From contig OZ244650.1 of assembly GCA_965218785.1 (NCBI GenBank), positions 320,001-384,000 of the forward strand: a stretch of DNA of 64,000 nt. The letters run 5' to 3'. The translations under genes and the position numbers were made by a program. Origin of the DNA: Nitrosopumilus sp. (GTDB taxonomy: Archaea > Thermoproteota > Nitrososphaeria > Nitrososphaerales > Nitrosopumilaceae). The notes below the pieces were generated by a model. That model was not told where the DNA came from and did no database searches. It saw only the letters and a program-made list of their open reading frames with translations. Shown here in pieces: positions 1 to 64,000 of the stretch (positions are counted from its first letter, which is position 1; every line of letters begins with the position of its first letter).

Positions 1-207
1 GGTCAAAGTGGGACTAAACTCACAACTTTTTCCTTTTCATTTTATTAGTCTGGCTTAGAGTATTCTAAGCTATAGTTTTCATTTTGCAAAAACCAAACAA
101 TACAAAGTTTGTATTTAAGCTAATTCTATATTTGATAAAAAAATATTGCACATCTTGTAATCTTTTGTAACTTATGTCCACATTAAGTAAATTCCAAAGT
201 CTCAAGA

Positions 208-1068
208 ATGAGGCAACAGTGCAGTCAGTTACTTGCGACTCCAAAACCATTTGTAAAGTGGGCCGGAGGCAAAAGACAACTGATTCCAATTTTAAATGAA
301 AATCTGCCTAAAACCTTTGGAACATATTATGAGCCGTTCTTGGGGGGCGGCGCACTTTTATTTCATATTCTCACCGAGCGAGCCGGATCAAAATGCAGCA
401 TCTCTGATCTAAACTCTGATTTGGTATTGGCCTATACTACCATCCGAAACAGAATTGATGAATTAATCCGTTCTCTAAAGGTCCATGAAAGAAACTATCA
501 AAAGAATTCAAAATCTTACTACTATTCTGTTAGGGATGGCAATCCTAGAAGCGAGATTGAAAAGATATCCAGACTGCTCTTTTTGAACAGGACGTGCTTT
601 AATGGATTGTACCGTGTTAACAGCAAGGGAAAATTCAACGTCCCTCTTGGAAAATACACAAATCCAAATATCGTCAACGAAGAGAACCTTCGCTCTGTTA
701 GTGGCATTTTACAATCAAGATGTGTCTCAATAAAATGCCGTGATTTTGAGGCGGTTTTATGCGATGCCAAAAAAGGAGATCTTGTATACTTTGATCCTCC
801 ATATCAGCCAGTTAGCCAGACTGCCAACTTTACCAGTTATACAAACAAGGATTTTACATATGATGATTTGAGTAGGCTTGCAGAGCTATGTACGAAACTA
901 GACTCTAAAGGATGCAAGGTTTTGTTATCCAATTCAGACTCTAAAACAGTCTCAGATATGTTTGAAAAGAGGCCGTGGAAAATAAACAAGATTCAGGCCA
1001 ACCGCTCAATTAACTCCAACCCTAAGAAGAGAACTGGACACTTTGAACTATTGATTAAAAATTATTAA
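208..1068 (+). CDS. dam: Dam-family (D12 class) N6-adenine DNA methyltransferase
   Basis: KWAGGK, YYEPFLGGGA, FNGLYRVN and DPPY motifs typical of Dam-family enzymes; recognition site not determinable from sequence. Confidence 0.9.
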   Translation: MRQQCSQLLATPKPFVKWAGGKRQLIPILNENLPKTFGTYYEPFLGGGALLFHILTERAGSKCSISDLNSDLVLAYTTIRNRIDELIRSLKVHERNYQKNSKSYYYSVRDGNPRSEIEKISRLLFLNRTCFNGLYRVNSKGKFNVPLGKYTNPNIVNEENLRSVSGILQSRCVSIKCRDFEAVLCDAKKGDLVYFDPPYQPVSQTANFTSYTNKDFTYDDLSRLAELCTKLDSKGCKVLLSNSDSKTVSDMFEKRPWKINKIQANRSINSNPKKRTGHFELLIKNY

Positions 1069-1072
1069 AAAA

Positions 1073-1146
1073 AGCTTCGAACGGGATCTGAACCCGTGAC
1101 CTTTACATTACCAATGTAACGCTCTACCAGACTGAGCTACCGAAGC
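1073..1146 (-). tRNA. tRNA-Thr(GGT)
   Basis: Reverse complement folds as a cloverleaf: GCTTCGG acceptor, TTACA-TTGGTAA-TGTAA anticodon arm, GGTTCAGATCC T arm. Confidence 0.95.
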
Positions 1147-1654
1147 ATGATTTTCCCCCGTGGAAAATCCTTATAATTCTTCATTCTTGTCCAAAATTCT
1201 CTAAACTGAATAAAATTCGACTCTTAACCTTTTAGTAGTGCAGCATACATGAGAATACCCGAGGCAGGCAGCTGATCTTACTCCTGAGGAGATCAAAGAC
1301 ATTGATGAGTTTTATGCCCCGGATGATGACAAGTAATTCTCCATATCGTTGCAAGCACTCTTGCCCTGCCTGTATTTTCCAAGACGTGAAGGATTTTCAG
1401 TTTTGCAGCTTTCTGCTGTAAACGGCTTTCCTGAATGAGGGATCAAGGTTTTTGCAATGCTTGGGAAATTGTCTTTCTTGTGGCATTTTAGATCTCACTT
1501 GAGATTCTACCTTGGGCTCGGATTCGTCAAAAGACAGTTTTACTGTCTTGATAATTTGCAATCTCAACTGTTCCTTTTCTTCTCCCTAGCACCAAGACTC
1601 GTATGGTGTCTGGCTATCAGAAGATATTTTTAGTTTGCTGGTTGGTTAAAGCAT

Positions 1655-2005
1655 ATGATAAAGTACTTTGTGCTTTTGTTGATTTTAATTGGGATTGTAG
1701 GTGTAACCATTCCTAGTGTTTCAGCACTGTGTGCGGCAGGAACACTTGAATGGTGGGAATCATGTAATGATACTTCTGCTGTATACTACTGCAATGGACA
1801 GTGGGAAGAATGTGATTTAATTAATAATACCAAACTGAACATCATCATCCTAGTCGCTATTGCAGTAGCTGAGATTTTGGTATTTATTGTTTGGAGGAAG
1901 AAAATGAAAAAGAGACACTATATTATCATGTCATTAGTTGGAATAACTGCATTATCTGTAATTGGATTATTATCTGTAACTAATTTTTGTCCTTGCTGGT
2001 TTTGA
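1655..2005 (+). CDS. Small Cys-containing membrane protein (possibly a fusion or remnant)
   Basis: Signal-like N-terminus and two further hydrophobic segments; internal MKKRHY looks like a second gene start. Confidence 0.45.
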   Translation: MIKYFVLLLILIGIVGVTIPSVSALCAAGTLEWWESCNDTSAVYYCNGQWEECDLINNTKLNIIILVAIAVAEILVFIVWRKKMKKRHYIIMSLVGITALSVIGLLSVTNFCPCWF

Positions 2006-2201
2006 TAAATATCTTTGAATTGATTTATTGCCCGTCTGTTATTTCTTTATGAATTCGGAAAATAATATCTGAATACCGCTGATGCTGCTTGATCCATCCT
2101 GCCATGAATAGTTTACAAAATGACCTGTTTTAGTACAAGTTGATCAAGACCAAAAATATCTCATCTAAACTGTTAAATTTCACACATACTTTTACTCTTT
2201 T

Positions 2202-2321
2202 GGAGGAGTAATCAAGCCTGGCCAAAGTAAGCACTATGCTTTTGGACATGCAGGACTTAAGATCAAATAATGGGTGATCCTGTCTTTCAGGAGTTCGTGG
2301 GTTCAAATCCCACCTCCTCCA
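2202..2321 (+). tRNA. tRNA-Leu(TAA) with two introns (2228-2247 in the D arm; 2262-2276 at canonical 37/38)
   Basis: GGAGGAG/CTCCTCC acceptor, GTTCAAATC T loop, long variable arm; removing both inserts restores ATC/GAT D stem and CAGGA-CTTAAGA-TCCTG anticodon arm; BHB-like CCAA/TTGG helix. Confidence 0.9.
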
Positions 2322-2327
2322 TAACGA

Positions 2328-2714
2328 CTATCTTGAATGTCTGATTCCCTTAGCGTTTAGAACCTCGTATACATCTGGCAGTGAGAACACAAAGCCAATA
2401 TGTACACAGTCTTTTTCATCACAAAGCTGGCAGAACAATTCTCCTTTCTGAACTGCAACCTCGGCAATTCTGTTTTTGATATTATCCTTTAGTATTACAC
2501 GATCATCATCAACAGATATCTTTTCAATCTTTGGAGCATATCTTGCAAAGGTCTTGTCCTTTTGCATCATCTCCTCTAACATGTAAGTAACATAACCTGA
2601 AAAACTGTTGACACCTTTCATTGCCAAGTCGTTTTTACTCTTTTGGAAAACTTCCTGGAATTTGTCATAAACAGTCTCTGATACTGTGATTGATTTGAAT
2701 CCGGCTTTTGGCAA
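2328..2714 (-). CDS. Hypothetical protein, RHH/antitoxin-like N-terminus and Cys/His-rich C-terminus
   Basis: KSITVSETVYDKF ribbon-helix-like start; CQLC-x3-CVH motif; TTG start. Confidence 0.75.
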   Translation of the reverse strand: MPKAGFKSITVSETVYDKFQEVFQKSKNDLAMKGVNSFSGYVTYMLEEMMQKDKTFARYAPKIEKISVDDDRVILKDNIKNRIAEVAVQKGELFCQLCDEKDCVHIGFVFSLPDVYEVLNAKGIRHSR

Positions 2715-2728
2715 TTTACTTTTCCTTA

Positions 2729-2746
2729 CCGTACAATAAAGTACGG
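2729..2746. promoter_or_regulatory. Inverted repeat CCGTAC-N6-GTACGG, candidate operator
   Basis: Perfect 6-bp arms between a TATA-like box (2750-2756, minus strand) and the start at 2714. Confidence 0.45.
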
Positions 2747-3325
2747 AAGTATATAATGTTTTAATTAAGGTCTGCTGGGTTATTGTGATATATGGTGGAA
2801 TGGAATCTTCCTAATTAAAATTCTAAAACGTGGTTTGTCTTGGTCATTTTGATATTTTTCAGGCAAAAGTATTTTATCGTGATTTGAAACGAATGGTTTT
2901 TTCTCATACAATCCACCTCCTGTTATGTATGCTGTCTTGTTCTCTGGCATTGAATCAGGATCATCATGGCTGCAGAGAAGATGATTCTGGATTTGCAGAT
3001 TATGAAACTGATTAAACCTCGTGGAACTAATTTTGAAATCAACTATTACATCAGGGGAAGAACCCTGACTTGACGCCTGACCGTAGTTAATAAAATAACT
3101 TTGATTGGTTCTCGTCGCAGATTATTCAAACCTGCAATAGATGCGTCATTTACCGGTATGGTTTTTGCTGCTCATGATTGATTTACATATTTTGGAGAAA
3201 TTCTCCGATGTATGGGACACTCCAAAATCTGACGTTGAAAGTATTTCTAAAACCCTGAATGCTGTTATTTTTGGTGAAATTCAAATTTCATCAAACGCTA
3301 TAAACTAAACTCACGTAGAACTTGC

Positions 3326-5332
3326 ATGAAATCCTTCAAAAATGATGATTCATCCCGTAGTATGCCAGAAAATCATACTAGTAGTAGTACGGTAAATAAC
3401 AATTCTAAAAAAATAATCGCTGCAGTACTAATTACAGCAGTCTTGGTCGTAAGTGTAACATCAATTTCATTTGCAGATCATCTTTCATTACTACAGCAAA
3501 TTCAAAATGGGATTCCTACTGAAGATTTACAATGTAAAGAAAATCATGTTTTGGTTCTCAAAAATGATGGAAATCCTGCATGTGTGGATGAGGATGATGT
3601 CTTTAGATTGTTGCAAACCGGATGGGCTACAAAGGTAATTCCTCAAAAAAACAATCAGCCCCATATTGAAAACATGGTTGATACATGGTATTCTCAACAT
3701 TCTGCTGTTCCTGAGGAATCCGCACCCGCATATGCACCCGCACCACCGGCAGATTCCTCGATAGTTTATGACTCCGAACCTACTGCTATGCGTTCGGCCC
3801 CGGAGGTGGCTTACACGGATTCTGGGAATATTGGATTTGCAGTAGGCGGAGCCCAGGATATCAATAATTTTAGGGAAAACATTGAAAATGATTTCCTGCC
3901 CCTGCACACTGATATCACACATGAGGGATTATTCTATGACTATTTTTTTGACACTGGAAAATCCCAGGAATGTAAAAAATTATTTTGTCCTTCATACAGC
4001 TATGCAATTTCTGAAGATCCCTTCTCAAAAAATGACGATTATTACCTTTCAGTTGGATTGAATTCTGGAATTAAAGAATCTGATTTTCAACGAAAGAAAT
4101 TGAATCTAGTCATCGTGCTGGATGTTTCTGGTTCAATGAGTTCCCAGTTCAATACGTACCACTATGATAATTCTTGGTATTACTCTAACATGGATGATAA
4201 AAAATCTAAAATGCAACTTGCAAACGAGTCTGTTGTGGGTCTGCTTGATCATCTAACAGATGATGATAATTTTGGTGTAGTTCTATTTGATGATCACGCA
4301 CAAGTTGCAAAGCCGCTAGAAAACATGGGATTTACTGACAAAAAAAGACTTGCAGAAAATATTTTGCAGATACATCCTGTAGGTGGAACAAATATGGAAT
4401 CAGGAATGGTTCTTGGCACTTCCTTATTTGATGAATTTGAAGATATCAATTCTGATGAATATGAAAACAGAATCATCTTTCTGACTGATGCAATGCCAAA
4501 CCTTGGGAACACTTCGGATTCTGGATTGCTGGGAATGATAACTAACAATGCAAAAGAGAGAATCTACACCACATTTATCGGGATTGGAGTTGATTTTAAC
4601 ACCGAACTTGCAGAAAAACTAACTAAAGCAAAGGGATCAAACTATTATTCTGTTCATTCTGCATCCGAATTCAAAAATAGGATGGTTGATGAGTTTGAAT
4701 TTATGGTGACTCCCTTGGTTTTTAATTTGCTTTTGAGTCTTGATGCAGAAGGATATGATATCAAAAAAGTCTACGGTTCCCCAGAAGCTGATGAATCTAC
4801 AGGACAGATCATGAAGGTAAACACGCTATTTCCATCAAAAACAAAAGGCGGTGAGATCAAGGGTGGCATTGTCTTACTAAAACTGGAAAAAACATCTGAG
4901 GATGCAAAACTTGTCCTAAAAACCAGTTATGAAGACAGAAATGGCCAACTTGACGGTGATCAAGTTGTCATTAGAATTGATGATCAAGAATCAAACCATT
5001 ATGATAATTCTGGAATTCAAAAGGGCGTGCTGTTATCACGATATGCAGAACTAATGAAGACCTGGGTTTTTGATGAAAGAAGTTCACTCTATGATGATAG
5101 AGCCATCATGGAGCCTTCTTTCTTTTACGACCAAGGATTACATGTACCTCAATATGTAGAGACAAAATCATTAGGTCCGTGGGAGAGGGCGTCTTCCCCG
5201 TTACAGGTCTCTGATGAATATGAAAAACTGTTCATGGAGTTTAATGAATACTTTTACCGTGAAATGAAGTCAATTGGAGATGATTCCCTGGAACAGGAAA
5301 TTAAAATCCTAAACAAGCTTGAGAATTATTAA
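3326..5332 (+). CDS. Membrane-anchored/secreted von Willebrand factor A domain protein
   Basis: N-terminal TM helix; MIDAS DVSGSMS, GGTNM and FLTD motifs. Confidence 0.88.
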   Translation: MKSFKNDDSSRSMPENHTSSSTVNNNSKKIIAAVLITAVLVVSVTSISFADHLSLLQQIQNGIPTEDLQCKENHVLVLKNDGNPACVDEDDVFRLLQTGWATKVIPQKNNQPHIENMVDTWYSQHSAVPEESAPAYAPAPPADSSIVYDSEPTAMRSAPEVAYTDSGNIGFAVGGAQDINNFRENIENDFLPLHTDITHEGLFYDYFFDTGKSQECKKLFCPSYSYAISEDPFSKNDDYYLSVGLNSGIKESDFQRKKLNLVIVLDVSGSMSSQFNTYHYDNSWYYSNMDDKKSKMQLANESVVGLLDHLTDDDNFGVVLFDDHAQVAKPLENMGFTDKKRLAENILQIHPVGGTNMESGMVLGTSLFDEFEDINSDEYENRIIFLTDAMPNLGNTSDSGLLGMITNNAKERIYTTFIGIGVDFNTELAEKLTKAKGSNYYSVHSASEFKNRMVDEFEFMVTPLVFNLLLSLDAEGYDIKKVYGSPEADESTGQIMKVNTLFPSKTKGGEIKGGIVLLKLEKTSEDAKLVLKTSYEDRNGQLDGDQVVIRIDDQESNHYDNSGIQKGVLLSRYAELMKTWVFDERSSLYDDRAIMEPSFFYDQGLHVPQYVETKSLGPWERASSPLQVSDEYEKLFMEFNEYFYREMKSIGDDSLEQEIKILNKLENY

Positions 5333-5580
5333 TGAAAAATAAAAAAATGCCAACTAGGAGAATTATTTCATTTTACTCTTGGCAACCAGTGCCAGATGAT
5401 TATGATATGCTTGTATGAAACAGGGATTGGGAGTTAATTTCCATCAGCGTCATTTAACAGATTGCTAAATTAATGACATAAATGATCAAGAAATCACCTG
5501 TGTCTTTTTAGAAATCATGCTTAATTCAAGACCTTATGTCGATTCATACAATTGATATTCAGTAGATCCTCAGATTGAGC

Positions 5581-6165
5581 CTAAGAGATTATCTTTAACG
5601 GATCAGTGTTTGCAATTTCATTAATTGTGACATACATGTGAAATTCATCACCTTCGGTTTTGACTGAAAAATTATCAATTACAGAGCAATACTTTTTGTT
5701 ATTTTCAGAATCTTCCAAGTCACTAGTTGCAAGCAAACCATGAGAGATCAGATATGAGATATTTTCAGATACGATGCCAAGCCCGATACTGGTCCTAGAT
5801 GCAATCTCCCATATGGTCAGCGGATAGTCAAATGCAATATCCAAAATTTGTTTTTTAATAGAGTCATCAAAAGAAGTAAGAATTGCATTTTTTAGCGAGT
5901 CATCTTTTATTTCCACAACATGCTCTGATTTTGATTCAAGAGAGCAGATGGACTCTAGAGTTTTTTTGATTAGTGGGGTCCCATCATCACCTAGAACCTG
6001 GCCCGTGATTGATTGGAATTTTTCAAAATCTTTGATTGAAGATAGTAACGTCATGTGGTACTGTTCAAAAAGAGAGTTTTTAATTTTTGTAATTTCTACA
6101 TCGCCTACAACATCTGAGAACTTTTTTTCAAAAGAGGTGGCAAGGAGAGTCTCCATCGAAGTCAT
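5581..6165 (-). CDS. Winged-HTH domain protein (putative regulator)
   Basis: ILDIA..PLTIWEIA..ISYLISHGLL wHTH pattern; overlaps upstream gene by 4 nt. Confidence 0.65.
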   Translation of the reverse strand: MTSMETLLATSFEKKFSDVVGDVEITKIKNSLFEQYHMTLLSSIKDFEKFQSITGQVLGDDGTPLIKKTLESICSLESKSEHVVEIKDDSLKNAILTSFDDSIKKQILDIAFDYPLTIWEIASRTSIGLGIVSENISYLISHGLLATSDLEDSENNKKYCSVIDNFSVKTEGDEFHMYVTINEIANTDPLKIIS

Positions 6166-6674
6166 GGATAAATTGGCTCTCCTATTGGAAGTTTTGGCAA
6201 ACGCGACAAGTTTACCTGAAGTCGTATCTGACTTATTTTTGTAGAAACGCTAAACTCGGCCTTTGAGATTATTTTGTCATATAATCGTACACGTTTTGTA
6301 GATTTTGTGTATCCTACTGGCAAAATAAAACCATCTTGCAACAACTCGTTGAACTTTCTATAAGCTGAGGACTGGGACGCACCACACTGATTCAACAACT
6401 CATCTTTTGAAATGGGGCTGTCTATGAGCAAAAGAATCTGGCGCTTTACTGGATCAGAATAGATTCCAATAATTTTTTCAGCCAGGTTGTGTTCGTGAAG
6501 TTCAATCCAAAGTGCATAATCATGATCTTTGAGTATCGACAATGCGGCCTTTACAGTGGATTCCTGAAACTTGTTCTTACAAGCAAGCATAGTTCGTTGA
6601 CCTGGCTCAAGATGATTATTGGCATTTCTTATTGTATCCATGCACAATAGTTGCGAGAACTTGTTTGGCATCAA
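6162..6674 (-). CDS. ArsR-like winged-HTH regulator
   Basis: DPVKRQIL..SQSSAYRKFNELLQDGFI pattern. Confidence 0.7.
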   Translation of the reverse strand: MMPNKFSQLLCMDTIRNANNHLEPGQRTMLACKNKFQESTVKAALSILKDHDYALWIELHEHNLAEKIIGIYSDPVKRQILLLIDSPISKDELLNQCGASQSSAYRKFNELLQDGFILPVGYTKSTKRVRLYDKIISKAEFSVSTKISQIRLQVNLSRLPKLPIGEPIYP

Positions 6675-6778
6675 GTATAATACGTTAAAATCCTACTTAA
6701 GAGATACTATTTTTCTTTTTTCTGGGAAAATTTTTTTTCTTTAAATAACAGATAAAATCTAGGCGTAAAAAAGGGGAT

Positions 6779-7078
6779 TTATCCCCGTCCGATTGCGGCA
6801 TATCTTCCTTTTTTGCCCCTGATGAAAAGCATTGCAGCTATTCCTCCAAAGATGCCTCCTGAAAGGATGGATGCTCCAAGTACGCCATCTGCGGCAAAGT
6901 ACGGGGTGCCAGATCCTATGGCTCCATCCTCTATTGCAATTTCTACCTTGTTTTTTGCATCCTCCATTCCCTGGTACAGTCCCTTATCTGGAACATCATA
7001 TTGTGCAAATGAGGGCTGTACAAAAGTTGCCATCAGCGCTGCAAGAAACAGTCCAGATAGGATTGTGTATTTTCGCAT
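6779..7078 (-). CDS. Small exported/membrane protein
   Basis: Signal peptide (MRKYT..PSFAQ) and C-terminal Gly-rich TM with basic tail; start moved to ATG 7078. Confidence 0.7.
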   Translation of the reverse strand: MRKYTILSGLFLAALMATFVQPSFAQYDVPDKGLYQGMEDAKNKVEIAIEDGAIGSGTPYFAADGVLGASILSGGIFGGIAAMLFIRGKKGRYAAIGRG

Positions 7079-7176
7079 GATGAGGTATTGTTGAATTGAT
7101 ATAAAAAAACACAATCATTTTCCCAAAGAAAATAATTTCCCATTCCTGTTTTATAGAATAATACCACATACAAGAC

Positions 7177-8292
7177 ATGGCAACAAAATATTTTGCACCA
7201 GTTATCATCATCATGACAGTAATGACTGCCTTTCTCATACCTGCAGCAGCCCATGCAGTCCAGCTAAATGCTGCAATCCCGGAGGGTTCTGAGGAATTTG
7301 TGCCAACTTTTTCATTTACAAGAATCATATCAATACAGTACTCGGAGTCCAGTAAACTGGCAGAATTATTTGGCAAGACTCAACAAGAAATAATCTTTGA
7401 TATTAATTCTCAAAATGGAAAACTTTTGATGGAGAAAATAAACTCTTCATTACAGGAAAGATCATTTGTCAAGGTAACTGATATTTCAGGAGAGTATTCA
7501 GTTGTGATTACACCGCAAAAAGAATCGGCATCAATCGAGTACAAAATAATACTGCGTCCAACCATGCAAGGTCACTTTATTTCTGACTTTGTGCTTGATT
7601 CACAATGGAGGGGATTTGAAATTGATGGGGAACTTCCAGTAGAGACCCAATACGGTACATATGATGTAAATTCCCCAATCTCTGCATTTATCAAAATGCC
7701 TGCAATCTCTAAATACGTATCAGGGTCAGATGCAATGGCTCTTTTAGAGATGAAGCTGCTAGATGCCACGGGTCTTTTGAAATTGTCCCTCTCAAAATGG
7801 GAATCAATGTTTGATCCTACAACAAAGATGGTTGAGACTGCCGGATTTGGGTTCTCAGGTGTGGTAATAACAAACTATTCCATGGGAATTTGTACGGTAT
7901 ACCTGGGAGTCTGCCAAGACAGAGACTATACAAAATCATTTGAGATTGACGGAGAGGAGTATACCATGCGCTCCATAGAGTCCCAAGATGATGGAACCAT
8001 AATAATGGAGGGATACGTGCAAGAAAGCTCACTTGGACGAGTAGAGAGGTTTCTAGTTACAGATAATGCATCATCAAATGTAGATGAAAATGATGCTCAG
8101 GCCTCTGTATTGTATGCAGTATCAGGGGTAGGAGTGGCCATTGCCGCGTGTTTCTTTGTATGGAGTGACAAAAAGACCAAAAAGACATCTAGTGAGCAAA
8201 CGGGAATCGACCCTAAAGATTTGTATGCCACTGCAATTGGAAGTTCTGCTGGAAGTTATCAAACAAACCGTGGCATCTCACACCTCAGATAG
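7177..8292 (+). CDS. Exported protein with C-terminal membrane anchor
   Basis: Signal peptide ending AAHA; TM helix near C-terminus. Confidence 0.75.
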   Translation: MATKYFAPVIIIMTVMTAFLIPAAAHAVQLNAAIPEGSEEFVPTFSFTRIISIQYSESSKLAELFGKTQQEIIFDINSQNGKLLMEKINSSLQERSFVKVTDISGEYSVVITPQKESASIEYKIILRPTMQGHFISDFVLDSQWRGFEIDGELPVETQYGTYDVNSPISAFIKMPAISKYVSGSDAMALLEMKLLDATGLLKLSLSKWESMFDPTTKMVETAGFGFSGVVITNYSMGICTVYLGVCQDRDYTKSFEIDGEEYTMRSIESQDDGTIIMEGYVQESSLGRVERFLVTDNASSNVDENDAQASVLYAVSGVGVAIAACFFVWSDKKTKKTSSEQTGIDPKDLYATAIGSSAGSYQTNRGISHLR

Positions 8293-8475
8293 TTAGTTCA
8301 CCTGAATCTGCCACCATCGGGTGTTTTTGTTAAACCTGGATAACTCTGCTGCATAACCCCTGTATCATCTGTTGGAAACTGCAGTCAGATTCAGCGTTAC
8401 CTGGGATCATACACAACAGATTTTGTAATTTATTGGTCTTTACCGCCAAAGAATATAAGGAAATAATTCCGGATA

Positions 8476-10878
8476 ATGACAAGCTTGTCTTTTTTGGGTA
8501 TGTTGCCATCATCTGTTAATCGCAGACTGTTGTTTTTTGGCATCTTTCTTGCCTCGTTATCCGGACTGGTCTTGGAGATTGCCATTACTCGAATCTTCTC
8601 TGCTGCCATATGGTATCATTTTGCATTTGTTGCAGTATCTGTTGCGCTGGTAGGACTGGGCTCCTCCGGACTGCTGGTGCACTATTACAAACTAAAAAAG
8701 ATCAAAGAAAACTGGGCAGACGATCTTACTATTGCATCATCAATTGGCATCATAGTTGTCTTACCACTGATACTTTATGTGATGCATTCTCTTGCCTCAC
8801 AAGTCGTTTATCTGCCCCTTTTCATGTTCCTTTTTACAATTCCGTTCTTTTTTATAGGAATTATAATTTCCGCGGCATTTAGCGCGTTTGCAAATATTGC
8901 AGGAAGGCTGTATGCTGCGGATTTGATAGGGGCCTCCCTGGGTGCCATCGCAGTGGTATTTCTTTTACGATTGCTAGGTGGCGAGGGTACCACCCTAGTT
9001 GTCGGACTGATGGCGGCAATCTGTGCGACCATCTTCTCAATCATGTCTAAAAATAACAAGAAAATTTTCCTGTCTCTGGCATTTGTTGTGCTTGCATCAT
9101 CACTGATTTACATAAATGATCTGACCCAAATTTTCTCCATTCCGACAGATCCGACTGCCAACAAGGACCTGCCCATATTTCTGAGAGAAAATCCCGGCTC
9201 CCATATTGTCAAAACGGAGTGGAATTCCTTCTCAAGAATTGATATAGTCGAGGGAATCACCGGTGAGTGTACCCCTGATTTTGTTCCGAGCGGACAGAAT
9301 CCCGCACAGTGTGCACAGGAGGAACTAGTTGCAAAGATCTTCATTGACGGCGGGGCAGGCACCAACATAATTTCATGGGATGGTGATCTCAACTCTGAGC
9401 ATGACCTGACCACGTGGATGCAGTATCTTCCATTTTCAGCCAAGGAAAATCCCAAGGTGCTGATAATCGGCTCTGGCGGTGGCAGGGATGTTGTTGCCTC
9501 ACTCCTTGCCGGAAGTCAGGATGTCACTGCCGTGGAGCTGAATCCGATAATTTTTGATACTGTCAAAAGTTATGGCGATAAAGCAGGCAATCCATACACC
9601 CACCAATACGTTGATGCTTACGTGGATGAGGGACGCAGTTTTATTTCACGCTCTGATGAGAAATTTGATATTATTTACATTCCCTTTGTAGATACCTGGG
9701 CATCCGTGTCTTCGGGCGGATTGGGGGTATCTGAAAACTTTCTTTATACCATTGAGGGATTTCAGGAATACTATGATCATCTAAAGGAGGACGGCCAGAT
9801 AGTCACAGTACGCTGGCTGATTGATTCTCCAAGATTTGTAACCACATTTGCAGAGTTGATACAGCAAAACGGCTATTCCATAAATGACTTGGAGAAACAC
9901 CTTATGATTCTGAGTTCTGACTCTGTTGATACGGATCCCAGCGTAACTATGACAATTTTTTCAAAATCCGAGTTCACTGAGGATGAAATACGTTACATGT
10001 ATGACTCTGCCAATGAATACGGCTACAAACCCATTCTGATTCCCGGTCTGGTTATACTAGAGCCGTATCTGTCGTATTTGAGGGGCGAAATCCCAAACGA
10101 GGAGTTTTATCAGTTGTTTCCGACAAAAATCCATCCTGTAACTGATGACAGTCCGTTCTTTTTATCATTTGAAAAGCCGATCCCTCCAATTGTTCTGGTT
10201 TTAACTTATGCAGGTCTGATCATTGCAGCATCATTTGTGTTAATACCGCTGATCTGGCTAAGAAAAGAGATTTCCAAAAAAACAGATCTGCAGACCTGGA
10301 GTATCGTCTTGTATTTTTCCTCGTTAGGAATGGGATTTATTTTGATAGAGCTCTCGCTTTTACAGAAATTTATCTTGTTGTTGGGAAATCCTACCACCAC
10401 TTTTGCCATACTGCTTTTTACAATTCTTGTGGCAGGAGGTATTGGAAGCCAGATTAGCACCCGTCTAATCCGGCATAACACCAGAAATCTGTTGTTTGTC
10501 ATATCAGGAATAATCCTGCTGGGTGCGGTTTTTGTGATCTTACTGCCTGAAATCATCTATTCTGTGATTGCAGAACCCTTTGAGATCAAGGCAGTAATTA
10601 GCGTCGCTGTTCTCTTCCCAGTCGGGTTACTGATGGGCATGCCGTTACCCACCATTATGAGGTTGTTAAAATCCCACAAGCCCACACATATACCGTGGAT
10701 GTGGGCCATCAACGGTTCGTTTTCTGTTCTTGGGGCGGTCCTATCAGTGGCAATAAGTATTGCGTATGGCACCTCCAACGCAATGATTTTGGGAATTTTA
10801 ATTTACTTTGTGGCATTATGCGTCGTATTCATGTGGACCAGACGATCATTGGAATTTGTAGGTACAACCCAAGGCTGA
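8476..10878 (+). CDS. Multi-TM protein fused to spermidine-synthase-like SAM-binding domain
   Basis: N- and C-terminal TM bundles around VLIIGSGGG, VELNP, DEGRSF motifs; start may be ATG 8500. Confidence 0.85.
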   Translation: MTSLSFLGMLPSSVNRRLLFFGIFLASLSGLVLEIAITRIFSAAIWYHFAFVAVSVALVGLGSSGLLVHYYKLKKIKENWADDLTIASSIGIIVVLPLILYVMHSLASQVVYLPLFMFLFTIPFFFIGIIISAAFSAFANIAGRLYAADLIGASLGAIAVVFLLRLLGGEGTTLVVGLMAAICATIFSIMSKNNKKIFLSLAFVVLASSLIYINDLTQIFSIPTDPTANKDLPIFLRENPGSHIVKTEWNSFSRIDIVEGITGECTPDFVPSGQNPAQCAQEELVAKIFIDGGAGTNIISWDGDLNSEHDLTTWMQYLPFSAKENPKVLIIGSGGGRDVVASLLAGSQDVTAVELNPIIFDTVKSYGDKAGNPYTHQYVDAYVDEGRSFISRSDEKFDIIYIPFVDTWASVSSGGLGVSENFLYTIEGFQEYYDHLKEDGQIVTVRWLIDSPRFVTTFAELIQQNGYSINDLEKHLMILSSDSVDTDPSVTMTIFSKSEFTEDEIRYMYDSANEYGYKPILIPGLVILEPYLSYLRGEIPNEEFYQLFPTKIHPVTDDSPFFLSFEKPIPPIVLVLTYAGLIIAASFVLIPLIWLRKEISKKTDLQTWSIVLYFSSLGMGFILIELSLLQKFILLLGNPTTTFAILLFTILVAGGIGSQISTRLIRHNTRNLLFVISGIILLGAVFVILLPEIIYSVIAEPFEIKAVISVAVLFPVGLLMGMPLPTIMRLLKSHKPTHIPWMWAINGSFSVLGAVLSVAISIAYGTSNAMILGILIYFVALCVVFMWTRRSLEFVGTTQG

Positions 10879-11011
10879 TTGAACGTACCGTATCTGGCAT
10901 CATCTGCCTTACTGCACAGGCTCCTAATTATCTGCAAGTGTGTGATTCTGGATTGATGCCTTTTCGTATAAATGAGAATTAGTCTTTATACGATACCATA
11001 GTAAAGATGGC

Positions 11012-11905
11012 ATGGGTCGAGGCTATCTGACTGAGGAGATCAGGCAAAGACTGATTTCGTCATTAAAGGGCTCCAAGACTGGAATGTCCGGAGTTGAGAT
11101 TTCCAAAAAAATCGGCGTCAACAGGATTACCATGATAAAGTATCTCAAAGTTTTTGCAGCCGAGGGATTACTCGGGCAAAAAAATATTGGAAACACTACA
11201 TTGTGGTTTTTAGAACCAGGTCAAGAGTCTTACAACTTTCCTGATGATTATTTCAAAATAGAATCACAGTATCTTGATGATTTAATCAAAGGAACTGAAG
11301 ACCAGGTCTATTCTCTAATCCGTAATTGTATACATTCCGGAGCTGCAATCAACCGTTTGATACTGGAGATAATCGTACCTGCCATCAATTCTGTTCAGAA
11401 TCTGTATGATGAGGGAAAGATTGGAACATCCGAGCAAAATCTCCTTAAAACCACAATTTCAAAATCCCTTCATATCTTTAATCAACTTCAGGTCGTCTCT
11501 GATCCAAAAAAGAACGTAGTTGTAATTGCAGCTGATGTACACAGCCTCCTTGCATCCGAAGCCGCATCTGCGGCTTATCATTCTGATGGATGGAAGGTTT
11601 TCCATCTTGGAGACATGTCCTCGGTAATCAATGTCTTATTTGATCTTGACTTTCAAAAATTAATCGGGAAAATTTGGAAGCAAAAACCGGGAGTTTTGCT
11701 GGTAGTTGTATTTTCACATACTGGTGAGGGATTGAATTTCTTTACAGACTCGATTGCCCCCATCAAAGAAAAATCCGGCAAACGCATAAAGTTGGCACTT
11801 TGTGGAAAAGCATCTAAAAAAACTAAAATTAATTCCGATTTGTTGTCTGAAAAATTAGATGAGATCCTACAGTGGTCTCAGACCATATCTGAAAACATCA
11901 AATAA
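11012..11905 (+). CDS. HTH plus B12-binding-like domain protein
   Basis: N-terminal HTH (SGVEISKKIGVNRITMIKYL), helical cap with LYDEGKI, Rossmann-like DGWKVFHLG; canonical cobalamin motif degenerate. Confidence 0.7.
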   Translation: MGRGYLTEEIRQRLISSLKGSKTGMSGVEISKKIGVNRITMIKYLKVFAAEGLLGQKNIGNTTLWFLEPGQESYNFPDDYFKIESQYLDDLIKGTEDQVYSLIRNCIHSGAAINRLILEIIVPAINSVQNLYDEGKIGTSEQNLLKTTISKSLHIFNQLQVVSDPKKNVVVIAADVHSLLASEAASAAYHSDGWKVFHLGDMSSVINVLFDLDFQKLIGKIWKQKPGVLLVVVFSHTGEGLNFFTDSIAPIKEKSGKRIKLALCGKASKKTKINSDLLSEKLDEILQWSQTISENIK

Positions 11906-12172
11906 TGGGAATTCTTTGGACGTATTGCATTTTGATCTAATGTATCTAACACCCTATTACGGATTTATTTAAAACTCTGGTTAGTCACTCTTCTCCAGTC
12001 TTGTAAGGGTGGTTTTTAATTTCATTAATAATACAAAAATCCAAGACGTACTTTTAATATTCAAATGTTTTATTACCCAACTTGATTTTTGGGATATAAA
12101 ATAACATGATTTGTATTAGAAAAACTGTGTTACAAGCAGGACTAGTAATTTAATTTATTCTGAGGTCTCTGC

Positions 12173-12418
12173 TTATTTTTCCGGATTTATAATCCACAGA
12201 TCATTATACAGCTCATCTTGCTTGCCGGTTTTGATAATAAGACCCTGATCTATTGCATCCTGAACTTTTTTTCCTGCACTAATCTTCCAACCTGGACACC
12301 AACTCTTGAGATCCTCTATAATCCAGTTCTTTGTGTGGCCTCTGCCTGCTCCATCTGATTTTTCAGTCAGTTTAAGGTGATATGCTGCCTTGTTCTCTGC
12401 ATACTGCAGATCTTCCAT
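12173..12418 (-). CDS. Hypothetical protein
   Basis: 81-aa ORF with ATG start and protein-like composition; no family recognised. Confidence 0.4.
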   Translation of the reverse strand: MEDLQYAENKAAYHLKLTEKSDGAGRGHTKNWIIEDLKSWCPGWKISAGKKVQDAIDQGLIIKTGKQDELYNDLWIINPEK

Positions 12419-12969
12419 GTTATTTCTTACGCTCCCGCCTTATTTTAAATTTCAAGGCAATTTTTGCCATGTCTGCATCACTGATTGCCGCCTCTGACAG
12501 TATAGCAAATTTCAGATGTTTTGGAACAGGTACAGGCTTGGTTGTATCAGTCTTAGCTCCAACTGTTTTACATCTTCAAGATCCATCTTTTGGCCATGTT
12601 TTATTGTCTTGGAATTGCGTAAAAATGCTGTGGCTTTTAGAATCTTAAATGGCAGATCTTTTGCTCTCATTTCCAGTTTTATCTAGGGGATACTTGAAAT
12701 TCCCAGAGAGGAATATAATCAATTTTTTCTATCAACAGTAATATGTAAGAAAGTAAAATTATAAAAAATTATATTTGAATCGAAGTTGTTGTGTAATTCC
12801 CACTTGCCTGCAATATTAGATAAAGCCGAAACGATTACATTTGGTATATGATACCAAACAGACAGGATTTCATCATAAATTTAGAAAATCTATACCCTCA
12901 TGATAATTAAGTAACAACTTCCAACTAGCAAACTTTAGATTATATCATAATTTCATAATATATAGAAAA

Positions 12970-14505
12970 TTGATTTCTAACAGTTATGATAAATCTGAAT
13001 TAATCGGGACTGATTCTGATTTTCTATGTCTACTTTGTTATGAACCTCTTTATTATAATGCGATAACAAAAAAAGAAATTTGTGCCAATCCTCAATGTAT
13101 CATTTCTCAAAAATCCCCTGAAATCCATCTAAATGTTGACAAAAATCCTCTTTTAGATGAATTAAAACAAATGTATCTCAAACGATTGAAAAGATTCTAT
13201 ATTTTTGCACCTAGTTTTTTGTTTAGACGATTATATGAAACCAGAATGGGTGAATTTGTGAAGTTTTTTCATAACACTGGAATGAAATTTAATACTATTT
13301 TGGGAATAAATTTTCTTCTTACAAAATTATATTACAATAATGTGTGGGGAAGCGAAACTAATGAACAAATTTTTCAAAATACACTAAATGAATTTCTTAA
13401 TGATTTTGATGAACAATATTTTGTTGAATTTATTGAATCTAAGCTTTATCTAATTGATCAACATGAGGATCCTTATGTAATGAAATACTCTGATGTTATA
13501 AATAATATTCACAAAGTTTTAGGTTTGGTAGATGAAACAAAATTTGGTCCTAACGATGTAAATTCATATTATTTTATTGATCGTCAATCAGGAATTGGAA
13601 CAATAAAAGACCCATTTGATATTGAAACAATATTTAGAAATCATTTTTATTTAGCAATAACTATGAATCATATTTTTAAGTTTAGATATTTTGTTTCTCA
13701 AATTCATAATTATCCTGTAAAATCTTCTGATCTTGCAATTTTGTTTTCTGTATGGACTAGATGTTTGCCCGGACAAACATGTACTTTGGATCTAAATGGT
13801 CTGAAGCATATCCATAACGGTGCATTGAAGGAAAATCATATGGAAGGAAATTTTGATGATTTTTTAGAAGTGTATACTTCAGGCAAAAATTATGCCCCTG
13901 TATTGATTTTTGATGGAGAACGATTTCATTTTGATTATCCTTCTTTACTTTTAATTTTATTTTATCTATTTTCTATTAACAAAATTATTGATGGCAGTCA
14001 AACACTATCTGGTTTCAATACTCTTATGGAACAAAGACAAAAAGCAGCTCATAATTTTGAAGTAGAAATACGAAATAAATTAAAAACAGATGGTTTTACA
14101 GTTTTTCCAAATTCAGATAATGAAAAATTTGAACCCAGTATTGATAATGAACAAAGAGAGTTTGATTGTTTAGCTATTGATTATAATGATAAAATCATTG
14201 TCTCTATTGATGCCAAATATGAAGATATTGCACCATCGTCTAAAGTTGGGAAAACCATCTTAGATCAGTGTGTTCTTGATAAAAATAACGGTATTCTAAA
14301 ACATGCAAAAGAACATCATACTAGAAGACAGTTTCTTGTAAAAAATTTAAAAAAATTCCCCGTACATATTCAAGATGATTCTTGGAATTATAAAATTTAT
14401 TCAATCATAGTTACTAAACATACTCCAATGATTAGTAGACATTTAACTTCAAGAATCATTTCTTATGATGATTTTAAAATTCTTGATTTTCATACTTTGG
14501 AATAA
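12970..14505 (+). CDS. Hypothetical protein with N-terminal Zn finger and C-terminal PD-(D/E)XK-like domain
   Basis: CLLC...CANPQC; FEVEI...REFDCLAID...SIDAKY. Confidence 0.7.
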   Translation: MISNSYDKSELIGTDSDFLCLLCYEPLYYNAITKKEICANPQCIISQKSPEIHLNVDKNPLLDELKQMYLKRLKRFYIFAPSFLFRRLYETRMGEFVKFFHNTGMKFNTILGINFLLTKLYYNNVWGSETNEQIFQNTLNEFLNDFDEQYFVEFIESKLYLIDQHEDPYVMKYSDVINNIHKVLGLVDETKFGPNDVNSYYFIDRQSGIGTIKDPFDIETIFRNHFYLAITMNHIFKFRYFVSQIHNYPVKSSDLAILFSVWTRCLPGQTCTLDLNGLKHIHNGALKENHMEGNFDDFLEVYTSGKNYAPVLIFDGERFHFDYPSLLLILFYLFSINKIIDGSQTLSGFNTLMEQRQKAAHNFEVEIRNKLKTDGFTVFPNSDNEKFEPSIDNEQREFDCLAIDYNDKIIVSIDAKYEDIAPSSKVGKTILDQCVLDKNNGILKHAKEHHTRRQFLVKNLKKFPVHIQDDSWNYKIYSIIVTKHTPMISRHLTSRIISYDDFKILDFHTLE

Positions 14506-14545
14506 TTTTCGGATTGACTAAAATATTTTATTTTGTAAAATATTT

Positions 14546-15553
14546 TTATTTTCGTCCAAGTAACTTTTCAATTGTTTCTGGTTCTACCCATGTTTCCATT
14601 TTTCCCATCACTTCTTTACCAATAGGCCATCTATCATTCCGTTCTGCTGTTATCAAAATGGTTCCTTTATTAGATTCTCCTATCATTATTTCCATTTTTC
14701 TATTATTTTCTCTAAAATGAGGATTATCTTTTAACATTGATTTTATGAGGTGAAATCTATTGGTATCTGAATATACAAATCTTAATGAATTTTTTAATTG
14801 CAAAAAATTTTCACGAATTATAAATTGTTTTTTGTAAATATGATGTGTATTCGGCTCCTGTCTGAATAAAATTGGATCTACTGCCAAAATACTTAACGTT
14901 GGACTTATTGGCAGATGAATTTCAATACCTCTGTTAATTATTCCTAAATTTCCCATTCTATGCATATCATATTCATTCTGTTTTGTAATTGGTTCATCTG
15001 ATGTCCAAAAAGGAATAGATGTATGATTTTCAAAAATTATAAATTTCATATTGAAAAATATTTTTGCAAAATTTTGATAATCTTTTATTATGTTTAGATG
15101 ATTTTTTATTTCACCTAATTCGGTTAAACTTACTTTCAAATTTTTAGGAATAACATTTTTTGCTGCTAGATTTATCGCTTCTTCATAGAGTTGTTTTATT
15201 TCTAACCTCTGTGATTCTGTTCTAAGCCACTGTAATGAAAAAAATTCACATATTGATAGTTTATCATCATATGATAGTTTATAGTAATCTTTTTTTTCAA
15301 TTAATTTTTTCATAGATTGAGAATGAATATTTTCTACTTGTGAAAATCTAATTTCTAATGAATCTAAACCTTGATACTCTCCTCCGTAAAAATCTGTTTT
15401 AACTGCAAGATTTGATGGATCAGATGTAAATTTTACTTCATTTTTTTTATCATAACAATATAACTTTTGACCAAATTGTTTGAGATAAAATTGTGGAATG
15501 TAATGTTGTCGAACTTTCTTCTTTTTCTTAATATCATCAATCATGAAACCCAT
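14546..15553 (-). CDS. DUF4238-family protein
   Basis: QHYIPQFYLKQF N-terminal motif, FWTSDEPI, LPISP. Confidence 0.88.
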   Translation of the reverse strand: MGFMIDDIKKKKKVRQHYIPQFYLKQFGQKLYCYDKKNEVKFTSDPSNLAVKTDFYGGEYQGLDSLEIRFSQVENIHSQSMKKLIEKKDYYKLSYDDKLSICEFFSLQWLRTESQRLEIKQLYEEAINLAAKNVIPKNLKVSLTELGEIKNHLNIIKDYQNFAKIFFNMKFIIFENHTSIPFWTSDEPITKQNEYDMHRMGNLGIINRGIEIHLPISPTLSILAVDPILFRQEPNTHHIYKKQFIIRENFLQLKNSLRFVYSDTNRFHLIKSMLKDNPHFRENNRKMEIMIGESNKGTILITAERNDRWPIGKEVMGKMETWVEPETIEKLLGRK

Positions 15554-15945
15554 TATTATTTTCTAATTCTGGTATTTTAATACGGGTAATTCTGTAATAA
15601 CCTAAAATATTTCTAATTTTTGATTAAATTTACAGAAGTTTATTTAATTAGAATATTTTTACTAGTTAGGTTTCATTAATTTTCGTAATTGTATCTAACA
15701 CAACACTCCTCTGAATTATGGTTTTTTCTCATCCTACTGTGCTGGGCTTGTTTTTAATTTGTTTGTTTTTTACACCGGTTATATTTTTCTTTGTTTTATT
15801 TTGACAACGATTTTTTTTGCTATCCGTATTCTGATTTTTCAAACCCACACTTGCTTTTGTTAAATCTGTTCGTGTATTGCACCTTGCAGATTTCTTTAGA
15901 ACCAGTTTTTTTACTACTTGTTCTCAAATCTGAGAATGGATTCAA

Positions 15946-16020
15946 TGGGCCCGATGTGATTCGAACACATGACCTTTCGATTATCAGTCGAACGCTCCAG
16001 CCAAGCTGAGCTACGAGCCC
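15946..16020 (-). tRNA. tRNA-Ile(GAT)
   Basis: GGGCTCG acceptor, TTCGA-CTGATAA-TCGAA anticodon arm, GTTCGAATC T loop. Confidence 0.95.
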
Positions 16021-16053
16021 ACGAACAATTCTCTAGGCTAGACTCATTTAAGT

Positions 16054-16608
16054 TTAATTTTCTTTCCACTTGATTGAACACCCAATGGATGGGTCGAAAT
16101 CTTTTTCAATTTTTTCTCCAGCTATCAATTTCTCCATATTGATAATCATTGTTTTCTCAGTTGCCTCGTCATCTGGTTTCATGGCATTGTCTATTTTTCC
16201 ATGAAAAACCAATTGTTTTTGGGCATTAAACAAGAAAGGATCCGGAGTGCACATGGCACCATATTTCTTGGCAATTTCCTGTGTTTGATCTACTAGATAA
16301 TCAAATTCAAATCCTTTTTCTTTTGCTGTTTGCTTCATGGCCTCAAAGCTATCTTCTGGATAATTAGTAGAATCATTACTGTTAATTCCAATTATTGCGA
16401 TATCTTTACCACATTTTTCAAATAATTCGTTGAGTGCATCCACCTTTGCTTTAACATAGGGGCAATGATTGCACATGAAAATCACTAGAATTCCTTTGAA
16501 ATTGCCATAATCATTTAATGAGTGCTTTTTGTCATCAATTCCCATTAATTCAAAATATGGAGCGATATCTCCTGATTTCAGTTTGACTTGAGATTCTAAA
16601 AGTACCAT
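16054..16608 (-). CDS. Thioredoxin-like/AhpC-TSA family redoxin
   Basis: CNHCPYV, INSND, YGAMCTPD, GCSIKW motifs; start moved to ATG 16608. Confidence 0.9.
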   Translation of the reverse strand: MVLLESQVKLKSGDIAPYFELMGIDDKKHSLNDYGNFKGILVIFMCNHCPYVKAKVDALNELFEKCGKDIAIIGINSNDSTNYPEDSFEAMKQTAKEKGFEFDYLVDQTQEIAKKYGAMCTPDPFLFNAQKQLVFHGKIDNAMKPDDEATEKTMIINMEKLIAGEKIEKDFDPSIGCSIKWKEN

Positions 16609-16688
16609 GGGCGAAACAATCCTGTCATCAAATAAAATCCTTGTCAAGAAGACAACAATTAAAATCCACACATTAGCCTCATTTGTGG

Positions 16689-16762
16689 GGGCCGGTAGTA
16701 TAGCCTGGTAGTATACCCGCCTTGCACGCGGGGGGTCACGGATTCAAATTCCGTCCGGTCCA
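16689..16762 (+). tRNA. tRNA-Ala(TGC)
   Basis: GGGCCGG/CCGGTCC acceptor with G3-U70, CCCGC-CTTGCAC-GCGGG anticodon arm. Confidence 0.95.
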
Positions 16763-16837
16763 CCTTTAATTACCCGATCTGCCTTGAAATTCAGGCTGCT
16801 GGATGGATTTAAATAGGATAAGTTTGGGTTTTCTTCT

Positions 16838-16939
16838 ATGGTAAGCGCAGCAGACGGATGGCCTGTATGGATTCCACTCATTGTAGGTTTAGCTCCAGGT
16901 TTGATTTACTGGTTAGCAATCACTGCAAAGAGAAAATAA
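16838..16939 (+). CDS. 33-aa membrane peptide MVSAADGWPVWIPLIVGLAPGLIYWLAITAKRK
   Basis: Own TATA box (TTTAAATA ~16808), single TM with basic tail, T-rich tract downstream; below ORF-track cutoff. Confidence 0.65.
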   Translation: MVSAADGWPVWIPLIVGLAPGLIYWLAITAKRK

Positions 16940-17059
16940 AATTCATATCCATTTTTAATCTCTTTTTATTATATCCTCTACGTTAGAGTAAACTAGGTAA
17001 AACCTTCTTACCTCTATTGTTGACTATATGATATATTACACAAAATTAACCTTAATCGC

Positions 17060-18136
17060 ATGAATATTCATATGAAGAAATCTGTTCTGGGCGTATTTTT
17101 AATTCTATTACTAATTCCATTTTCACAAGGATTTGCTCAGCAAACAGATAACGCTCCAACCATTTCTGCATCACTGGTAAATGAATCTCCATATGTTTAT
17201 CAGGACTCTGAAGGATATACAGTTGTAGTTGGCGAAGTCATAAACCGAAACTCATTAACGCCGATAACTAATGTTAGAATTCAAGTTATTTTTTTTAATG
17301 ACTTTGATCCTAATCCCCTGGAAATAAAGGAAGACAAAACAACCCTTGAAGTAATTCCTCCTGATGGCAAGTCTCCGTTTGTAATACGTTCCACATCGCC
17401 AAATCCCGACATCACTCAAGCCTCCATATCTCTTTTAGGATTTGACTCTTCGGCATCAAAACAAAAAGAACTCACCGTCTCCTCTACCGGAGTTGCCTTG
17501 GATACGTCATTGCATTTTTCTGGCATACTCCAAAATGGAGGAGCTCCCAACTCTGATACCAATGTTTATCTGGCCTTTTATGACGGGTTTGAGCCTCCAA
17601 GAATTCTTGGGGTATCTACAATTGAACTAGGTGATGTAGAATCAGACAGCGAGACAGCATTTGAATTTGATGGATCAATTGATTCTAAGGCTAGAGGCTT
17701 TTTCTTGTTTTCTGAATCTGATATTTTTTATTCCGATTTTGTTGATGTAGAACTTCCAGCCCCACAAAATCTTACAAAATTAGCAAAAATTTCTGCTGTT
17801 ACTATCGAAGATAACATGGGACGACAATTGTCTGAAATTAAAGTCGGCTCTACTGTTAATTTGAAAAGTAATATACAGATACAATTTGCAGCGGATCAAA
17901 AATCCAATGAAACAGCATATACATACTATGTACAAATCAAAGAATCCGGAAAATTTCCATCTGTTGAATATATTGGAAAGTCTGACGGCCGATTCATTGG
18001 AACAGGAACACAATCTCAAAGCATAGACTGGATTCCAGAAAAAAATGGGCTGTTCTTCATTGAGACATTTGTCTGGGATAGAAACAACATTCCAATAGCC
18101 GACCCGGGTCCGTTTGTCCTAATTCATGTAAACTAG
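17060..18136 (+). CDS. Exported beta-sandwich protein, FxLYD-like
   Basis: Signal peptide; VVGEVIN, VIFFN and LAFYD motifs. Confidence 0.7.
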   Translation: MNIHMKKSVLGVFLILLLIPFSQGFAQQTDNAPTISASLVNESPYVYQDSEGYTVVVGEVINRNSLTPITNVRIQVIFFNDFDPNPLEIKEDKTTLEVIPPDGKSPFVIRSTSPNPDITQASISLLGFDSSASKQKELTVSSTGVALDTSLHFSGILQNGGAPNSDTNVYLAFYDGFEPPRILGVSTIELGDVESDSETAFEFDGSIDSKARGFFLFSESDIFYSDFVDVELPAPQNLTKLAKISAVTIEDNMGRQLSEIKVGSTVNLKSNIQIQFAADQKSNETAYTYYVQIKESGKFPSVEYIGKSDGRFIGTGTQSQSIDWIPEKNGLFFIETFVWDRNNIPIADPGPFVLIHVN

Positions 18137-18169
18137 TAGATTTATTTCCAAAGAAATCTATACATATGT

Positions 18170-18643
18170 ATGTCCAAATTCTCTCTAGTTGCAACTGGTG
18201 GCACGTTTGATATCATTCATCGTGGCCATCTTACCCTGTTTTCAGATGCGTTTACAATTTCTGATAAAGTAATAATTGGACTAACCAGCGATGAGCTAGC
18301 TGAAAAAAAAGGCAAGGCTCCAATCAACAAGTATGAAAAACGGCTAGAAAACCTGACTGAAATTCTTTCAAAAGAATTTCCTGATGCCTCGTTTCAAATT
18401 ACTAAATTAAATAATGATTTTGGTCCTGCAGTTTTAGAGAAGGATGTGAAAGCTTTGGTAGTCAGCGATGAAACAAGTGATCAGGGTGATGTTTTAAACC
18501 AGCTTCGAGCAGAAAAGAATCTTCCTTCTGTAAAAATTATAACAGTATCGATGGTTTTGGCCAAAGATGGCACAAGAATATCTACATCCCGTATCAAGAA
18601 TTCTGAGATTGATACCGAAGGAAACTTGTTATCAATTGACTAA
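18170..18643 (+). CDS. coaD: Phosphopantetheine adenylyltransferase (archaeal type)
   Basis: GGTFDIIHRGH, GLTSD, VVSDET, ISTSRI motifs. Confidence 0.9.
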   Translation: MSKFSLVATGGTFDIIHRGHLTLFSDAFTISDKVIIGLTSDELAEKKGKAPINKYEKRLENLTEILSKEFPDASFQITKLNNDFGPAVLEKDVKALVVSDETSDQGDVLNQLRAEKNLPSVKIITVSMVLAKDGTRISTSRIKNSEIDTEGNLLSID

Positions 18644-18697
18644 CAGCTTGTCTAACTTTGAGTAATTGGAATAAAACAAAACTCTAGAATTGAGCAT

Positions 18698-19027
18698 ATG
18701 ACAGTCATCAATCATATGATGAAGGTAATTGATACAGATGTCTCAAATCTAAAACAGGGTCTCTTACCTGAGAATCTTTCATTTTGGTATGATAAAATTA
18801 TCAAAGAGACAATTGAGATGGCGCCCCCTTGGCTTCAAAATAAAATCAAGATTCATCAAGATCCAACACTTGCAATGAAGTTTAATTTGGATATTTCAAA
18901 ACGTGCAGTTAGATACTTTATGATTGCAGTTGATAATAATTTAGATCAGATGCCATATTCAACAAATCTCTATTTCCTCAAAGTCCAGGAGATAATGTCA
19001 ATTGAAATGGACAAGTCTCTAGTTTGA
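18698..19027 (+). CDS. Hypothetical protein
   Basis: Clean ATG ORF with host-like composition. Confidence 0.7.
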   Translation: MTVINHMMKVIDTDVSNLKQGLLPENLSFWYDKIIKETIEMAPPWLQNKIKIHQDPTLAMKFNLDISKRAVRYFMIAVDNNLDQMPYSTNLYFLKVQEIMSIEMDKSLV

Positions 19028-19098
19028 TGAGATTTTTTATTCTAGGCACAAACCAAAGTCAAAGTATCTATAACCATCAGGTTTGATAATTTCCATAC

Positions 19099-20166
19099 AT
19101 GGAACTTTACAAATCAAAGTATTCAGATAAAAAATCCAGAAATACCCGACGAGACGATGGCACATATCGTTCCTTTAGAAATTCACGATACTCCGGGGAT
19201 GATAGAAGAAAGGAATCTGCAACTGTAACTTGTGCTGATTGCGGCACTGAATGTACTGTTCCGTTTGTTCCAAGAACTGATAGACCTGTTTATTGTAGTG
19301 ATTGTTTCAGACAAAACAAACCAGATTCGAAAAACGATGGATACTCCAGAGATGATGGACGTTCTAGGAATTCCAGAGATGATGGACGTTCTAGGAATTC
19401 CAGAGATGATGGACGTTCTAGATACTCTAGAGACGACAAGAATCCACGATACTCTAGAGACGACAAGAATCCACGATACTCTAGAGACGACAAGAATCCA
19501 CGATACTCTAGAGACGACAAGAATCCACGATACTCTAGAGACGACAAGAATCCACGATACTCTAGAGACGACAAGAATCCACGATACTCTAGAGACGACA
19601 AGAATCCACGATACTCTAGAGACGACAAGAATCCACGATACTCTAGAGACGACAAGAATCCACGATACTCTAGAGACGACAAGAATCCACGATACTCTAG
19701 AGACGACAAGAATCCACGATACTCTAGAGACGACAAGAATCCACGATACTCTAGAGACGATGGACGTTCCAGGAATTCCAGAGATGATTCCAGACCTAGA
19801 AGATCAAGTAATGATAAATTTTTGAAAAAAAGGCAAAGTTTCTTTTCTGATGGTTCAGAAAAATTCTATGCATCTTTAAAAGAAAAATTATTTGAAATCT
19901 TGGGGGGAAAAATTTGTTCTAACTGTGGATTTAAAGATGAAAAAGCTTTAGGATTCAGTCATAAATATGACGTTGAAGCTTTTGACAATATTAGACGCGG
20001 AGGAGCGGCATCTTCTTGGGGAAAGTATATTTCAGAACCAGAACTTGCCAAGAAGGAACTTGATGTGTTGTGCTTGAACTGTAATGAGATCAGGCAACCA
20101 ATCTCAAAACCAAGAGAAGACAGACCAAAATCTAAACCGAACAAGAATAGACGTTTTCCTAGATGA
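19099..20166 (+). CDS. CxxC-x17-CxxC Zn-ribbon protein with charged repeat linker and second Cys-rich domain
   Basis: CADCG..VPFVP..RPVYCSDCF; 9-aa repeats; CSNC...CLNC. Confidence 0.85.
   Translation: MELYKSKYSDKKSRNTRRDDGTYRSFRNSRYSGDDRRKESATVTCADCGTECTVPFVPRTDRPVYCSDCFRQNKPDSKNDGYSRDDGRSRNSRDDGRSRNSRDDGRSRYSRDDKNPRYSRDDKNPRYSRDDKNPRYSRDDKNPRYSRDDKNPRYSRDDKNPRYSRDDKNPRYSRDDKNPRYSRDDKNPRYSRDDKNPRYSRDDKNPRYSRDDKNPRYSRDDGRSRNSRDDSRPRRSSNDKFLKKRQSFFSDGSEKFYASLKEKLFEILGGKICSNCGFKDEKALGFSHKYDVEAFDNIRRGGAASSWGKYISEPELAKKELDVLCLNCNEIRQPISKPREDRPKSKPNKNRRFPR
19342..19800 (+). repeat. Coding 27-bp tandem repeat, ~17 units, 12 identical YSRDDKNPR
   Basis: TACTCTAGAGACGACAAGAATCCACGA repeated head-to-tail without spacers. 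Confidence 0.95.
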
Positions 20167-20228
20167 ACATTAAAATCATCTTTGGGAATTTATTAACACT
20201 TTAATAATAATAATCTTGAAATCGAATC

Positions 20229-20312
20229 ATGAATGCTGACTTTAAGGCATTAGGAATCTCTATGATTGCTATGGTTGGAATTGTGTTGCTCTATACTGTA
20301 TTGGGCTTGTAG
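20229..20312 (+). CDS. 27-aa hydrophobic peptide MNADFKALGISMIAMVGIVLLYTVLGL
   Basis: ATG ORF after AT-rich TATA-like tract; stop lies 2 nt from the convergent gene's stop. Confidence 0.45.
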   Translation: MNADFKALGISMIAMVGIVLLYTVLGL

Positions 20313-20314
20313 AT

Positions 20315-20596
20315 TCATTCCTTTACAATTTCTACGCTATATTCCAAAATTTTAGTGGATACTAGCCTGTGTTCTTTATCAAATACTGACTGGATAAAAT
20401 CCGCAAAATTTTCCACATTTTCCTTATCTTTGAATATGATGCTGTGGGCTGATTTGTCCTTTAATAAAACTACCAATTCATTTTCAATCACGTTAAGAAT
20501 CGATGTGATATATGTCTCATTCCCGTTTTTTATGAAGATTAAACTAGCTAATTTCTGAGCTTCATATTCATCATTACATACGACATTAATTTTCAT
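20315..20596 (-). CDS. Hypothetical protein coupled to trpS
   Basis: 4-nt overlap with trpS stop. Confidence 0.75.
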   Translation of the reverse strand: MKINVVCNDEYEAQKLASLIFIKNGNETYITSILNVIENELVVLLKDKSAHSIIFKDKENVENFADFIQSVFDKEHRLVSTKILEYSVEIVKE

Positions 20597-21705
20597 TTAT
20601 TTTCAAAAAGAAATTGATCTATTTGGTTTTTTGCTTTTTCCCTTTTTTCTTGATGAACTGTAAGGAATTCATTAATTTTTTCAATTAAAATTGCTTTTAG
20701 TTCTCCTGAAAGTAGTTTTCCAGACTTGTAATCATCATAGATTGATTTTAGTTTATTATCATCTGGTTCAAAGAATATTCTTAGATATTGATATGAAACA
20801 TCAATGTCTGGGTTTCCACCAAGCTTTCTGTGTTCTTCGATATCCGGCTGACCTCCTGAAAATGCATATTTGTTGATCTTCTTTTTTACCATCTCTGGCA
20901 AGTCCGTTGTGTAAACTGTACCATTCTCATCTGAAGCCGACATTTTTCCACCGGGTCCTTCCAAAGATGGAATCATTATGTTGTGAATTAATGCTGGTTT
21001 TGGCTTTCCAATCTTTGGTGCAATGTCTCTTGTTAATCTAAAGTGTGGATCTTGGTCTACTCCTAATGGAATCAAAACTGGTTTGTCTTCAATAAAACAC
21101 GGTGCAGATTGTAGTGACGTGTAAAAAATCATACCCAGATTTGTTTCATTTGTAAATCCGAACGTTGCTTTGGTATTTGAAAAATTAATTTTTTTTGCTA
21201 CTTTAGCTGCAATTGGATAAAGGGTCTGAATGTTTTTTGTGTTGATGATGATTTTTGTTTTTTCTGGTTTGAAACCTAATGCGATAAAGTCCAATGCATT
21301 CTCATATGCAAATTTTCCAGTTTCCTCTAATGTCAGATTAGGTTTTGAATAAAATTTTTCGTCATCTGTTAATTGAAAATACATATTGACATCAAATTTT
21401 TCTTGTAGCCATTTTGCAAAAATCCATGGCACCAAATGACCAATGTGGGTATGGCCAGAAGGCCCCCTTCCGGTGTATAGAAAGAATTTGTTACCTTTTT
21501 CATAATCATCAAGAATTCTGTTCATATCTCTATGAGAAAAGAAAATACCCCTTCTCAGCATGAAATGGTCCTCGCCTGTCTTTTTCCTGATTCTGTCCTG
21601 CAGTTCTGAAGAAATCTTTTCAGTACCAAACTTTTTGGTTAATTTATCATAATCAATGTCCCCTTCAACATGCCAGGGGGTTACGATAAACTCATCAGAC
21701 GACAT
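20593..21705 (-). CDS. trpS: Tryptophan--tRNA ligase
   Basis: YTGRGPS, HIGH, DQDPHFR, KMSAS. Confidence 0.97.
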   Translation of the reverse strand: MSSDEFIVTPWHVEGDIDYDKLTKKFGTEKISSELQDRIRKKTGEDHFMLRRGIFFSHRDMNRILDDYEKGNKFFLYTGRGPSGHTHIGHLVPWIFAKWLQEKFDVNMYFQLTDDEKFYSKPNLTLEETGKFAYENALDFIALGFKPEKTKIIINTKNIQTLYPIAAKVAKKINFSNTKATFGFTNETNLGMIFYTSLQSAPCFIEDKPVLIPLGVDQDPHFRLTRDIAPKIGKPKPALIHNIMIPSLEGPGGKMSASDENGTVYTTDLPEMVKKKINKYAFSGGQPDIEEHRKLGGNPDIDVSYQYLRIFFEPDDNKLKSIYDDYKSGKLLSGELKAILIEKINEFLTVHQEKREKAKNQIDQFLFENK

Positions 21706-21753
21706 TCAAATTAATTTGGGTTAAGGTTTAAAAAGTCTTTTTCAAACCTTCTG

Positions 21754-23145
21754 ATGTTGCCACAGGTTTTTCACGATATTGAAAAAAAAATCATTCTCTC
21801 GCTAAAAGACAATCCGAAACAGACTCCTGAAATTCTTGAAAAATCTACAAAACTTTCCCCTGATCAGATCAGACGCGGAATTGAATGGCTTAGACTAAAG
21901 AATCTGGCAATCGTTGATGAATCAAAAACAAGCACCATAAGTCTGGGTAAAAACGGTCTTGAATCCCTGCAAAAAGGATTGCCTGAAAGACGATTACTAG
22001 ATTTACTTGGAGACGGTCCTAGAAAACTATCTGATCTGCAAAAAGAACTAGGTCCTGTTTTTGGAGCAGCCATGGGATTAGCTAGGAAAAATAACTGGGT
22101 TGAGGCATCATCTGAACAAATCACACTTAAGAATTCACCATCAGAACTTCCCGGTGAAAAGACCCTCAAACACATTGGAGAAAATAAGATTCCTCAGGAA
22201 AAAATTGACGGGAGTGATTTATCCTGGCTTTTGAAAAGACCTGATTTTATAATTGAAAATATTGTAAAGACAAGGGAGATCACTTTGAGTGATTCTGCAA
22301 AATCACTAAAACTCTCAGAATCCACTGGCGCAATAGACGTTGAGGCAACAGTACCAAAAGTTTTTGCAGCAAGAACCCATCCATTAAAAGATACCATTGA
22401 TGAAATTCGTGAAATATTTGTCACGTTAGGATTCTCTGAAATCAACGGCAATCTGACTCAATCATGCTTTTGGAATTTTGACGCACTTTTTACTCCACAG
22501 GATCATCCTGCACGGGAACTACAAGATACGTTTTATCTTGATGGCATATCTGCCAAAAAAATTGCGACTCCCGAACAGATTAGAAAAGTTTCAGAATCCC
22601 ACAAAAAGAATTGGAGGTATCACTGGGATATTAACGAAGCACGAAAGATGGTTCTACGGACACACACAACTTGTGTTACCATCAACCATCTAGCCCAAAC
22701 CAAGCCTGATGAAGCCAGGGTTTTTTCGCTGGGTCGTGTGTTTAGAAATGAAAAAGTCAGCTACAAACATCTTGTGGAATTTAATCAGATTGAAGGGGTT
22801 GTTGTAGGAAAAGATGCTAACTTGAGAAATTTAATGGGAATTCAACGAGAATTTTACAAGCGGATTGGAATTACAAAAATAAAATTCTGGCCAACATTTT
22901 TCCCCTATACAGAACCGTCACTTCAAACTATGGTATATAACGAAAGATTGGGAAAGTGGGTGGAATTATTTGGAATGGGAATTTTTAGACCTGAGGTAAC
23001 CAGACCTCTTGGTATTACCAAACCAGTTTTGGCATGGGGAGGCGGTATTGAAAGAATTGCCATGTTAAAGTATGGTCTTGATGATGTTAGGGAATTTTAC
23101 AATAACAACCTGAGTTGGTTGAGGAGTACTAGAAAATGCCAGTAG
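21754..23145 (+). CDS. pheS: Phenylalanine--tRNA ligase alpha subunit
   Basis: WNFDALF, HPARELQDTF, LRTHTT, FPYTEPS. Confidence 0.97.
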   Translation: MLPQVFHDIEKKIILSLKDNPKQTPEILEKSTKLSPDQIRRGIEWLRLKNLAIVDESKTSTISLGKNGLESLQKGLPERRLLDLLGDGPRKLSDLQKELGPVFGAAMGLARKNNWVEASSEQITLKNSPSELPGEKTLKHIGENKIPQEKIDGSDLSWLLKRPDFIIENIVKTREITLSDSAKSLKLSESTGAIDVEATVPKVFAARTHPLKDTIDEIREIFVTLGFSEINGNLTQSCFWNFDALFTPQDHPARELQDTFYLDGISAKKIATPEQIRKVSESHKKNWRYHWDINEARKMVLRTHTTCVTINHLAQTKPDEARVFSLGRVFRNEKVSYKHLVEFNQIEGVVVGKDANLRNLMGIQREFYKRIGITKIKFWPTFFPYTEPSLQTMVYNERLGKWVELFGMGIFRPEVTRPLGITKPVLAWGGGIERIAMLKYGLDDVREFYNNNLSWLRSTRKCQ

Positions 23146-24761
23146 TTGAGCTATCTTACACCAGACTTCAAAAACTAGTCGGCAGAGTCACAAAAAAACA
23201 AATTTCTGACATGCTGCCGTTTCTTGGATTGGATATCGAATCCGAAGACAAGGATCTGATTCGAATTGAATACAGTCCAAACAGACCTGATTATTCGACT
23301 GATTTTGGAATTGCACTAGGACTGCAGGGACTTTTGCGAATCAAGACTGGGGCAATCAAACTTTATGTTAAAAAATCAAGCAAATATTCAATATCTGTAA
23401 AATCTGAAGTCTCAAAAATACGCCCGTTTGTAACTGGCATCGTAGCTAAAAACGGAAAAATTGACGATAAAACAATCAAGCAGTTCATGGCCCTGCAGGA
23501 AGATCTTCATTTTGGAATAGGAAGAAGGAGAAAAAAGTCGTCAATAGGAATTCATGATTTGGACAAGATTACCTTCCCCCTAGTCTACAAAACCACCAGT
23601 AGAAATTACAAATTCATTCCATTAAACTCTGCCAAAGAACTTTCAATATCTGAAATTCTAAAAAATACCGATGTGGGAAAAGATTATGGGCCTATACTTG
23701 GAAATTCAACCCAGGTGCCAATCATTTTAGATGCAAAGAAAAATGCCGTCTCCTTTCCCCCGATAATTAATGCGGCAGTAACTACTGTTACAACTAGGAC
23801 AAAAAACCTGTTCGTTGAGGTAACTGGAATCAATAAAGAAGATGCTGAGGATATGCTTTCAGTTGTTGCTACTATTTTACAAGCTGCGGGTTTTACTTTA
23901 GAATCGGTTCAAATTTCTGGTGCAAAGAACTCCTCGCCAAAACTTGGGCAAAACAAAATGTCCGTAAGCCCTGCTCTAATCAACCAAACACTGGGTCTGA
24001 ATCTTAGCACTATTAAGATTATTTCATCATTGAAAAAATCCAGACTAGACGCATCTGTCAAGGGCAAGAATATCATTTGCACAATTCCTGCATATAGATT
24101 TGATATTTTCGGACCGATGGATTTGGTAGAAGAAGTTGCTTTAGGTTATGGAATTCAGAATCTTGAACCCACGTTATCTCCCTCCCAAACACTTGGAGAA
24201 AAACATCCAAATTCAGTTAATTTGGAATCCATCTCTTCTACCATGACTGGACTGGGATATATGGAGGCTCTAAATTCCAGCTTGACAAGTAAACGGGTTC
24301 TTTATGACAATACGCAAAGAGATTCATCAAAAATTATCACAGTCTTGGACTCTAAGAGTCTTGAACATACTGTTCTTAGGGATTGGCTGCTTTCGGGATT
24401 AATTGACAGTCTGGCAAGAAACATTCATGAGTCATATCCGCAAAAATTATTTGAGATTGGAACTGTCTTTGGCAAATCCAGCCCCATTACTGAAGAGACG
24501 CATCTTTGTGCAGCAAGCTCACACAAGGATGCAAATTTTAGTGAAATGAAATCTGTCCTGCAGTCTGCCATTCAATCAATATTTGGGGGGGTCTGTGAGA
24601 CTAAAACCATTACCCACCCGACTTTTGAAAAGGGGCATGTTGCCAGTATTACCATTGATGGCAAAGTCGTTGGAATCATTGGCAAAATCAGCAAATCTAC
24701 CAAAGACTGCTTTAAGCTTAGGGAGCCGATAGTTTCTTTTGAAGTAAAACTGCCTGATTAA
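23136..24761 (+). CDS. pheT: Phenylalanine--tRNA ligase beta subunit
   Basis: PNRPD, SIGIHDLD, SFPPIIN, DLVEEVALGYG; overlaps pheS. Confidence 0.96.
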   Translation: MPVVELSYTRLQKLVGRVTKKQISDMLPFLGLDIESEDKDLIRIEYSPNRPDYSTDFGIALGLQGLLRIKTGAIKLYVKKSSKYSISVKSEVSKIRPFVTGIVAKNGKIDDKTIKQFMALQEDLHFGIGRRRKKSSIGIHDLDKITFPLVYKTTSRNYKFIPLNSAKELSISEILKNTDVGKDYGPILGNSTQVPIILDAKKNAVSFPPIINAAVTTVTTRTKNLFVEVTGINKEDAEDMLSVVATILQAAGFTLESVQISGAKNSSPKLGQNKMSVSPALINQTLGLNLSTIKIISSLKKSRLDASVKGKNIICTIPAYRFDIFGPMDLVEEVALGYGIQNLEPTLSPSQTLGEKHPNSVNLESISSTMTGLGYMEALNSSLTSKRVLYDNTQRDSSKIITVLDSKSLEHTVLRDWLLSGLIDSLARNIHESYPQKLFEIGTVFGKSSPITEETHLCAASSHKDANFSEMKSVLQSAIQSIFGGVCETKTITHPTFEKGHVASITIDGKVVGIIGKISKSTKDCFKLREPIVSFEVKLPD

Positions 24762-24784
24762 TATTTAACCAAGTAAAATACACT

Positions 24785-24954
24785 GTGCCCTAAGAGCAAC
24801 CATGCAGACGGATTGGGATGATGTCGATCGTAATGATACCAATGATTTTCAATTCACCCAGGCATGGCACATTCAGGGCGCCCCGGTTTCAGAACCCAAG
24901 GAGGTTTTGGCTAAATACCAATGATCTTGTGCGAGTCAGAACCGGGGGACAATT
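24785..24954 (+). ncRNA. Candidate two-hairpin K-turn / H-ACA-like small RNA
   Basis: GC-rich stems TGCCCT/AGGGCG, CCATGC/GCATGG, CCCCGGTT/AACCGGGG; ATACCAATGAT in both hairpins; ACA at 24949-24951; AT-rich box upstream. Confidence 0.55.
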
Positions 24955-24994
24955 CAAAAACATAAAACCCCCGTTGCAATTGTAAAAAACTGAA

Positions 24995-25414
24995 ATGGTG
25001 AATTACTGGCTGGCAAAACAGGAACCTAGCGGACCTAGAGGATATGATTTTGAACAGCTCAAAAAAGAGAAAACAACAGTCTGGGATGGAATCCACAACA
25101 ATCTTGCATTAAAGCACATGAGGGAGATGAAGCCCGGAGATCTTGTCTTGTTTTATCATACCGGCGATGAAAGACAGGCCGTCGGTATTATGCAGGTTAC
25201 TTCAAAGCCCTATCCAAATCCAAAAGAAGACAATGAGCGTTTTATTGTTGTAGATGTCAAATACAAAAAAACACTGAATCGTCCGGTGACACTTGATGAA
25301 ATGAAAAAGGAAAAAAAATTCAAAGACTGGGAGCTAATCAGGATTTCAAGACTTTCTATGATGCCTGTTCCAAAGCAGATCTGGGATGAAATACTGAGTA
25401 TTTCTCAAAATTAG
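24995..25414 (+). CDS. EVE domain protein
   Basis: YWLAKQEP, WDGIHN, MKPGDLVLFYH, RLSMMPV. Confidence 0.93.
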   Translation: MVNYWLAKQEPSGPRGYDFEQLKKEKTTVWDGIHNNLALKHMREMKPGDLVLFYHTGDERQAVGIMQVTSKPYPNPKEDNERFIVVDVKYKKTLNRPVTLDEMKKEKKFKDWELIRISRLSMMPVPKQIWDEILSISQN

Positions 25415-25429
25415 AATCGTGGATTTGTT

Positions 25430-25900
25430 GGTATAAACTGATTGTGCAGAATGACGATACCTGCTGTCTCAAAATCATAATTCCTGCCCAACAAATCCGT
25501 GTACTCTTCAAACTCAGAGCCGTTTTATGCTGCATATGCAGGAGTATGATTGTGTCCAAATAACTTTTCAGGATTTGTAATGTTGGCAATCATCTGTCTC
25601 CTGCATTTATGATATTTTCTTGCAGTTGTTTTTGTTGTAATAACAGGATCTAGTAGTGGTTTTGTCATCATTTTGTACGGCATTTGAATTTGATTACTAT
25701 CAATCATCTTTGAGAACTCTCCATTCTTTGTTATCTTTTCTTGTTTACGTGGATTGTCTTTATCTTCGAGTTGTTCTTTTAACTAGTCTTTGCTATTTCC
25801 TATTTTATGATTAATTTATCATCGAATTCATCGATAGTAAATGTGGCAACAGGAATCAGGACATCAAGTACCATGGTATCGGATATTTTGTTCCAGTCAT
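25430..25900 (-). pseudogene. Probable decayed gene, possibly CBS-domain
   Basis: Broken ORF fragments (MMTKPL...) in an otherwise dense region; weak resemblance only, boundaries approximate. Confidence 0.25.
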
Positions 25901-26038
25901 TAAAAATCACCATATTAGGACGAGTGAATAAAGATGTCCTGATTTTTGTTTATTTTGATATATTTTTTGATGAAATTTACTCATAAATAGACTAATTAAA
26001 TTCGGTTTATTGATATAGTCGGCTTGTTTAACGGGTTT

Positions 26039-26278
26039 ATGGCAACAGCTTATGTTTTAATAAACTGTGAACTAGGTTCCGAAGAGGCTATAATTAAGCA
26101 ACTAAAGGGTCTAGAAGGTGTTAAAGAAGTTCATGGAACTTTTGGTGCATACGATATTCTGGCCAAGATAGAATCTGATACCGTAGAAAAACTTAGAGAA
26201 ACTATTACTTGGAAGATCAGAAAGATTGAAAAGATTCGTTCAACTCTTACCCTGATGGGTATTGAAGGCCAGACATAA
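26039..26278 (+). CDS. Lrp/AsnC ligand-binding (RAM) domain protein
   Basis: AYVLIN, GAYDILAKIE, IRSTLTL; start moved to ATG 26039. Confidence 0.9.
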   Translation: MATAYVLINCELGSEEAIIKQLKGLEGVKEVHGTFGAYDILAKIESDTVEKLRETITWKIRKIEKIRSTLTLMGIEGQT

Positions 26279-26296
26279 ACACCCCTTTTTCTTATT

Positions 26297-26866
26297 ATGA
26301 TTTTACATTTTATTTTTGTTGTAAAAGAAGAGGATCGAAAAAAACGCCAGTTTGAATTTGAATATATTAAAAAAATGGGTCAGTTTTACAAGGTATGGAT
26401 TAAGGAAAAGTTTGGAAGGGATTATGAAATTAAATGTGATGAACTGATCACAACACCCAGGGGCATTCTTCAAAGACTTGATACGAACACCCTTGTACGT
26501 GATCATGAACAAAGGGGAAAAGACGTTTATCATTTCTATCTGACCCATTTTCGACCGTTATGGACTGATTGTACTTGCGAAGGATATCATGCCGAGAATT
26601 TTGGAATGGTGTTTTGGCAACCGCTTAAAGAATCAAATGATACGTTGTTTCTTGCAGAAAAAAACTGTACTACTGTTTCTCATGAATTACTTCATGAGAT
26701 ACTGCGAATTGCAGGGCACAAAAAATTCATTCAAGAAGTTCATGACATTTGGACAAAACATCTCTTTGAACAATTGGAATTTGAACAATTTGATGAAAAT
26801 TTTCAAAAAACTGATGGCAAACCCATGTTTTTAGCAATGGATACATCACAATTGAATCTAGGATAA
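26297..26866 (+). CDS. Hypothetical protein with HExxH motif (zincin-like)
   Basis: VSHELLHE. Confidence 0.7.
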   Translation: MILHFIFVVKEEDRKKRQFEFEYIKKMGQFYKVWIKEKFGRDYEIKCDELITTPRGILQRLDTNTLVRDHEQRGKDVYHFYLTHFRPLWTDCTCEGYHAENFGMVFWQPLKESNDTLFLAEKNCTTVSHELLHEILRIAGHKKFIQEVHDIWTKHLFEQLEFEQFDENFQKTDGKPMFLAMDTSQLNLG

Positions 26867-26875
26867 CTTTACAAA

Positions 26876-27514
26876 CTAACACTTTGTGACAGAATAAATG
26901 TTATTTTCAAAGTTTGCCGTTTTAAAATTTAACATATTTTCTGGATCATCATTTCTTGACTTACTCAGGTTTTCAAGCTCTACTAACGCATCCCCCCTGA
27001 AACCTACTGAAGCACCATAGACTGCATCAGTGAGCATCGTTCCATGCTCGCCTTTTTTGATGTCATCTACCATTTCATAAAACCGGACTGTCTCTTTTTT
27101 GTTGACAGGATTTCCGATTGGTTTGTTATATGCAACTGCAATATACATTCCGTTATTTTTTACTGCAACTGGAATCTTGTGATTTTTACCTGTTTGGCCC
27201 GGAATTATTTCGTTTACTAGAATTTCACATTTATGATACATGCTCGAAATATACGCATAAAATCTGTACTGTGCATATTTTCCTGCATCATCTTCTTTAC
27301 AACCTACGAAAACCCGGTGTAACAATTCCAGGGCATCATCATTCATGCTTTGCAGCCTGTCATCGATTCTGCCCCTTTCAAGCAGGTCTGACTTGCATTC
27401 TTTTGCAATTAATACTAAAATAAAATCAGGCAAATTGTAATTTTTCAGGGCGGCAACAAATGCCCCTGCCTGTGACATGCCGAATTTTGGAAAACCCTTA
27501 TTGACCATGCTCAA
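26876..27514 (-). CDS. Hypothetical protein
   Basis: Intact ORF; C-terminal half loosely resembles a degenerate restriction-endonuclease fold. Confidence 0.7.
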   Translation of the reverse strand: MSMVNKGFPKFGMSQAGAFVAALKNYNLPDFILVLIAKECKSDLLERGRIDDRLQSMNDDALELLHRVFVGCKEDDAGKYAQYRFYAYISSMYHKCEILVNEIIPGQTGKNHKIPVAVKNNGMYIAVAYNKPIGNPVNKKETVRFYEMVDDIKKGEHGTMLTDAVYGASVGFRGDALVELENLSKSRNDDPENMLNFKTANFENNIYSVTKC

Positions 27515-27664
27515 ACCTCACTTTAGAAAACTTGTAACTTTTCAACACTTACTTGAAAAGGCACTTTTGGCTTATAATTGTTGAGAAATTTGCATGCCTG
27601 TTACAATGTTTTTTCGAATTTTTAAATTGTAAATATTAAATTCAGGCCTGATTTACCACATCTT

Positions 27665-29941
27665 ATGGAAATTGATACTACTTTTGAGCTTGTTGCAAAA
27701 GTATATCTGAAATTAAAAGAAAATATTGTAAAATACCGAAATATTACCGGAAAACCACTTACACTTACTGAGAAAATCCTATCCGGCCATTTCAATGAAA
27801 TGACTGAGAAAAGTTTCGTTGGTGGAAAAGATTATGTTTTTCTCAAACCTGACAGGGTTGCATTACAAGATGTTACGGGTCAAATGGTAATGCTTCAATT
27901 CATGCAAGCTGATCTTAAGCAAACGGTCCTGCCAACAACCGTACACTGTGATCATCTCATTAGAGCTGAAGTTCAGGGCGATGTAGACATGAAAGTCTCT
28001 CTTGATGAAAACAGCGAGGTCTTCAAATTCCTACAATCATCTGCGGCAAAATTCGGATGCGGTTTTTGGAAACCGGGCGCCGGAATTATTCACCAGGTGG
28101 TTCTTGAAAACTATGCATTTCCTGGCGGATTGATGATTGGTACTGATTCTCACACTCCAAACGCCGGCGGTCTTGGAATGATTGCTATTGGAGTTGGTGG
28201 ATTGGACGCAGCCGAGACTATGGCAGGCATGCCTTGGGAACTACTTTATCCCAAACGAATCGGTGTAAAACTGACTGGCGAATTAAATGGATGGACATCT
28301 CCAAAAGATATCATACTCAAAGTTGCTGAGGAACTGACAGTTTCTGGCGGCACTAATTCTATAGTTGAGTATTTTGGATCTGGAACCAAGTCTATTAGTT
28401 GTACTGGCAAAGCCACAATCACCAACATGGGAGCTGAGATTGGTGCAACATGTTCAGTCTTTCCTTATGATCAAAGAATGGAAACCTATCTGAGATATAC
28501 CAACAAAGAGGATATAGCTGAATTGGCAAATCAGAATAAAGAATTACTTGTAGCAGATCCCGAAGTTGAGACAAATCCTGAAAATTTCTTTGATCAGGTC
28601 ATTGAAATCAATCTTTCAGTATTGGAGCCACGTATTGTTGGACCCCATACTCCTGATTTGGCAAGAACAATTTCCGAACTAGCAGATGATGTAAAATCCA
28701 ATGATTATGTTGATCCAATCTCTGTTGCGTTAATTGGCAGCTGTACAAATTCATCTTATGAGGATATGTCAAGAGCCGCAGACTTGGCCAAACAAGCAAC
28801 TGCAAAAGGAATCAAAGCCAAAATTCCATTACTGGTGACTCCTGGTTCTGAACAAATTCGGGGGACTATTGAACGGGATGGACAGATGAATTCTCTAAAA
28901 GAAATCGGCGCAACTGTCCTGGCAAATGCATGTGGTCCCTGCATTGGTCAATGGAACAGACCTGAATTGGATGAAGATCAAAGAAATACTATTGTTACAA
29001 CATTTAACAGAAATTTCCCTGGACGAAATGACGGTCATCGAAACACTCTGAATTTCATTGGAAGTCCTGAAATGATCATCGCCTTAGCTTTGGATGGGCG
29101 GCTTTCCTTTAATCCATTAAAAGATGAATTAACAGCATCTGATGGAACAAAATTCAAGCTTGAAGCACCAAAACCTGCACCTGAAGTACCTCCGCAGGGT
29201 TTTATGAGACCCGAAGGAATTTTTGTCGCCCCACCTGAAAATTCTGATGATGTTGATGTCATCATTGATCCTAACAGCAAAAGATTGCAACGCTTGGAAC
29301 CATTTCCAAAATGGGATGGAAAAGACTATCAAGAAATACCAGTCATGGTAAAAGCAAAGGGCAAATGTACCACGGATCATATCTCTCCTGCAGGTGCATG
29401 GCTGTCACTACGAGGACACTTGGATAATCTCAGTGATAACATGCTGTTGGGTGCAGTTAACGCATTCAATGATGAGGTAGGTCATGGCAGGAATATTCTC
29501 ACTAATCAACTTGAATTATTTTCAAATATTGCAAGACAGTATAAAGAAAAACAGATACGGTGGGTGATTGTCGGTGACAATAACTACGGTGAGGGCAGCA
29601 GTAGAGAACATGCTGCAATGACTCCGAGACATCTGGGATGTGCTGCAGTCATTACAAAAAGTCTGGCTAGAATACATGAAACAAATCTGAAAAAACAGGG
29701 AATTCTGGCATTAACCTTTAGCAATCCGGAAGATTATGACAAAATCCTTGAAGACGATAAAATCAGCTTGCTTGGTTTGAATGAACTAGAACCGCACAAG
29801 CAGATCAGATGCGTTCTCACACACGGTGATGGAAACAAAGAAGAGATTCTGTTAAATCATTCATACAACAAATCTCAAATTGAATGGTTCAGGGCCGGTT
29901 CTGCACTAAATGTTTTGAGAAATAACCGGCAGAATTTTTAA
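27665..29941 (+). CDS. acn: Aconitate hydratase (mitochondrial-like type)
   Basis: HCDHLI, GTDSHT, IGSCTNSSY, ANACGPCIG, TTDHIS, GSSREHA. Confidence 0.96.
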   Translation: MEIDTTFELVAKVYLKLKENIVKYRNITGKPLTLTEKILSGHFNEMTEKSFVGGKDYVFLKPDRVALQDVTGQMVMLQFMQADLKQTVLPTTVHCDHLIRAEVQGDVDMKVSLDENSEVFKFLQSSAAKFGCGFWKPGAGIIHQVVLENYAFPGGLMIGTDSHTPNAGGLGMIAIGVGGLDAAETMAGMPWELLYPKRIGVKLTGELNGWTSPKDIILKVAEELTVSGGTNSIVEYFGSGTKSISCTGKATITNMGAEIGATCSVFPYDQRMETYLRYTNKEDIAELANQNKELLVADPEVETNPENFFDQVIEINLSVLEPRIVGPHTPDLARTISELADDVKSNDYVDPISVALIGSCTNSSYEDMSRAADLAKQATAKGIKAKIPLLVTPGSEQIRGTIERDGQMNSLKEIGATVLANACGPCIGQWNRPELDEDQRNTIVTTFNRNFPGRNDGHRNTLNFIGSPEMIIALALDGRLSFNPLKDELTASDGTKFKLEAPKPAPEVPPQGFMRPEGIFVAPPENSDDVDVIIDPNSKRLQRLEPFPKWDGKDYQEIPVMVKAKGKCTTDHISPAGAWLSLRGHLDNLSDNMLLGAVNAFNDEVGHGRNILTNQLELFSNIARQYKEKQIRWVIVGDNNYGEGSSREHAAMTPRHLGCAAVITKSLARIHETNLKKQGILALTFSNPEDYDKILEDDKISLLGLNELEPHKQIRCVLTHGDGNKEEILLNHSYNKSQIEWFRAGSALNVLRNNRQNF

Positions 29942-29943
29942 CG

Positions 29944-30096
29944 TGGGGCCGACCGGAATCGAACCGGCGACCTACGGGTCACTACAGCTCCAAACTTACA
30001 TCATCCGTGAGTCAGTTTAGCTTAGTTTACCTCTGGAGCCCTTAGCGGTGATCTGTTCGTAGACACTGTCGCCCTACCAGGCTAGGCTACGACCCC
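29944..30096 (-). tRNA. tRNA-Trp(CCA) with two predicted introns (30042-30067 in anticodon stem; 29980-30032 at 37/38)
   Basis: GGGGTCG acceptor and GTTCGATTC T loop; removing inserts restores ACGGG-CTCCAGA-CCCGT; first intron has BHB-like GGCG/CGCT helix. Confidence 0.88.
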
Positions 30097-30186
30097 ACAC
30101 TCAAGAATGAAATAGACTCGAATTTTAAGTTATTTTTAACCAAGATTTAATTGAGATTAACATGAATTTGTACTTGATAATCAACT

Positions 30187-30720
30187 TTGGTAAAAACAGT
30201 CCATCTTGCATTGGGTGCAATTCCGGTAATTATAGCCCTTTTAATCTCGATTCCGCTGATTACAAAAAACGAAATTCCGACTTCTGCGGCAAATTCTTAT
30301 GATACTATTGAGATCGAGTACACCAAACACCAGTTGAAGAAAATCTCCAACGGTATCACAGAAAGAGTGGGTGCCCAGCAAACCGAGATTCTTTTTATCA
30401 AAAATGACGGTGATTTAAAATACTCTCTAACCGAACACGGGTATATCAGACCTGATGTTCGTTCTAAATTAGATGAGGTAAAACTTGACAGAATAAAGGC
30501 ATTGATCAAGGAGACCGGATTCATATCAATTCCATCAGAATCATTTTTGATTCTAGATGATGTAACTGAATATCAAAAATCAAATATCAAGATAACTCTC
30601 AATGGACGGCTAAATCAAATTCACTGGCCAGAACAAAATGCCACGGAACAATTTATTCCTCCGATAATTGACAGGGTTGCATCCGAACTGGATCAAATCA
30701 TATCTGAAATTAGTGAATAG
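30187..30720 (+). CDS. Membrane-anchored hypothetical protein
   Basis: N-terminal TM helix; TTG start. Confidence 0.7.
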   Translation: MVKTVHLALGAIPVIIALLISIPLITKNEIPTSAANSYDTIEIEYTKHQLKKISNGITERVGAQQTEILFIKNDGDLKYSLTEHGYIRPDVRSKLDEVKLDRIKALIKETGFISIPSESFLILDDVTEYQKSNIKITLNGRLNQIHWPEQNATEQFIPPIIDRVASELDQIISEISE

Positions 30721-30750
30721 ATACAAATAGTCTCTAGTAAAAATCAGAAC

Positions 30751-31719
30751 ATGCTTCCACTCTCCGGTCAGCGGCATGATGCTAAAGGCATAGTCTCTGA
30801 AAAAGCAGACTCTGTTGATATCCTGCGTGGTTCGTCCACCGTTAAGCGGGGTTTTGCCCATATGTTGAAAAATGGAGTGGTGATGGATGTTACCACCGTA
30901 GAACAAGCTCAAATTGCTGAAGAAGCCGGGGCAGTTTCTGTAATGGTCTTGGACAAACTTCCATCTGAAGTTAGAAAGGCAGGCGGAGTTGCACGCACTG
31001 CAAGTATCAGAATTATTGAGGACATTATGGGTTCAGTAACAATACCTGTCATGGCTAAATGTAGAATTGGCCATGTCAATGAGGCATTGATTCTACAGGA
31101 AACTGATGTGGACATGATTGATGAATCTGAAGTTTTAACCCCTGCTGACGAGTCCCACCATATCTGGAAATGGGATTTTACAACACCTTTTGTAAACGGT
31201 GCAAGATCTCTGGCCGAAGCCCTGAGAAGAATTGAAGAGGGTGCAGCAATGATTAGAACAAAAGGGGAACCGGGAACGGGAAATGTTGCAGAAGCCGTCA
31301 CCCATATCAAAAAGGTCAATGATCAATTAAGAACGATAAAGTCAATTTATGATTCTGGAGACGACCAGGATTTGGTAAGGATGGCAAGAGAATTCAGGGT
31401 ATCTTATGATATTGTTAAACAAACTGCCAAACTTGGAAGATTGCCTGTTGTAAATTTTGCCGCCGGTGGAATCGCAACACCTGCAGATGCAGCATATCTT
31501 ATGTCTCTTGGATGTGATGGAATCTTTGTCGGTTCTGGAATTTTTAACGCCGATGATGCAAAAGAAAGGGCAAAAGCAATAGTTTTGGCTACTACCTTTT
31601 GGAACGAGTCTGAAAAAGTAAAAGAAGCCCAAAAAATGATCGATGAAAGGCAGTCCATGCTGGGATTGGATGTAAATACACTGGAATTACGTATGCAAGA
31701 ACGTGGCGGATCTTCATGA
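30751..31719 (+). CDS. pdxS: Pyridoxal 5'-phosphate synthase lyase subunit
   Basis: [35 protein letters not shown]. Confidence 0.97.
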
Positions 31720-32333
31720 GCCCAAACATCGGAGTTTTATCCATTCAAGGTGACGTTGAAGAAAACATTCTTTCTATCCGATCTGCCCTCGACGATCTGG
31801 GCATTGATGGACAAGTATCTGACGTAAAGACACCTGAAGAGATCTCCCAGCTGGATGGACTGATAATACCCGGTGGTGAAAGCACTACTATTGGACAACT
31901 TTCCTTGGTAAATGGCTCATTAAAGGCATTAAAAGAAAAAATTGAAGACGGAATGCCCGTACTTGGAATATGTGCCGGAATGATCATGTTATCCAAAACT
32001 GCATATGATCATATCGTTGGAAAAACCAATCAGCCCCTTTTAGACGTTCTTGATATAAAATTAGAGAGAAACTCCTTTGGACGGCAGCAAGAATCCTTCG
32101 AATCTGAGGTATCTATGGATCCTATAGGCATTCCAAAATTCAATGGCGTCTTTATTAGGGCGCCGTCCGTCTCTGATGTTGGTCCTGATGTACAAGTTCT
32201 CTCAAAATTTAATGGAAGAATAGTTGCAGTCAAAAAACACAATGTAATTGCCACTGCATTTCATCCTGAACTCACTGAAGATATTTCCCTGCACAAGTAT
32301 TTTGTTAATCTTGTTAATACCTCCAAGAATTAA
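31716..32333 (+). CDS. pdxT: PLP synthase glutaminase subunit
   Basis: PGGESTT, GICAG, RNSFGRQ, FIRAP, FHPE. Confidence 0.97.
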
Positions 32334-32445
32334 CCTTCTTCAATGACAAATTCCAGGCAGCTTTTCTTACTATGATGGCCCATACATCCGGAATGTATTA
32401 TATCTGCCCACAAATGACATCTTGCAGGCATGATGGACTTCTTGC

Positions 32446-34764
32446 TTACTCTGATAAATTATGCATGGATTTCAGGTCTTTTCTGAACGGCTCTAGAATT
32501 TCCGGGATTTCAATTTTTATCGAGTCTTTTAATGAGAGTCCCTGAGATTTTTTCTCATTCCATACTTTGGAATTAAACGCGGTAATTTCATTTGTAATGC
32601 CACTTTGTTCTTCAATGTTTTCTGACTCGACTTGTTTTTGTCTGTGGATACTTTGCTCCGAATACAAAACCTTCCAAAGATGCTCGGTTATAAATGGGGT
32701 TATTGGTGAGAGTAATTTCAAAATTGTTGACAGTGTTTTGTGCAGGGTAAATATTGCACCGTCTCTCTCCTCATTAGAAAAATCAATTCCATATGCCCGT
32801 GCTTTGACCATCTCAATATAATGAGCCGCAAACAGATTCCATGTGAATTCCCTAATTGCAATTGCAGGAATGAAAAAGTTGTATTCATCGTATCCCCGCT
32901 TGCATTCTTTTATCAGCTTGTCTAATTCAGATAAAATCCATTTGTCAGATGCGGCAGGTGCCGCCGATTCAATTACTGGGAAACTCGACAGAAATCTTGA
33001 CACGTTCCACAGCTTGCTGAGGAATTTCTTTGTGGATTCAATCCTTTGTTCGTTGCATCTAAAGTCATGCCCGTGATTGATCTCACTTGCACTCCAGAAT
33101 CTAAAAGTATCCGCGCCTAGTTTTTCAATGACTGGCAGGGGATCTATTGCATTTCCCTTGCTCTTGCTCATCTTCATCCCCTTCTCATCAAGACCATATC
33201 CCATAATCCATACCTCAGACCATGGCTTTTCTCCTGTGAGCTGCTCGCATCTTAAAAGCGTGTAGTACAGCCATGTTCTGACGATATCCTTTGCCTGAGG
33301 CCTAATTGATGCAGGATAGACTTTTTTGAAAAAGTCGTCATCTCTGTTAAATTTACCAATAAAGAGTGGTGACACGCTAGAATCCATCCACGTATCAAAC
33401 GTCCTCTCTTCCCCAACAAATTCACTAGAATCACATTTTGGACAGTTACTGATGGGACATTTTTCATTCCATGGCCTGTAGTATTTTCCAGGTTCTGGAA
33501 CGTACGGCTCTGAGCAATTTTTACAGTACCATATCGGGATTTCAGTACCATAGTATCTTCTTCTTGATATGGGCCAGTCAATATTGATAGATTCCAGCCA
33601 GTTCATTAGGATCTGCCTGTGCATCTCGGGATGAAACGTGATCTCCTGTCCCAACCTTCTCATTTTTTCAACTGATTCTTTTTGTTTAAGATAATACTCC
33701 TCCATTGGAATGATCTCAATTGGGTTCTTACTTCTCTCTGAAACCGGGGTTCTATGAACAATCTCTTCAATTTTTTCTACAAATCCTTTTGTTTCTAGAT
33801 CCTCGATGATTTTTGCCCTTGCCTGTTTTGGTTTTTTTCCTGCATACTCACCTGCGGCTTTTGTCATTTTACCATCTAGTCCGATTACCACGACCTCCTC
33901 TAATCCTAGTTCCCTGAATAACGCCACGTCGTTTTGATCGCCATAACTGCACACCATTACTGCTCCTGATCCAAATTCCTGCTGGGCAGAATGATGCGTT
34001 CTTAGTTCTACTTCTGCATTGGTGATTGGAACAATTACTTTTTTTCCAATATGTTTTCTGTATCTCTCGTCTTCTGGATTTACAATAATTGTTTTACATG
34101 CACAAATAAGTTCAGGTCTCGTACTTGCAATAATAATTTCCTGCTCGGTATCTTTTATTTTGAATTTCATGTAAACCAACTTTGTTGCCAGATTCTCGTA
34201 TGTTATTTCCGCATCTGCAATGGTCGTTCCTGATACCCAGTCATAGTTGTTAGGCCTGTTTGCCAGATACACCTGACCTTTTTTCCATAATTCGATGAAT
34301 GTTGATTGTGTAAGCGTCCTGTATTCTTTTGAATCAGTCCTATAGTAGTTTGAAAAATCCCCGCTGATTCCCAGGTTTTTCATAATGAGAATCATCTCAG
34401 CTTCCAAATCGTCTAATGCCTCCCTGCATAGATTCAGAAATTCCCCCCTGTCTGTTTCCCTCATCCTGATTTTGTGTTTTTTCTCAGTGTACAGTTCCAC
34501 CGGAAGCCCGTTTCTGTCTATTCCTATAGGAAAATAGACGTTCTTTCCTCTCATTCTTGCCGTTCTTGCAATCATATCAATTTGTGAATAGTGCGCCGCC
34601 GCCCCGATATGCCACGGTCTGCCTGAGGGATAAGGAGGCGGCGTATCTATGGTAAAGTTTTCTTCCTGTGGAAGAAAATCATAAATTTTATCCTTCTCCC
34701 ACTGTCCGAGTATTTTTTTTTCTAACTCTGGATTCCATGCTTTTTCTGATATTTTCGGTTCCAT
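32446..34764 (-). CDS. valS: Valine--tRNA ligase
   Basis: IDTPPPY, HIGA, DTWMDSS, KMSKS. Confidence 0.95.
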   Translation of the reverse strand: MEPKISEKAWNPELEKKILGQWEKDKIYDFLPQEENFTIDTPPPYPSGRPWHIGAAAHYSQIDMIARTARMRGKNVYFPIGIDRNGLPVELYTEKKHKIRMRETDRGEFLNLCREALDDLEAEMILIMKNLGISGDFSNYYRTDSKEYRTLTQSTFIELWKKGQVYLANRPNNYDWVSGTTIADAEITYENLATKLVYMKFKIKDTEQEIIIASTRPELICACKTIIVNPEDERYRKHIGKKVIVPITNAEVELRTHHSAQQEFGSGAVMVCSYGDQNDVALFRELGLEEVVVIGLDGKMTKAAGEYAGKKPKQARAKIIEDLETKGFVEKIEEIVHRTPVSERSKNPIEIIPMEEYYLKQKESVEKMRRLGQEITFHPEMHRQILMNWLESINIDWPISRRRYYGTEIPIWYCKNCSEPYVPEPGKYYRPWNEKCPISNCPKCDSSEFVGEERTFDTWMDSSVSPLFIGKFNRDDDFFKKVYPASIRPQAKDIVRTWLYYTLLRCEQLTGEKPWSEVWIMGYGLDEKGMKMSKSKGNAIDPLPVIEKLGADTFRFWSASEINHGHDFRCNEQRIESTKKFLSKLWNVSRFLSSFPVIESAAPAASDKWILSELDKLIKECKRGYDEYNFFIPAIAIREFTWNLFAAHYIEMVKARAYGIDFSNEERDGAIFTLHKTLSTILKLLSPITPFITEHLWKVLYSEQSIHRQKQVESENIEEQSGITNEITAFNSKVWNEKKSQGLSLKDSIKIEIPEILEPFRKDLKSMHNLSE

Positions 34765-34771
34765 TTCTTAA

Positions 34772-35587
34772 CTATCTTGAGATATTTGAGATGATGTGGG
34801 AACCCTTGTTATATCCTTCGTAGATGTATACGCCGACTGCCTCCACATTTGAGGGCATTTTTGGTGCCAATAGCTTGATAATTTCACTTGAAAGATTTTC
34901 AACAGTAGCTTCCCCTTCTAAAAGATAGGTTGTATTTTTTGGAACCTGCAGCGCAAACATTCCCTTTGGACCTTCAAATTCGATTAGATAATGTAATCCG
35001 TCTTCAGATTTTAGATATTTTCTGTTAATGAAGAACTTGTGATCAAATATGTTGACAACTTCCTTGATAATTTTTTTGGCCACACCAAAGTCCAAGAGCA
35101 GGTTGTCCTTCATCTGTCCTATCAGTTCCACCATTACAGAGGATGTATGTCCGTGTAAGATGGAGCATTTCTCAACCAGGGGAAGTATGTGTGCATAATC
35201 AAATGAAAATGACGCGTCTTCCAAAAATATGGATCCTGTCTGCGGTGTTTTATCATAAAATACGATATCCTGCAGCTCTTTAATCTGTGCAACGTATTTT
35301 CCATGCCCGATTGCCATCACCTTGTCTTGAGGAAAACTTTCTTTGATCTGCCTGTATTTTTCAATGTCATCATCCCCGTCAATTACCTCGATCATTCCCT
35401 TTTCTGTCTTAAAATCGACAGTCACTTTATCTCCATTCTTTAAAGTAAGCTCGTGATCATATTGATATTGCTCCTCAAGAAAAGCAAGCATTTGCGCCAC
35501 TGTTAGCTCCGTTCTTGTTCTGAGCAAATTTCCCTTTTTATCGATATATTTAAAATCCGAATCCAGAATCGTAGGATTTGCAGTCAT
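34772..35587 (-). CDS. 6-pyruvoyl/6-carboxy-tetrahydropterin synthase (QueD/PTPS family) with extra N-terminal domain
   Basis: FDYAH, CSILHGH, LDFG, FDHK, TVENL. Confidence 0.85.
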   Translation of the reverse strand: MTANPTILDSDFKYIDKKGNLLRTRTELTVAQMLAFLEEQYQYDHELTLKNGDKVTVDFKTEKGMIEVIDGDDDIEKYRQIKESFPQDKVMAIGHGKYVAQIKELQDIVFYDKTPQTGSIFLEDASFSFDYAHILPLVEKCSILHGHTSSVMVELIGQMKDNLLLDFGVAKKIIKEVVNIFDHKFFINRKYLKSEDGLHYLIEFEGPKGMFALQVPKNTTYLLEGEATVENLSSEIIKLLAPKMPSNVEAVGVYIYEGYNKGSHIISNISR

Positions 35588-35630
35588 GTGAAGTCATCTG
35601 ACCTTGACTCATAATATAAATTCTATAACA

Positions 35631-35921
35631 TTATGCCTGCTTTACATTCAAAGAATTTAGAATTCTGGCAAGATTGACATCATTTTTTGTAATGCCGCCT
35701 GCATCATGAGTGGTCAATTCCACTGTGATTTTGCTGTATACATTAAGCCATTCTGGATGATGATTCATTTTTTCAATCTCCATGGCCGCCCTGGTCATAA
35801 ACCCGAATGCCTGGTTAAAGTCATCAAACTGAAATTCCTTGTGAAGCTTTTCATTTACGACACTCCAGCCTGGAAGACCCTTTAGCTCCTCATCAATGTC
35901 TGCTTGTGATAATCTCATCAT
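35631..35921 (-). CDS. Pterin-4-alpha-carbinolamine dehydratase
   Basis: [16 protein letters not shown]. Confidence 0.93.
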
Positions 35922-35960
35922 ACTGTTTTAGATGAACCGTCAAATTAATAGTTAAAGGGG

Positions 35961-36758
35961 TTGATTCATTACTGTATGCATAAAATCCATCCCGTGAGCG
36001 ACATGGATGAGATTAACAGGAAGTTACTTGAGAATATTGAAAATTCCATCTCTGAAACCGTTAAAGAAAGGAAGATCGGAATCGCCTTTTCTGGAGGAGT
36101 TGACAGCACATTAATCTCAAAAATTTGCTCAGATATGGGTTATGATATTACATTATTGACAATCGGTTTTCATGAATCCCATGATATTTTATTTGCAAAA
36201 CAGGTCAACGAGTATCTAGGATGGACTCACCATGTTCTGGAAATTGATCCGGATTCATTTCCTGATGTTTCATCGAAAATTCATCAGGCAATAAACACTG
36301 GGAATCTTTCATGGAACGAGAATTGTATAGCGTTTTATTATGTGTCTAAACTGGCAAGAAGCTTGGAACTTGACACCGTAGTTACTGCAAACGGAATTGA
36401 CGAATTGTTTTGTGGTTACAATGCGTATAGGGAGGCATTTTCTCAAGGAGAATCCAGAATTCATGAGATCATGTCCTCCAAATTAGATAACGAGCTGAAA
36501 ATGATGGAGGCTGTGAATCTGGTTGCATCAGAATTTGCCGTTCAAATTCTTCAGCCCCTGCTTTGCCCACAATTCATAGATTATGCTAAAACCATTTCTC
36601 TGTCTGAAAAAATTCATGATTCTGATGATTTGTATCGTAAACACATCATAAGAAAACTGGCAAGACAAATCAACGTTCCGGAAATCTCTTGCACAAAAAG
36701 AAAAAAGGCATTACAATATGGTTCTAAAATCCACAAGGCCCTGCTAAAAACTAGATGA
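35961..36758 (+). CDS. Asparagine synthase C-terminal (PP-loop) domain protein
   Basis: FSGGVDS, GIDELFCGY, KKALQYGS; true start probably a few codons downstream. Confidence 0.88.
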   Translation: MIHYCMHKIHPVSDMDEINRKLLENIENSISETVKERKIGIAFSGGVDSTLISKICSDMGYDITLLTIGFHESHDILFAKQVNEYLGWTHHVLEIDPDSFPDVSSKIHQAINTGNLSWNENCIAFYYVSKLARSLELDTVVTANGIDELFCGYNAYREAFSQGESRIHEIMSSKLDNELKMMEAVNLVASEFAVQILQPLLCPQFIDYAKTISLSEKIHDSDDLYRKHIIRKLARQINVPEISCTKRKKALQYGSKIHKALLKTR

Positions 36759-38115
36759 ATTTTTTTACCGTCTTTTGGACAGATTTCTTTACATTATTAA
36801 TAATCGCAGGTGACGCACCAAGATGTTTTTCTGGTGAAAATATTGAATCGATCTCTTTGTCTGTCAACTTTGAAGAAAATGCCCTGTCTTTTTTAATGGC
36901 ATCAATGTATTGAATTCCCCTGTCTTTTGCCTCAAATGCGACTCTTTGAACGTCCCTGTACGCCTCAAATCTGGGTATTCCTTTTTTGATTAGTGCCTCT
37001 AAAACAAATTCTGCAAATATCTGCCCCTTTGTAATGTGCAGGTTTTCTACAATTTTTCTCTCGTTTACGATCAAATTCGAAACGATTCTAGTCATGGTTT
37101 CTAACATTTCATCTACTAGGATAGCCACAGTTGGAATCACGAATCTCTCGTTTGCTGAATTTGAAAGATCCCGTTCATGCCATAATGGAATATTTTCAAA
37201 GGAAATCCCAATCTGACTTCGTACCATTCTTGATAGCGATGAAACTCTTTCGCTTTTGATTGGATTTCTTTTTACAGGAACTGCACTGCTGCCCATCTGT
37301 CCCTTTTTGAACTGTTCGGCAACCTCTCCAATCTCTGTTCTCTGCAAGTTTCTAATCTCCACTGCGATTTTTTCCAAAGTTGAGCCAATCAGTGCCAACT
37401 CAAAGACATATTCTGCATATCTTTCCCTTGGGACAATCTGGGTGGCAACTTCTGCAGGATAAAGTTTCAAGCGTTTTGCAACCCTTTTTTGTACTTCAAG
37501 TGATTTTGCACCCATTAAAGAACCGGTACCTACAACACCGAGTGTCTTACAAATTAGAATTCTTTTCTTGATCTCCTCGATTCGTTCTACATGTTTTGCC
37601 ATTTCTGCTGCCCAATTTGCAAATTTTAATCCAAATGAAATTATGCTTGCATGCTGTCCGTGAGTCCTACCTACGGCTGGAATATTTTTGTATTTCACAG
37701 CTTTTTGTGCAAGAATTGACGCCATCCTTCCAACTTTTGGTTCAATTATTTTCAGCGAGTCACGCATCTGCATAGAGTTACTGGTGTCTACCAGGTCGTT
37801 GCTTGTTAATCCATAATGAATCCACGGCCTGGCATCCTTTGTACATTTTTCACTTAGTGATTCGACTAGTGCTGCCGTGTCATGATCACTTTTTGCTTCA
37901 AGCTGTTTGATTCTTTTTGCGGTAATTCTTCCAGATATTGCGACCTTGAGAATCTTTTTTCCAACCGTCTTTGGAATCAATCCTATCTCACTTTGTGAGA
38001 CAGCAGCTGCGCCTTCTATTTCTAATTGATAATTTATCTTCCTTTGTTCGCCAAAAATTTCTATCATCTCCTTGGTGCCATAACGGCCGCTGTCTATGGG
38101 TAAAATTGCCAACAT
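36751..38115 (-). CDS. purB: Adenylosuccinate lyase
   Basis: HYGLTSND, GRTHGQHA, GSSAVPVKRNP, HERDLSNS. Confidence 0.96.
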   Translation of the reverse strand: MLAILPIDSGRYGTKEMIEIFGEQRKINYQLEIEGAAAVSQSEIGLIPKTVGKKILKVAISGRITAKRIKQLEAKSDHDTAALVESLSEKCTKDARPWIHYGLTSNDLVDTSNSMQMRDSLKIIEPKVGRMASILAQKAVKYKNIPAVGRTHGQHASIISFGLKFANWAAEMAKHVERIEEIKKRILICKTLGVVGTGSLMGAKSLEVQKRVAKRLKLYPAEVATQIVPRERYAEYVFELALIGSTLEKIAVEIRNLQRTEIGEVAEQFKKGQMGSSAVPVKRNPIKSERVSSLSRMVRSQIGISFENIPLWHERDLSNSANERFVIPTVAILVDEMLETMTRIVSNLIVNERKIVENLHITKGQIFAEFVLEALIKKGIPRFEAYRDVQRVAFEAKDRGIQYIDAIKKDRAFSSKLTDKEIDSIFSPEKHLGASPAIINNVKKSVQKTVKKFI

Positions 38116-38220
38116 TATGGCTTTAATCTATGAGAAAATAAATCTACTTCTTGGCAGTTGTGTGTCTAAAGTTGTTTTGTCATGATCTGGCCTCAAAACT
38201 GCTTTTTTTAGGATATGTCC

Positions 38221-38436
38221 TCAATACCGTGATTTCTTTACGGTAGCTATCTTCTTCTGTGATCTAGGCGTCTTTGTCTTTGCCCTGGCCTTGTTTACTT
38301 TGCCTTCTTTTTTGGTAATTTTTCCGCTTCTTCTTGCCGCCCTGGAGCTTTTTGCCCTTATTTTTTGCTCCTCTTTTTGCTTTGCTATCTCCTCCTTAGT
38401 TGGCTTTCCTCTTACCATGTCTCTAAAGATTGCCAA
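38221..38436 (-). CDS. Small Lys/Arg-rich protein
   Basis: 71-aa highly basic ORF, TTG start. Confidence 0.55.
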   Translation of the reverse strand: MAIFRDMVRGKPTKEEIAKQKEEQKIRAKSSRAARRSGKITKKEGKVNKARAKTKTPRSQKKIATVKKSRY

Positions 38437-38496
38437 TCATAGATAAATTAGATCATCACTCTTCTCAGATTCAAACCTAGTCTCATTTTTTGCAAA

Positions 38497-38652
38497 CTAG
38501 TCTTGCTTGATTCCTGTTTCTGATAATACCCATTCTAGAGCTTTGAAATAACCCTGCTTGAAATTTTTTTCATCAATTGCCCAGTCCGGATTGGTCCTCA
38601 ATTCTACAAGTAACTGATTTGCTTTGTGCGCGATAGTATCTTCATCTAGCAT
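38497..38652 (-). CDS. 51-aa hypothetical protein MLDEDTIAHKANQLL...GYFKALEWVL
   Basis: ATG ORF below track cutoff, TATA-like TTTAAAT upstream. Confidence 0.6.
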   Translation of the reverse strand: MLDEDTIAHKANQLLVELRTNPDWAIDEKNFKQGYFKALEWVLSETGIKQD

Positions 38653-38742
38653 GCATTTGAATAAACCCCGGTTCATTTAAAATTTTTTTGCGATTCTTCT
38701 GATGATTTAAATGGGATTGAAAGGAAATTTTACCGAATACAC

Positions 38743-40191
38743 GTGTCTGCCAATACTCCAAAAAAAATCGGGGAAAACCAGTATCAAATTGATGCTGATT
38801 CCAACTTGGGAATGAAGGTTCCTGTACGAATCTATGCTAATCCACTGCTGTTGCAGAAAATGTTATCTGATAGAACAATCATGCAGGCACGAAATGTTTC
38901 TTCCATTCCTGGCATAGTTGGTCATAGTATTGTTTTACCTGACGGTCATGAGGGTTATGGCTTTCCCGTCGGCGGGGTTGCAGCTATGGATGCTGATGAG
39001 GGAATGATCAGTCCTGGTGGTGTTGGATATGATATCAACTGTGGGGTGAGACTACTTCGTTCAAATTTAACTGAACAGACGGTCCGCTCAAAACTAAAAG
39101 AACTTGTTACTGATCTTTTCAGCTCCGTTCCTTCAGGCGTTGGTTCAAAGGGTGCAGTCAGACTAAGTCATTCAGAACTTGATGAGGTCCTAGTCAATGG
39201 AGTCAACTGGGCAATTGATCATGGTTATGGCTCATCAAATGACTCTGATGTTTGTGAAGAGAACGGTCAAATTCAGAATGCCGATCCAGACAAAGTTTCT
39301 GACAAAGCAAGAAAGAGAGGTGCGCCCCAGCTTGGAAGCCTGGGTTCTGGAAATCACTTCCTTGAAGTACAAAAAGTTGCCGAGGTTCATGATAAACAGG
39401 CAGCAGACAGGATGGGAATTAAAGAAGGAACCATTACAGTTTTAATCCATTGCGGTTCTAGGGGATTTGGTCATCAGGTGTGCAGTGACTATCTTAGAGT
39501 TTCCGAACAGGCAATGGAAAAATATGACATCCATCTGCCAGACAGGGAACTGGCATGTGTTCCCAACACTTCTGAAGAAGGCGAATCCTACAGAAAGGCA
39601 ATGTTTTCGGCACTAAATTTTGCATGGAGTAACAGACAAATGATCACTCATTGGACTCGAAAATCCTTCGAGCGTGTATTTAATCAGACGGAATCTGATC
39701 TTGATATGAAGCTGGTTTATGATGTTGCTCACAATATTGCAAAAGTAGAAAAACACAGAGTCGACGGCCAGGAAAGAAAACTTGTCGTTCATAGAAAGGG
39801 TGCAACAAGGGCATTTCCTGCAAATCACGATGATATTCCTTCAAAATATCGGGATTTAGGACAGCCTGTCTTGGTTCCAGGTTCGATGGGCACGGCAAGT
39901 TGGATCTTACTTGGACAGCCGGGTTCTATGGATTTGAGTTTTGGCTCAACTGCACACGGGGCCGGAAGGACAATGTCCAGATCAAAGGCTAGAAGAAACT
40001 ATACCGAGGATGATGTCAAAAAATCCCTCAATGACAAGGGCATATTTATCAAGGCATTAACAAGAGACGGTGTTGTGGAAGAAACTCCCCAAGCATACAA
40101 AGACGTTGATGCCGTAGTTGACGTGTCTCATAACCTGGGAATTGCCACAAAAGTTGCCAAATTAGTGCCTATAGGTGTGATTAAGGGTTGA
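38743..40191 (+). CDS. rtcB: tRNA-splicing ligase RtcB
   Basis: LPDGHEGYG, GYDINCG, GSGNHF, HRKGAT, HGAGR. Confidence 0.97.
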   Translation: MSANTPKKIGENQYQIDADSNLGMKVPVRIYANPLLLQKMLSDRTIMQARNVSSIPGIVGHSIVLPDGHEGYGFPVGGVAAMDADEGMISPGGVGYDINCGVRLLRSNLTEQTVRSKLKELVTDLFSSVPSGVGSKGAVRLSHSELDEVLVNGVNWAIDHGYGSSNDSDVCEENGQIQNADPDKVSDKARKRGAPQLGSLGSGNHFLEVQKVAEVHDKQAADRMGIKEGTITVLIHCGSRGFGHQVCSDYLRVSEQAMEKYDIHLPDRELACVPNTSEEGESYRKAMFSALNFAWSNRQMITHWTRKSFERVFNQTESDLDMKLVYDVAHNIAKVEKHRVDGQERKLVVHRKGATRAFPANHDDIPSKYRDLGQPVLVPGSMGTASWILLGQPGSMDLSFGSTAHGAGRTMSRSKARRNYTEDDVKKSLNDKGIFIKALTRDGVVEETPQAYKDVDAVVDVSHNLGIATKVAKLVPIGVIKG

Positions 40192-40601
40192 GCGAAGAAG
40201 ATTCTGAACTTGAACGACTAAAGGCAAAAAGACTGGCTGAAATGCAAAAAAACATCTCTTCAAAACAGAATATCCGGCAAACCCGAGAATCCGACAAAGA
40301 AAAACCGCCTGAAAATCCACGAGACCTGCTTGCCGCCAAGCTGGGATTTAGGGGACTGGAAGTTTTGGAAAATGCAGAATCCCAATTTCCAAACGAGGCT
40401 AAAATTATTGTAGAAAAATTATCCGAACTGATCAAAACAGGCGAAATTAATGAAATTATTGACGGAGGAAAGTTATTGACATTATTCAGATCAGTCGGCC
40501 TCAATGTTAGGATGGCGACAAAAATCAATATCGAACAAGATGGAAAATTTGTATCTCTGAGTGACAAACTCAGTAAATCATCCAGCAAAGGTGATGAATA
40601 A
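40188..40601 (+). CDS. PDCD5-like DNA-binding protein
   Basis: DSELERLKAKRLAEMQ N-terminus; coupled to rtcB. Confidence 0.7.
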   Translation: MSEEDSELERLKAKRLAEMQKNISSKQNIRQTRESDKEKPPENPRDLLAAKLGFRGLEVLENAESQFPNEAKIIVEKLSELIKTGEINEIIDGGKLLTLFRSVGLNVRMATKINIEQDGKFVSLSDKLSKSSSKGDE

Positions 40602-40912
40602 TGAGTATAACCTTGGAGATTGAATGTAGGAATTATGTCGATGATCTGCTGTCGGTAAAAAAGGCACTCTCACATATGGAAAGCCTTGTGGGATGTTATA
40701 ATGGATATGTACTCAGCGAACCCTCATCAAAATTTGGATGGACGTTTTTCAAACTGGCATTCAAGACTGATTTACAAAATGGCATAGAAGAAAAATTTTC
40801 TGGCATGTTAGAAAAATATACGTGGTGTGATCAGCTAGAAAAATTTACAAAATTCATGGGGGATTATTTTGATTCTAGAGACTGTAATGTAAAAGTAAAG
40901 AAAGTCGACTAG
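40601..40912 (+). CDS. Hypothetical protein
   Basis: TAATG stop/start coupling to upstream gene. Confidence 0.75.
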
Positions 40913-41457
40913 ACCCTTCTTCCCCTCTTTCCACCTTTCTTTCTAGTGGTGTCATGAGGAATGGGTGTGACATCATCAATTCTTCCAATCTTAAATCCGC
41001 CCCTTGCCAATGCCCTGATGGCAGCTTGTGCGCCGGGACCAGGTACTCTGGAACCAACTCCGCCTACTGCACGAACTCTGATATGAAATCCAGTGAATCC
41101 CTTTGTTTTTGCAGATTCAACTACTGCGTTTGCAGCTTTCATTGCAGCAAATGGTGATGATTCGTATCTGTCGGCATTGACATGTATTCCACCGGAACTG
41201 ATGGCGACAGTTTCCCCACCTGTAAGATCTGTCATGTGAATAATTGTGTTATTGTAACTGCTGTAGATATGGACGATTCCCCATTTTTCAGGACCCTCCT
41301 TTTTTACCTCTGGTTGATATTTTGTCTTCTCTTCGGTCTTGGATTTTATTTCTTCAACTGGCAATTCTGTCTTTTCAACTGGCAATTCTGTCTTTTCAAC
41401 TGGCGATTCGGTCTTTTCAGATGGCACTTCCTCAAATTTGACTTCTGTTTCTGACAA
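40909..41457 (-). CDS. rps11: 30S ribosomal protein S11 with acidic N-terminal extension
   Basis: [35 protein letters not shown]. Confidence 0.97.
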
Positions 41458-41622
41458 TGACTACTCACATCCTAAAGGGTTTAAAAAACATTGATTTTCA
41501 GTATGGGTCTACTATACGAAAATTAGGTTGCACTAATTTCAGACCGGTGGGAACCTCTAGAATTGTAACATCTTGACACATACAAAAAATGGGGTTTGAT
41601 AGATGGATGAAAGAAAGAGATG

Positions 41623-41820
41623 TCAGTCCATATAGTTGACATATGACTTGCCGTTCCAGATCTTCCAATCCTGGCTCTTGGTTGCCTCTCCGACTAGTAT
41701 CACCATACAGTGGCGGCATACCTTGATTGGCAACCCTCGTTTTCTCTTTTTAACCATCTGAACTATGATGCATGCCGTATTAAGCAATGCGGTTTCACAA
41801 TTGGGGCAGCGCAGACTCAT
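41623..41820 (-). CDS. Small Zn-ribbon protein
   Basis: CPNC...CRHC. Confidence 0.5.
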   Translation of the reverse strand: MSLRCPNCETALLNTACIIVQMVKKRKRGLPIKVCRHCMVILVGEATKSQDWKIWNGKSYVNYMD

Positions 41821-42254
41821 TACAGAACCTTCTCTTTTCCCTCTTCTTTGCTTGTGATTTTTTTCATGGCTTTAGATTCTGCTATCCAATTCCTAAAATT
41901 ATTTGCGCATCAATTGTCTTGGAAACGACCTTGACTCATATTTTTTATCATCTATATCGTAATCTCCTCGCGTAATTGCAGTATTTGTTTCTTGGGCATA
42001 AAACATAGAGAACTCTATTTGTATAAAAGATACATTTTTTGTGTCAAAACATCAAAAACTGCCAGTATTACAAGAGACAGTAATTGAGATGATAAAAAGT
42101 CTCAGAGTACGCCGTCATCACTTGATACCTATCAATAAGAAACCAAAGATCTGCCCCGTAATGATTCTAAAAGAATCTTCAATTTAGATATTCTCTTGAT
42201 CACTCATATACCAAATGAATATTTACAGTTATAAACATCTCGGCATTACATTTC

Positions 42255-42362
42255 ATGAAAGAGGACACTGTAACCATACCAAGAAAAACCCTTGAAGAGC
42301 TACAAAAATTCTTTGCAATGTATGTAAAAAATATGGACAAGATAGAGGCCGCCCTAAAATAA
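42255..42362 (+). CDS. 35-aa peptide MKEDTVTIPRKTLEELQKFF...
   Basis: ATG ORF with TTATAAA ~25 nt upstream; convergent with integrase. Confidence 0.45.
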   Translation: MKEDTVTIPRKTLEELQKFFAMYVKNMDKIEAALK

Positions 42363-42374
42363 TTCAGATGCTGA

Positions 42375-43694
42375 TTATCCACACTTTGGACACTGCCCAC
42401 CCAGATATGCCTCATCACAGGTACGGCACTTTGTTATTTTCTTGATCATATCTAGTACCCCAGCATCTTTTAGCTTTTCTGCGAGCTCAAACAACTCTTT
42501 GAACTCGTTTCTCTTCTTGATGTTCTCTGCTGACTTGTGCTTTTGACCCTTGCGTGTGGTTCTCCCAGATTCATCAAGCTCTGCTCTGAGTCGTCCCGTA
42601 TCAGATATCGTAAGAAATGGTATGGCCTTTTGATACTCTGCAAACCGCTCAAAGTCTTCTTCGACATACCTCTCATAGTTTTTCTCAAGACCCACCTTGT
42701 GACCCATCATGTCCTCCTTGTCCAGATAGTTTACCTTGGCACGACGAAGCATCGTGTTAAAGTATTTTCTAAATCCGTGATCCAGTTTTACAGTGTGTCG
42801 CTTTCTTCCGGGCGGAAGTGGAGGTCTGAGACCTACGTTTGTTGCAAGTATATCTACCCGTTTTCTCACACCTGGATGCTGTAGTCTCTTTACTGTGATA
42901 CCTTTGATTCCCCTTAGCAGCGGGTCTGTTGGTTGGGGATACTCTGAAAGATCATTCTTCCATTTTTCCCTGTATGCCCAGAGGTAGTCACATGCCTCCG
43001 GTGTGATAAACGTCCAGTAACTCTCAGGATCCCCGCGATACACCATCAATCCTGCACCCTTGAACCTGCCGTTGCCGTCCCCTTCATCTTTTTCTTCTCT
43101 GAACCAGACTACATCCTGCCATGTAAAATAACTCCATGCCTCTACCCTGAATCCGGCAGATGAGAACATGGTGAGTATCACCTTGTCTGCAAGATCGTGT
43201 GCAACTAAGAGCATCTTTTGTATCTCCTCACGCGTGTATGCCCTGTCTTGTGCGTTTACGGGTCGCGGATACATGTGGTAGAGGCGCTTCCAATGGATTG
43301 CGACATCGTTTGTATCTAACAGCATCTTGATCGGCTTGATATAATTTGGAACCGTATTAGGACTTTTTTTGCCCTGTTCGACTTGCGATATGTGATACTT
43401 TATGTATTCGGCGATGATGTTGGTGCAGATTTTGCCGCTGTTTGCAGCCAGGGTCACAAAGCACTCTGCCTTGGATTCTACCGTATTTGTTGGAACAGGA
43501 CTATTCAGATCCCTGTATATCTTTTCAGTTATCTCATCTAGAAACATCCGGAGGTGCCTGACGTAATATCTTCTGGTTTCGGCGGTTTTTATGCCATCGA
43601 GGAATCTCTGATATGGTATCCCCTTCTCAGATATTGCGTTTAAATCTAGGTTTAACATCCGTATTTTACTCTCTGGGTCTGATTTAAGGCGCAT
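42375..43694 (-). CDS. Tyrosine recombinase/integrase with C-terminal Zn ribbon
   Basis: SAGFR, HGFRKYF, MGH, ERY catalytic pattern; CRTC..CPKC. Confidence 0.92.
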   Translation of the reverse strand: MRLKSDPESKIRMLNLDLNAISEKGIPYQRFLDGIKTAETRRYYVRHLRMFLDEITEKIYRDLNSPVPTNTVESKAECFVTLAANSGKICTNIIAEYIKYHISQVEQGKKSPNTVPNYIKPIKMLLDTNDVAIHWKRLYHMYPRPVNAQDRAYTREEIQKMLLVAHDLADKVILTMFSSAGFRVEAWSYFTWQDVVWFREEKDEGDGNGRFKGAGLMVYRGDPESYWTFITPEACDYLWAYREKWKNDLSEYPQPTDPLLRGIKGITVKRLQHPGVRKRVDILATNVGLRPPLPPGRKRHTVKLDHGFRKYFNTMLRRAKVNYLDKEDMMGHKVGLEKNYERYVEEDFERFAEYQKAIPFLTISDTGRLRAELDESGRTTRKGQKHKSAENIKKRNEFKELFELAEKLKDAGVLDMIKKITKCRTCDEAYLGGQCPKCG

Positions 43695-43699
43695 ATAGC

Positions 43700-43713
43700 A
43701 ACGGGTCTAGAGG
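43700..43713. repeat. att repeat of tRNA-Lys 3' end
   Basis: Identical to 53507-53520. Confidence 0.9.
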
Positions 43714-43927
43714 TTGTCGCAGCCACAGTGGATGCGGGTCTGCTTTGTAATAATGATGATGATGACAGAGGCGATTGGAACGCCTACAATATTCCTACAT
43801 TATTTTTTATTCTATTAGATATTATCATGAAAGTCATATGTTGATTTTGATCGATATTAATTATGACCAAAATGATCAGTATTATGAATAAAAGTTAATT
43901 TATTCTGTCAACTAATCATCCGTAATA

Positions 43928-44902
43928 ATGATAAACATAAGAATTGACAAAGGCATACGGCATGGAAGTTTTAATATAAATGGAATCAATGGTAGCTTCC
44001 CAACTCAAATGATAACTAGTCGAAATCTAAACCATGCCAAAAATATGTATTTTGAGCCCTTTGATTTTAAGACTAAAATTGTGGAAATTATAGAGCATTG
44101 TCCAAAAAAACTTGTAAATGATGAAGCATATAGAAAAAGACGAACTGAGCAAATCTCAAAGATTATTCAAAAACATCATCATGAGTATTTCTTTATGCTT
44201 GTACTAGGTGGTATTAAATCATCTTCTCTTAAATTTACTAAGAATAATAATGAGATTTTAATTGATTTTCAAAAAAAATGTGGTTTTTCATTCATTAAGA
44301 TATTCTTTAAAAATACAAACAATGCAAAAGAATATGATCATTATCGAACATTGATTCCTAGAGGTAAATTTATTGCTGTTCTAGATGAAAATATGCCACA
44401 TAACACTTTCACATCATTGTATATGAAATGTCTGAATAACAAAGATGAGATAGTCGGATTTTTTGGAAGAGAACCAAGTAAAAATAAAAAACTCATTAAC
44501 AATATGCTGAATTTCATATTCATAAAAAATAGACCATACGATAAAATTTTGAGAGTGTCTTCATTCACATCCAAATCAGTTAACTCTATAGTACTTTCAT
44601 TGATTCTAAACATCTATGGATTTGATGCATTTTCATTTCGTTCAAATAGATTACCATCACCCAAAAAGAATTATCCATTAAAAGCATTATCTGGTCTCCG
44701 TTATGTTGAACTAGTAAGCCATACTAAACTTGTTTGTGCAATAACAATGAAAAATCTTTATCAATCATCACAAGAATTTGGCATAAAATTTGGAAATACA
44801 ACTGTGCCACCAACAACACATGACATAGTTAGATTAAATGAACAGTTTCAAAAATTACACAAAAAATACACTAGAAAATTATTGGAAGATATGATTAAAT
44901 GA
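43928..44902 (+). CDS. Hypothetical protein, possibly a divergent TGT-like TIM barrel
   Basis: IRHGSFNING..FP start, YGFDAFS and THDIVRLN in TGT-like order; AT-rich. Confidence 0.55.
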   Translation: MINIRIDKGIRHGSFNINGINGSFPTQMITSRNLNHAKNMYFEPFDFKTKIVEIIEHCPKKLVNDEAYRKRRTEQISKIIQKHHHEYFFMLVLGGIKSSSLKFTKNNNEILIDFQKKCGFSFIKIFFKNTNNAKEYDHYRTLIPRGKFIAVLDENMPHNTFTSLYMKCLNNKDEIVGFFGREPSKNKKLINNMLNFIFIKNRPYDKILRVSSFTSKSVNSIVLSLILNIYGFDAFSFRSNRLPSPKKNYPLKALSGLRYVELVSHTKLVCAITMKNLYQSSQEFGIKFGNTTVPPTTHDIVRLNEQFQKLHKKYTRKLLEDMIK

Positions 44903-44908
44903 ATAAGA

Positions 44909-45133
44909 CTAACAGTTGTCTTTGATTGTATTGTAATATATTTTCAAACCAATACTAAAGCCATCCTGACAAATTTTTTCTGCTCTATTACCTAGAATTT
45001 TTATTAACGCCTTGTTAAAATGCACACAATCGTCTATCTCGCAATTACATTTTTTATGTTCATTAAAATAATTTCTGAATCTATTAAAATCTTGTTCTAG
45101 TGTATCTGCTTCTACACTCCATTTTTTTTCCAT
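44909..45133 (-). CDS. Hypothetical protein
   Basis: 74-aa ATG ORF with Cys/His cluster. Confidence 0.45.
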   Translation of the reverse strand: MEKKWSVEADTLEQDFNRFRNYFNEHKKCNCEIDDCVHFNKALIKILGNRAEKICQDGFSIGLKIYYNTIKDNC

Positions 45134-45253
45134 AAATTCAATTTCATAAGTCAGGATCTTGTTAGGCGGTAACTAACTGTTTATGGATCATATTGATCTA
45201 TTTTAATTGACAAAAAGTAATCGTAGAAATTAGTAAATTATGATTTGTCCTTT

Positions 45254-48103
45254 CTATCTATCTTTTCTGCATTTTCTACACCATGATTGTGGTCTAGTGA
45301 TCCCATCCATATTCCTAAACCCAAACCCCGTCTCAATCTTCTGTCGTGATTGAGCCATCTTACCACATTTGGGACATTTGGCATACTCGTTTGCTGACAC
45401 TTGAGTCTTGTTGTGCTTGTCAATTATTCCTCGAACTTCACTTGGATGGAACGCAACATCCCACGTCCAGGTTCCATAGTTGCCGTCCTCGTTTACCACA
45501 TCTATCCATTCCTCCAGATATCTGCGCTTTTCCTTGTTCTGATTGTCATCAATTCCTTTGATCTCAAGAACCAGCGTTACGTTGTTCTTTAATCGAATCA
45601 GAAAATCTGGATAATAATCATGCAGTATTCCGTTATACAGATATCTTATGACAAACCCGATATGATCGTTTTTGACCCATGAGACCACGTTTTTGTTTCT
45701 CTCCAGTTCTTGTCCTGCACCTATCTCCCATCCTGAATCATATACTGCCAGATTGATGTGAGATTTTGTCGTATATTCTGCAGGCTTTTTTGTGTACCAG
45801 GGACGCATGTCTGATGTTGATTTGATGGATTTGTTTGGGTTTAGATGAATACATCTCTTCTCTATATTAGAGTCAGTTATACTCTTGCAGACATGGGATA
45901 CGATCTTTTGCATGTTGAATAGAAGGGTCATTCTTGTCCGCAGTTCATCATCAGATACGTCTACGACGTTGATCTTGTCTGAATGGATGAATTCCTCTAC
46001 AAGTCTTATGACCTGTATGAGAAGAAACTCCCTGTTTCCCTTCCAACTCAGAGACATGCTATCATAGACGTCCTTTGCTGCAACAAAGACTATCCGTTGC
46101 AGTCTTATCTCTTTGTTTAGCTCGTATAGATCAATCTCTGACATTTTATCCACATGTGGTTTTCCTGCAAGAATCTGGGCCATCCCAACTGTTGTGGCAA
46201 TACCGTCGCTTCGTATCTCCAACGGCTCTATCTTTTCCCAGTCCACTGCAAGTTGTGGAAGAAAATCCACGTCAATTCGGTCTATGTTTGGCCACGAGAT
46301 TTTATGCTCTAATTTTTCAGGATCCGAAGCTATAAGCGTAGTGGAAGATGTAGGTGGTGGTGTGCCGTCTCCCCCTTCATGAGGCAGAAACGTAAACGGC
46401 ACTCCAAATATGTTGACATACTCTGGAGAATACAGACCAGTCTCCGAATCAATCTCATAGGATGTCCTCCGCAGTCCCCTGCCCACTACCTGTTCACACA
46501 ATAACTGACTGGAAAACGCCCTCAGCCCCATGATGTGTGTGACGTTTTTTGCATCCCAGCCTTCAGATAACATCTGCACTGCGATTATGTTTCTTATCTG
46601 CTCACCTGGTTTTCCTATCTTGCCTACTGTATCCACCTTTTCTCTTAGAGATTCTGCCTCATCAGATGTGCTTCCGGCTGATTCTTTTTCCTCTGCCTTG
46701 TTCATCGTAGTCGAATCTATGTGCAGCAGGTGTTCTGCATCTGAAAGTTGTTCCAGACCAAATCCGTTTTTCTCAAACGAATACATGATTCGTGCGGCAG
46801 TCTGTGTTTTGTTGCATACGGTAATCATGACTGGTGGAATCTTTGATTCTTGTTTATCCCAAAGCTTTTTTGTCTCAATCCAGTCCTGACCCAGAAGAAA
46901 ATATGCGTTTGATATCAGATCTGGCAATTTTTCATGTGGTTTTGCGTTTCTGTTGAGATCCGGTTTGACCTCGTCGTCTCTATACAGATGATAGAATCTG
47001 GAGCGATATTCCTTTGAGAATCTTCCACCATCGTCTCTGATTGCAATTCTCGGGGTCTTGGTCAGACCAGACTCGATTGCATCATTTAGTGAAAAATCAG
47101 ACACTATCCACTCAAACAGTGTGTCCTCTGTCACGTTTTTACCAGACGGTATAAACGGGGTTGCTGAAAAATCAAAGCAGTGTGTGATGTTTCTTGCTTT
47201 GTGTATTTTGTCCAGTCCTTCAATCCAGCGCTTGTCCCGTTCAAGATCCTTTTGTGAGATATTTGTAGCCTGATCTGCATTTGCCCGGTATGCATGGTGT
47301 GCCTCATCGTTTATGACGATGATGTTGTTATAGTCGTGTCCTAGTATTCTTTTTGCAAAGACACCGTCGCTTTCAGGACCCAGTTTTACCACACTTCTTG
47401 CAGCATCTGTCTCAGACATCAGGGTATGCCAGTTGTGTAGGCTGAATCTGCCCTGAAACAATCTCTCATAAAACGGTTCTGGCACTATACCAAACAAATC
47501 ATAGAAATTATCCTCGTTGGTTGGATACAGTACCCGCAGCCTTGACTTTACGGTCAGTCCAGGTGCCATGATCAGAATGTTCTTTGAGAATCGTACATCC
47601 TGCGGATTTGTTACCTTGTTGATTATCTGCCATGCAATCATCATTGCCATTACTACTGTCTTACCTGTTCCAGTTGCCATTTTACAGCACAGTCTCTGAA
47701 ACAATCCCCCGTCTGAGGGAATGTGTATTCCCTGTTTTTCTGCATCCGATGCCTCAACTAGCCAGATCAGAGTCTCCATTGCCTCCAGCTGGCAGTAAAA
47801 GAACTGGTTTTCCCGCAGGTCCTTGTTTTTCCAGAATTGGAGCAGTTGTCTTGTTACTCCCGTTACATCTGGATAGTCTCTTTCTCTCCAGTCATCGACT
47901 CTTTGGCGTATCCTGTTTACCAATTTAAGCTCCCGAAACTCTCCTGGATCATCAAATGACTTGCTGTCCTGTGATGCAATGAGGAATCCTGCAGGTCTTC
48001 TTCCCGGAGTCAGATCGAATTTTCTTTTTGTGCGGTCATACTTCCAGTGCTGGGATGGTTTTTCATATGGATTGCATACTATAAGATTTTTAATTCCAGA
48101 CAT
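45254..48103 (-). CDS. res: Type III restriction endonuclease subunit
   Basis: MATGTGKT, NDEAHH, FSATP, SEGWD, QVVGRGLR; YPDF...LEIKG nuclease; C-terminal Zn ribbon. Confidence 0.95.
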   Translation of the reverse strand: MSGIKNLIVCNPYEKPSQHWKYDRTKRKFDLTPGRRPAGFLIASQDSKSFDDPGEFRELKLVNRIRQRVDDWRERDYPDVTGVTRQLLQFWKNKDLRENQFFYCQLEAMETLIWLVEASDAEKQGIHIPSDGGLFQRLCCKMATGTGKTVVMAMMIAWQIINKVTNPQDVRFSKNILIMAPGLTVKSRLRVLYPTNEDNFYDLFGIVPEPFYERLFQGRFSLHNWHTLMSETDAARSVVKLGPESDGVFAKRILGHDYNNIIVINDEAHHAYRANADQATNISQKDLERDKRWIEGLDKIHKARNITHCFDFSATPFIPSGKNVTEDTLFEWIVSDFSLNDAIESGLTKTPRIAIRDDGGRFSKEYRSRFYHLYRDDEVKPDLNRNAKPHEKLPDLISNAYFLLGQDWIETKKLWDKQESKIPPVMITVCNKTQTAARIMYSFEKNGFGLEQLSDAEHLLHIDSTTMNKAEEKESAGSTSDEAESLREKVDTVGKIGKPGEQIRNIIAVQMLSEGWDAKNVTHIMGLRAFSSQLLCEQVVGRGLRRTSYEIDSETGLYSPEYVNIFGVPFTFLPHEGGDGTPPPTSSTTLIASDPEKLEHKISWPNIDRIDVDFLPQLAVDWEKIEPLEIRSDGIATTVGMAQILAGKPHVDKMSEIDLYELNKEIRLQRIVFVAAKDVYDSMSLSWKGNREFLLIQVIRLVEEFIHSDKINVVDVSDDELRTRMTLLFNMQKIVSHVCKSITDSNIEKRCIHLNPNKSIKSTSDMRPWYTKKPAEYTTKSHINLAVYDSGWEIGAGQELERNKNVVSWVKNDHIGFVIRYLYNGILHDYYPDFLIRLKNNVTLVLEIKGIDDNQNKEKRRYLEEWIDVVNEDGNYGTWTWDVAFHPSEVRGIIDKHNKTQVSANEYAKCPKCGKMAQSRQKIETGFGFRNMDGITRPQSWCRKCRKDR

Positions 48104-50649
48104 TATTCAAGCCCGATGATCTTTAGGGATTCAATTCCACGGTCGTCGATTATTTTTACAGCTACTCTCTTGTTGGGACCTGCCTCAAACGGGATTGATT
48201 CTGTTCCATGATATTTTTCAATTAATTCTTCATCAATCTTAGATTGTAGTGTCTTTGCAAGTTTTGTCCAACCCCCAGTATTTCCCTCCATTGGAAAGAA
48301 CACCTGTTGCGGATAGACGCTTCTGCCGTCATAATCTTTATCTAGCATCCACATTGCAATCTTGGAAGCACTTCCTGATTCAACTTCACCGGTTCTTGTA
48401 TTGTAATAGTCAAAGCCGTTTACTGTTATGATGTATCTTTTATCTTTGGTTTTTTTCAGTTCAACATCGGGTTGACCCATAAGCCAGAATGATTCATTGC
48501 TTGAGCGTTTCTTTTTTAGATCCTGTGTTAAAAGATCCTTGTTCATCTCGACTTGTAGTATGGTAACATTAGGCCAATTTGTTTTTTCAATGTCTTTTGC
48601 AGCTTCAGGATCAAATTGCATTGCAGCAAAGATTATCATCTTGGGTTTTGGAATTAATGATTGCGCTTCTTCTAATGCCAATGCAACCTGACGTTGTTCT
48701 AGTGGAGCATGTTCAGGACCAAAGGATATCATTACACGTTTTGGTTTGTCTTCTTTTGTCTCAGCATCTGCATGAAGCCATTTAGTTGCAGGATGTGTTT
48801 CTACTTTGATAAATTCAATTTTTTGTTTATTTTTGCCACGTATTCCTGTCTTGGATAATTCTTCCCGCCATTGTTCTTGATGTGAAATTTGGAATGTTAA
48901 CGTATTTGTACTGAAATGTTCTTCAGACAAGATATCTAATGATTTTACAGTTGGAGATGGAACCGCCTCTACTGTAAATGGTCCGGTTATTCTAATTTTA
49001 TTTTTTTGTATAAACGGCTGATCATATAGTGTCTCTGTTTGCGGTGGTTCATTGTTAGCAATAGAGCCTAGTGTAATGTGTGGAACTGTCTTATATTCAA
49101 ACCCCGATGATATTCCTTCTTGTGGTTTATTCAATTGATAATAGTCAAATTTGGATGTCATCAATCTTTGTTTGGTTAATGCTATTGCAATTCGTGAGGT
49201 ATCACATGTGATCCAGCGTCGTCCCCACTGTTCTGCAACATATGCTGTTGTTCCAGAACCGCAAGTTGGATCAAGAACAATATCGCCTGGATCTGTTGTC
49301 ATCAATAGACATCTAGAAATTACTTTTGTCGAAGTTTGTACTGCAAAAATTTTCCCAAATTCACCTTGAGTATCATACCATATATTGTTTAATTCTGAAA
49401 CTGGATAGTCATCAAAATATCGTATATAATTAAGAGTATTACCAGGTGCAATTAACCTTCCTGCTTTCTCTAGACTATTCATGCCTTTCTTATTTGTTTG
49501 CCAACTTCTTCCTTTAACAGGATTAAATTTTTTCCCTTCAAATTCATATTCAAAAAACGTGCTATCTGAATATGCCATTGCTGAAAGTTTGTCGCCAATA
49601 AAAATTTTAGAGTCTATAGGCAAAAGATGAGGATTTATTTTTTCTTCATTTTTTAATGGTCTTCTACTTCCATCTGGAAATTCGACCCAATTGTATCTGC
49701 TATCTAAATTCATTGTTTTCTCAATGAAAATTGTATGAAACTTTGTCTTTTTCTTATCTTTTGCATACCATAAAATATAATCTGTTACTTGAGGAATGAA
49801 AACAGAAGTTATAACCCCTCTAGTTCTAAAATCAATAATGCTAATAAAATTTTGTGGCTTAAATATCTCATCTAAAATTTCTTTTACATGATGTAAATTT
49901 TCACTGGAAATCTGTACAAAAACACTACCACTTTCAGTAAGTAATTTTTGTGACAACAATAATCTATTTCTCAAATATCCCAAATAGGAATGAATTCCAA
50001 GCTCCCAGGTATCCCTGAACGCTTTTATCATTTCAGGTTCTTGTGTTAAATCTTCATCTTTACCATCCTTGACATCTCGTTTGTTTACAAACGGCTGAAA
50101 ATTTGAACCATATTTGATTCCATATGGAGGATCTATGTATATCATCTGCACCTTGCCTCCCATTCCTTCTTTTTCTAACAGTGAATTCATTACCAAAAGG
50201 GAATCTCCAGCAATCAGTCTGTTTGACCAGTTGTGTTCATGTTTGTAAAACTCTATGGCATCTCGTAATGGCGGATTATTCTCAGGTGTTTCAAAATAAT
50301 TAAACATGGTTGCCTGCTGTGCTATTTGTGGCTTCATTGCTTTTTCCAGAATAGTATGTGGATCAATTCTCTCATGGACATGCAAGGAGACGGTATCTAC
50401 CTCAAATTCGGAATTTTCTGTTTTCCCAGACCACTGTAATTGCGGATCAAGTCGCGGATTATACGTGTATTTCTTGCTTGGCTGATCGGGATCAGTTCCA
50501 GGAGTGACCAGCCCCACAGGAGGATTGTTTGGTCTTTTTGCATCTCCATGAGTATATTGATTGACTGTCTTTTTTTCCGACTTTAATTTGCTTTTTGAAC
50601 GATTGATTTTCTTCTTCAACACCCTCTTTGGCAAATTTATAGGACACAA
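48103..50649 (-). CDS. mod: Type III R-M N6-adenine methyltransferase
   Basis: IYIDPPY, LDPTCGSGTT, VKIIDDRGIES; TAATG coupling to res; start uncertain. Confidence 0.95.
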   Translation of the reverse strand: MCPINLPKRVLKKKINRSKSKLKSEKKTVNQYTHGDAKRPNNPPVGLVTPGTDPDQPSKKYTYNPRLDPQLQWSGKTENSEFEVDTVSLHVHERIDPHTILEKAMKPQIAQQATMFNYFETPENNPPLRDAIEFYKHEHNWSNRLIAGDSLLVMNSLLEKEGMGGKVQMIYIDPPYGIKYGSNFQPFVNKRDVKDGKDEDLTQEPEMIKAFRDTWELGIHSYLGYLRNRLLLSQKLLTESGSVFVQISSENLHHVKEILDEIFKPQNFISIIDFRTRGVITSVFIPQVTDYILWYAKDKKKTKFHTIFIEKTMNLDSRYNWVEFPDGSRRPLKNEEKINPHLLPIDSKIFIGDKLSAMAYSDSTFFEYEFEGKKFNPVKGRSWQTNKKGMNSLEKAGRLIAPGNTLNYIRYFDDYPVSELNNIWYDTQGEFGKIFAVQTSTKVISRCLLMTTDPGDIVLDPTCGSGTTAYVAEQWGRRWITCDTSRIAIALTKQRLMTSKFDYYQLNKPQEGISSGFEYKTVPHITLGSIANNEPPQTETLYDQPFIQKNKIRITGPFTVEAVPSPTVKSLDILSEEHFSTNTLTFQISHQEQWREELSKTGIRGKNKQKIEFIKVETHPATKWLHADAETKEDKPKRVMISFGPEHAPLEQRQVALALEEAQSLIPKPKMIIFAAMQFDPEAAKDIEKTNWPNVTILQVEMNKDLLTQDLKKKRSSNESFWLMGQPDVELKKTKDKRYIITVNGFDYYNTRTGEVESGSASKIAMWMLDKDYDGRSVYPQQVFFPMEGNTGGWTKLAKTLQSKIDEELIEKYHGTESIPFEAGPNKRVAVKIIDDRGIESLKIIGLE

Positions 50650-50714
50650 ATAATAGTGTTACACTATAAATTTTATGCTTAGAACTTTAGATTAAGAATG
50701 ATACATGCATTGAT

Positions 50715-51032
50715 GTGAACAAGTCAAAATTACCTCATCTCACCTCGATTTTGCGAATATTGGCAAAAAAGGGTGTTTATGATATTTTCTTACACATAAA
50801 AAATCAAGACAGTCTATACTATAACGATGTGTTAAATTATGCGATGAATAATCACATAATCAAAAGTCGTGCATCTGTAACCACCACCCTGAATTCTCTT
50901 ACAGAATATGGATTGCTTGAAAGAAACGTCGTACAAGATAAACCGGTAAGAGTTTGTTATATGGTAAGTGAAAAAGGATACAAAATGATTAGATATCTCA
51001 AAGAAATAGAAAAGATAACCAAAATAAAATAA
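50715..51032 (+). CDS. HxlR-like winged-HTH regulator divergent from mod
   Basis: SRASVTTTLNSLTEYGLLER..PVRVCYMVSEKG. Confidence 0.8.
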   Translation: MNKSKLPHLTSILRILAKKGVYDIFLHIKNQDSLYYNDVLNYAMNNHIIKSRASVTTTLNSLTEYGLLERNVVQDKPVRVCYMVSEKGYKMIRYLKEIEKITKIK

Positions 51033-51174
51033 CAGTAAAATATTCAATCATATAAAAAATAATTAAATTAATACATTTTATTGCACAATCTGTCTAATGT
51101 AGATTAAAAGTCATATTATCTTGTAATTAAAAATCAAGTTATGTAATAAAACATGTTAATTTTATGTATATGAG

Positions 51175-51786
51175 TTAAATAAAAATTTCATAAATTCGCA
51201 AACAATATCCTGTTTTAAATTCTACATCTGATATTTTTTTTATCCTACAATCAATCAGATTTTTTGATGTTTTGGCATATCTTTTGAATGTATCTGAACG
51301 TTCAATATTTTTTTCTTTACATCTGTCAATATACTGTTGATTTACATATGTACTACTTCCATCAAAAAAATCATTTAAGCAATTATTTCTAAAATAATTT
51401 ACCATTTTTTCATCAGCTACATATATTAGAAAACACTTTGAATCGGGAAATTTTATCTTGTATTTTGACATCTTGAATATATCACTAAAAACAGTTCCAG
51501 CCATCATTGGAAAAGGTCTAGTAGTGTTTCCAGTTGACGGTCTATGAAATTTTAATTCAAATACAAATTCAAACCCATGCATTGCTATGCGTAAGTCAAT
51601 CCGTGTGTTAGGTAATTCTAGTGGTGCGTATTCTATGCTTATTTGATCTTGATCGATCTGCACTTTGATAAATGCTTCAATCAACATATCACGAATTATG
51701 TGTTCTGTATTGTGTATCCTGGTTTCAAGTCTATGTTCGAGATTTCTGATAAAATCCTCAAAAACTGGATCGAGATCACTGTTCAT
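51175..51786 (-). CDS. PD-(D/E)XK-family nuclease-like protein
   Basis: TEH...IEY...RIDL...FELKF. Confidence 0.7.
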   Translation of the reverse strand: MNSDLDPVFEDFIRNLEHRLETRIHNTEHIIRDMLIEAFIKVQIDQDQISIEYAPLELPNTRIDLRIAMHGFEFVFELKFHRPSTGNTTRPFPMMAGTVFSDIFKMSKYKIKFPDSKCFLIYVADEKMVNYFRNNCLNDFFDGSSTYVNQQYIDRCKEKNIERSDTFKRYAKTSKNLIDCRIKKISDVEFKTGYCLRIYEIFI

Positions 51787-52061
51787 ATCAATTTACCTAA
51801 TATAGCATCAAGATCTTTTATTCTATTTGATAGATATTTGGATCTTTCTTCTTTTGGAATATATTTTGCACATTCCTGTAAATCCATTATATATTTTGTA
51901 AAAATCTTATCAAAGTTTTTGTCCACAATCTTGGCAGCCTTGCGCAGATTCTGTAAATTCAGATTCTCCAGATCATCCTTTCTTCCAAGAAAATACTGTG
52001 AATTGCCTGCCAGCAGGTACAGATATTCGGTTCCCTGCCGTCTTTTTATGAATATACCCAT
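51783..52061 (-). CDS. Small protein divergent from integrase, candidate directionality factor/regulator
   Basis: IKRRQGTEYLYL..YFLGR beta-rich basic motif; position. Confidence 0.65.
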   Translation of the reverse strand: MGIFIKRRQGTEYLYLLAGNSQYFLGRKDDLENLNLQNLRKAAKIVDKNFDKIFTKYIMDLQECAKYIPKEERSKYLSNRIKDLDAILGKLI

Positions 52062-52071
52062 GATTTATCTG

Positions 52072-52129
52072 TATCATGCTACATGATAAATCTTTAAATA
52101 AAGGTTTGTATCATATAACATGATACAAA
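52072..52129. promoter_or_regulatory. Bidirectional promoter flanked by two related palindromic operators
   Basis: TATCATG-CTA-CATGATA (52072-52088), CTTTAAATAAAG (52092-52103), TTTGTATCAT-N5-ATGATACAAA (52105-52129). Confidence 0.65.
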
Positions 52130-53401
52130 ATGACATTGAAGGCTGATCTCAAAGATAAAATATGCGTAAATTCCACATATTCCAAGAATGAAGTCGCCGA
52201 GAGGCTGACCGATATGGGAAAAAATAAACTGTATACAAAAGACACTGTCAAACAAACAAAAAAATCACGACTTCTTGCAAATCCAGACATACGAAGATGG
52301 TACGACAACATGGCTCGTGGAAGTGTAAATACCGCAGAAGGCCGTCTTAGGAGACTGGGACGCTTTTGTGAGATGCACCAGATGACTCCAAACCAACTTG
52401 TGGAACTTGCTCAAAAAGACATCAGAACTGCAACGGATCTCCTAGAGGATCACATTACCATGATGGAAGAAAAAAACAATTCTCCAGGATACATAGAAGA
52501 GCAGATCAAGACTGTAAAATCATGGCTAAGACACTTTGACATCGAGATAAAACGCAAGCTGAGGGTGAGTTGGGCAAATCTAACACCAACCCTGCAGGAT
52601 GAGCGGGTCCCTGATGGAACCGAGATGGCAGAAATTTACAGCCGGGCAGGACTCAGAGAATCCGTAGTAATATCTCTGATGGCAAAATCAGGTCTGCGTC
52701 CGGAAGTAATTGGAAACCACAATGGTACGGACGGTCTAAAGATCAGTGATCTGCCGGACATTGTAATACATCAAGGTAAGGTAAAGTGTATCAGAATGCC
52801 AAACAGAATTGTCGTACGACGACAATTATCAAAGGCAAGGCATCAATACTTTACGTTTGGTACTCAATCTGCAACAAACCACCTCATAGCATATCTCAAC
52901 GACAGACTAGCGCATGGTGAACCACTTCACGGGGATTCTCCGGTAGTTGCACCTGACTATATCTACAAGACAAACCGTGGTAGAAACTCTACAAAAACAT
53001 TTTTACCTACGCCACAGATAAGCAGTCTTGTCCGACAGGTGTTCCGACCAAGATTCACATGGAGACCATACGTGTTGAGACCATACTTTGATACACAGCT
53101 GTTAATTGCCGAATCAAAGGGCAAGATAGCACACGACTTTCGAGTATTCTTCATGGGACACAAAGGAACCATGGAGGCACGATACACCACAAACAAGGGA
53201 ATTCTGCCTGAGGTCTTGGTGGCTGAGATGCGTGAGGCATTTCTCAGATCAGAAGAACACCTAGAGCAGACAGATATCGACCCTGTACTGGAACAACGAG
53301 TAGAAGCCCAGAGCATCATACAGACTGCGACCCCAGAGCAGCTTGACCGAGTGCTAGAGGTGCTTTGCAGCACCGGCAAAACAGGCCAAGCCAGGTCGTA
53401 G
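52130..53401 (+). CDS. Tyrosine recombinase/integrase of element B
   Basis: KSGLRPE, YVLRPYF, FMGH, EARY; likely C-terminal domain continues in the -1 frame to 53502. Confidence 0.92.
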   Translation: MTLKADLKDKICVNSTYSKNEVAERLTDMGKNKLYTKDTVKQTKKSRLLANPDIRRWYDNMARGSVNTAEGRLRRLGRFCEMHQMTPNQLVELAQKDIRTATDLLEDHITMMEEKNNSPGYIEEQIKTVKSWLRHFDIEIKRKLRVSWANLTPTLQDERVPDGTEMAEIYSRAGLRESVVISLMAKSGLRPEVIGNHNGTDGLKISDLPDIVIHQGKVKCIRMPNRIVVRRQLSKARHQYFTFGTQSATNHLIAYLNDRLAHGEPLHGDSPVVAPDYIYKTNRGRNSTKTFLPTPQISSLVRQVFRPRFTWRPYVLRPYFDTQLLIAESKGKIAHDFRVFFMGHKGTMEARYTTNKGILPEVLVAEMREAFLRSEEHLEQTDIDPVLEQRVEAQSIIQTATPEQLDRVLEVLCSTGKTGQARS

Positions 53402-53508
53402 TTGATGGTCTTCAGGCTGAAAAACTCATTGCTTCAGGATACAGATTCGTTGGAAATCTGCCAAATGGCAAGATCGTGCTCGAAAAGAACCCGAATTCAT
53501 AGTGGTAA

Positions 53509-53582
53509 CGGGTCTAGAGGGATTCGGACCCTCGACAACCGGATTAAAAGTCCGGTGCGCTACCTGGCTGCGCCATAGACCC
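53509..53582 (-). tRNA. tRNA-Lys(TTT)
   Basis: GGGTCTA/TAGACCC acceptor, CCGGA-CTTTTAA-TCCGG anticodon arm; T loop reads TCCGAAT. Confidence 0.93.
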
Positions 53583-53677
53583 TCACGAAAATACTCTGCG
53601 CGTATAATTTAGTCTTTTACAAAATTTTTTGTCATGACCGAAACTTTTAATCTAGCACTTTGATTCAAAATATTAGT

Positions 53678-53752
53678 GCCCTTGTAGTATAGCCCGGTCT
53701 AGAATTCGGCCCTGTCACGGCTGAGACGCGTGTTCAAATCCCGCCGAGGGCG
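53678..53752 (+). tRNA. tRNA-Asp(GTC)
   Basis: GCCCTTG/CGAGGGC acceptor, anticodon loop CTGTCAC, TTCAAAT T loop. Confidence 0.93.
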
Positions 53753-53859
53753 CCTTGAACTTTTTTCCAAATCCCACAAATGGGCGTATTGCTCAAAAAA
53801 ATAAATCCCCAAAAAAAACCGGCTTAAATAGAGATCAGACTTTGTTGGTATCCCCCAAC

Positions 53860-54984
53860 ATGACTAGAAAAAATCCAGATGATATTCACAATTATGCAGG
53901 CAAGATACGCCGTATAAAAAAAAGACTAGCAGATATTCAACAGGGTGACGTATGTATTCAATTTCTTGACAAGCTAAAACTTGCAGGCAAAAAAGACGGC
54001 AGAATAGTTTACTATGCAGACAGACTTGGATATATCTTGAATTTGTTTAATGCAAAATTTACTTTGCCCGTACTCTTAAAAGATGCAACAAAGAACGACT
54101 GTGAATCAATACTGTCTGAAATAATATCAAACGAGTCATACAGGGGCGAGACAAAAAAGGCATATGCCATGGCACTATTGAGACTGGTTCACTATGCCAA
54201 GACCGGGGAGATTGGAGATAGAGACGAGAATCCATATGTGCCGGAGGTATCCTGGATAAAGCCATCTCGGTATATTGACAGAAGGGAGGAGACGGTACGG
54301 TCTGAGGATCTTCTTACATCCGATGAGATAGTCGGTCTTTTGGGACAGATATCAAACAGACATGACAGGGCAATGTTCTGGGTTTTGTTTGAAGGTGCAT
54401 TTCGAATTGGTGAACTCTTAAACATCAGGATTGGCGGAATAGATTTTCAGGACAACCATGTCTTTGTAACCACGCATGGAAAGACTGGAACAAAGCGAGT
54501 TACACTGGTAATATCCTTTCGTCCGCTACTTGACTGGATAAACGAGCATCCGAGGAGAAATGATCCAAACGCATTTCTGTGGACTCGATCCGGCAAGGGA
54601 GACAAAGTATCATATCATTATGTACGTACACATCTAAAGCAGTATGCCGCAGATGCGGGAATTGTAAAGAGGGTCTGGCTGTATCTGCTCCGTCACACAC
54701 AGTTGACACTTCTTGCCAAAAAACTCTCAGATCATACCCTTAGTGCATATGGCAATTGGAGCCCAAGCTCAAACATGGCAAAAAAGTATGTCCATTTATC
54801 TGGCAAAGATGTTGATAATGCCATCCTGGAGATGCACGGAATCAAGGGCAAGATACCAGAGTCTGATGTCATAACCCTTCGATCATGCACACGCTGTCAT
54901 GCGCAGAATACTCCTGACTGCCGGAGGTGCGTTGATTGTGGGTATGTTTCCAGCAGGCAAATACAAGGATCCATGAGTGTCTGA
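53860..54984 (+). CDS. Tyrosine recombinase/integrase of element C
   Basis: GAFRIGE, GKTG, YLLRH, KYVHL; C-terminal Zn ribbon; ATG 53860 follows TTAAATA box. Confidence 0.92.
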   Translation: MTRKNPDDIHNYAGKIRRIKKRLADIQQGDVCIQFLDKLKLAGKKDGRIVYYADRLGYILNLFNAKFTLPVLLKDATKNDCESILSEIISNESYRGETKKAYAMALLRLVHYAKTGEIGDRDENPYVPEVSWIKPSRYIDRREETVRSEDLLTSDEIVGLLGQISNRHDRAMFWVLFEGAFRIGELLNIRIGGIDFQDNHVFVTTHGKTGTKRVTLVISFRPLLDWINEHPRRNDPNAFLWTRSGKGDKVSYHYVRTHLKQYAADAGIVKRVWLYLLRHTQLTLLAKKLSDHTLSAYGNWSPSSNMAKKYVHLSGKDVDNAILEMHGIKGKIPESDVITLRSCTRCHAQNTPDCRRCVDCGYVSSRQIQGSMSV

Positions 54985-55083
54985 TTTGTATGCAATCTTT
55001 CTGATCCATCTGGTCTGAAATTGTGTGATGGAAAGGGCATGTTCGTACCAGATTCATAGGAAGATGACTCTGGATATTGTTAT

Positions 55084-55326
55084 TAGATTCAAAATCAGTG
55101 TAAAACCATTTTTTTGATACTAGATTCAAAATCAGGTGCAAAACCCTGTTTTCTGATACTAGATTCAAAATCAGTGCAAAACCCCATTTTCTGATACTAG
55201 TAGATTCAAAATCGATGCAAAACCCTGTTTTCTGATACTAGATTCAAAATCGATGCAAAACCCTGTTTTCTGATACTAGATTCAAAATCAGGTGCAAAAC
55301 CCTGTTTTCTGATACTAGATTCAAAA
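55084..55326. repeat. ~38-bp tandem array, ~6.3 copies
   Basis: TAGATTCAAAATC(A/G)..TGCAAAACCCTGTTTTCTGATAC units with small variants, non-coding. Confidence 0.92.
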
Positions 55327-55365
55327 AAAAAGAAAAAATTGGGTAGTAGGGGGGAGATGTTGTTG

Positions 55366-56190
55366 TCATCCTGCCAGTTTGTAAAGACCTGCAGCATTGC
55401 TCATCACCGGATCATCTGGCACCATAATCTTGAATCCCTTGAGCTTCGCTGTCAGCTCCTCGCGTACCCTGGGAATCAGGATGCCGCCGCCAGATACTAT
55501 GATGCTCTTAGTATACCCGTGTGCCTCTGCCATGTCTGATACCTCCAAGGCCAGATTCTCCGATAACGCCTTTGCATATCTGGAACATATGTCCCTGTGC
55601 TGTAACAGTGTCTTTGTGTCAAGATGTGCAAACCTGCCTATCTTGCGCGTGATGAACTCTGATGCCCACTCTAGGCTCTGTCCGTCAAGAATCTTGTTAT
55701 CCTCGATCATCACAATCTCGGATGTTCCCTGACCTATTGATACGACCATGCCTGTACTCTTGTTCATATCAACTAGTGTCCCGGCAGCTTGTGCCACCAC
55801 GTCACAGCTTTGTACTTTGGGTACCTTGCAGATGAGCTTGGTCATGGTGTTTTTGTAGCTGGCAGCCTCGTATGGCAGACCCACTATCACCCTGGCTTTT
55901 TCCATATCTGGCGTGTGGGCGGTTTGGTACACCCTGTCTATGGATTCCCGTACCAGCATATCTACCTGTTTTTGGTATCTCTTTTGCGGTCTTCCCCGGC
56001 ATATGGGACTGATTGCCGTAGTCCCGGCGGTTTTTAGCATCTGTGTGGCCTTGTCTCCTATTGCCTCTGATACGCTCTTGGTCCACTGCCCGTTGATTCG
56101 CCTTGCATAAAGCGATGGGAACTTGAACCTGCAGTAATCAGAGACACACTTTACAAAGCCCGTTCCGATGTCCAGTCCTATCTTTATCAT
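55366..56190 (-). CDS. Actin-like ATPase (ParM/StbA/MreB/MamK superfamily)
   Basis: GLDIGTGFVK (phosphate 1), QAAGT, SIGQGTSE (phosphate 2), VSGGG (adenosine), DDPVMSNAAG; start moved to ATG 56190. Confidence 0.88.
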   Translation of the reverse strand: MIKIGLDIGTGFVKCVSDYCRFKFPSLYARRINGQWTKSVSEAIGDKATQMLKTAGTTAISPICRGRPQKRYQKQVDMLVRESIDRVYQTAHTPDMEKARVIVGLPYEAASYKNTMTKLICKVPKVQSCDVVAQAAGTLVDMNKSTGMVVSIGQGTSEIVMIEDNKILDGQSLEWASEFITRKIGRFAHLDTKTLLQHRDICSRYAKALSENLALEVSDMAEAHGYTKSIIVSGGGILIPRVREELTAKLKGFKIMVPDDPVMSNAAGLYKLAG

Positions 56191-56204
56191 ACCATAACTA
56201 GCTG

Positions 56205-56218
56205 GGATACATTTAAGG
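56205..56218 (-). promoter_or_regulatory. Promoter CCTTAAATGTATCC of actin-like gene
   Basis: Identical 14-mer at 57778-57791, at the same distance from the AbrB-like start. Confidence 0.75.
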
Positions 56219-56357
56219 GCAAAAATCATGCGTGGAACGGCAGGCACAATTTTGTTGGTTGGGGAATCTTTGCTGCATCAGTAAATGATTCTGATACCCA
56301 TCGTCTTTGTCTGTGTCGTATTTGATTTGTCCGGAACTGTGCCTGCCCTTGATGGCA

Positions 56358-56441
56358 GTACGTGCGTGTGCGTGTGCGTGTGCGTGTGCGTGTGCGTGTG
56401 CGTGTGCGTGTGCGTGTGCGTGTGCGTGTGCGTGTGTGCAT
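56358..56441. repeat. (CGTGTG)x12 microsatellite inside an 84-bp purine-pyrimidine alternation
   Basis: Read directly; perfect units 56365-56436. Confidence 0.95.
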
Positions 56442-56589
56442 TCATCAAAAAACCCCCTTACAAAGAATGATTTCAAGACTACTGTAACAGGTTAGGTCAA
56501 ACACAGATTTGTCGTCTGTAGGCATAGAGGTAAGCTTACAGATTACTAATCAAAAATTATTTATTAGCCATGCCGTACACTACAACACT

Positions 56590-57459
56590 TTGACAAAGAT
56601 CGATTATACCAATACCTCTATACACGCATCCACCAGATCACTGCTTGATAAGATCATCCCGATAATAAAGGACTATGAGGAGAGGGGATACCGCATGACT
56701 GTCAGACAGCTGTACTACCAGCTCGTATCTAGAAACATTGTAACAAACGAGATCTCATCCTATCAGAAGACAAGCAAGGTCCTTACCACGGGCCGCATGC
56801 ACGGCCTGATTGACTGGAATATGATAGTGGACAGGATCCGCGTCCCAATAATGCCAAGCCAGTTTTATACACTGGGCTTGTTTATACATGCCGTAAAAAG
56901 ATCATACCGCAGACACAGATGGGATGACCAGGAAAACTATGTCGAGGTGATGGTTGAAAAGGAGGCACTTGTAGGAATACTAGGGCCGATAACAGACAAG
57001 TACCACGTATCATTACTAGTCAACAAGGGTTATGCGTCAGCTAGTGCCATGCATGATGTCGCAATAAGAATGCAGCAGCATAGCGATGAAAAGCGCTGTT
57101 ACATACTATACATGGGGGATCATGATCCAAGCGGCATCGACATGGTGCGTGACATCAGGGACAGGCTGGAAACGTTCGGGCAAAAACCCACCATACAGCG
57201 CATTGCCCTCACAGAGGAGCAGATAAAGCAGTATGACCCCCCGCCAAACCCCGCAAAGAAATCGGATCCTAGATCAAAGGGATACTATGAGAAATATGGT
57301 GATAGTTCTTGGGAACTTGATGCACTTGACCCGCAGGTACTGGCATCCATTCTGGAGGATAACATAAAAAAATATCTTGATGAAGAAAAATACAATGCCG
57401 TCATTCAAAAAGAAGACCAAGAAAAAGACGCGCTTGAAAAACTAACCGATGAACTCTAG
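56590..57459 (+). CDS. Topo VI-A/Spo11-like (Mini-A-type) wHTH-TOPRIM protein
   Basis: TVRQLYY (candidate catalytic Tyr), VEVMVEK, GDHDPSG, RIALT, ELDAL; probable TTG start 56590. Confidence 0.8.
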   Translation: MTKIDYTNTSIHASTRSLLDKIIPIIKDYEERGYRMTVRQLYYQLVSRNIVTNEISSYQKTSKVLTTGRMHGLIDWNMIVDRIRVPIMPSQFYTLGLFIHAVKRSYRRHRWDDQENYVEVMVEKEALVGILGPITDKYHVSLLVNKGYASASAMHDVAIRMQQHSDEKRCYILYMGDHDPSGIDMVRDIRDRLETFGQKPTIQRIALTEEQIKQYDPPPNPAKKSDPRSKGYYEKYGDSSWELDALDPQVLASILEDNIKKYLDEEKYNAVIQKEDQEKDALEKLTDEL

Positions 57460-57478
57460 ATACGCAGATTTTGGCAGG

Positions 57479-57763
57479 TTACATGCGCAGTCCCTCAAAT
57501 TTTGAAGTGTCTGTCTCCTGTCGTCTGTCTGCGGCATCATACACACGGCCCTGCTCATCTGCACTGTCTGCTGATTCATGATTTGTGGCATCCCCCGCCG
57601 GATTCAGGCGTATGGGATTGACAGTTAGACAGTTATTAGATATAACAAACTCCACATACTGATCCCTTTTGATTCCAAGTGTGCGGACTATCTGTCTTGG
57701 TATTGTGACAGTGTAAGAGCCCTGGCGGAACTGGATTTTTCTGATGATTCTAGATGATTCCAT
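57479..57763 (-). CDS. AbrB/MazE/SpoVT-type DNA-binding protein with acidic tail
   Basis: RKIQ..GSYTVTIPRQIVRTLGIKRDQYVEF; start moved to ATG 57763. Confidence 0.85.
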   Translation of the reverse strand: MESSRIIRKIQFRQGSYTVTIPRQIVRTLGIKRDQYVEFVISNNCLTVNPIRLNPAGDATNHESADSADEQGRVYDAADRRQETDTSKFEGLRM

Positions 57764-57777
57764 GTGATGTAATCCCC

Positions 57778-57791
57778 GGATACATTTAAGG
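57778..57791 (-). promoter_or_regulatory. Promoter CCTTAAATGTATCC of AbrB-like gene
   Basis: Identical to 56205-56218. Confidence 0.75.
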
Positions 57792-58150
57792 TGCATTTTG
57801 TGCATTTTGTGCATATTATACCTGAATTTTGGTGGTTCAAAACTTGCAGTTACTCTACAAAACGAGATCAACGAACTATTCAATTGTGTAAAAAACAGAC
57901 ATGGGAAGATTTCATCTCCCACTCCCACTTTATTTCAAGTTCATCTGGGGCGGGCCGGCCGGAACTGTACTGGGATAAAATCAGGGGAGAAACGATAGGA
58001 TGTTGACCCGTCATTCAGAAACAATCAATCACTTAGATGAAAATATTTTGGTCTCCAAGCCCTACCAGTTGGAGTTAATTCGGTGTACGACTCTGGAGAA
58101 AATTTTGAACAAGCCACTCTATTTTGGACTTTCAGACCACGGGGAATATC

Positions 58151-58913
58151 CGGCGGCTCACGTCCTGGCGGCTCTCCACTTCTGGGCTCTCCACTTTGAG
58201 GCTCTCAACTCTCCGGGCTCTCAACTTTGGGGTCTTCTTTTGAGGCTCTCAACTCTCCGGGCTCTCAACTTTGGGGTCTTCTTTTGAGGCTCTCAACTCT
58301 CCGGGCTCTCAACTTTGGGGTCTTCTTTTGAGGCTCTACACCTCTGGGCTCTTCACTTTCCGGGCTCTATTCTTCGAAGGCTCGCGTCTCATGTGGGGTT
58401 CATATCATATCCAAGACTCACGGCTCATACCACGACTCATACCACGGCTCATGTCATATCTCATACCATAACGGCTCATACCACGGCTCATACCACGGCT
58501 CATACCATAACGGCTCATACCATAACGGCTCATACCATGACGGCTCATATCATAAATCATACCATAACGGCTCATACCATAACGGCTCATACCATAACGG
58601 CTCATATCATAAATCATACCATAACGGCTCATACCATAACGGCTCATCTCACGGCTCACACCACGGCTCAAGCCTCCTGTTCCTAGAGTTCGTGTCAAGA
58701 CTCCATACACTGGGGCTCTACCTCCAGCACCAGGACTTCACCTCCAGTACCAGAGCTTCACTACAAAGGCTCCACCTTCATCAACAAGGTTCTACATCAG
58801 GACTCTACCTCCACCAATGGGACTCTACATCAAGACTCCACCTCCACAAGGCTCCTGTATTCAGGACTCGGCGGCTCACGTCTCCCGGACTACGCTTTCG
58901 GGCTCTCAACTTT
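58151..58913. repeat. Composite GGCTC-core repeat region: 3 x 44 bp (58198-58329), 12-15-bp ACGGCTCATACC(ATA) array (~58420-58670), degenerate tail
   Basis: Read directly; bracketed by CGGCGGCTCACGTC at 58151 and 58869. Confidence 0.9.
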
Positions 58914-59103
58914 GACCAGATAACAAGAATTACACACGGCTGCTCTTTGATATGCAGAAGTTTGGTTTTGATTTTGGATGTTATTTGTTGGAATCTTAAT
59001 CTTTCAATCAGGATTTAATCTCTGATGCGCGTTTTGGCCAAACACCGGCGTATCCTGAACTATTGATAGCACGTGTTAAATAATATATGATTTTTCTCAT
59101 ATT

Positions 59104-60504
59104 GTGAACAAGGCAGTAATTGGGGTGATTACACTCTTTGTACTTGGTATCATGGCAGCATCCTCGGCATCAGCTGAGAACACCCAAGACAAACAGTGTA
59201 GGGACATCCACGTACTAGTTGAGAGATCAAACGGCAGTCTTGCCTGTATGACTGAAAAAACAGCAGAGAGGGCAGCAGACAGGTTTGGCTGGAAGATAAT
59301 AACTGTGAATCCAGCAGACAAAACGGTGTCAGACCCTGAAAATCCAAAGTTGCAGGACGACGGGCGGGATGAGGTGGACGGTACTGAATCATCATCAGAC
59401 CAGGCTGCAAATTCCGAACAGAACGCCCGCCCCAAGACCCAAAGTAACAGTGGCACCTTTTGCAACAACGGCGTTTGTAAAGAAATCCCCTACGGGGAGA
59501 CAATCGAGTTTGAGCAGACAGGACACGTCCAAAAAACTGTGGATGGCAAGTTGGTCATAGAAGAGGAAAAGATTCCCACAACCGTCACCATTGGTACGTA
59601 TCCCGAGAAAATACTCAAGGACTGTACTCCCACGGATGGCATCATGCAGTGGGGTGATCTATACAACGGTTCAAAAATTTTAGAGCCGCTGCAAAGGGAG
59701 ATTGATTCAGGCAAGACGCGGCTGTGTGTGTCAATATTTTTCAGTGCCGGTACTATAGATCAGGTTCACGGCTTTCTAGCTGATGAACTTGGTGTAGACG
59801 TAGAAGGAAGTAGAAATGACAGGGGGCGGCACATCATCTACGATTCTGATAATGCGCTTTATGCTGTAATTCCAGTATCGTTAATCGGTGATGTTGCAGA
59901 CAGGGATGATGTCGTAAACATTGACGTGTATGGAAAGAATACGTCGACACCATATCACATAGAACGTGGTCATAGTTCCAAAATAAGTCCGTTACTGCAA
60001 AAGGAGGTTGAACACAAGCAAAAAAACTGTACGTATGAAGAAGACTTTCCCGATACATGTCCGCCCTTACGACAGAATTCAGACGGAGAGTATCTTGTTC
60101 ATGTTGCGATTAGAACTGAGCATATTACCCGGCAGGATGTTAAACTGGATTTCATAAATACAAATGGTATGAGCGCATATTACAATCAAAATTCACGCAA
60201 AGCCGCGAATGATGCAATAAATGCTGAAACTGCCAAACAAAACAAGGTATTGGCACAGCCAGTATTTGATTTCCTTAAAGAGAATAATATGATTAAATCC
60301 TGGTATGTTCCAAAAGAAGACCACTCTGCTACTGATAGGTCCTCAGGTACAAACGGAAGGATGTTATATTATTCAAATATTAATCTTATTTACATCATCA
60401 TACCAATAGATCTTCTTCCACATCTGGTTGAATTAGATTCGGTCTGGTTTGTTGATACCACAAATTACGTTTCACGGGTTAATGATTTTCAATGGAGACA
60501 GTAG
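59104..60504 (+). CDS. Exported protein with Cys-pair N-terminal domain and two propeptide-like repeats
   Basis: Signal peptide; CRDIHVLVERSNGSLAC..GW; YAVIPVSLI..DDVVNID and YIIIPIDLL..DSVWFVD. Confidence 0.75.
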   Translation: MNKAVIGVITLFVLGIMAASSASAENTQDKQCRDIHVLVERSNGSLACMTEKTAERAADRFGWKIITVNPADKTVSDPENPKLQDDGRDEVDGTESSSDQAANSEQNARPKTQSNSGTFCNNGVCKEIPYGETIEFEQTGHVQKTVDGKLVIEEEKIPTTVTIGTYPEKILKDCTPTDGIMQWGDLYNGSKILEPLQREIDSGKTRLCVSIFFSAGTIDQVHGFLADELGVDVEGSRNDRGRHIIYDSDNALYAVIPVSLIGDVADRDDVVNIDVYGKNTSTPYHIERGHSSKISPLLQKEVEHKQKNCTYEEDFPDTCPPLRQNSDGEYLVHVAIRTEHITRQDVKLDFINTNGMSAYYNQNSRKAANDAINAETAKQNKVLAQPVFDFLKENNMIKSWYVPKEDHSATDRSSGTNGRMLYYSNINLIYIIIPIDLLPHLVELDSVWFVDTTNYVSRVNDFQWRQ

Positions 60505-60636
60505 AAGAGGAAAATTTGTGTTGTTATTCCGAATTATCTTATTAGATTCATGATGTAACTAAAGCTACACCTGCTCCCTGAATCCCATACTATCAAAATA
60601 CACCATCCTTAAATAGAGATCAGATCGCCAAATGTT

Positions 60637-60816
60637 GTGAATCTTTTTGTCTGCATTATTGCCGTATTTTTTATATTTGGTACGATCTTTGTGAATTATT
60701 CTTTTGCCCAGTCATCTAACAGTACCGAGACTGTAATGCAGGATATCTTGGTCCACAAGATGGTAAATGGCACCTTTGTCATAGAGCGCGAACAGATAGA
60801 GGCTACAATACCATAA
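60637..60816 (+). CDS. 59-aa exported peptide related to part of 59104-60504
   Basis: GTG start after TTAAATA box; signal peptide; VHKMVNGTFVIEREQI resembles VQKTVDGKLVIEEEKI. Confidence 0.55.
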   Translation: MNLFVCIIAVFFIFGTIFVNYSFAQSSNSTETVMQDILVHKMVNGTFVIEREQIEATIP

Positions 60817-61001
60817 AAAAAACATACATAGCAGTTGCAGTCGTTGCCGTGATTGCAGTTACAGCCGTATCATACGGCATGATCGTAGTAGCCACGACGA
60901 CATTTTACGGAGAAGATAATTCCTTAACAGTGGAACCCGCACCAATAATGGAACGGGCGCTAGGACTTCGGGACCCATATGAACTGGAAGAAGAACCTTG
61001 A
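60813..61001 (+). pseudogene. Small TM ORF lacking a standard start (ATA)
   Basis: KKTYIAVAVVAVIAV... open 62 codons; CCATAA where a coupled CCATGA would be expected. Confidence 0.4.
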
Positions 61002-61105
61002 ACTTTTTTCCAAATCCCCAAAAACCTCAGATCCCTGTAAACTTTTGACTATTTTGTAGATTTTGAGTGAAGTTTAGTGAGAAGATACTCTTTGAACAGT
61101 GGCAT

Positions 61106-61333
61106 GGCAACTATGGTATCTGGACGTGGGATATTGCGTTCCATCCAAGTGATGTTTGGGGAATAATTGACAAGCATAACAAGACTCAAGTGTCGGCAAG
61201 GGAGCATACAAAGTGTCCCAATTGCTTCATGATTGCATAGTCAAGGCAGGAGATTGAGAATGAGTTTGGATTCAGAAACATGAATGGAATTAGCAGACCT
61301 AAATCGTGGTGCAGAGGGTGCAGGACGGCATGA
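61106..61333 (+). pseudogene. Remnant of type III res 3' end
   Basis: GNYGIWTWDIAFHPSDVWGIIDKHNKTQVSA..CPNC..FGFRNM..SWCRGCR aligns with Res C-terminus (45254-45484); in-frame TAG at 61238. Confidence 0.92.
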
Positions 61334-61449
61334 ATTCTACATAAAACACAATTCGGAAAATGTATCTTTTCAGACTAATCTGTCTTCCATAATATAACAG
61401 AGTCATTTATCTAAATGTTTAAGTTTATACAAATTTAGAACATACATAA

Positions 61450-62652
61450 TTGTCAAAAAAGAACAATCCTTTCAATCCTGGATCTGGGGCAGTTCCGCCC
61501 TATTTGGCAGGTCGCAGATTTGAATTAGAATCATTTTCAAAAATGTTGGCAAATATTCAGGATGATCAAATTGAAAATCTACTAATGTATGGATTAAGAG
61601 GTACAGGAAAAACCGTTCTAATGAATGAATTCAACAAAATGTGTAGAACTAAAAAATTACTACCTATAAAAAGACCTCAATTTAATCTAAAATACTGTGA
61701 TCCTGTTGAATTTACTAAATCTCTCAAATACGATTTACGAATAGCCATAGAAACTTTTTCAAAAATTAAAAAACTAGAGAGGAAATTTCTTTCTTCTGTT
61801 AATTATCTTAAACCTAAAAGTGCCGGTATACCCGGTATGTTTTATTACGAGCCTTCATACAAGTCTACCTCCAATATTCCATTAGAAGATCACCTAAAAT
61901 CTTATTTGGTTAAAAATTGGGAAATAATTAAAAATAGTGACTATGATGGTGTTGTTTTTCTTTTTGATGAATTCCATGCTATCAAAGACATTAAATCTAA
62001 AGGTTGGTTTACATTAGCTGATTTTTTAGGAGTTATTAACGAAGTCCAAAATCAAGGATGTGGATATTATGTTGTGTTATGTGGCTTGCCAACATTACAA
62101 ATTAATGTTAAAGAATCAAGATCCTATTCTGAAAGAATGTTTAAGTCATTAGAGATTTCCAACTTAAAACCAAATGAAGCAAAATCTGCAATAATTGAAC
62201 CATTAAAGAAGAGCAGCTATAAATTTACATCAAATTTAGTTACTAAAATTGTTAATGATACGGAAAGTTATCCATATTTTGTTCAATTTTACTGCAAAGA
62301 AATAATCAATAATACCAATAAAAAAAATATCACGATAAAGGATTATGAATTAATTAAAAATTCCATCATTCAACAGTTGGAATATAATTTCTTTGATCCA
62401 CGGATGGAAATGTTAAGTAATGATGAAAGAATTGTTCTTAATTCTATGTCAACTATTAAAAATAAAAATATTCCATTTAAAATCATTGAACTAAAATCAA
62501 AAATGGATAAAAGAAAACTTTCAAAATATCTCATTAGATTGGAAGAAAAAGGTCTTGTGTACAAGCATACTCATGCTGTTTATCGTTTCTCAGTTCCAAT
62601 GTTAAGGAATTATCTTCTGCATAAAATGTCGACAAAAAATGTCGACTATTGA
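61450..62652 (+). CDS. P-loop AAA/STAND-like ATPase with C-terminal winged HTH
   Basis: NPFNPGSG..PPYLAGR, GLRGTGKT, FLFDEFH, SYPYFVQ, RLEEKGLV. Confidence 0.88.
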   Translation: MSKKNNPFNPGSGAVPPYLAGRRFELESFSKMLANIQDDQIENLLMYGLRGTGKTVLMNEFNKMCRTKKLLPIKRPQFNLKYCDPVEFTKSLKYDLRIAIETFSKIKKLERKFLSSVNYLKPKSAGIPGMFYYEPSYKSTSNIPLEDHLKSYLVKNWEIIKNSDYDGVVFLFDEFHAIKDIKSKGWFTLADFLGVINEVQNQGCGYYVVLCGLPTLQINVKESRSYSERMFKSLEISNLKPNEAKSAIIEPLKKSSYKFTSNLVTKIVNDTESYPYFVQFYCKEIINNTNKKNITIKDYELIKNSIIQQLEYNFFDPRMEMLSNDERIVLNSMSTIKNKNIPFKIIELKSKMDKRKLSKYLIRLEEKGLVYKHTHAVYRFSVPMLRNYLLHKMSTKNVDY

Positions 62653-62899
62653 TTTTAGTATGAAATGTCGACAAAGTCGACAAAAAATGTCGACTATTGA
62701 TTTTAGTATGAAATGTCGACAAAGTCGACAAAAAATGTCGACTATTGATTTTAGTATGAAATGTCGACAAAGTCGACAAAAAATGTCGACTATTGATTTT
62801 AGTATGAAATGTCGACAAAGTCGACAAAAAATGTCGACTATTGATTTTAGTATGAAATGTCGACAAAGTCGACAAAAAATGTCGACTATTGATTTTAGT
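62623..62899. repeat. 48-bp perfect tandem array (5 full units plus partials) containing 17 GTCGAC palindromes
   Basis: GTCGACTATTGATTTTAGT recurs at 62641, 62689, 62737, 62785, 62833, 62881. Confidence 0.95.
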
Positions 62900-62908
62900 G
62901 AATAAATA

Positions 62909-63097
62909 GTGACCCCGTACGAGATCGCTAAAGCGATCTCGTACGTGTTACCATATTTTTTTTTGTATATCGTCATCCAAGGGGTCGTGGTAATTGCAAG
63001 AAAAGTGCGTAATGACCTGATGACTGCAGATGGAATAAGGCTGTTTGGGATATTGATGACGTACATTCTGACATGGCACAGATGGGGGAGGAGCTAA
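62909..63097 (+). CDS. Small two-TM membrane protein
   Basis: Two hydrophobic segments; GTG start. Confidence 0.45.
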   Translation: MTPYEIAKAISYVLPYFFLYIVIQGVVVIARKVRNDLMTADGIRLFGILMTYILTWHRWGRS

Positions 63098-63245
63098 ATA
63101 CGACAGAAAAACTGCCTTGAGATACTAGGGTCGATCTAATCATTTACAGCACGATCTGACTAAAATTTATATTCCTGACATACTACACAATAGCGATCAG
63201 ATGACTCAAACTGCACAGAGTCAGGGCGCTGTTCCGCAGCTAAAG

Positions 63246-63262
63246 AATCCCGCCGAGGGCGC
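63246..63262. repeat. att repeat of tRNA-Asp 3' end
   Basis: Identical to 53737-53753. Confidence 0.92.
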
Positions 63263-63328
63263 TTTAATCCTTATCATGGTACGCAATGAACAAAATTCGT
63301 GCTTGAATCAAAATGGATTTTGGGGGTC

Positions 63329-64000
63329 ATGGCAAAAAGGCTATAGATCGATATTCACAGATCCAAAGATAGGATGAATCTGCAAAGAATAGGATCACAA
63401 AATTGTTTCCAGCCAACGCCCCTATTGTCTGTAAATTTTTGGACAGACTGCGGCTGGAGAACAAATCCCGGAGAAGAGTTGCAAACTGCAGAATGCTCGC
63501 GCAGAATACTGGGAATAAAATCCGACACGTTAATTGATTCATGGAACAGGGAGGACATTGAATATGTACACAGGATGATTACAGAATCCAGATATGCGAA
63601 TTCTGTAAAAAAAGATACCCTGTCCACCCTGAAGCGGTTATATCACTATTCCATTCACAACAAGATTGCAGACAAGAACAAGGGAAAAGAATACGACAGT
63701 AATGTATCCTGGATTACACCCGGTGCATTCCGAGACCGCTATGAAAAGATTCAGGCGGGAGATCTGTTAACTGATGATGAGATTCTCAAATTAATTCAGG
63801 GAATAAAAAAGATTGGAGGAAGATACGTAAAGCGAAACATAGCACTAGTCTTCGTGCTCTTTGAAGGGGGCATATCGTCTCGGAGAACTTGAACATCCGG
63901 ATTGCCGGAATAGAGTTCAAAGATAACTTGTGCGAATACACACGACTGGCAAGATCGGACCAAAGTCACTTGTACTAGTTGCAAGCTTTGAACCTATACG
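63329..64000 (+). pseudogene. Decayed integrase paralogous to 53860-54984 (start of a further tandem element D)
   Basis: MAKRL*IDIH start with premature TAG; VSWI, DLLTDDEI, VLFEG then frameshifted AYRLGE / NIRIAGIEFKDN; runs off the window. Confidence 0.88.

Follow-up and report, generated by a model that had tools for sequence, protein, structure and literature searches.

A candidate actin-based segregation cassette with an AbrB-fold adaptor on an integrated element of Nitrosopumilus

A mobile element integrated in the genome of a Nitrosopumilus sp. carries a gene for an actin-like ATPase, a gene for a small AbrB-fold protein and several arrays of short repeats, which raises the question of whether these parts together form a DNA segregation system. 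To our knowledge, the archaeal systems for DNA segregation that have been characterised rely on Walker-type ATPases. The stretch of DNA analysed, referred to here as the window, is 64,000 nt long (GCA_965218785.1 OZ244650.1:320001–384000), and an original prediction made from its sequence had read positions 55084–57791 as an actin-based partition cassette in which an AbrB fold replaces ParR. We favour this reading, in which a segregation module resembling ParMRC uses an AbrB protein as its adaptor, at a probability of roughly 0.55; gene linkage, the tail and the fold of the adaptor agree with it, but the gene order is not operon-like. Full-text literature searches found no description of this actin/AbrB cassette, and the main text of a survey of thaumarchaeal mobile elements (PMC6563490) is without the words ‘actin’, ‘ParM’, ‘AbrB’ and ‘MreB’, although its supplementary annotations may list such genes.

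The actin-like ATPase, of 274 aa, is encoded on the minus strand at 55366–56190, and was identified through Pfam, PHROG, AF2/Foldseek and a family alignment. It matches MreB_Mbl (6.3e-12, 45.4 bits, cut-off 27), with ALP_N (26.1 bits, cut-off 26.3) and Actin (22.5 bits, cut-off 27) falling below their Pfam cut-offs, and aligns over its full length with PHROG 691, annotated as ‘partition protein’ (3e-14). The AF2 model (pLDDT 95.0, pTM 0.91) has MreB (4cze, 2.5e-17) and actin (1mdu_E, TMq 0.78) as its best matches in a Foldseek search of the PDB, with TMq values of 0.7–0.78 against MreB and actin. The actin-fold ATPase of the original prediction is upheld by these results, and profile and modelled fold together place the protein in the actin/MreB/ParM superfamily, which comprises filament-forming ASKHA ATPases. 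No ParM model matched above its cut-off (the NCBIfam model ParM PRK13917 reached 24.2 bits against 417, at the N-terminus only), no ParM-named Pfam family was listed for the protein at E <= 0.1, and the ParM structure 3js6 in the PDB gave an E-value of 0.33. Its nearest profile neighbours outside the family, among 10 scanned of the 150 listed representatives, are MreB and proteins with ALP_N plus MreB-like_C, and the comparison with ParM, Alp, MamK and crenactin is one of profile and fold.

The phosphate-1, phosphate-2 and adenosine motifs of the actin fold are present, and D7, G9, T10, K14, Q134, G153, G155, T156, G234 and G236 are invariant in the 37 family members that were aligned. The phosphate-2 motif reads SIGQGT in the window, as had been pointed out originally, and the Asp of DxGxGT is found in none of the 37, being replaced with S, N, H or A. 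Since this residue is missing family-wide, hydrolysis and filament dynamics may differ from those of other actins, or may fail.

Relatives of the protein were found by an alignment-based scan of genome contigs, a single-protein scan having given none, and they form a discrete family restricted to Nitrosopumilales. Among 301 genomes of the order, 12 have the gene, and its occurrence is limited to a single family (11 of the 73 genomes sampled from it); within this family it is present in 21/201 genomes, with up to five copies in some. An int54-like integrase lies within 6 kb of the actin gene at 16 of 81 loci and an int52-like integrase at 12 of 81. The family is therefore patchy in its distribution and borne by mobile elements. 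No relative was found among 42 candidate stretches of IMG/VR viral contigs. The actin clades referred to below are those of a quick tree.

In the window, the actin and AbrB genes are carried by a plasmid-like element integrated at a tRNA-Asp (GTC) gene (53678–53754, plus strand; ARAGORN, Rfam tRNA 43.1 bits). A tyrosine integrase is encoded beside it on the plus strand at 53860–54984, with the Phage_integrase catalytic domain (PF00589, 5e-16, 59.4 bits against a cut-off of 27.1) and matches to phrog_1 integrase (1.8e-24) and to XerA-like proteins (4.6e-17); its reading frame is open from 53755, with the ATG at 53860 as the likely start. Exact copies of a 23-bp direct repeat at 53753–53775 (left) and 60996–61018 (right) mark the edges of an inner 7.2-kb element, and the last 17 bp of the tRNA-Asp gene recur at 63246–63262, where a composite insertion of 9.5 kb may have its outer attachment site. 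An integrase, a tRNA-Asp gene, direct repeats and a shift in GC content are thus all present, in agreement with the integrative thaumarchaeal element described originally. The inner unit spans 53753–61018, and a possible outer unit, extending to 63262, would add an Orc1/Cdc6-like gene together with a perfect 48-bp array. No replication gene was recognised within the inner 7.2-kb unit.

One public contig runs from 53753 directly into the nine letters after 63262. A circle junction, with 61018 or 63262 running into 53753 or 53754, appears in no Logan contig, a search for terminal overlaps found no circular contig among 80 metagenome loci, and comparison of the right flank with 41 genomes of the genus gave matches of 65–70% identity in six genomes and no clean empty site. 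Separately, one Logan contig (X1) has 63328 joined to 53905 with undetermined letters in between. The depth of the Logan contigs is uneven along the element (for example, 1153.6 for 56445–57873 in X2) and is not usable for ranking genes.

The candidate adaptor (57479–57763, minus strand) has 94 aa and an AbrB/SpoVT fold, followed by a disordered linker that leads to the C-terminal sequence ...SKFEGLRM. Its match to PF04014 (2.7e-5, 24.5 bits) is marginally below the cut-off of 24.7, and six neighbour homologues score from 17.0 to 26.9 bits. In the AF2 model, residues from about 5 to 52 form a beta-beta-alpha-beta-beta arrangement and residues 57–86 have pLDDT <50, so that the AbrB-like protein with a disordered tail was correctly foreseen. 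The top Foldseek matches are MazE, AbrB-N, VapB and the C56 and C68 proteins of pSSVi and pSSVx, with probabilities up to 1.00 and E-values all >0.001; the first six are all MazE or AbrB (TMt 0.45–0.85). The model thus assigns the protein a swapped-hairpin AbrB domain of the SpoVT/AbrB superfamily, the PF04014 match itself being marginal. ParR has a ribbon-helix-helix fold, and the adaptor here departs from it in its modelled topology and in its MazE and AbrB matches. A MazEF/VapBC toxin-antitoxin pair is not apparent either, as neither the ORF list nor Pfam scans of the neighbourhood contain a MazF or PIN neighbour and the AbrB gene is convergent with that for Mini-A, which is described below.

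The HMM with which AbrB genes were counted around actin has only two AbrB matches in the entire 2-Mb genome. Full-length AbrB matches extending through the tail at E <= 1e-15 number 11, and are confined to four genomes (G000, G136, G333 and G346), all four of which have the actin gene; the exception is a weak tail-reaching match (E 1.6e-7) in G367, a genome without an actin match. Across 155 related loci, the actin gene is almost always paired with a small adaptor-like gene, encoding a tailed AbrB protein at some loci and an unrelated protein of roughly 95 aa at others. Among the 79 genome loci with an actin ORF, a tailed AbrB protein is encoded within 6 kb of actin at 38 (25/35 in Group A and 13/23 in Group C), and the unrelated ORF of roughly 95 aa overlaps or abuts the actin stop codon at 21. 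One or the other adaptor type was also found in an independent metagenome set, at 56 of the 67 loci that extend 400 nt or more downstream. For the fold of the non-AbrB adaptor, Pfam gave no match, a PDB profile search one chance match (E 0.43) and the Atlas scores of <=0.78. A small adaptor-like gene is thus linked to the actin gene, as in a type II partition system, and the gene neighbourhoods, a survey of which the original prediction had suggested as a check, link AbrB and repeats recurrently to actin within a family borne by mobile elements.

The C-terminal peptide of the adaptor tracks the actin clade in type, reading ...EKLRMK in Group A, ...EG(L/F)RM in the window and its closest relative, L034, and ...SLADLQY in Group C. 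In neighbouring actin clades the ending ...FENW is found on AbrB-type and non-AbrB adaptors alike. A different reading would make AbrB the autoregulated repressor of the element, acting on its own gene and on actin, comparable to C68 of pSSVx or C56 of pSSVi; the actin might then work with a VirD4-like ATPase in moving or transferring element DNA, or might transport and replicate that DNA in the manner of AlpC in prophage CGP3, and the tail would bind some other partner. C56 (7xi6) and C68 (3o27) are indeed among the Foldseek matches, and a VirD4-like ATPase is encoded between the actin and AbrB genes at 23 of 35 Group A loci, an arrangement that hints at transfer of DNA instead of partition. 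The tail peptide is, however, retained without a VirD4-like gene in the window, in L034, in L049 and in Group C, its type persists across the swap of DNA-binding domain just described, and the conservation of a peptide at the C-terminus, after 25 to 77 residues of disordered linker, is not something that a plain repressor would need. We consider both the repressor role and the accompanying role for actin unlikely, and return to them with the repeats below.

The two genes share a promoter element in the window. The 14-mer GGATACATTTAAGG is found at 56205–56218 (minus strand), in the TATA region of the actin gene, and at 57778–57791, each copy exactly 14 nt from the start codon. A scan of the 1.99-Mb genome at <=1 mismatch found these two copies only, upstream of actin and AbrB, and the identical 14-bp promoter noted in the first reading of the sequence is accordingly present and unique at that threshold; at <=2 mismatches the shuffle control was non-discriminating, with >=2 matches in 13 of 100 shuffles. 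The motif pair covaries in L034, where both promoters read CCTTTTATGCATCC against CCTTAAATGTATCC for both in the window, and the actin and AbrB promoters of L049 agree at 24 of 26 positions.

Despite the shared promoter, the actin and AbrB genes of the window form no operon and are not co-transcribed, as an opposite-strand gene lies between them, and their arrangement differs among relatives. This intervening ORF (56509–57459, plus strand, start codon uncertain; phrog_6247, 7.4e-91) resembles Topo VI subunit A, with Toprim plus 5Y-CAP. Its translation contains GDHDPSG (Toprim DxDxxG), RQLYYQ (the catalytic tyrosine, RxxY/FY) and SWELDAL (the xWELDAL box), which correspond to the motifs WELDAL, DxDxxG and RxxYY described for Mini-A (PMC7671362), and on these sequence features it is assigned to Mini-A, a type IIB topoisomerase A-like protein. 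Between the divergent actin and Mini-A genes is an alternating purine-pyrimidine tract, (GTGCGT)x12.5 (56362–56436; TRF, 100% matches), at which public contigs break.

Repeats occur at several places in the element, and more than one of them could serve as a centromere. The original prediction placed the centromere in an array of about 38 bp repeated six times past the actin stop codon. The array itself is as described, located by TRF at 55084–55326 (score 375) with a unit of 38/39 bp (period 38, 6.3 copies, 90% matches) and a gap of 39 bp to the stop codon of the minus-strand actin gene. Its 20-bp core TTCTGATACTAGATTCAAAA has five copies at <=3 mismatches, none of them outside the array; the expectation from 100 shuffles is 0.02. 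The role given to it fared less well, as no relative other than L034 has a counterpart, and at 23 Group A loci it is the 170 bp upstream of AbrB, as far as the TATA box, that are packed with short repeats, with a motif that varies by AbrB subtype. In the window, the match to this position is a set of three 9-bp repeats, GTGCATTTT, at 57791–57817, which follow the AbrB promoter 14-mer (together 57778–57817, minus strand) and form a candidate operator or centromere. The repeat position conserved across the family is thus the AbrB promoter, not the 38-bp array. Elsewhere in the window, outside 57791–57817, GTGCATTTT occurs about as often as expected (35 matches found, 32 expected).

The 38-bp array may instead be an iteron-type origin or belong to some other protein, leaving any partition site in the AbrB promoter. 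We hold this to be a serious contender, though at somewhat short of even odds. In addition to the family-conserved repeats upstream of AbrB, it would account for the lack of a clear common motif between array and AbrB promoter, the core being missing from the latter, for an A/T run after the last array unit and for the further arrays elsewhere in the element, two of which lie upstream of AbrB (58170–58670; 44 bp x4.3 and 12/15-bp units, by TRF). Against it, the corresponding place in L034, directly after actin, is occupied by an array of 2.6 copies, in which the core is conserved and the remainder of the unit has diverged from that of the window. The variable part of the units also contains a TGCAC-like or TGCC-like word that is like the promoter repeat of each element’s own, although this is a weak point. 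Long-unit arrays that follow partition genes are known centromeres, as in sopC of plasmid F. For the view of AbrB as a repressor, the overlap of the repeats with the AbrB promoter is a favourable point, and Group C promoters, with two palindromic sites only, resemble plain autoregulation.

The segregation reading would require the AbrB tail to meet the actin-like protein, and the complex prediction proposed with the original reading gave a score of 0.54 for actin with AbrB residues 50–94 (runs of 0.37, 0.54 and 0.55), compared with 0.00 for the best of three controls. At least 53% of contacts agreed between runs and partner pLDDT was at least 40. The score mark is passed by 58 of 80 solved complexes and by 2 of 110 mismatched pairs; a passing score of 0.60 or less, as here, is seen for seven of those 80 solved complexes and for both of the passing mismatches, and so the prediction exceeds its controls within the weak range. 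As ParM:ParR and crenactin:arcadin-2 have already been solved, the pass may also merely reflect likeness to these. Binding of the AbrB tail to actin is thus weakly suggested by the model, and the score cannot separate coupling from inhibition.

This last point also fits the view that the tail is an inhibitor, which sequesters actin monomers or caps filaments, so that the pair would serve for control or addiction. Exactly this build is used by the best fold matches, MazE and VapB, to neutralise their partners, and PMC5173319 describes a C-terminal peptide of arcadin-2 that depolymerises crenactin from within its groove. The AbrB gene is solitary, without a toxin-like neighbour, the gene order is not that of antitoxin then toxin, and PADLOC returned no match for either the actin-like or the AbrB protein, all of which makes such a module improbable, more so than the repressor. 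We know of no actin-fold toxin.

Under the preferred reading of a segregation module, a dimer or tetramer of the AbrB fold would bind the three 9-bp repeats that adjoin the TATA box of its gene and, perhaps, the 38-bp array beside the actin gene as well; such binding would at the same time regulate both look-alike promoters. The disordered linker would present the short hydrophobic C-terminal peptide ...KFEGLRM, and this peptide may dock on the actin-like ATPase much as ParR docks on ParM, the most likely site being the groove that separates subdomains IA and IIA. At cell division, copies of the excised element could then be moved or held in place by nucleotide-dependent filaments.

More broadly, and more tentatively than for the cassette itself, mobile elements of the Nitrosopumilales may carry a self-contained family of cytomotive actins, coupled to their cargo by interchangeable DNA-binding heads (the AbrB fold or the protein of roughly 95 aa) that share clade-specific docking peptides, and this could be the first actin-driven segregation machinery from archaea. 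Actin-driven plasmid segregation has so far not been described in archaea, and for actin-based segregation of DNA there the chromosomal salactin provides a hint (PMC10746226). If the reading is correct, an archaeal segregation actin would run without the canonical phosphate-2 Asp, and the VirD4-like translocase present in many of the elements would link segregation with DNA transfer. The system is minimal and clonable in three parts (a 274-aa actin, a 94-aa adaptor and short repeats), its host belongs to the abundant ammonia-oxidising archaea, and it offers tests of DNA segregation by archaeal actin filaments, of AbrB as a centromere binder and of an actin without the phosphate-2 Asp. Its parts may also serve as stabilising elements for genetic tools, which are still missing in Thaumarchaeota.

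Several known systems resemble the cassette in part. MazE and VapB share the swapped-hairpin AbrB domain and a disordered, partner-binding tail, and C68 and C56 of the Sulfolobus pSSVx and pSSVi are AbrB-domain proteins encoded by archaeal plasmid-viruses; in the window there is no adjacent toxin gene, and the tail is found together with an actin-like gene. Salactin, an archaeal homologue of actin in Halobacterium, has been implicated in DNA partition, but it is chromosomal, and the available text of PMC10746226 contains neither ‘ParR’ nor ‘adaptor’ (0 occurrences) and mentions no adaptor or centromere. Crenactin and arcadin-2 offer an archaeal actin whose groove is bound by a short C-terminal peptide containing tryptophan (PMC5173319), comparable to the adaptor endings in ...FENW, whereas arcadin-2 is a filament depolymeriser with no DNA-binding role, encoded in a chromosomal cell-shape cluster. 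AlpC, AlpA and alpS of the Corynebacterium prophage CGP3 likewise combine an actin-like protein with a DNA-binding adaptor on an integrated element, although AlpC serves viral DNA transport and replication and the proteins are presumably unrelated in sequence, the likeness being by published description.

Closer in setting is srpMRC of the SXT/R391 ICEs, where a type II partition locus neighbours the integrase and stabilises the element once excised (PMC4489591). It is needed in the excised state alone, as the candidate cassette next to the integrase of the window would be; srpMRC differs in being bacterial, in forming an operon with int and in that SrpR has no recognisable domain, and its function has been proven experimentally, whereas the cassette of the window is known from sequence and models. 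With ParMRC of plasmid R1, the differences here are the AbrB/SpoVT adaptor fold, the absence of an operon, the archaeal host and the shorter actin (274 aa) without the phosphate-2 Asp. The C-terminus of ParR binds a hydrophobic groove of ParM (cited in PMC5173319), and the two systems are alike in combining an actin-fold NTPase with a small, in our case putative, DNA-binding adaptor and repeats that overlap a promoter, carried together on a mobile element.

The model best supported for this region, held at slightly better than even odds (about 0.55), is that an integrating plasmid-like element carries a ParMRC-like positioning module with an AbrB-fold adaptor. The window covers positions 320001-384000 of its contig, in a host genome 1.99 Mb long with a GC content of 40.6%, and at ~52-60 kb of the window the GC content reaches 44-49%, up from roughly 37%. 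The element starts at a tRNA-Asp gene (53678-53754) that is directly followed by a tyrosine integrase gene on the forward strand (PF00589, 5e-16), and a 23-bp direct repeat with copies at 53753 and 60996 bounds an inner unit of 7.2 kb. A second copy of the last 17 bp of the tRNA-Asp, at 63246, bounds a possible outer unit of 9.5 kb, and in a single public contig 53753 is joined directly to nine letters found after 63262, which resembles an empty site on the basis of those nine letters. Across the tRNA-Asp, beside a tRNA-Lys gene, lies a second integrase-like ORF (423 aa, 52130-53401), without a Pfam match above the cut-off, whose homologues occur in 12/81 actin loci. Just left of the element, on the reverse strand, two adjacent large genes (45254-50649) with ResIII helicase (949 aa) and N6_N4 DNA methylase (848 aa) domains have the look of a restriction-modification or defence pair.

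The inner unit reads, in order, integrase, 38/39-bp array, actin-like gene, GTGCGT tract, a gene for a 316-aa protein, AbrB-like gene, two further arrays (58170-58670) and, last, genes for secreted proteins. The parts named in the original prediction were recovered, namely an actin fold (55366-56190, reverse strand) with the phosphate-2 motif SIGQGT, an AbrB-like fold (57479-57763, reverse strand) with a disordered tail, and the array, which comprises 6.3 copies at 55084-55326, between integrase and actin. Between the divergent actin and 316-aa genes is a perfect (GTGCGT)x12.5 tract (56362-56436) of alternating purines and pyrimidines, a kind of sequence prone to form Z-DNA; it is missing from L034, the locus most closely related to the window, and public contigs break there. 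In public sequencing run X2, a contig covering 56445-57873 (the 316-aa and AbrB genes) has a depth of 1153.6 and the integrase and actin contigs 48-100, contig depth not being copy number, and in run X1 the contig depths over the same genes are all 58-65.

The 316-aa protein (56509-57459, forward strand) is Mini-A, type IIB topoisomerase A-like (phrog_6247, 7.4e-91), with WELDAL, DxDxxG and RxxYY motifs that match the description in PMC7671362, where Mini-A is described as virus-associated. The window's Mini-A is carried on a small integrase-bearing element without viral genes. Homologues of Mini-A are found in 14/81 actin loci, and a search of IMG/VR found no loci of the actin family. Rightwards, a region with a GC content of 29-34% (61450-62899) encodes a 400-aa AAA protein with an Orc1/Cdc6-like N-terminus (TIGR02928, 3.1e-4; AAA_16, 1.8e-6), the 3' end of its gene overlapping a perfect array of 5.7 copies of a 48-bp unit, and could serve the outer unit as its replication module. 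A homologue with 57% identity adjoins an actin-AbrB module in G271, an observation resting on an unpublished genome. A 39-nt inverted repeat, 92% complementary, flanks the Cdc6-like gene region (60898-60936 and 62593-62631). The inner unit itself is without a recognised replication gene and the episome is putative, which counts against the ParMRC-like model.

A protein search yielded 148 relatives of the actin among 1071 candidates; those named are almost all Nitrosopumilales, with one labelled Candidatus Micrarchaeota, and a few are automatically annotated as 'ParM/StbA family' or 'rod shape-determining'. Among 1.84 billion representatives, a profile search returned 59 clusters at E <= 1e-30, and because a gap separates these from MreB and ALP_N plus MreB-like_C proteins (10 of 150 listed were scanned), the family is discrete. 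One representative (P0180, 1113 aa) is a fused form, in which the actin domain occupies residues 549-825 and a coiled-coil-like region comes after it. The distribution of the family is patchy, with 12/301 genomes at the level of the order, all confined to one family of the order, and 21/201 genomes within that family, where a single genome can hold as many as five copies. The actin genes often lie near integrases and tRNA genes.

The neighbours were surveyed in 80 loci from species genomes and 80 from metagenomes. The AbrB HMM was seeded with seven neighbour proteins, two of them from the unpublished G271, which also supplies two rows of A1 and two Pfam matches among neighbours. The species-genome set and the window together gave 79 loci with an actin ORF, which were grouped by identity to the window actin. 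A tailed AbrB was found at 38/79 loci, and a counterpart of the 38-bp array only in L034. Group A comprises 35 loci with an identity of 47% or more, of which 25 have a tailed AbrB no further than 6 kb away (20/24 among those with full flanks), typically in the order actin, ~1040-aa VirD4-like ATPase, convergent AbrB. In Group C (<36% identity, n = 23) it is present in 13/23 loci, typically overlapping the actin 3' end by 38-41 nt, and in a third group of 21 loci, mostly of intermediate identity, a homologous ~95-aa ORF overlapping the actin stop codon takes the place of AbrB. Of the 67 metagenome loci that extend 400 nt or more downstream, 56 have one or other partner; the entire 2-Mb host genome, by comparison, yields two AbrB ORFs with this HMM. 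The ~95-aa ORF occurs at 61 loci (L064-L100, L121-L198), with the N-terminus MLSK(T/S)ER.F... and clade-specific C-terminal peptides, and matched no known family or fold in the searches made.

The VirD4/TraD-like ATPase offers another reading, in which AbrB may be a repressor only and the actin may serve DNA transfer together with this ATPase. Its gene sits between actin and convergent AbrB in 23/35 Group A loci (in L018 at 6427-9543, with matches to TrwB_AAD_bind, 2.6e-5, and PADLOC mad8, 3.3e-14; the L026 homologue matches NF045973, 4.3e-13), and is absent from the window and L034. An IS-rich genome of 3.2 Mb, G346, holds decayed copies of the module (L114-L118), in one of which the VirD4-like gene is interrupted by a transposase, and in another of which a tailed AbrB stands next to an 85-aa ATPase remnant without an actin gene.

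Actin and AbrB are not in one operon, which is counted against the ParMRC-like model. The 14-mer noted originally as common to their promoters is present and is a TATA-type element; it begins 28 nt ahead of the start codon in both genes, and both transcripts should therefore have little or no leader. The two copies are identical within the window's element and likewise within L034, window and L034 differ at three positions, and the two promoters of another locus, L049, agree at 24/26 positions. This promoter covariation speaks for actin and AbrB being controlled jointly.

Every tailed AbrB partner has an AbrB domain, a low-complexity linker of 25-77 residues and a short conserved C-terminus, which for Group A is ...(L/M)EKLR(M/L/I)(K/R), for the window ...KFEGLRM, for L034 ...MEGFRM and for most of Group C ...SLADLQY. 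Clade-specific endings are seen in the non-AbrB partners too, ...ILDMNKMA, ...NS.W and ...(F/Y)ENW. Tail types track actin clades in a quick tree whose support comes from SH-aLRT only, and ...ENW ends a non-AbrB partner in one clade and an AbrB partner in a neighbouring clade, the latter on a long branch of unsure placement. The match of tail and clade is suggestive rather than a test, because related loci share labels by descent, and the sequence pattern would fit a docking peptide co-evolving with the actin. PMC5173319 describes the ParR C-terminus as binding a groove of ParM, and arcadin-2 as doing likewise with crenactin. The complex prediction proposed originally for actin and the AbrB tail scored 0.54, against 0.00 for the best control, which is weak support for their contact. 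In a rival reading, the tail may instead inhibit the actin.

Short repeats fill the 170 bp ahead of AbrB, up to the TATA box, in 23 Group A loci; they often have a 9-bp period, and the repeated word varies with AbrB subtype (for example GTGCATTTA, GTGCGCTTT and GTACATTTT). The window has a smaller counterpart, three copies of GTGCATTTT at 57791-57817, kept in L034, and the Group C AbrB promoter has only two palindromic sites. The 38-bp array counterpart in L034, likewise placed after actin, counts 2.6 copies, sharing a core of 16-18 bp and otherwise divergent; since L034 alone has it, with the core conserved, the array is probably functional yet lineage-specific. Its possible roles are those of a relocated centromere, of an origin and of a site for another protein, and a role other than centromere may hold independently of whether AbrB is a repressor or its tail an inhibitor. 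The small repeat set of the window and the missing phosphate-2 Asp both count against the ParMRC-like model. Perfect arrays, with units between 9 and 51 bp long, are found in many Group A loci, and in one genome (G136) two different elements carry an identical perfect 19-bp tandem array near their AbrB genes, in 12.2 (L041, 10756-10986) and 14.7 copies (L050, 10740-11018).

No paper describing this system was found in the literature, supplementary files, which might list these genes, lying outside that search. No curated model places the actin in the ParM family, nor is the adaptor a ParR; in the proposed reading the module, known here from sequence, would work as a system in the manner of type II partition. 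In function, the closest precedent is srpMRC, a neighbour of the integrase gene in SXT/R391 ICEs.

Follow-up and report, generated by a model that had tools for sequence, protein, structure and literature searches.

The stretch of DNA analysed here (the window) is 64,000 nucleotides in length and covers positions 320,001 to 384,000 of contig OZ244650.1 of Nitrosopumilus sp. It contains an integrase-bearing element of 7.2 to 9.5 kb, inserted at the tRNA-Asp gene of this Nitrosopumilaceae genome, which carries a Topo mini-A gene (hereafter mini-A) between an actin-like and an AbrB-type gene. The features, in window coordinates, are as follows.

53678-53754, + strand: tRNA-Asp (GTC), the integration target (ARAGORN)
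53737-53753: left att core copy, the 3' end of the tRNA-Asp, AATCCCGCCGAGGGCGC (direct repeat in the sequence)
53860-54984, + strand: tyrosine integrase, XerA/XerC-like (Pfam Phage_integrase, 5e-16)
55084-55326: tandem array, 6.3 copies of a 38-39 nt unit, just 3' of the actin stop codon (TRF)
55366-56229, - strand: actin-fold (ParM/MreB-like) NTPase, 287 aa as in the database, 293 aa from GTG 56247
56362-56436: (GTGCGT) x 12.5 microsatellite in the actin/mini-A intergenic region (TRF)
56509-57459, + strand: Topo mini-A gene, probable start TTG 56590, 289 aa
57479-57763, - strand: SpoVT/AbrB-type DNA-binding protein, about 94 aa from ATG 57763, convergent with mini-A
57791-57814: GTGCATTTT x 2.7, 28 nt upstream of the AbrB start (TRF)
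58170-58670: non-coding arrays, 44 nt x 4.3 (58170-58359) and 12/15 nt x about 19 (58419-58670)
59104-60504, + strand: ORF466, 466 aa with a hydrophobic N-terminus, putative cargo
60996-61023: 28-nt repeat, 26 of 28 nt identical to the post-tRNA sequence at 53753-53780
61450-62652, + strand: AAA+ ATPase, 400 aa (Pfam AAA_16, 1.8e-6)
63246-63262: second 17-nt tRNA-Asp core copy, right end of a 9,509-bp unit (53754-63262)

The 28-nt repeat at 60996-61023 is an alternative right end and gives a 7.2 kb unit. A further integrase gene begins at 63374, which indicates a tandem element. The evidence for present-day mobility is thin and comes from assembled contigs of four sequencing runs. One contig of run X1 joins 53753 to TTTAATCCT, the sequence that follows 63262, and so represents the junction without the 9.5 kb segment; its overhang is nine letters only. 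A second joint goes back from 63328 to 53905; it does not fit the expected circle junction and was given no weight as a sign of a circle. Contigs of these runs also diverge near the 28-nt repeat, with loose ends and joints at 61012-61045.

The integrase matches NCBIfam XerA_Arch at 4.6e-17, below the cut-off. Its ORF as listed opens at 53755, with 53860 as the position of the first ATG. Loci L020, L021, L023, L025, L088, L182-185, and L189 have homologous integrases ('IntC4') flanking mini-A. ORF466 matches no family in Pfam, PHROG, or NCBIfam apart from a sub-threshold WING-49 match. No capsid, portal, or terminase gene was found among the element ORFs, which gives the carrier the look of a cryptic, plasmid-like integrated element. 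In this it differs from the carriers described in the available part of PMC7671362, where Topo mini-A is tied to viruses and proviruses. It resembles the cryptic elements and ICEs of Thaumarchaeota, which are described in the available part of PMC6563490 as small, tRNA-integrated elements of Nitrosopumilaceae with a tyrosine integrase and no obvious replication protein.

The open frame at 56509-57459 is 316 aa when begun at TTG 56509. The first-pass annotation had placed the start at 56590, which is an in-frame TTG and yields 289 aa. Because the homologues are about 290 aa in length (range 270-330 aa) and residues 1-26 of the long form have a pLDDT below 50 in the AF2 model, 56590 is a reasonable start. 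The ORF is unbroken, and all invariant family residues are present.

Three motifs had been picked out in this protein of about 290 aa, and all are in place: RQLYY at R66-Y70, VEK at V149-E150-K151, and DHD at D204-H205-D206, the last followed directly by P-S-G (G209). Across 54 homologues, R66, Q67, Y70, E150, K151, D204, H205, P207, and G209 are invariant, D206 is nearly so, and Y69 is conserved in at least 90% of the sequences. The T2BI box reads S267-W268-E269-L270-D271-A272-L273; in the same 54 homologues E269, D271, and L273 are invariant, and W268 and A272 reach at least 90%. Given this conservation, the motifs are a family signature and not a chance occurrence. The domain layout is a 5Y-CAP domain (R66/Y70), a Toprim domain (E150 and D204xD206xxG209), and the T2BI box (W268ELDAL273).

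Four motifs that define Topo mini-A are set out in the available part of the description by Takahashi, Da Cunha, Krupovic, Mayer, Forterre, and Gadelle (2020, NAR Genom Bioinform, PMC7671362). The present protein has R-x-x-[Y/F] before the catalytic tyrosine (R66-Q-L-Y69-Y70), the Toprim glutamate E150 followed by DxDxxG (D204-H-D206-P-S-G209), and a T2BI box with the subfamily signature xWELDAL. Its size also agrees (289 aa, or 316 from 56509), with Foldseek alignments to Top6A of about 290-320 columns. It shares with the published family both these signatures and the lack of a B subunit nearby. The initial identification as a stand-alone Topo VI-A/Spo11-like protein of mini-A type stands up to each of the published sequence signatures. 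The ORF is almost certainly an intact Topo mini-A; its family membership, fold, and intact catalytic residues are observed.

A homologue search at a threshold of E ≤ 1e-5 gave at least 7,998 clusters. The protein matches phrog_6247 ('DNA topoisomerase') at 7.4e-91 over residues 30-315. A homologue was found in 84 phage records, 74 of which cover at least 80% of the query, and the protein is 39-44% identical to proteins annotated 'DNA topoisomerase' in Listeria, Pseudomonas, Xylella, and Flavobacterium phages. NCBIfam gave no family for mini-A, and the Pfam search gave nothing but a sub-threshold DUF2399 match.

The AF2 model has a pLDDT of 87.7 and a pTM of 0.81. When this model was searched against the PDB with Foldseek, the fold check proposed in the first-pass annotation, Topo VI-A ranked on top (1d3y, 2.6e-6, then 9o8p, 9o0g, and 2zbk), with the Wadjet-type nuclease MksG (8b7f, 1e-3) and Spo11 (8uru, 0.018) lower. 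Owing to a different orientation of the two domains, superposition on Topo VI-A gives low TM-scores (0.34-0.36, rmsd about 15 Å), and the match is therefore taken from the Foldseek probability and the motifs. In sequence, Topo VI-A is too distant to be reached by HMM methods: sequence and profile searches of the PDB returned no Topo VI match, the best hits being unrelated proteins at E 0.21-0.5. The link to Top6A consequently comes from the fold search and a weak hhalign alignment to the host Top6A (E 0.085), in which VEK pairs with IEK and GDHDPSG with TDGDVYG.

A Pfam scan of the ORFs at 50.7-63.9 kb gave no GHKL/Bergerat ATPase, in agreement with the first reading. The host Top6A and Top6B genes form an operon at C1:1647557-1648604, about 1.27 Mb from mini-A, and TP6A_N (PF04406) matches the host gene at C1:1647557 and not the mini-A ORF. 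Topo VI-A/Spo11 is the best structural match and has the same catalytic tyrosine and Toprim acidic residues. [quoted passage not shown] In Topo VIII, the B and A moieties are fused or adjacent and the box reads RVELNAM, whereas mini-A has no ATPase moiety and the box reads WELDAL.

A likeness to Wadjet JetD/MksG was also considered, under which mini-A would be a conflict nuclease of defence or anti-defence, cutting the DNA of competitors or of the host. The shared Topo VI-A-like fold (MksG 8b7f) and a Pfam match to DUF2399, the JetD C-terminus, point this way (E 0.038), although the latter, at 14.2 bits, falls short of the cut-off (23.4 bits). Next to the element, at 45254-50649, lies a defence island, a type III restriction-modification system. 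Against this reading, no SMC-like JetABC/MksBEF partner was found among the neighbours in the element, and the motif set differs from that of Wadjet (WELDAL box). Furthermore, mini-A is a conserved backbone gene in thaumarchaeal elements and not variable cargo, and in phage PaMx25 it lies in a replication/recombination module. A conflict nuclease is considered very unlikely.

The element could also be a decaying relic in which mini-A is open but has no remaining role. Broken mini-A copies with stops or frameshifts occur in the relatives L014, L015, L188, and L190, genes of larger relatives are missing from the element, and the second repeat at 60996 suggests a past rearrangement. Here, however, mini-A is full length with every invariant family residue kept, the integrase, actin, and AbrB genes are intact as well, and the element-free junction is present in one sequencing run. 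Decay is considered very unlikely.

Pfam supports both neighbours named in the first-pass annotation, the actin-like gene on the left and the AbrB-type gene on the right. The actin-fold protein matches MreB_Mbl (8.5e-12) and ALP_N (1.3e-5), as well as phrog_691 'partition protein' (2.7e-14), and NCBIfam agrees with this assignment. Its AF2 model (pLDDT 92.1) has MreB and actin as best Foldseek matches (E about 1e-17 to 1e-15). The family comprises 213 clusters, its named members belong to Nitrosopumilaceae/Nitrosotenuis, and the DxGxxxxK, GQGT, and SGGG segments are conserved. The AbrB-type protein matches MazE_antitoxin at 6.4e-5, just under the Pfam cut-off, and is a candidate regulator or centromere-binding adaptor. 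Its gene is present at 13 of the 18 distinct actin and mini-A loci.

Like a ParMRC (type II) partition system, this neighbourhood on a mobile element combines an actin-fold NTPase with tandem repeats and a small DNA-binding protein. In ParMRC, ParR is a ribbon-helix-helix protein; the adaptor candidate here is of AbrB type and is not operonic with the actin gene, and repeats lie downstream of that gene. As a partition module the neighbours are putative in both filament formation and centromere binding, with the AbrB-type protein as candidate adaptor and the arrays at 55084-55326, 57791-57814, and 58170-58670 as candidate centromere repeats. A complex prediction for mini-A (residues 28-316) and the actin-like protein (12-287), each with its own alignment, scored 0.00 against a mark of 0.32 and speaks neither for nor against binding.

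A toxin-antitoxin pair, with mini-A as toxin and the MazE/AbrB-type protein as antitoxin, was rejected. The two genes are convergent in this element, and the actin gene separates them in L018/L020/L021, L026/L027/L042, and L182-185, with further genes between them in all of these except L026/L027/L042.

The first-pass annotation would have been refuted had the actin linkage been found in this genome only, which is not the case. In 401 Nitrosopumilaceae genomes, an actin-family gene lies within 3 kb of mini-A at 17 of 35 mini-A places, and the pairing was also found at 9 of 15 Nitrososphaerota loci in genome_contigs. Co-occurrence thus recurs in related elements but is not obligatory, as the other 18 of the 35 places have no actin neighbour. 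The pairing covers three mini-A clades and several gene orders (divergent, upstream, downstream); in the present element the genes are divergent, with an intergenic region of 260-340 nt. The set of integrase, mini-A, actin-like, and AbrB-type genes is recurrent in related elements, spanning the same three clades down to 35% mini-A identity. Pairwise identities of mini-A and actin co-vary (Pearson 0.84 over 14 loci), and 0 of 2000 permutations gave a value as high.

Outside Thaumarchaeota, none of 65 mini-A loci has the actin family. A Pfam scan of the neighbours of non-thaumarchaeal mini-A genes, which covered the first 150 of 182 ORFs (230-480 aa, within 4 kb of mini-A), gave no actin-like family among the 25 most frequent families. 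The IMG/VR scan with the actin alignment gave no relative. With the single mini-A protein it gave one distant locus (39%), and with the mini-A alignment 80 loci, all at most 52% identical and none a close relative; the actin profile found one weak, distant match among the 81 viral mini-A loci, 7 kb from mini-A.

A regular member of a family already in print, the gene stands in a neighbourhood for which no published description was found. This bears out the remark in the first-pass annotation that no actin and mini-A pairing was known from the literature. In the main text of PMC7671362, 'actin' occurs only within Actinobacteria/Actinobacterium, ParM and partition have 0 mentions, and an AbrB-type neighbour is not mentioned. 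The main text of PMC6563490 has 0 mentions of actin, ParM, MreB, AbrB, and Toprim; the supplementary annotation might list such genes.

Unsupported in the form given is the suggested coupling of mini-A function to the actin module, which nothing in these data shows. In its fullest form, mini-A would be an ATP-independent topoisomerase, decatenase, or resolvase that unlinks sister copies for the actin filament to push apart, the two genes being functionally coupled. This is in keeping with the homology of mini-A to the subunit that cleaves DNA in a decatenating enzyme, with the adjacency in several arrangements, and with the co-varying divergence. However, type IIB strand passage requires an ATPase B subunit, about half of the thaumarchaeal mini-A genes have no actin neighbour, and the non-thaumarchaeal and viral loci are nearly or wholly devoid of the actin family. 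In addition, actin genes without mini-A are far more common than those with it (60 against 27 genomes) and usually stand beside a VirD4-like ATPase, which is the commoner neighbour of the actin gene (13 of the 20 actin-only loci examined). Tailed-phage mini-A genes lie within replication/recombination modules, and dimers could already be resolved by the tyrosine recombinase of the element. We regard a coupled decatenase as distinctly unlikely. No biochemical coupling is needed to explain the adjacency, for which co-inheritance on one mobile-element backbone suffices; the two genes would adjoin because both belong to a replicon-maintenance backbone and not through any known mutual action.

The VirD4-like neighbour raises horizontal transfer as a further reading, in which mini-A would be a relaxase-like nickase, attached to DNA through Y70, that passes this DNA to the VirD4-like coupling ATPase, in cis in larger relatives and in trans for the small element. 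The order integrase, mini-A, actin, 1040-aa VirD4/TraG-like ATPase, AbrB in L018, L020, and L021 fits such a role. The actin family also adjoins prepilin peptidase and TFIIB genes, which are typical of thaumarchaeal ICEs, and the available part of PMC6563490 reports no relaxase candidate in these ICEs. The same part of that source allows that archaeal conjugation may transfer double-stranded DNA without a relaxase. Most actin and VirD4-like modules lack mini-A, the present element and the g32 subgroup have mini-A with no VirD4-like gene, and tailed phages, among which mini-A is widespread, do not conjugate. A relaxase role is given only a low probability.

The best explanation, held with slightly better than even confidence, is that the intact mini-A is a backbone gene of a small cryptic tRNA-Asp element and acts in the replication of that element. 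Taken more broadly, mini-A probably acts in replication or processing of the element DNA; that it is the replication initiator specifically is possible but somewhat doubtful. The integrase and mini-A are the only recognisable DNA enzymes in 53.8-61.0 kb. Recurrent neighbour families (C3, C5, C7, C8, C10, C13, n41, and n43) were tested, and none is a known replication protein. Phage PaMx25 has a ligase gene on one side of mini-A and Sak4/Cas4-exonuclease/helicase genes on the other, with a primase upstream.

Published elements offer parallels. For many thaumarchaeal cryptic elements, no replication-protein candidate was found, according to the available part of Krupovic et al. (2019, PMC6563490). 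Skuldviruses and other mobile elements of Asgard archaea (Medvedeva et al., 10.1101/2021.07.29.453957) are small and circular and, in the available part of that report, carry Topo mini-A with no other recognisable replication protein. There the skuldvirus protein is proposed as a rolling-circle initiator, and a mini-A clade that includes thaumarchaeal homologues is noted. Skuldviruses differ in having double jelly-roll capsid genes, and no actin-like partner is reported in that part. The available parts of PMC7671362 and PMC8185306 report biochemical activity for no mini-A.

As a mechanism, mini-A would act on the excised circle, most likely as initiator, cutting the element's own DNA through Y70 to form a 5'-phosphotyrosyl link, with Mg2+ held by E150/D204/D206. 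The nick or break would yield a 3'-OH. Together with the AbrB-type protein and the repeat arrays, the actin-like NTPase may form a ParMRC-like partition module.

Several points count against an initiator. Top6A and Spo11 work as dimers that make double-strand breaks, not nicks. Phages with mini-A have their own primase and helicase, so mini-A does not serve as the sole initiator in general. An element that extends to 63262 also carries the AAA+ ATPase, a possible alternative replication protein that could be the initiator instead. Its likeness to Orc1/Cdc6 is faint (TIGR02928 at 3.1e-4, far under the cut-off, and PDB Cdc6 2qby at E 0.11), and a homologue directly follows mini-A in L088. ORF466 here, and C5, C7, C8, and n41 elsewhere, could also be replication proteins missed by the profile searches.

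In a bolder form of the replication reading, which we consider unlikely though not negligible, mini-A would be a Toprim-tyrosine counterpart to relaxases and HUH Rep proteins and would serve as the missing initiator nickase in a family of small integrative plasmids with actin-driven segregation, carried by ammonia-oxidising archaea. The four-gene backbone would then provide integration (tyrosine integrase), replication (mini-A), and segregation (actin-like NTPase with AbrB-type adaptor and iterons). No paper describing such a plasmid family was found. If correct, the initiator-nickase reading would supply the first function for mini-A, and Thaumarchaeota would have a minimal replicon equipped for type II partition.

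The type IIB topoisomerase/Spo11 lineage has three branches, Topo mini-A among them, and the role of mini-A therefore bears on the origin of that lineage. The thaumarchaeal elements are unusually small, with an integrase, mini-A, actin-like, and AbrB-type genes, and few repeats; with so few genes, there are few candidates per function. For work on what mini-A does, so small an element could prove tractable. It could also be a starting point for plasmid vectors, which ammonia-oxidising archaea still lack and which are needed (PMC6563490, available part).

The repeats can be sorted by location. The array at 55084-55326 is a candidate for centromere or origin repeats; in L017, the closest relative, a corresponding array (38 nt x 2.6) occupies this position, with CTGATACTAG-TTCAAAA in common. 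Assembled contigs of the sequencing runs break at the microsatellite at 56362-56436. The arrays at 58170-58670 are candidate iterons, and their copy number differs among contigs of the sequencing runs. The short repeat at 57791-57814 is a candidate operator. In L018, L020, and L021, the region upstream of the AbrB gene has 22-nt repeats that contain an ATGCAT motif.

The small element integrated at tRNA-Asp carries an intact cleavage protein that resembles Top6A and lacks an ATPase partner; the other conserved genes of the element code for an integrase, an NTPase with an actin fold, and a small protein that binds DNA. The cleavage protein, here called Mini-A (Topo mini-A), lies in an open frame of 316 codons at 56509-57459 of the plus strand that begins with TTG. 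A second in-frame TTG at 56590 results in a protein of 289 aa. This second start is favored because homologues are approximately 290 aa in length and the first 26 residues of the long form are disordered in the AF2 model. Counted from 56509, the motifs are R66-Q-L-Y-Y70, V149-E150-K151, and D204-H-D206 followed by P-S-G. Across 54 aligned homologues (47-66% identity), R66, Q67, Y70, E150, K151, D204, H205, P207, and G209 are invariant and D206 is nearly so. The RQLYY, VEK, and DHD motifs named in the first-pass annotation are thus conserved across the family and are no chance occurrence. One rival explanation, that Mini-A is a relic, is faced with this intact frame. Mini-A genes at loci L014, L015, L188, and L190 of other genomes are broken by stop codons or frameshifts, so the elements decay in some genomes.

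In the available text of PMC7671362, Mini-A proteins are described as about 300 residues long, with a Toprim domain containing E and DxDxxG, no B subunit nearby, and carriage by mobile elements. A box xWELDAL is what sets them apart from Topo VI and Topo VIII. The window protein shows every one of these signatures, its box being S-W268-E-L-D-A-L273. Residues 30-315 match phrog_6247, 'DNA topoisomerase', at 7.4e-91. Homologues were found by tblastn in 84 phage records, with at least 80% of the query covered in 74; identity is 37-44% in phages of Flavobacterium, Xylella, Xanthomonas, Listeria, Pseudomonas, and others. In a large protein collection, the matches at E <= 1e-5 make up at least 7,998 clusters. 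Nitrosopumilus MAG proteins are the nearest relatives that bear a name, which places the host in the Nitrosopumilaceae. The NCBIfam search returned no family, and sequence and profile searches of the PDB reached no topoisomerase.

The AF2 model of Mini-A (pLDDT 87.7, pTM 0.81) has Topo VI-A 1d3y as its best Foldseek match in the PDB (2.6e-6, probability 1.0), followed by Topo VI of M. mazei and S. shibatae. TM-scores against Topo VI-A are only 0.34-0.36 because the two domains are placed differently, so the fold assignment depends on the Foldseek probability and the motifs. A weak hhalign alignment with the host Top6A (E 0.085) pairs VEK with IEK and GDHDPSG with TDGDVYG. A conflict nuclease is a second rival, and likeness to the JetD/MksG nucleases bears on it. 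The only Pfam match is a sub-threshold one to DUF2399, the Toprim part of JetD, and the Wadjet-type nuclease MksG (8b7f, 1e-3) is among the Foldseek matches, ahead of Spo11 (8uru, 0.018). MksG ranks below Topo VI-A, in keeping with the first-pass annotation of a stand-alone Topo VI-A/Spo11-like protein of Mini-A type. The gene is filed under the Topo mini-A family, and since that family is already published, it is a further member of a known family. A normal pair of Top6A and Top6B genes belongs to the host and lies 1.27 Mb from the element. Mini-A has no B subunit in the element; as first proposed, Pfam found no GHKL protein among the ORFs of the element.

Mini-A lies between an actin-like and an AbrB-type gene, as first described; both are on the minus strand. 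The left neighbor is an actin-fold protein (MreB_Mbl 8.5e-12, ALP_N 1.3e-5) that matches phrog_691, 'partition protein'. Its AF2 model (pLDDT 92.1) best matches MreB, Mbl, and actins in the PDB, with E of about 1e-17 to 1e-15 and TM 0.6-0.75. The right neighbor is a SpoVT/AbrB-type protein (MazE_antitoxin 6.4e-5) whose start is most likely the ATG at 57763. Mini-A and the actin gene are single-copy in the host genome (1.99 Mb, 2 contigs). In the alignment of the actin family, the second phosphate-binding segment (window actin residues 164-171) reads S-I-G-Q-G-T-x-E with an invariant serine. The corresponding residue of MreB, ParM, and actin is an aspartate, and the difference may matter for nucleotide hydrolysis.

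The pairing of actin and Mini-A is real, but partial and lineage-specific. Of 401 Nitrosopumilaceae genomes in one draw, 60 have matches to the actin family, often several per genome, and 27 have matches to Mini-A. After rows of one split gene were merged, 35 Mini-A places remained, 17 of which have an actin match within 3 kb on the same contig (16 of 33 without two genomes flagged as unpublished, G312, paired, and G285, unpaired). Four unpaired places (G269:C264, G357:C97, G210:C86, and G123:C303) are no more than about 2 kb from where their contig stops, so the paired share is a lower bound. Among the best 80 Mini-A loci of the contig database genome_contigs, 15 are from Nitrososphaerota, and 9 of these have the actin gene beside Mini-A; the two counts are not additive because the genomes partly overlap. 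The genes are divergent in the window, L017, and L019. Actin is upstream of Mini-A in L023 and directly downstream in L020, L021, L026, L027, and L042, and one or two genes intervene in L018 and the distant subgroup L182-L186.

When 34 Mini-A sequences are placed in a quick tree, those linked to actin fall into three supported groups of 7 rows (SH-aLRT 99), 4 rows (97), and 6 rows (100, with a very long stem), and at least three changes of linkage state are needed. Pairwise identities of Mini-A and actin co-vary across 14 paired loci (Pearson 0.84; 0 of 2000 permutations as high), a value that is descriptive only, as related loci are non-independent. Of 18 distinct loci with both actin and Mini-A, 13 also have an AbrB-type gene, and at three of the other five a contig end cuts the expected position. 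From this recurrence, the recurring set is integrase, Mini-A, actin-like, and AbrB-type. Genome G334 has four copies (L182-L185) of such a module of about 5.5 kb, with integrase, Mini-A, (GNAT acetyltransferase), an unknown 316-aa protein, actin-like, and AbrB-type genes; its Mini-A is only 35-39% identical to that of the window. The first-pass annotation knew of no described pairing of this kind. Full-text searches, and term look-ups in PMC7671362 and PMC6563490, whose supplements may list these genes, likewise found no published description of this backbone in Nitrosopumilaceae.

A third rival holds that Mini-A unlinks DNA without ATP and works together with the actin filament. The recurrent adjacency agrees with the coupling first suggested; several findings speak against a specific partnership. 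Half of thaumarchaeal Mini-A genes have neighbors other than actin. A common alternative (L011, L013, L015, L022, and L024) groups Mini-A with an uncharacterized protein of 430-496 aa, a small ORF, and an integrase of a second type. This actin family is found at none of 65 non-thaumarchaeal Mini-A loci. For 150 of 182 mid-sized neighbors of these loci, the 25 commonest Pfam families include integrases, resolvases, helicases, SNF2, methylases, ThyX, and exonucleases, and no actin family. Only 1 of 81 IMG/VR Mini-A loci has an actin match, weak and 7 kb away.

A fourth rival, a relaxase-like nickase feeding a VirD4-like ATPase, touches on actin loci without Mini-A. Of 20 fetched, 13 have a VirD4/TraG-like protein of about 1040 aa next to actin, plus an AbrB-type gene, and two adjoin prepilin-peptidase and TFIIB genes, as in thaumarchaeal ICEs. 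The actin gene, mostly found without Mini-A and beside VirD4-like or ICE genes, thus occurs across a broader range of integrative elements in thaumarchaea, and a subset of these elements has Mini-A. In the commonest three-gene set of the actin family (L191-L200, L202, L204, and L205) the VirD4/TraG-like protein has a DUF7343 domain and the AbrB-type gene is on the opposite strand. In the window, Mini-A fills the slot between actin and AbrB genes that is usual for this ATPase.

The tRNA-Asp ends at 53754 and is directly followed by the tyrosine integrase gene. Its last 17 nucleotides are repeated at 63246-63262, with a further integrase gene beyond, and the 28 nucleotides directly 3' of it are repeated at 60996-61023. 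This gives a unit of either 9.5 kb or 7.2 kb, inside a tandem array. The integrase gene beyond the second core is homologous to the first, starts at 63374, and extends towards the window end, which also indicates a tandem array of elements at the tRNA-Asp site. One contig of public sequencing run X1, with a 9-letter overhang, joins the tRNA directly to sequence after 63262, a junction lacking the 9.5 kb segment. This hints at a discrete, possibly still mobile unit. In another X1 contig, 63328 leads back to 53905 ('goes back 9424', with the intervening letters not known). Neither end matches the att cores, so the join is different from the circle junction to be expected; a hybrid, or a related element present in the population, may account for it. 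Pfam and PHROGs recognized no capsid, portal, or terminase gene, and in the terms of Krupovic et al. 2019, from the available text (PMC6563490), the element counts as a small 'cryptic integrated element'. Five tandem arrays lie in it:

directly after the actin gene: 38-39 nt x 6.3
between the divergent actin and Mini-A genes: (GTGCGT) x 12.5
upstream of the AbrB gene: 9-nt repeat
58.2-58.7 kb: 44-nt and 12/15-nt arrays
62628-62899: perfect 48-nt x 5.7, starting in the final 25 nt of the gene for the AAA+ ATPase (61450-62652) and continuing past it

The closest relative, L017, has a related array in the same position as the 38-39 nt array, and relatives have 22-nt ATGCAT repeats where the window has the 9-nt repeat. 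The 48-nt array gives rise to long artefactual ORFs on both strands.

On the reading we prefer, Mini-A would use Y70, and Mg2+ at E150/D204/D206, to cleave the DNA of its own element, and this cleavage would serve replication of the element. The excised circle would be partitioned by a ParMRC-like module made up of the actin-like protein, AbrB-type protein, and repeats. A replication role is suggested by Mini-A being the sole recognizable DNA enzyme besides the integrase in 53.8-61.0 kb, by recurrent neighbor families that, as scanned, include no known replication protein, and by phage PaMx25, where Mini-A lies among ligase, Sak4, Cas4-exonuclease, helicase, and primase genes. It is also suggested by the rolling-circle initiator role proposed, in the available text of 10.1101/2021.07.29.453957, for Mini-A of skuldviruses of Asgard archaea, which clusters with thaumarchaeal Mini-A, and by the many thaumarchaeal cryptic elements described in PMC6563490, as far as its available text goes, as without any replication candidate. 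Weak points of this reading are that the available text of PMC7671362 and PMC8185306 has no Mini-A assayed, that the AAA+ ATPase at 61450-62652 faintly resembles Orc1/Cdc6 and has a homologue directly after Mini-A in L088, and that ORFs without assigned function may hide a Rep. A further one is that dimers are the usual cutting form of Top6A-type enzymes.

In run X2, the contig with Mini-A and AbrB (56445-57873) has a word depth of 1153.6 vs. 48-100 for integrase and actin contigs and about 54-63 on the chromosome side; in X1, from the same sample, it is 65 vs. 58-65 (integrase, actin) and 42 (chromosome side). Genes cannot be ranked by contig depth, so the high value in X2 is given no weight as evidence.

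To the left of the element, 41000-53600 holds a second integrated island, which ends beside a tRNA-Lys:

45254-48103: type III restriction-modification Res
48103-50649: type III restriction-modification Mod
50715-51032: HxlR-type regulator
52130-53401: second tyrosine-recombinase-like gene (IntC1), no Pfam match
53509-53582, minus strand: tRNA-Lys

Homologues of IntC1 flank the actin-less Mini-A elements in L011, L013, L015, L022, and L024.
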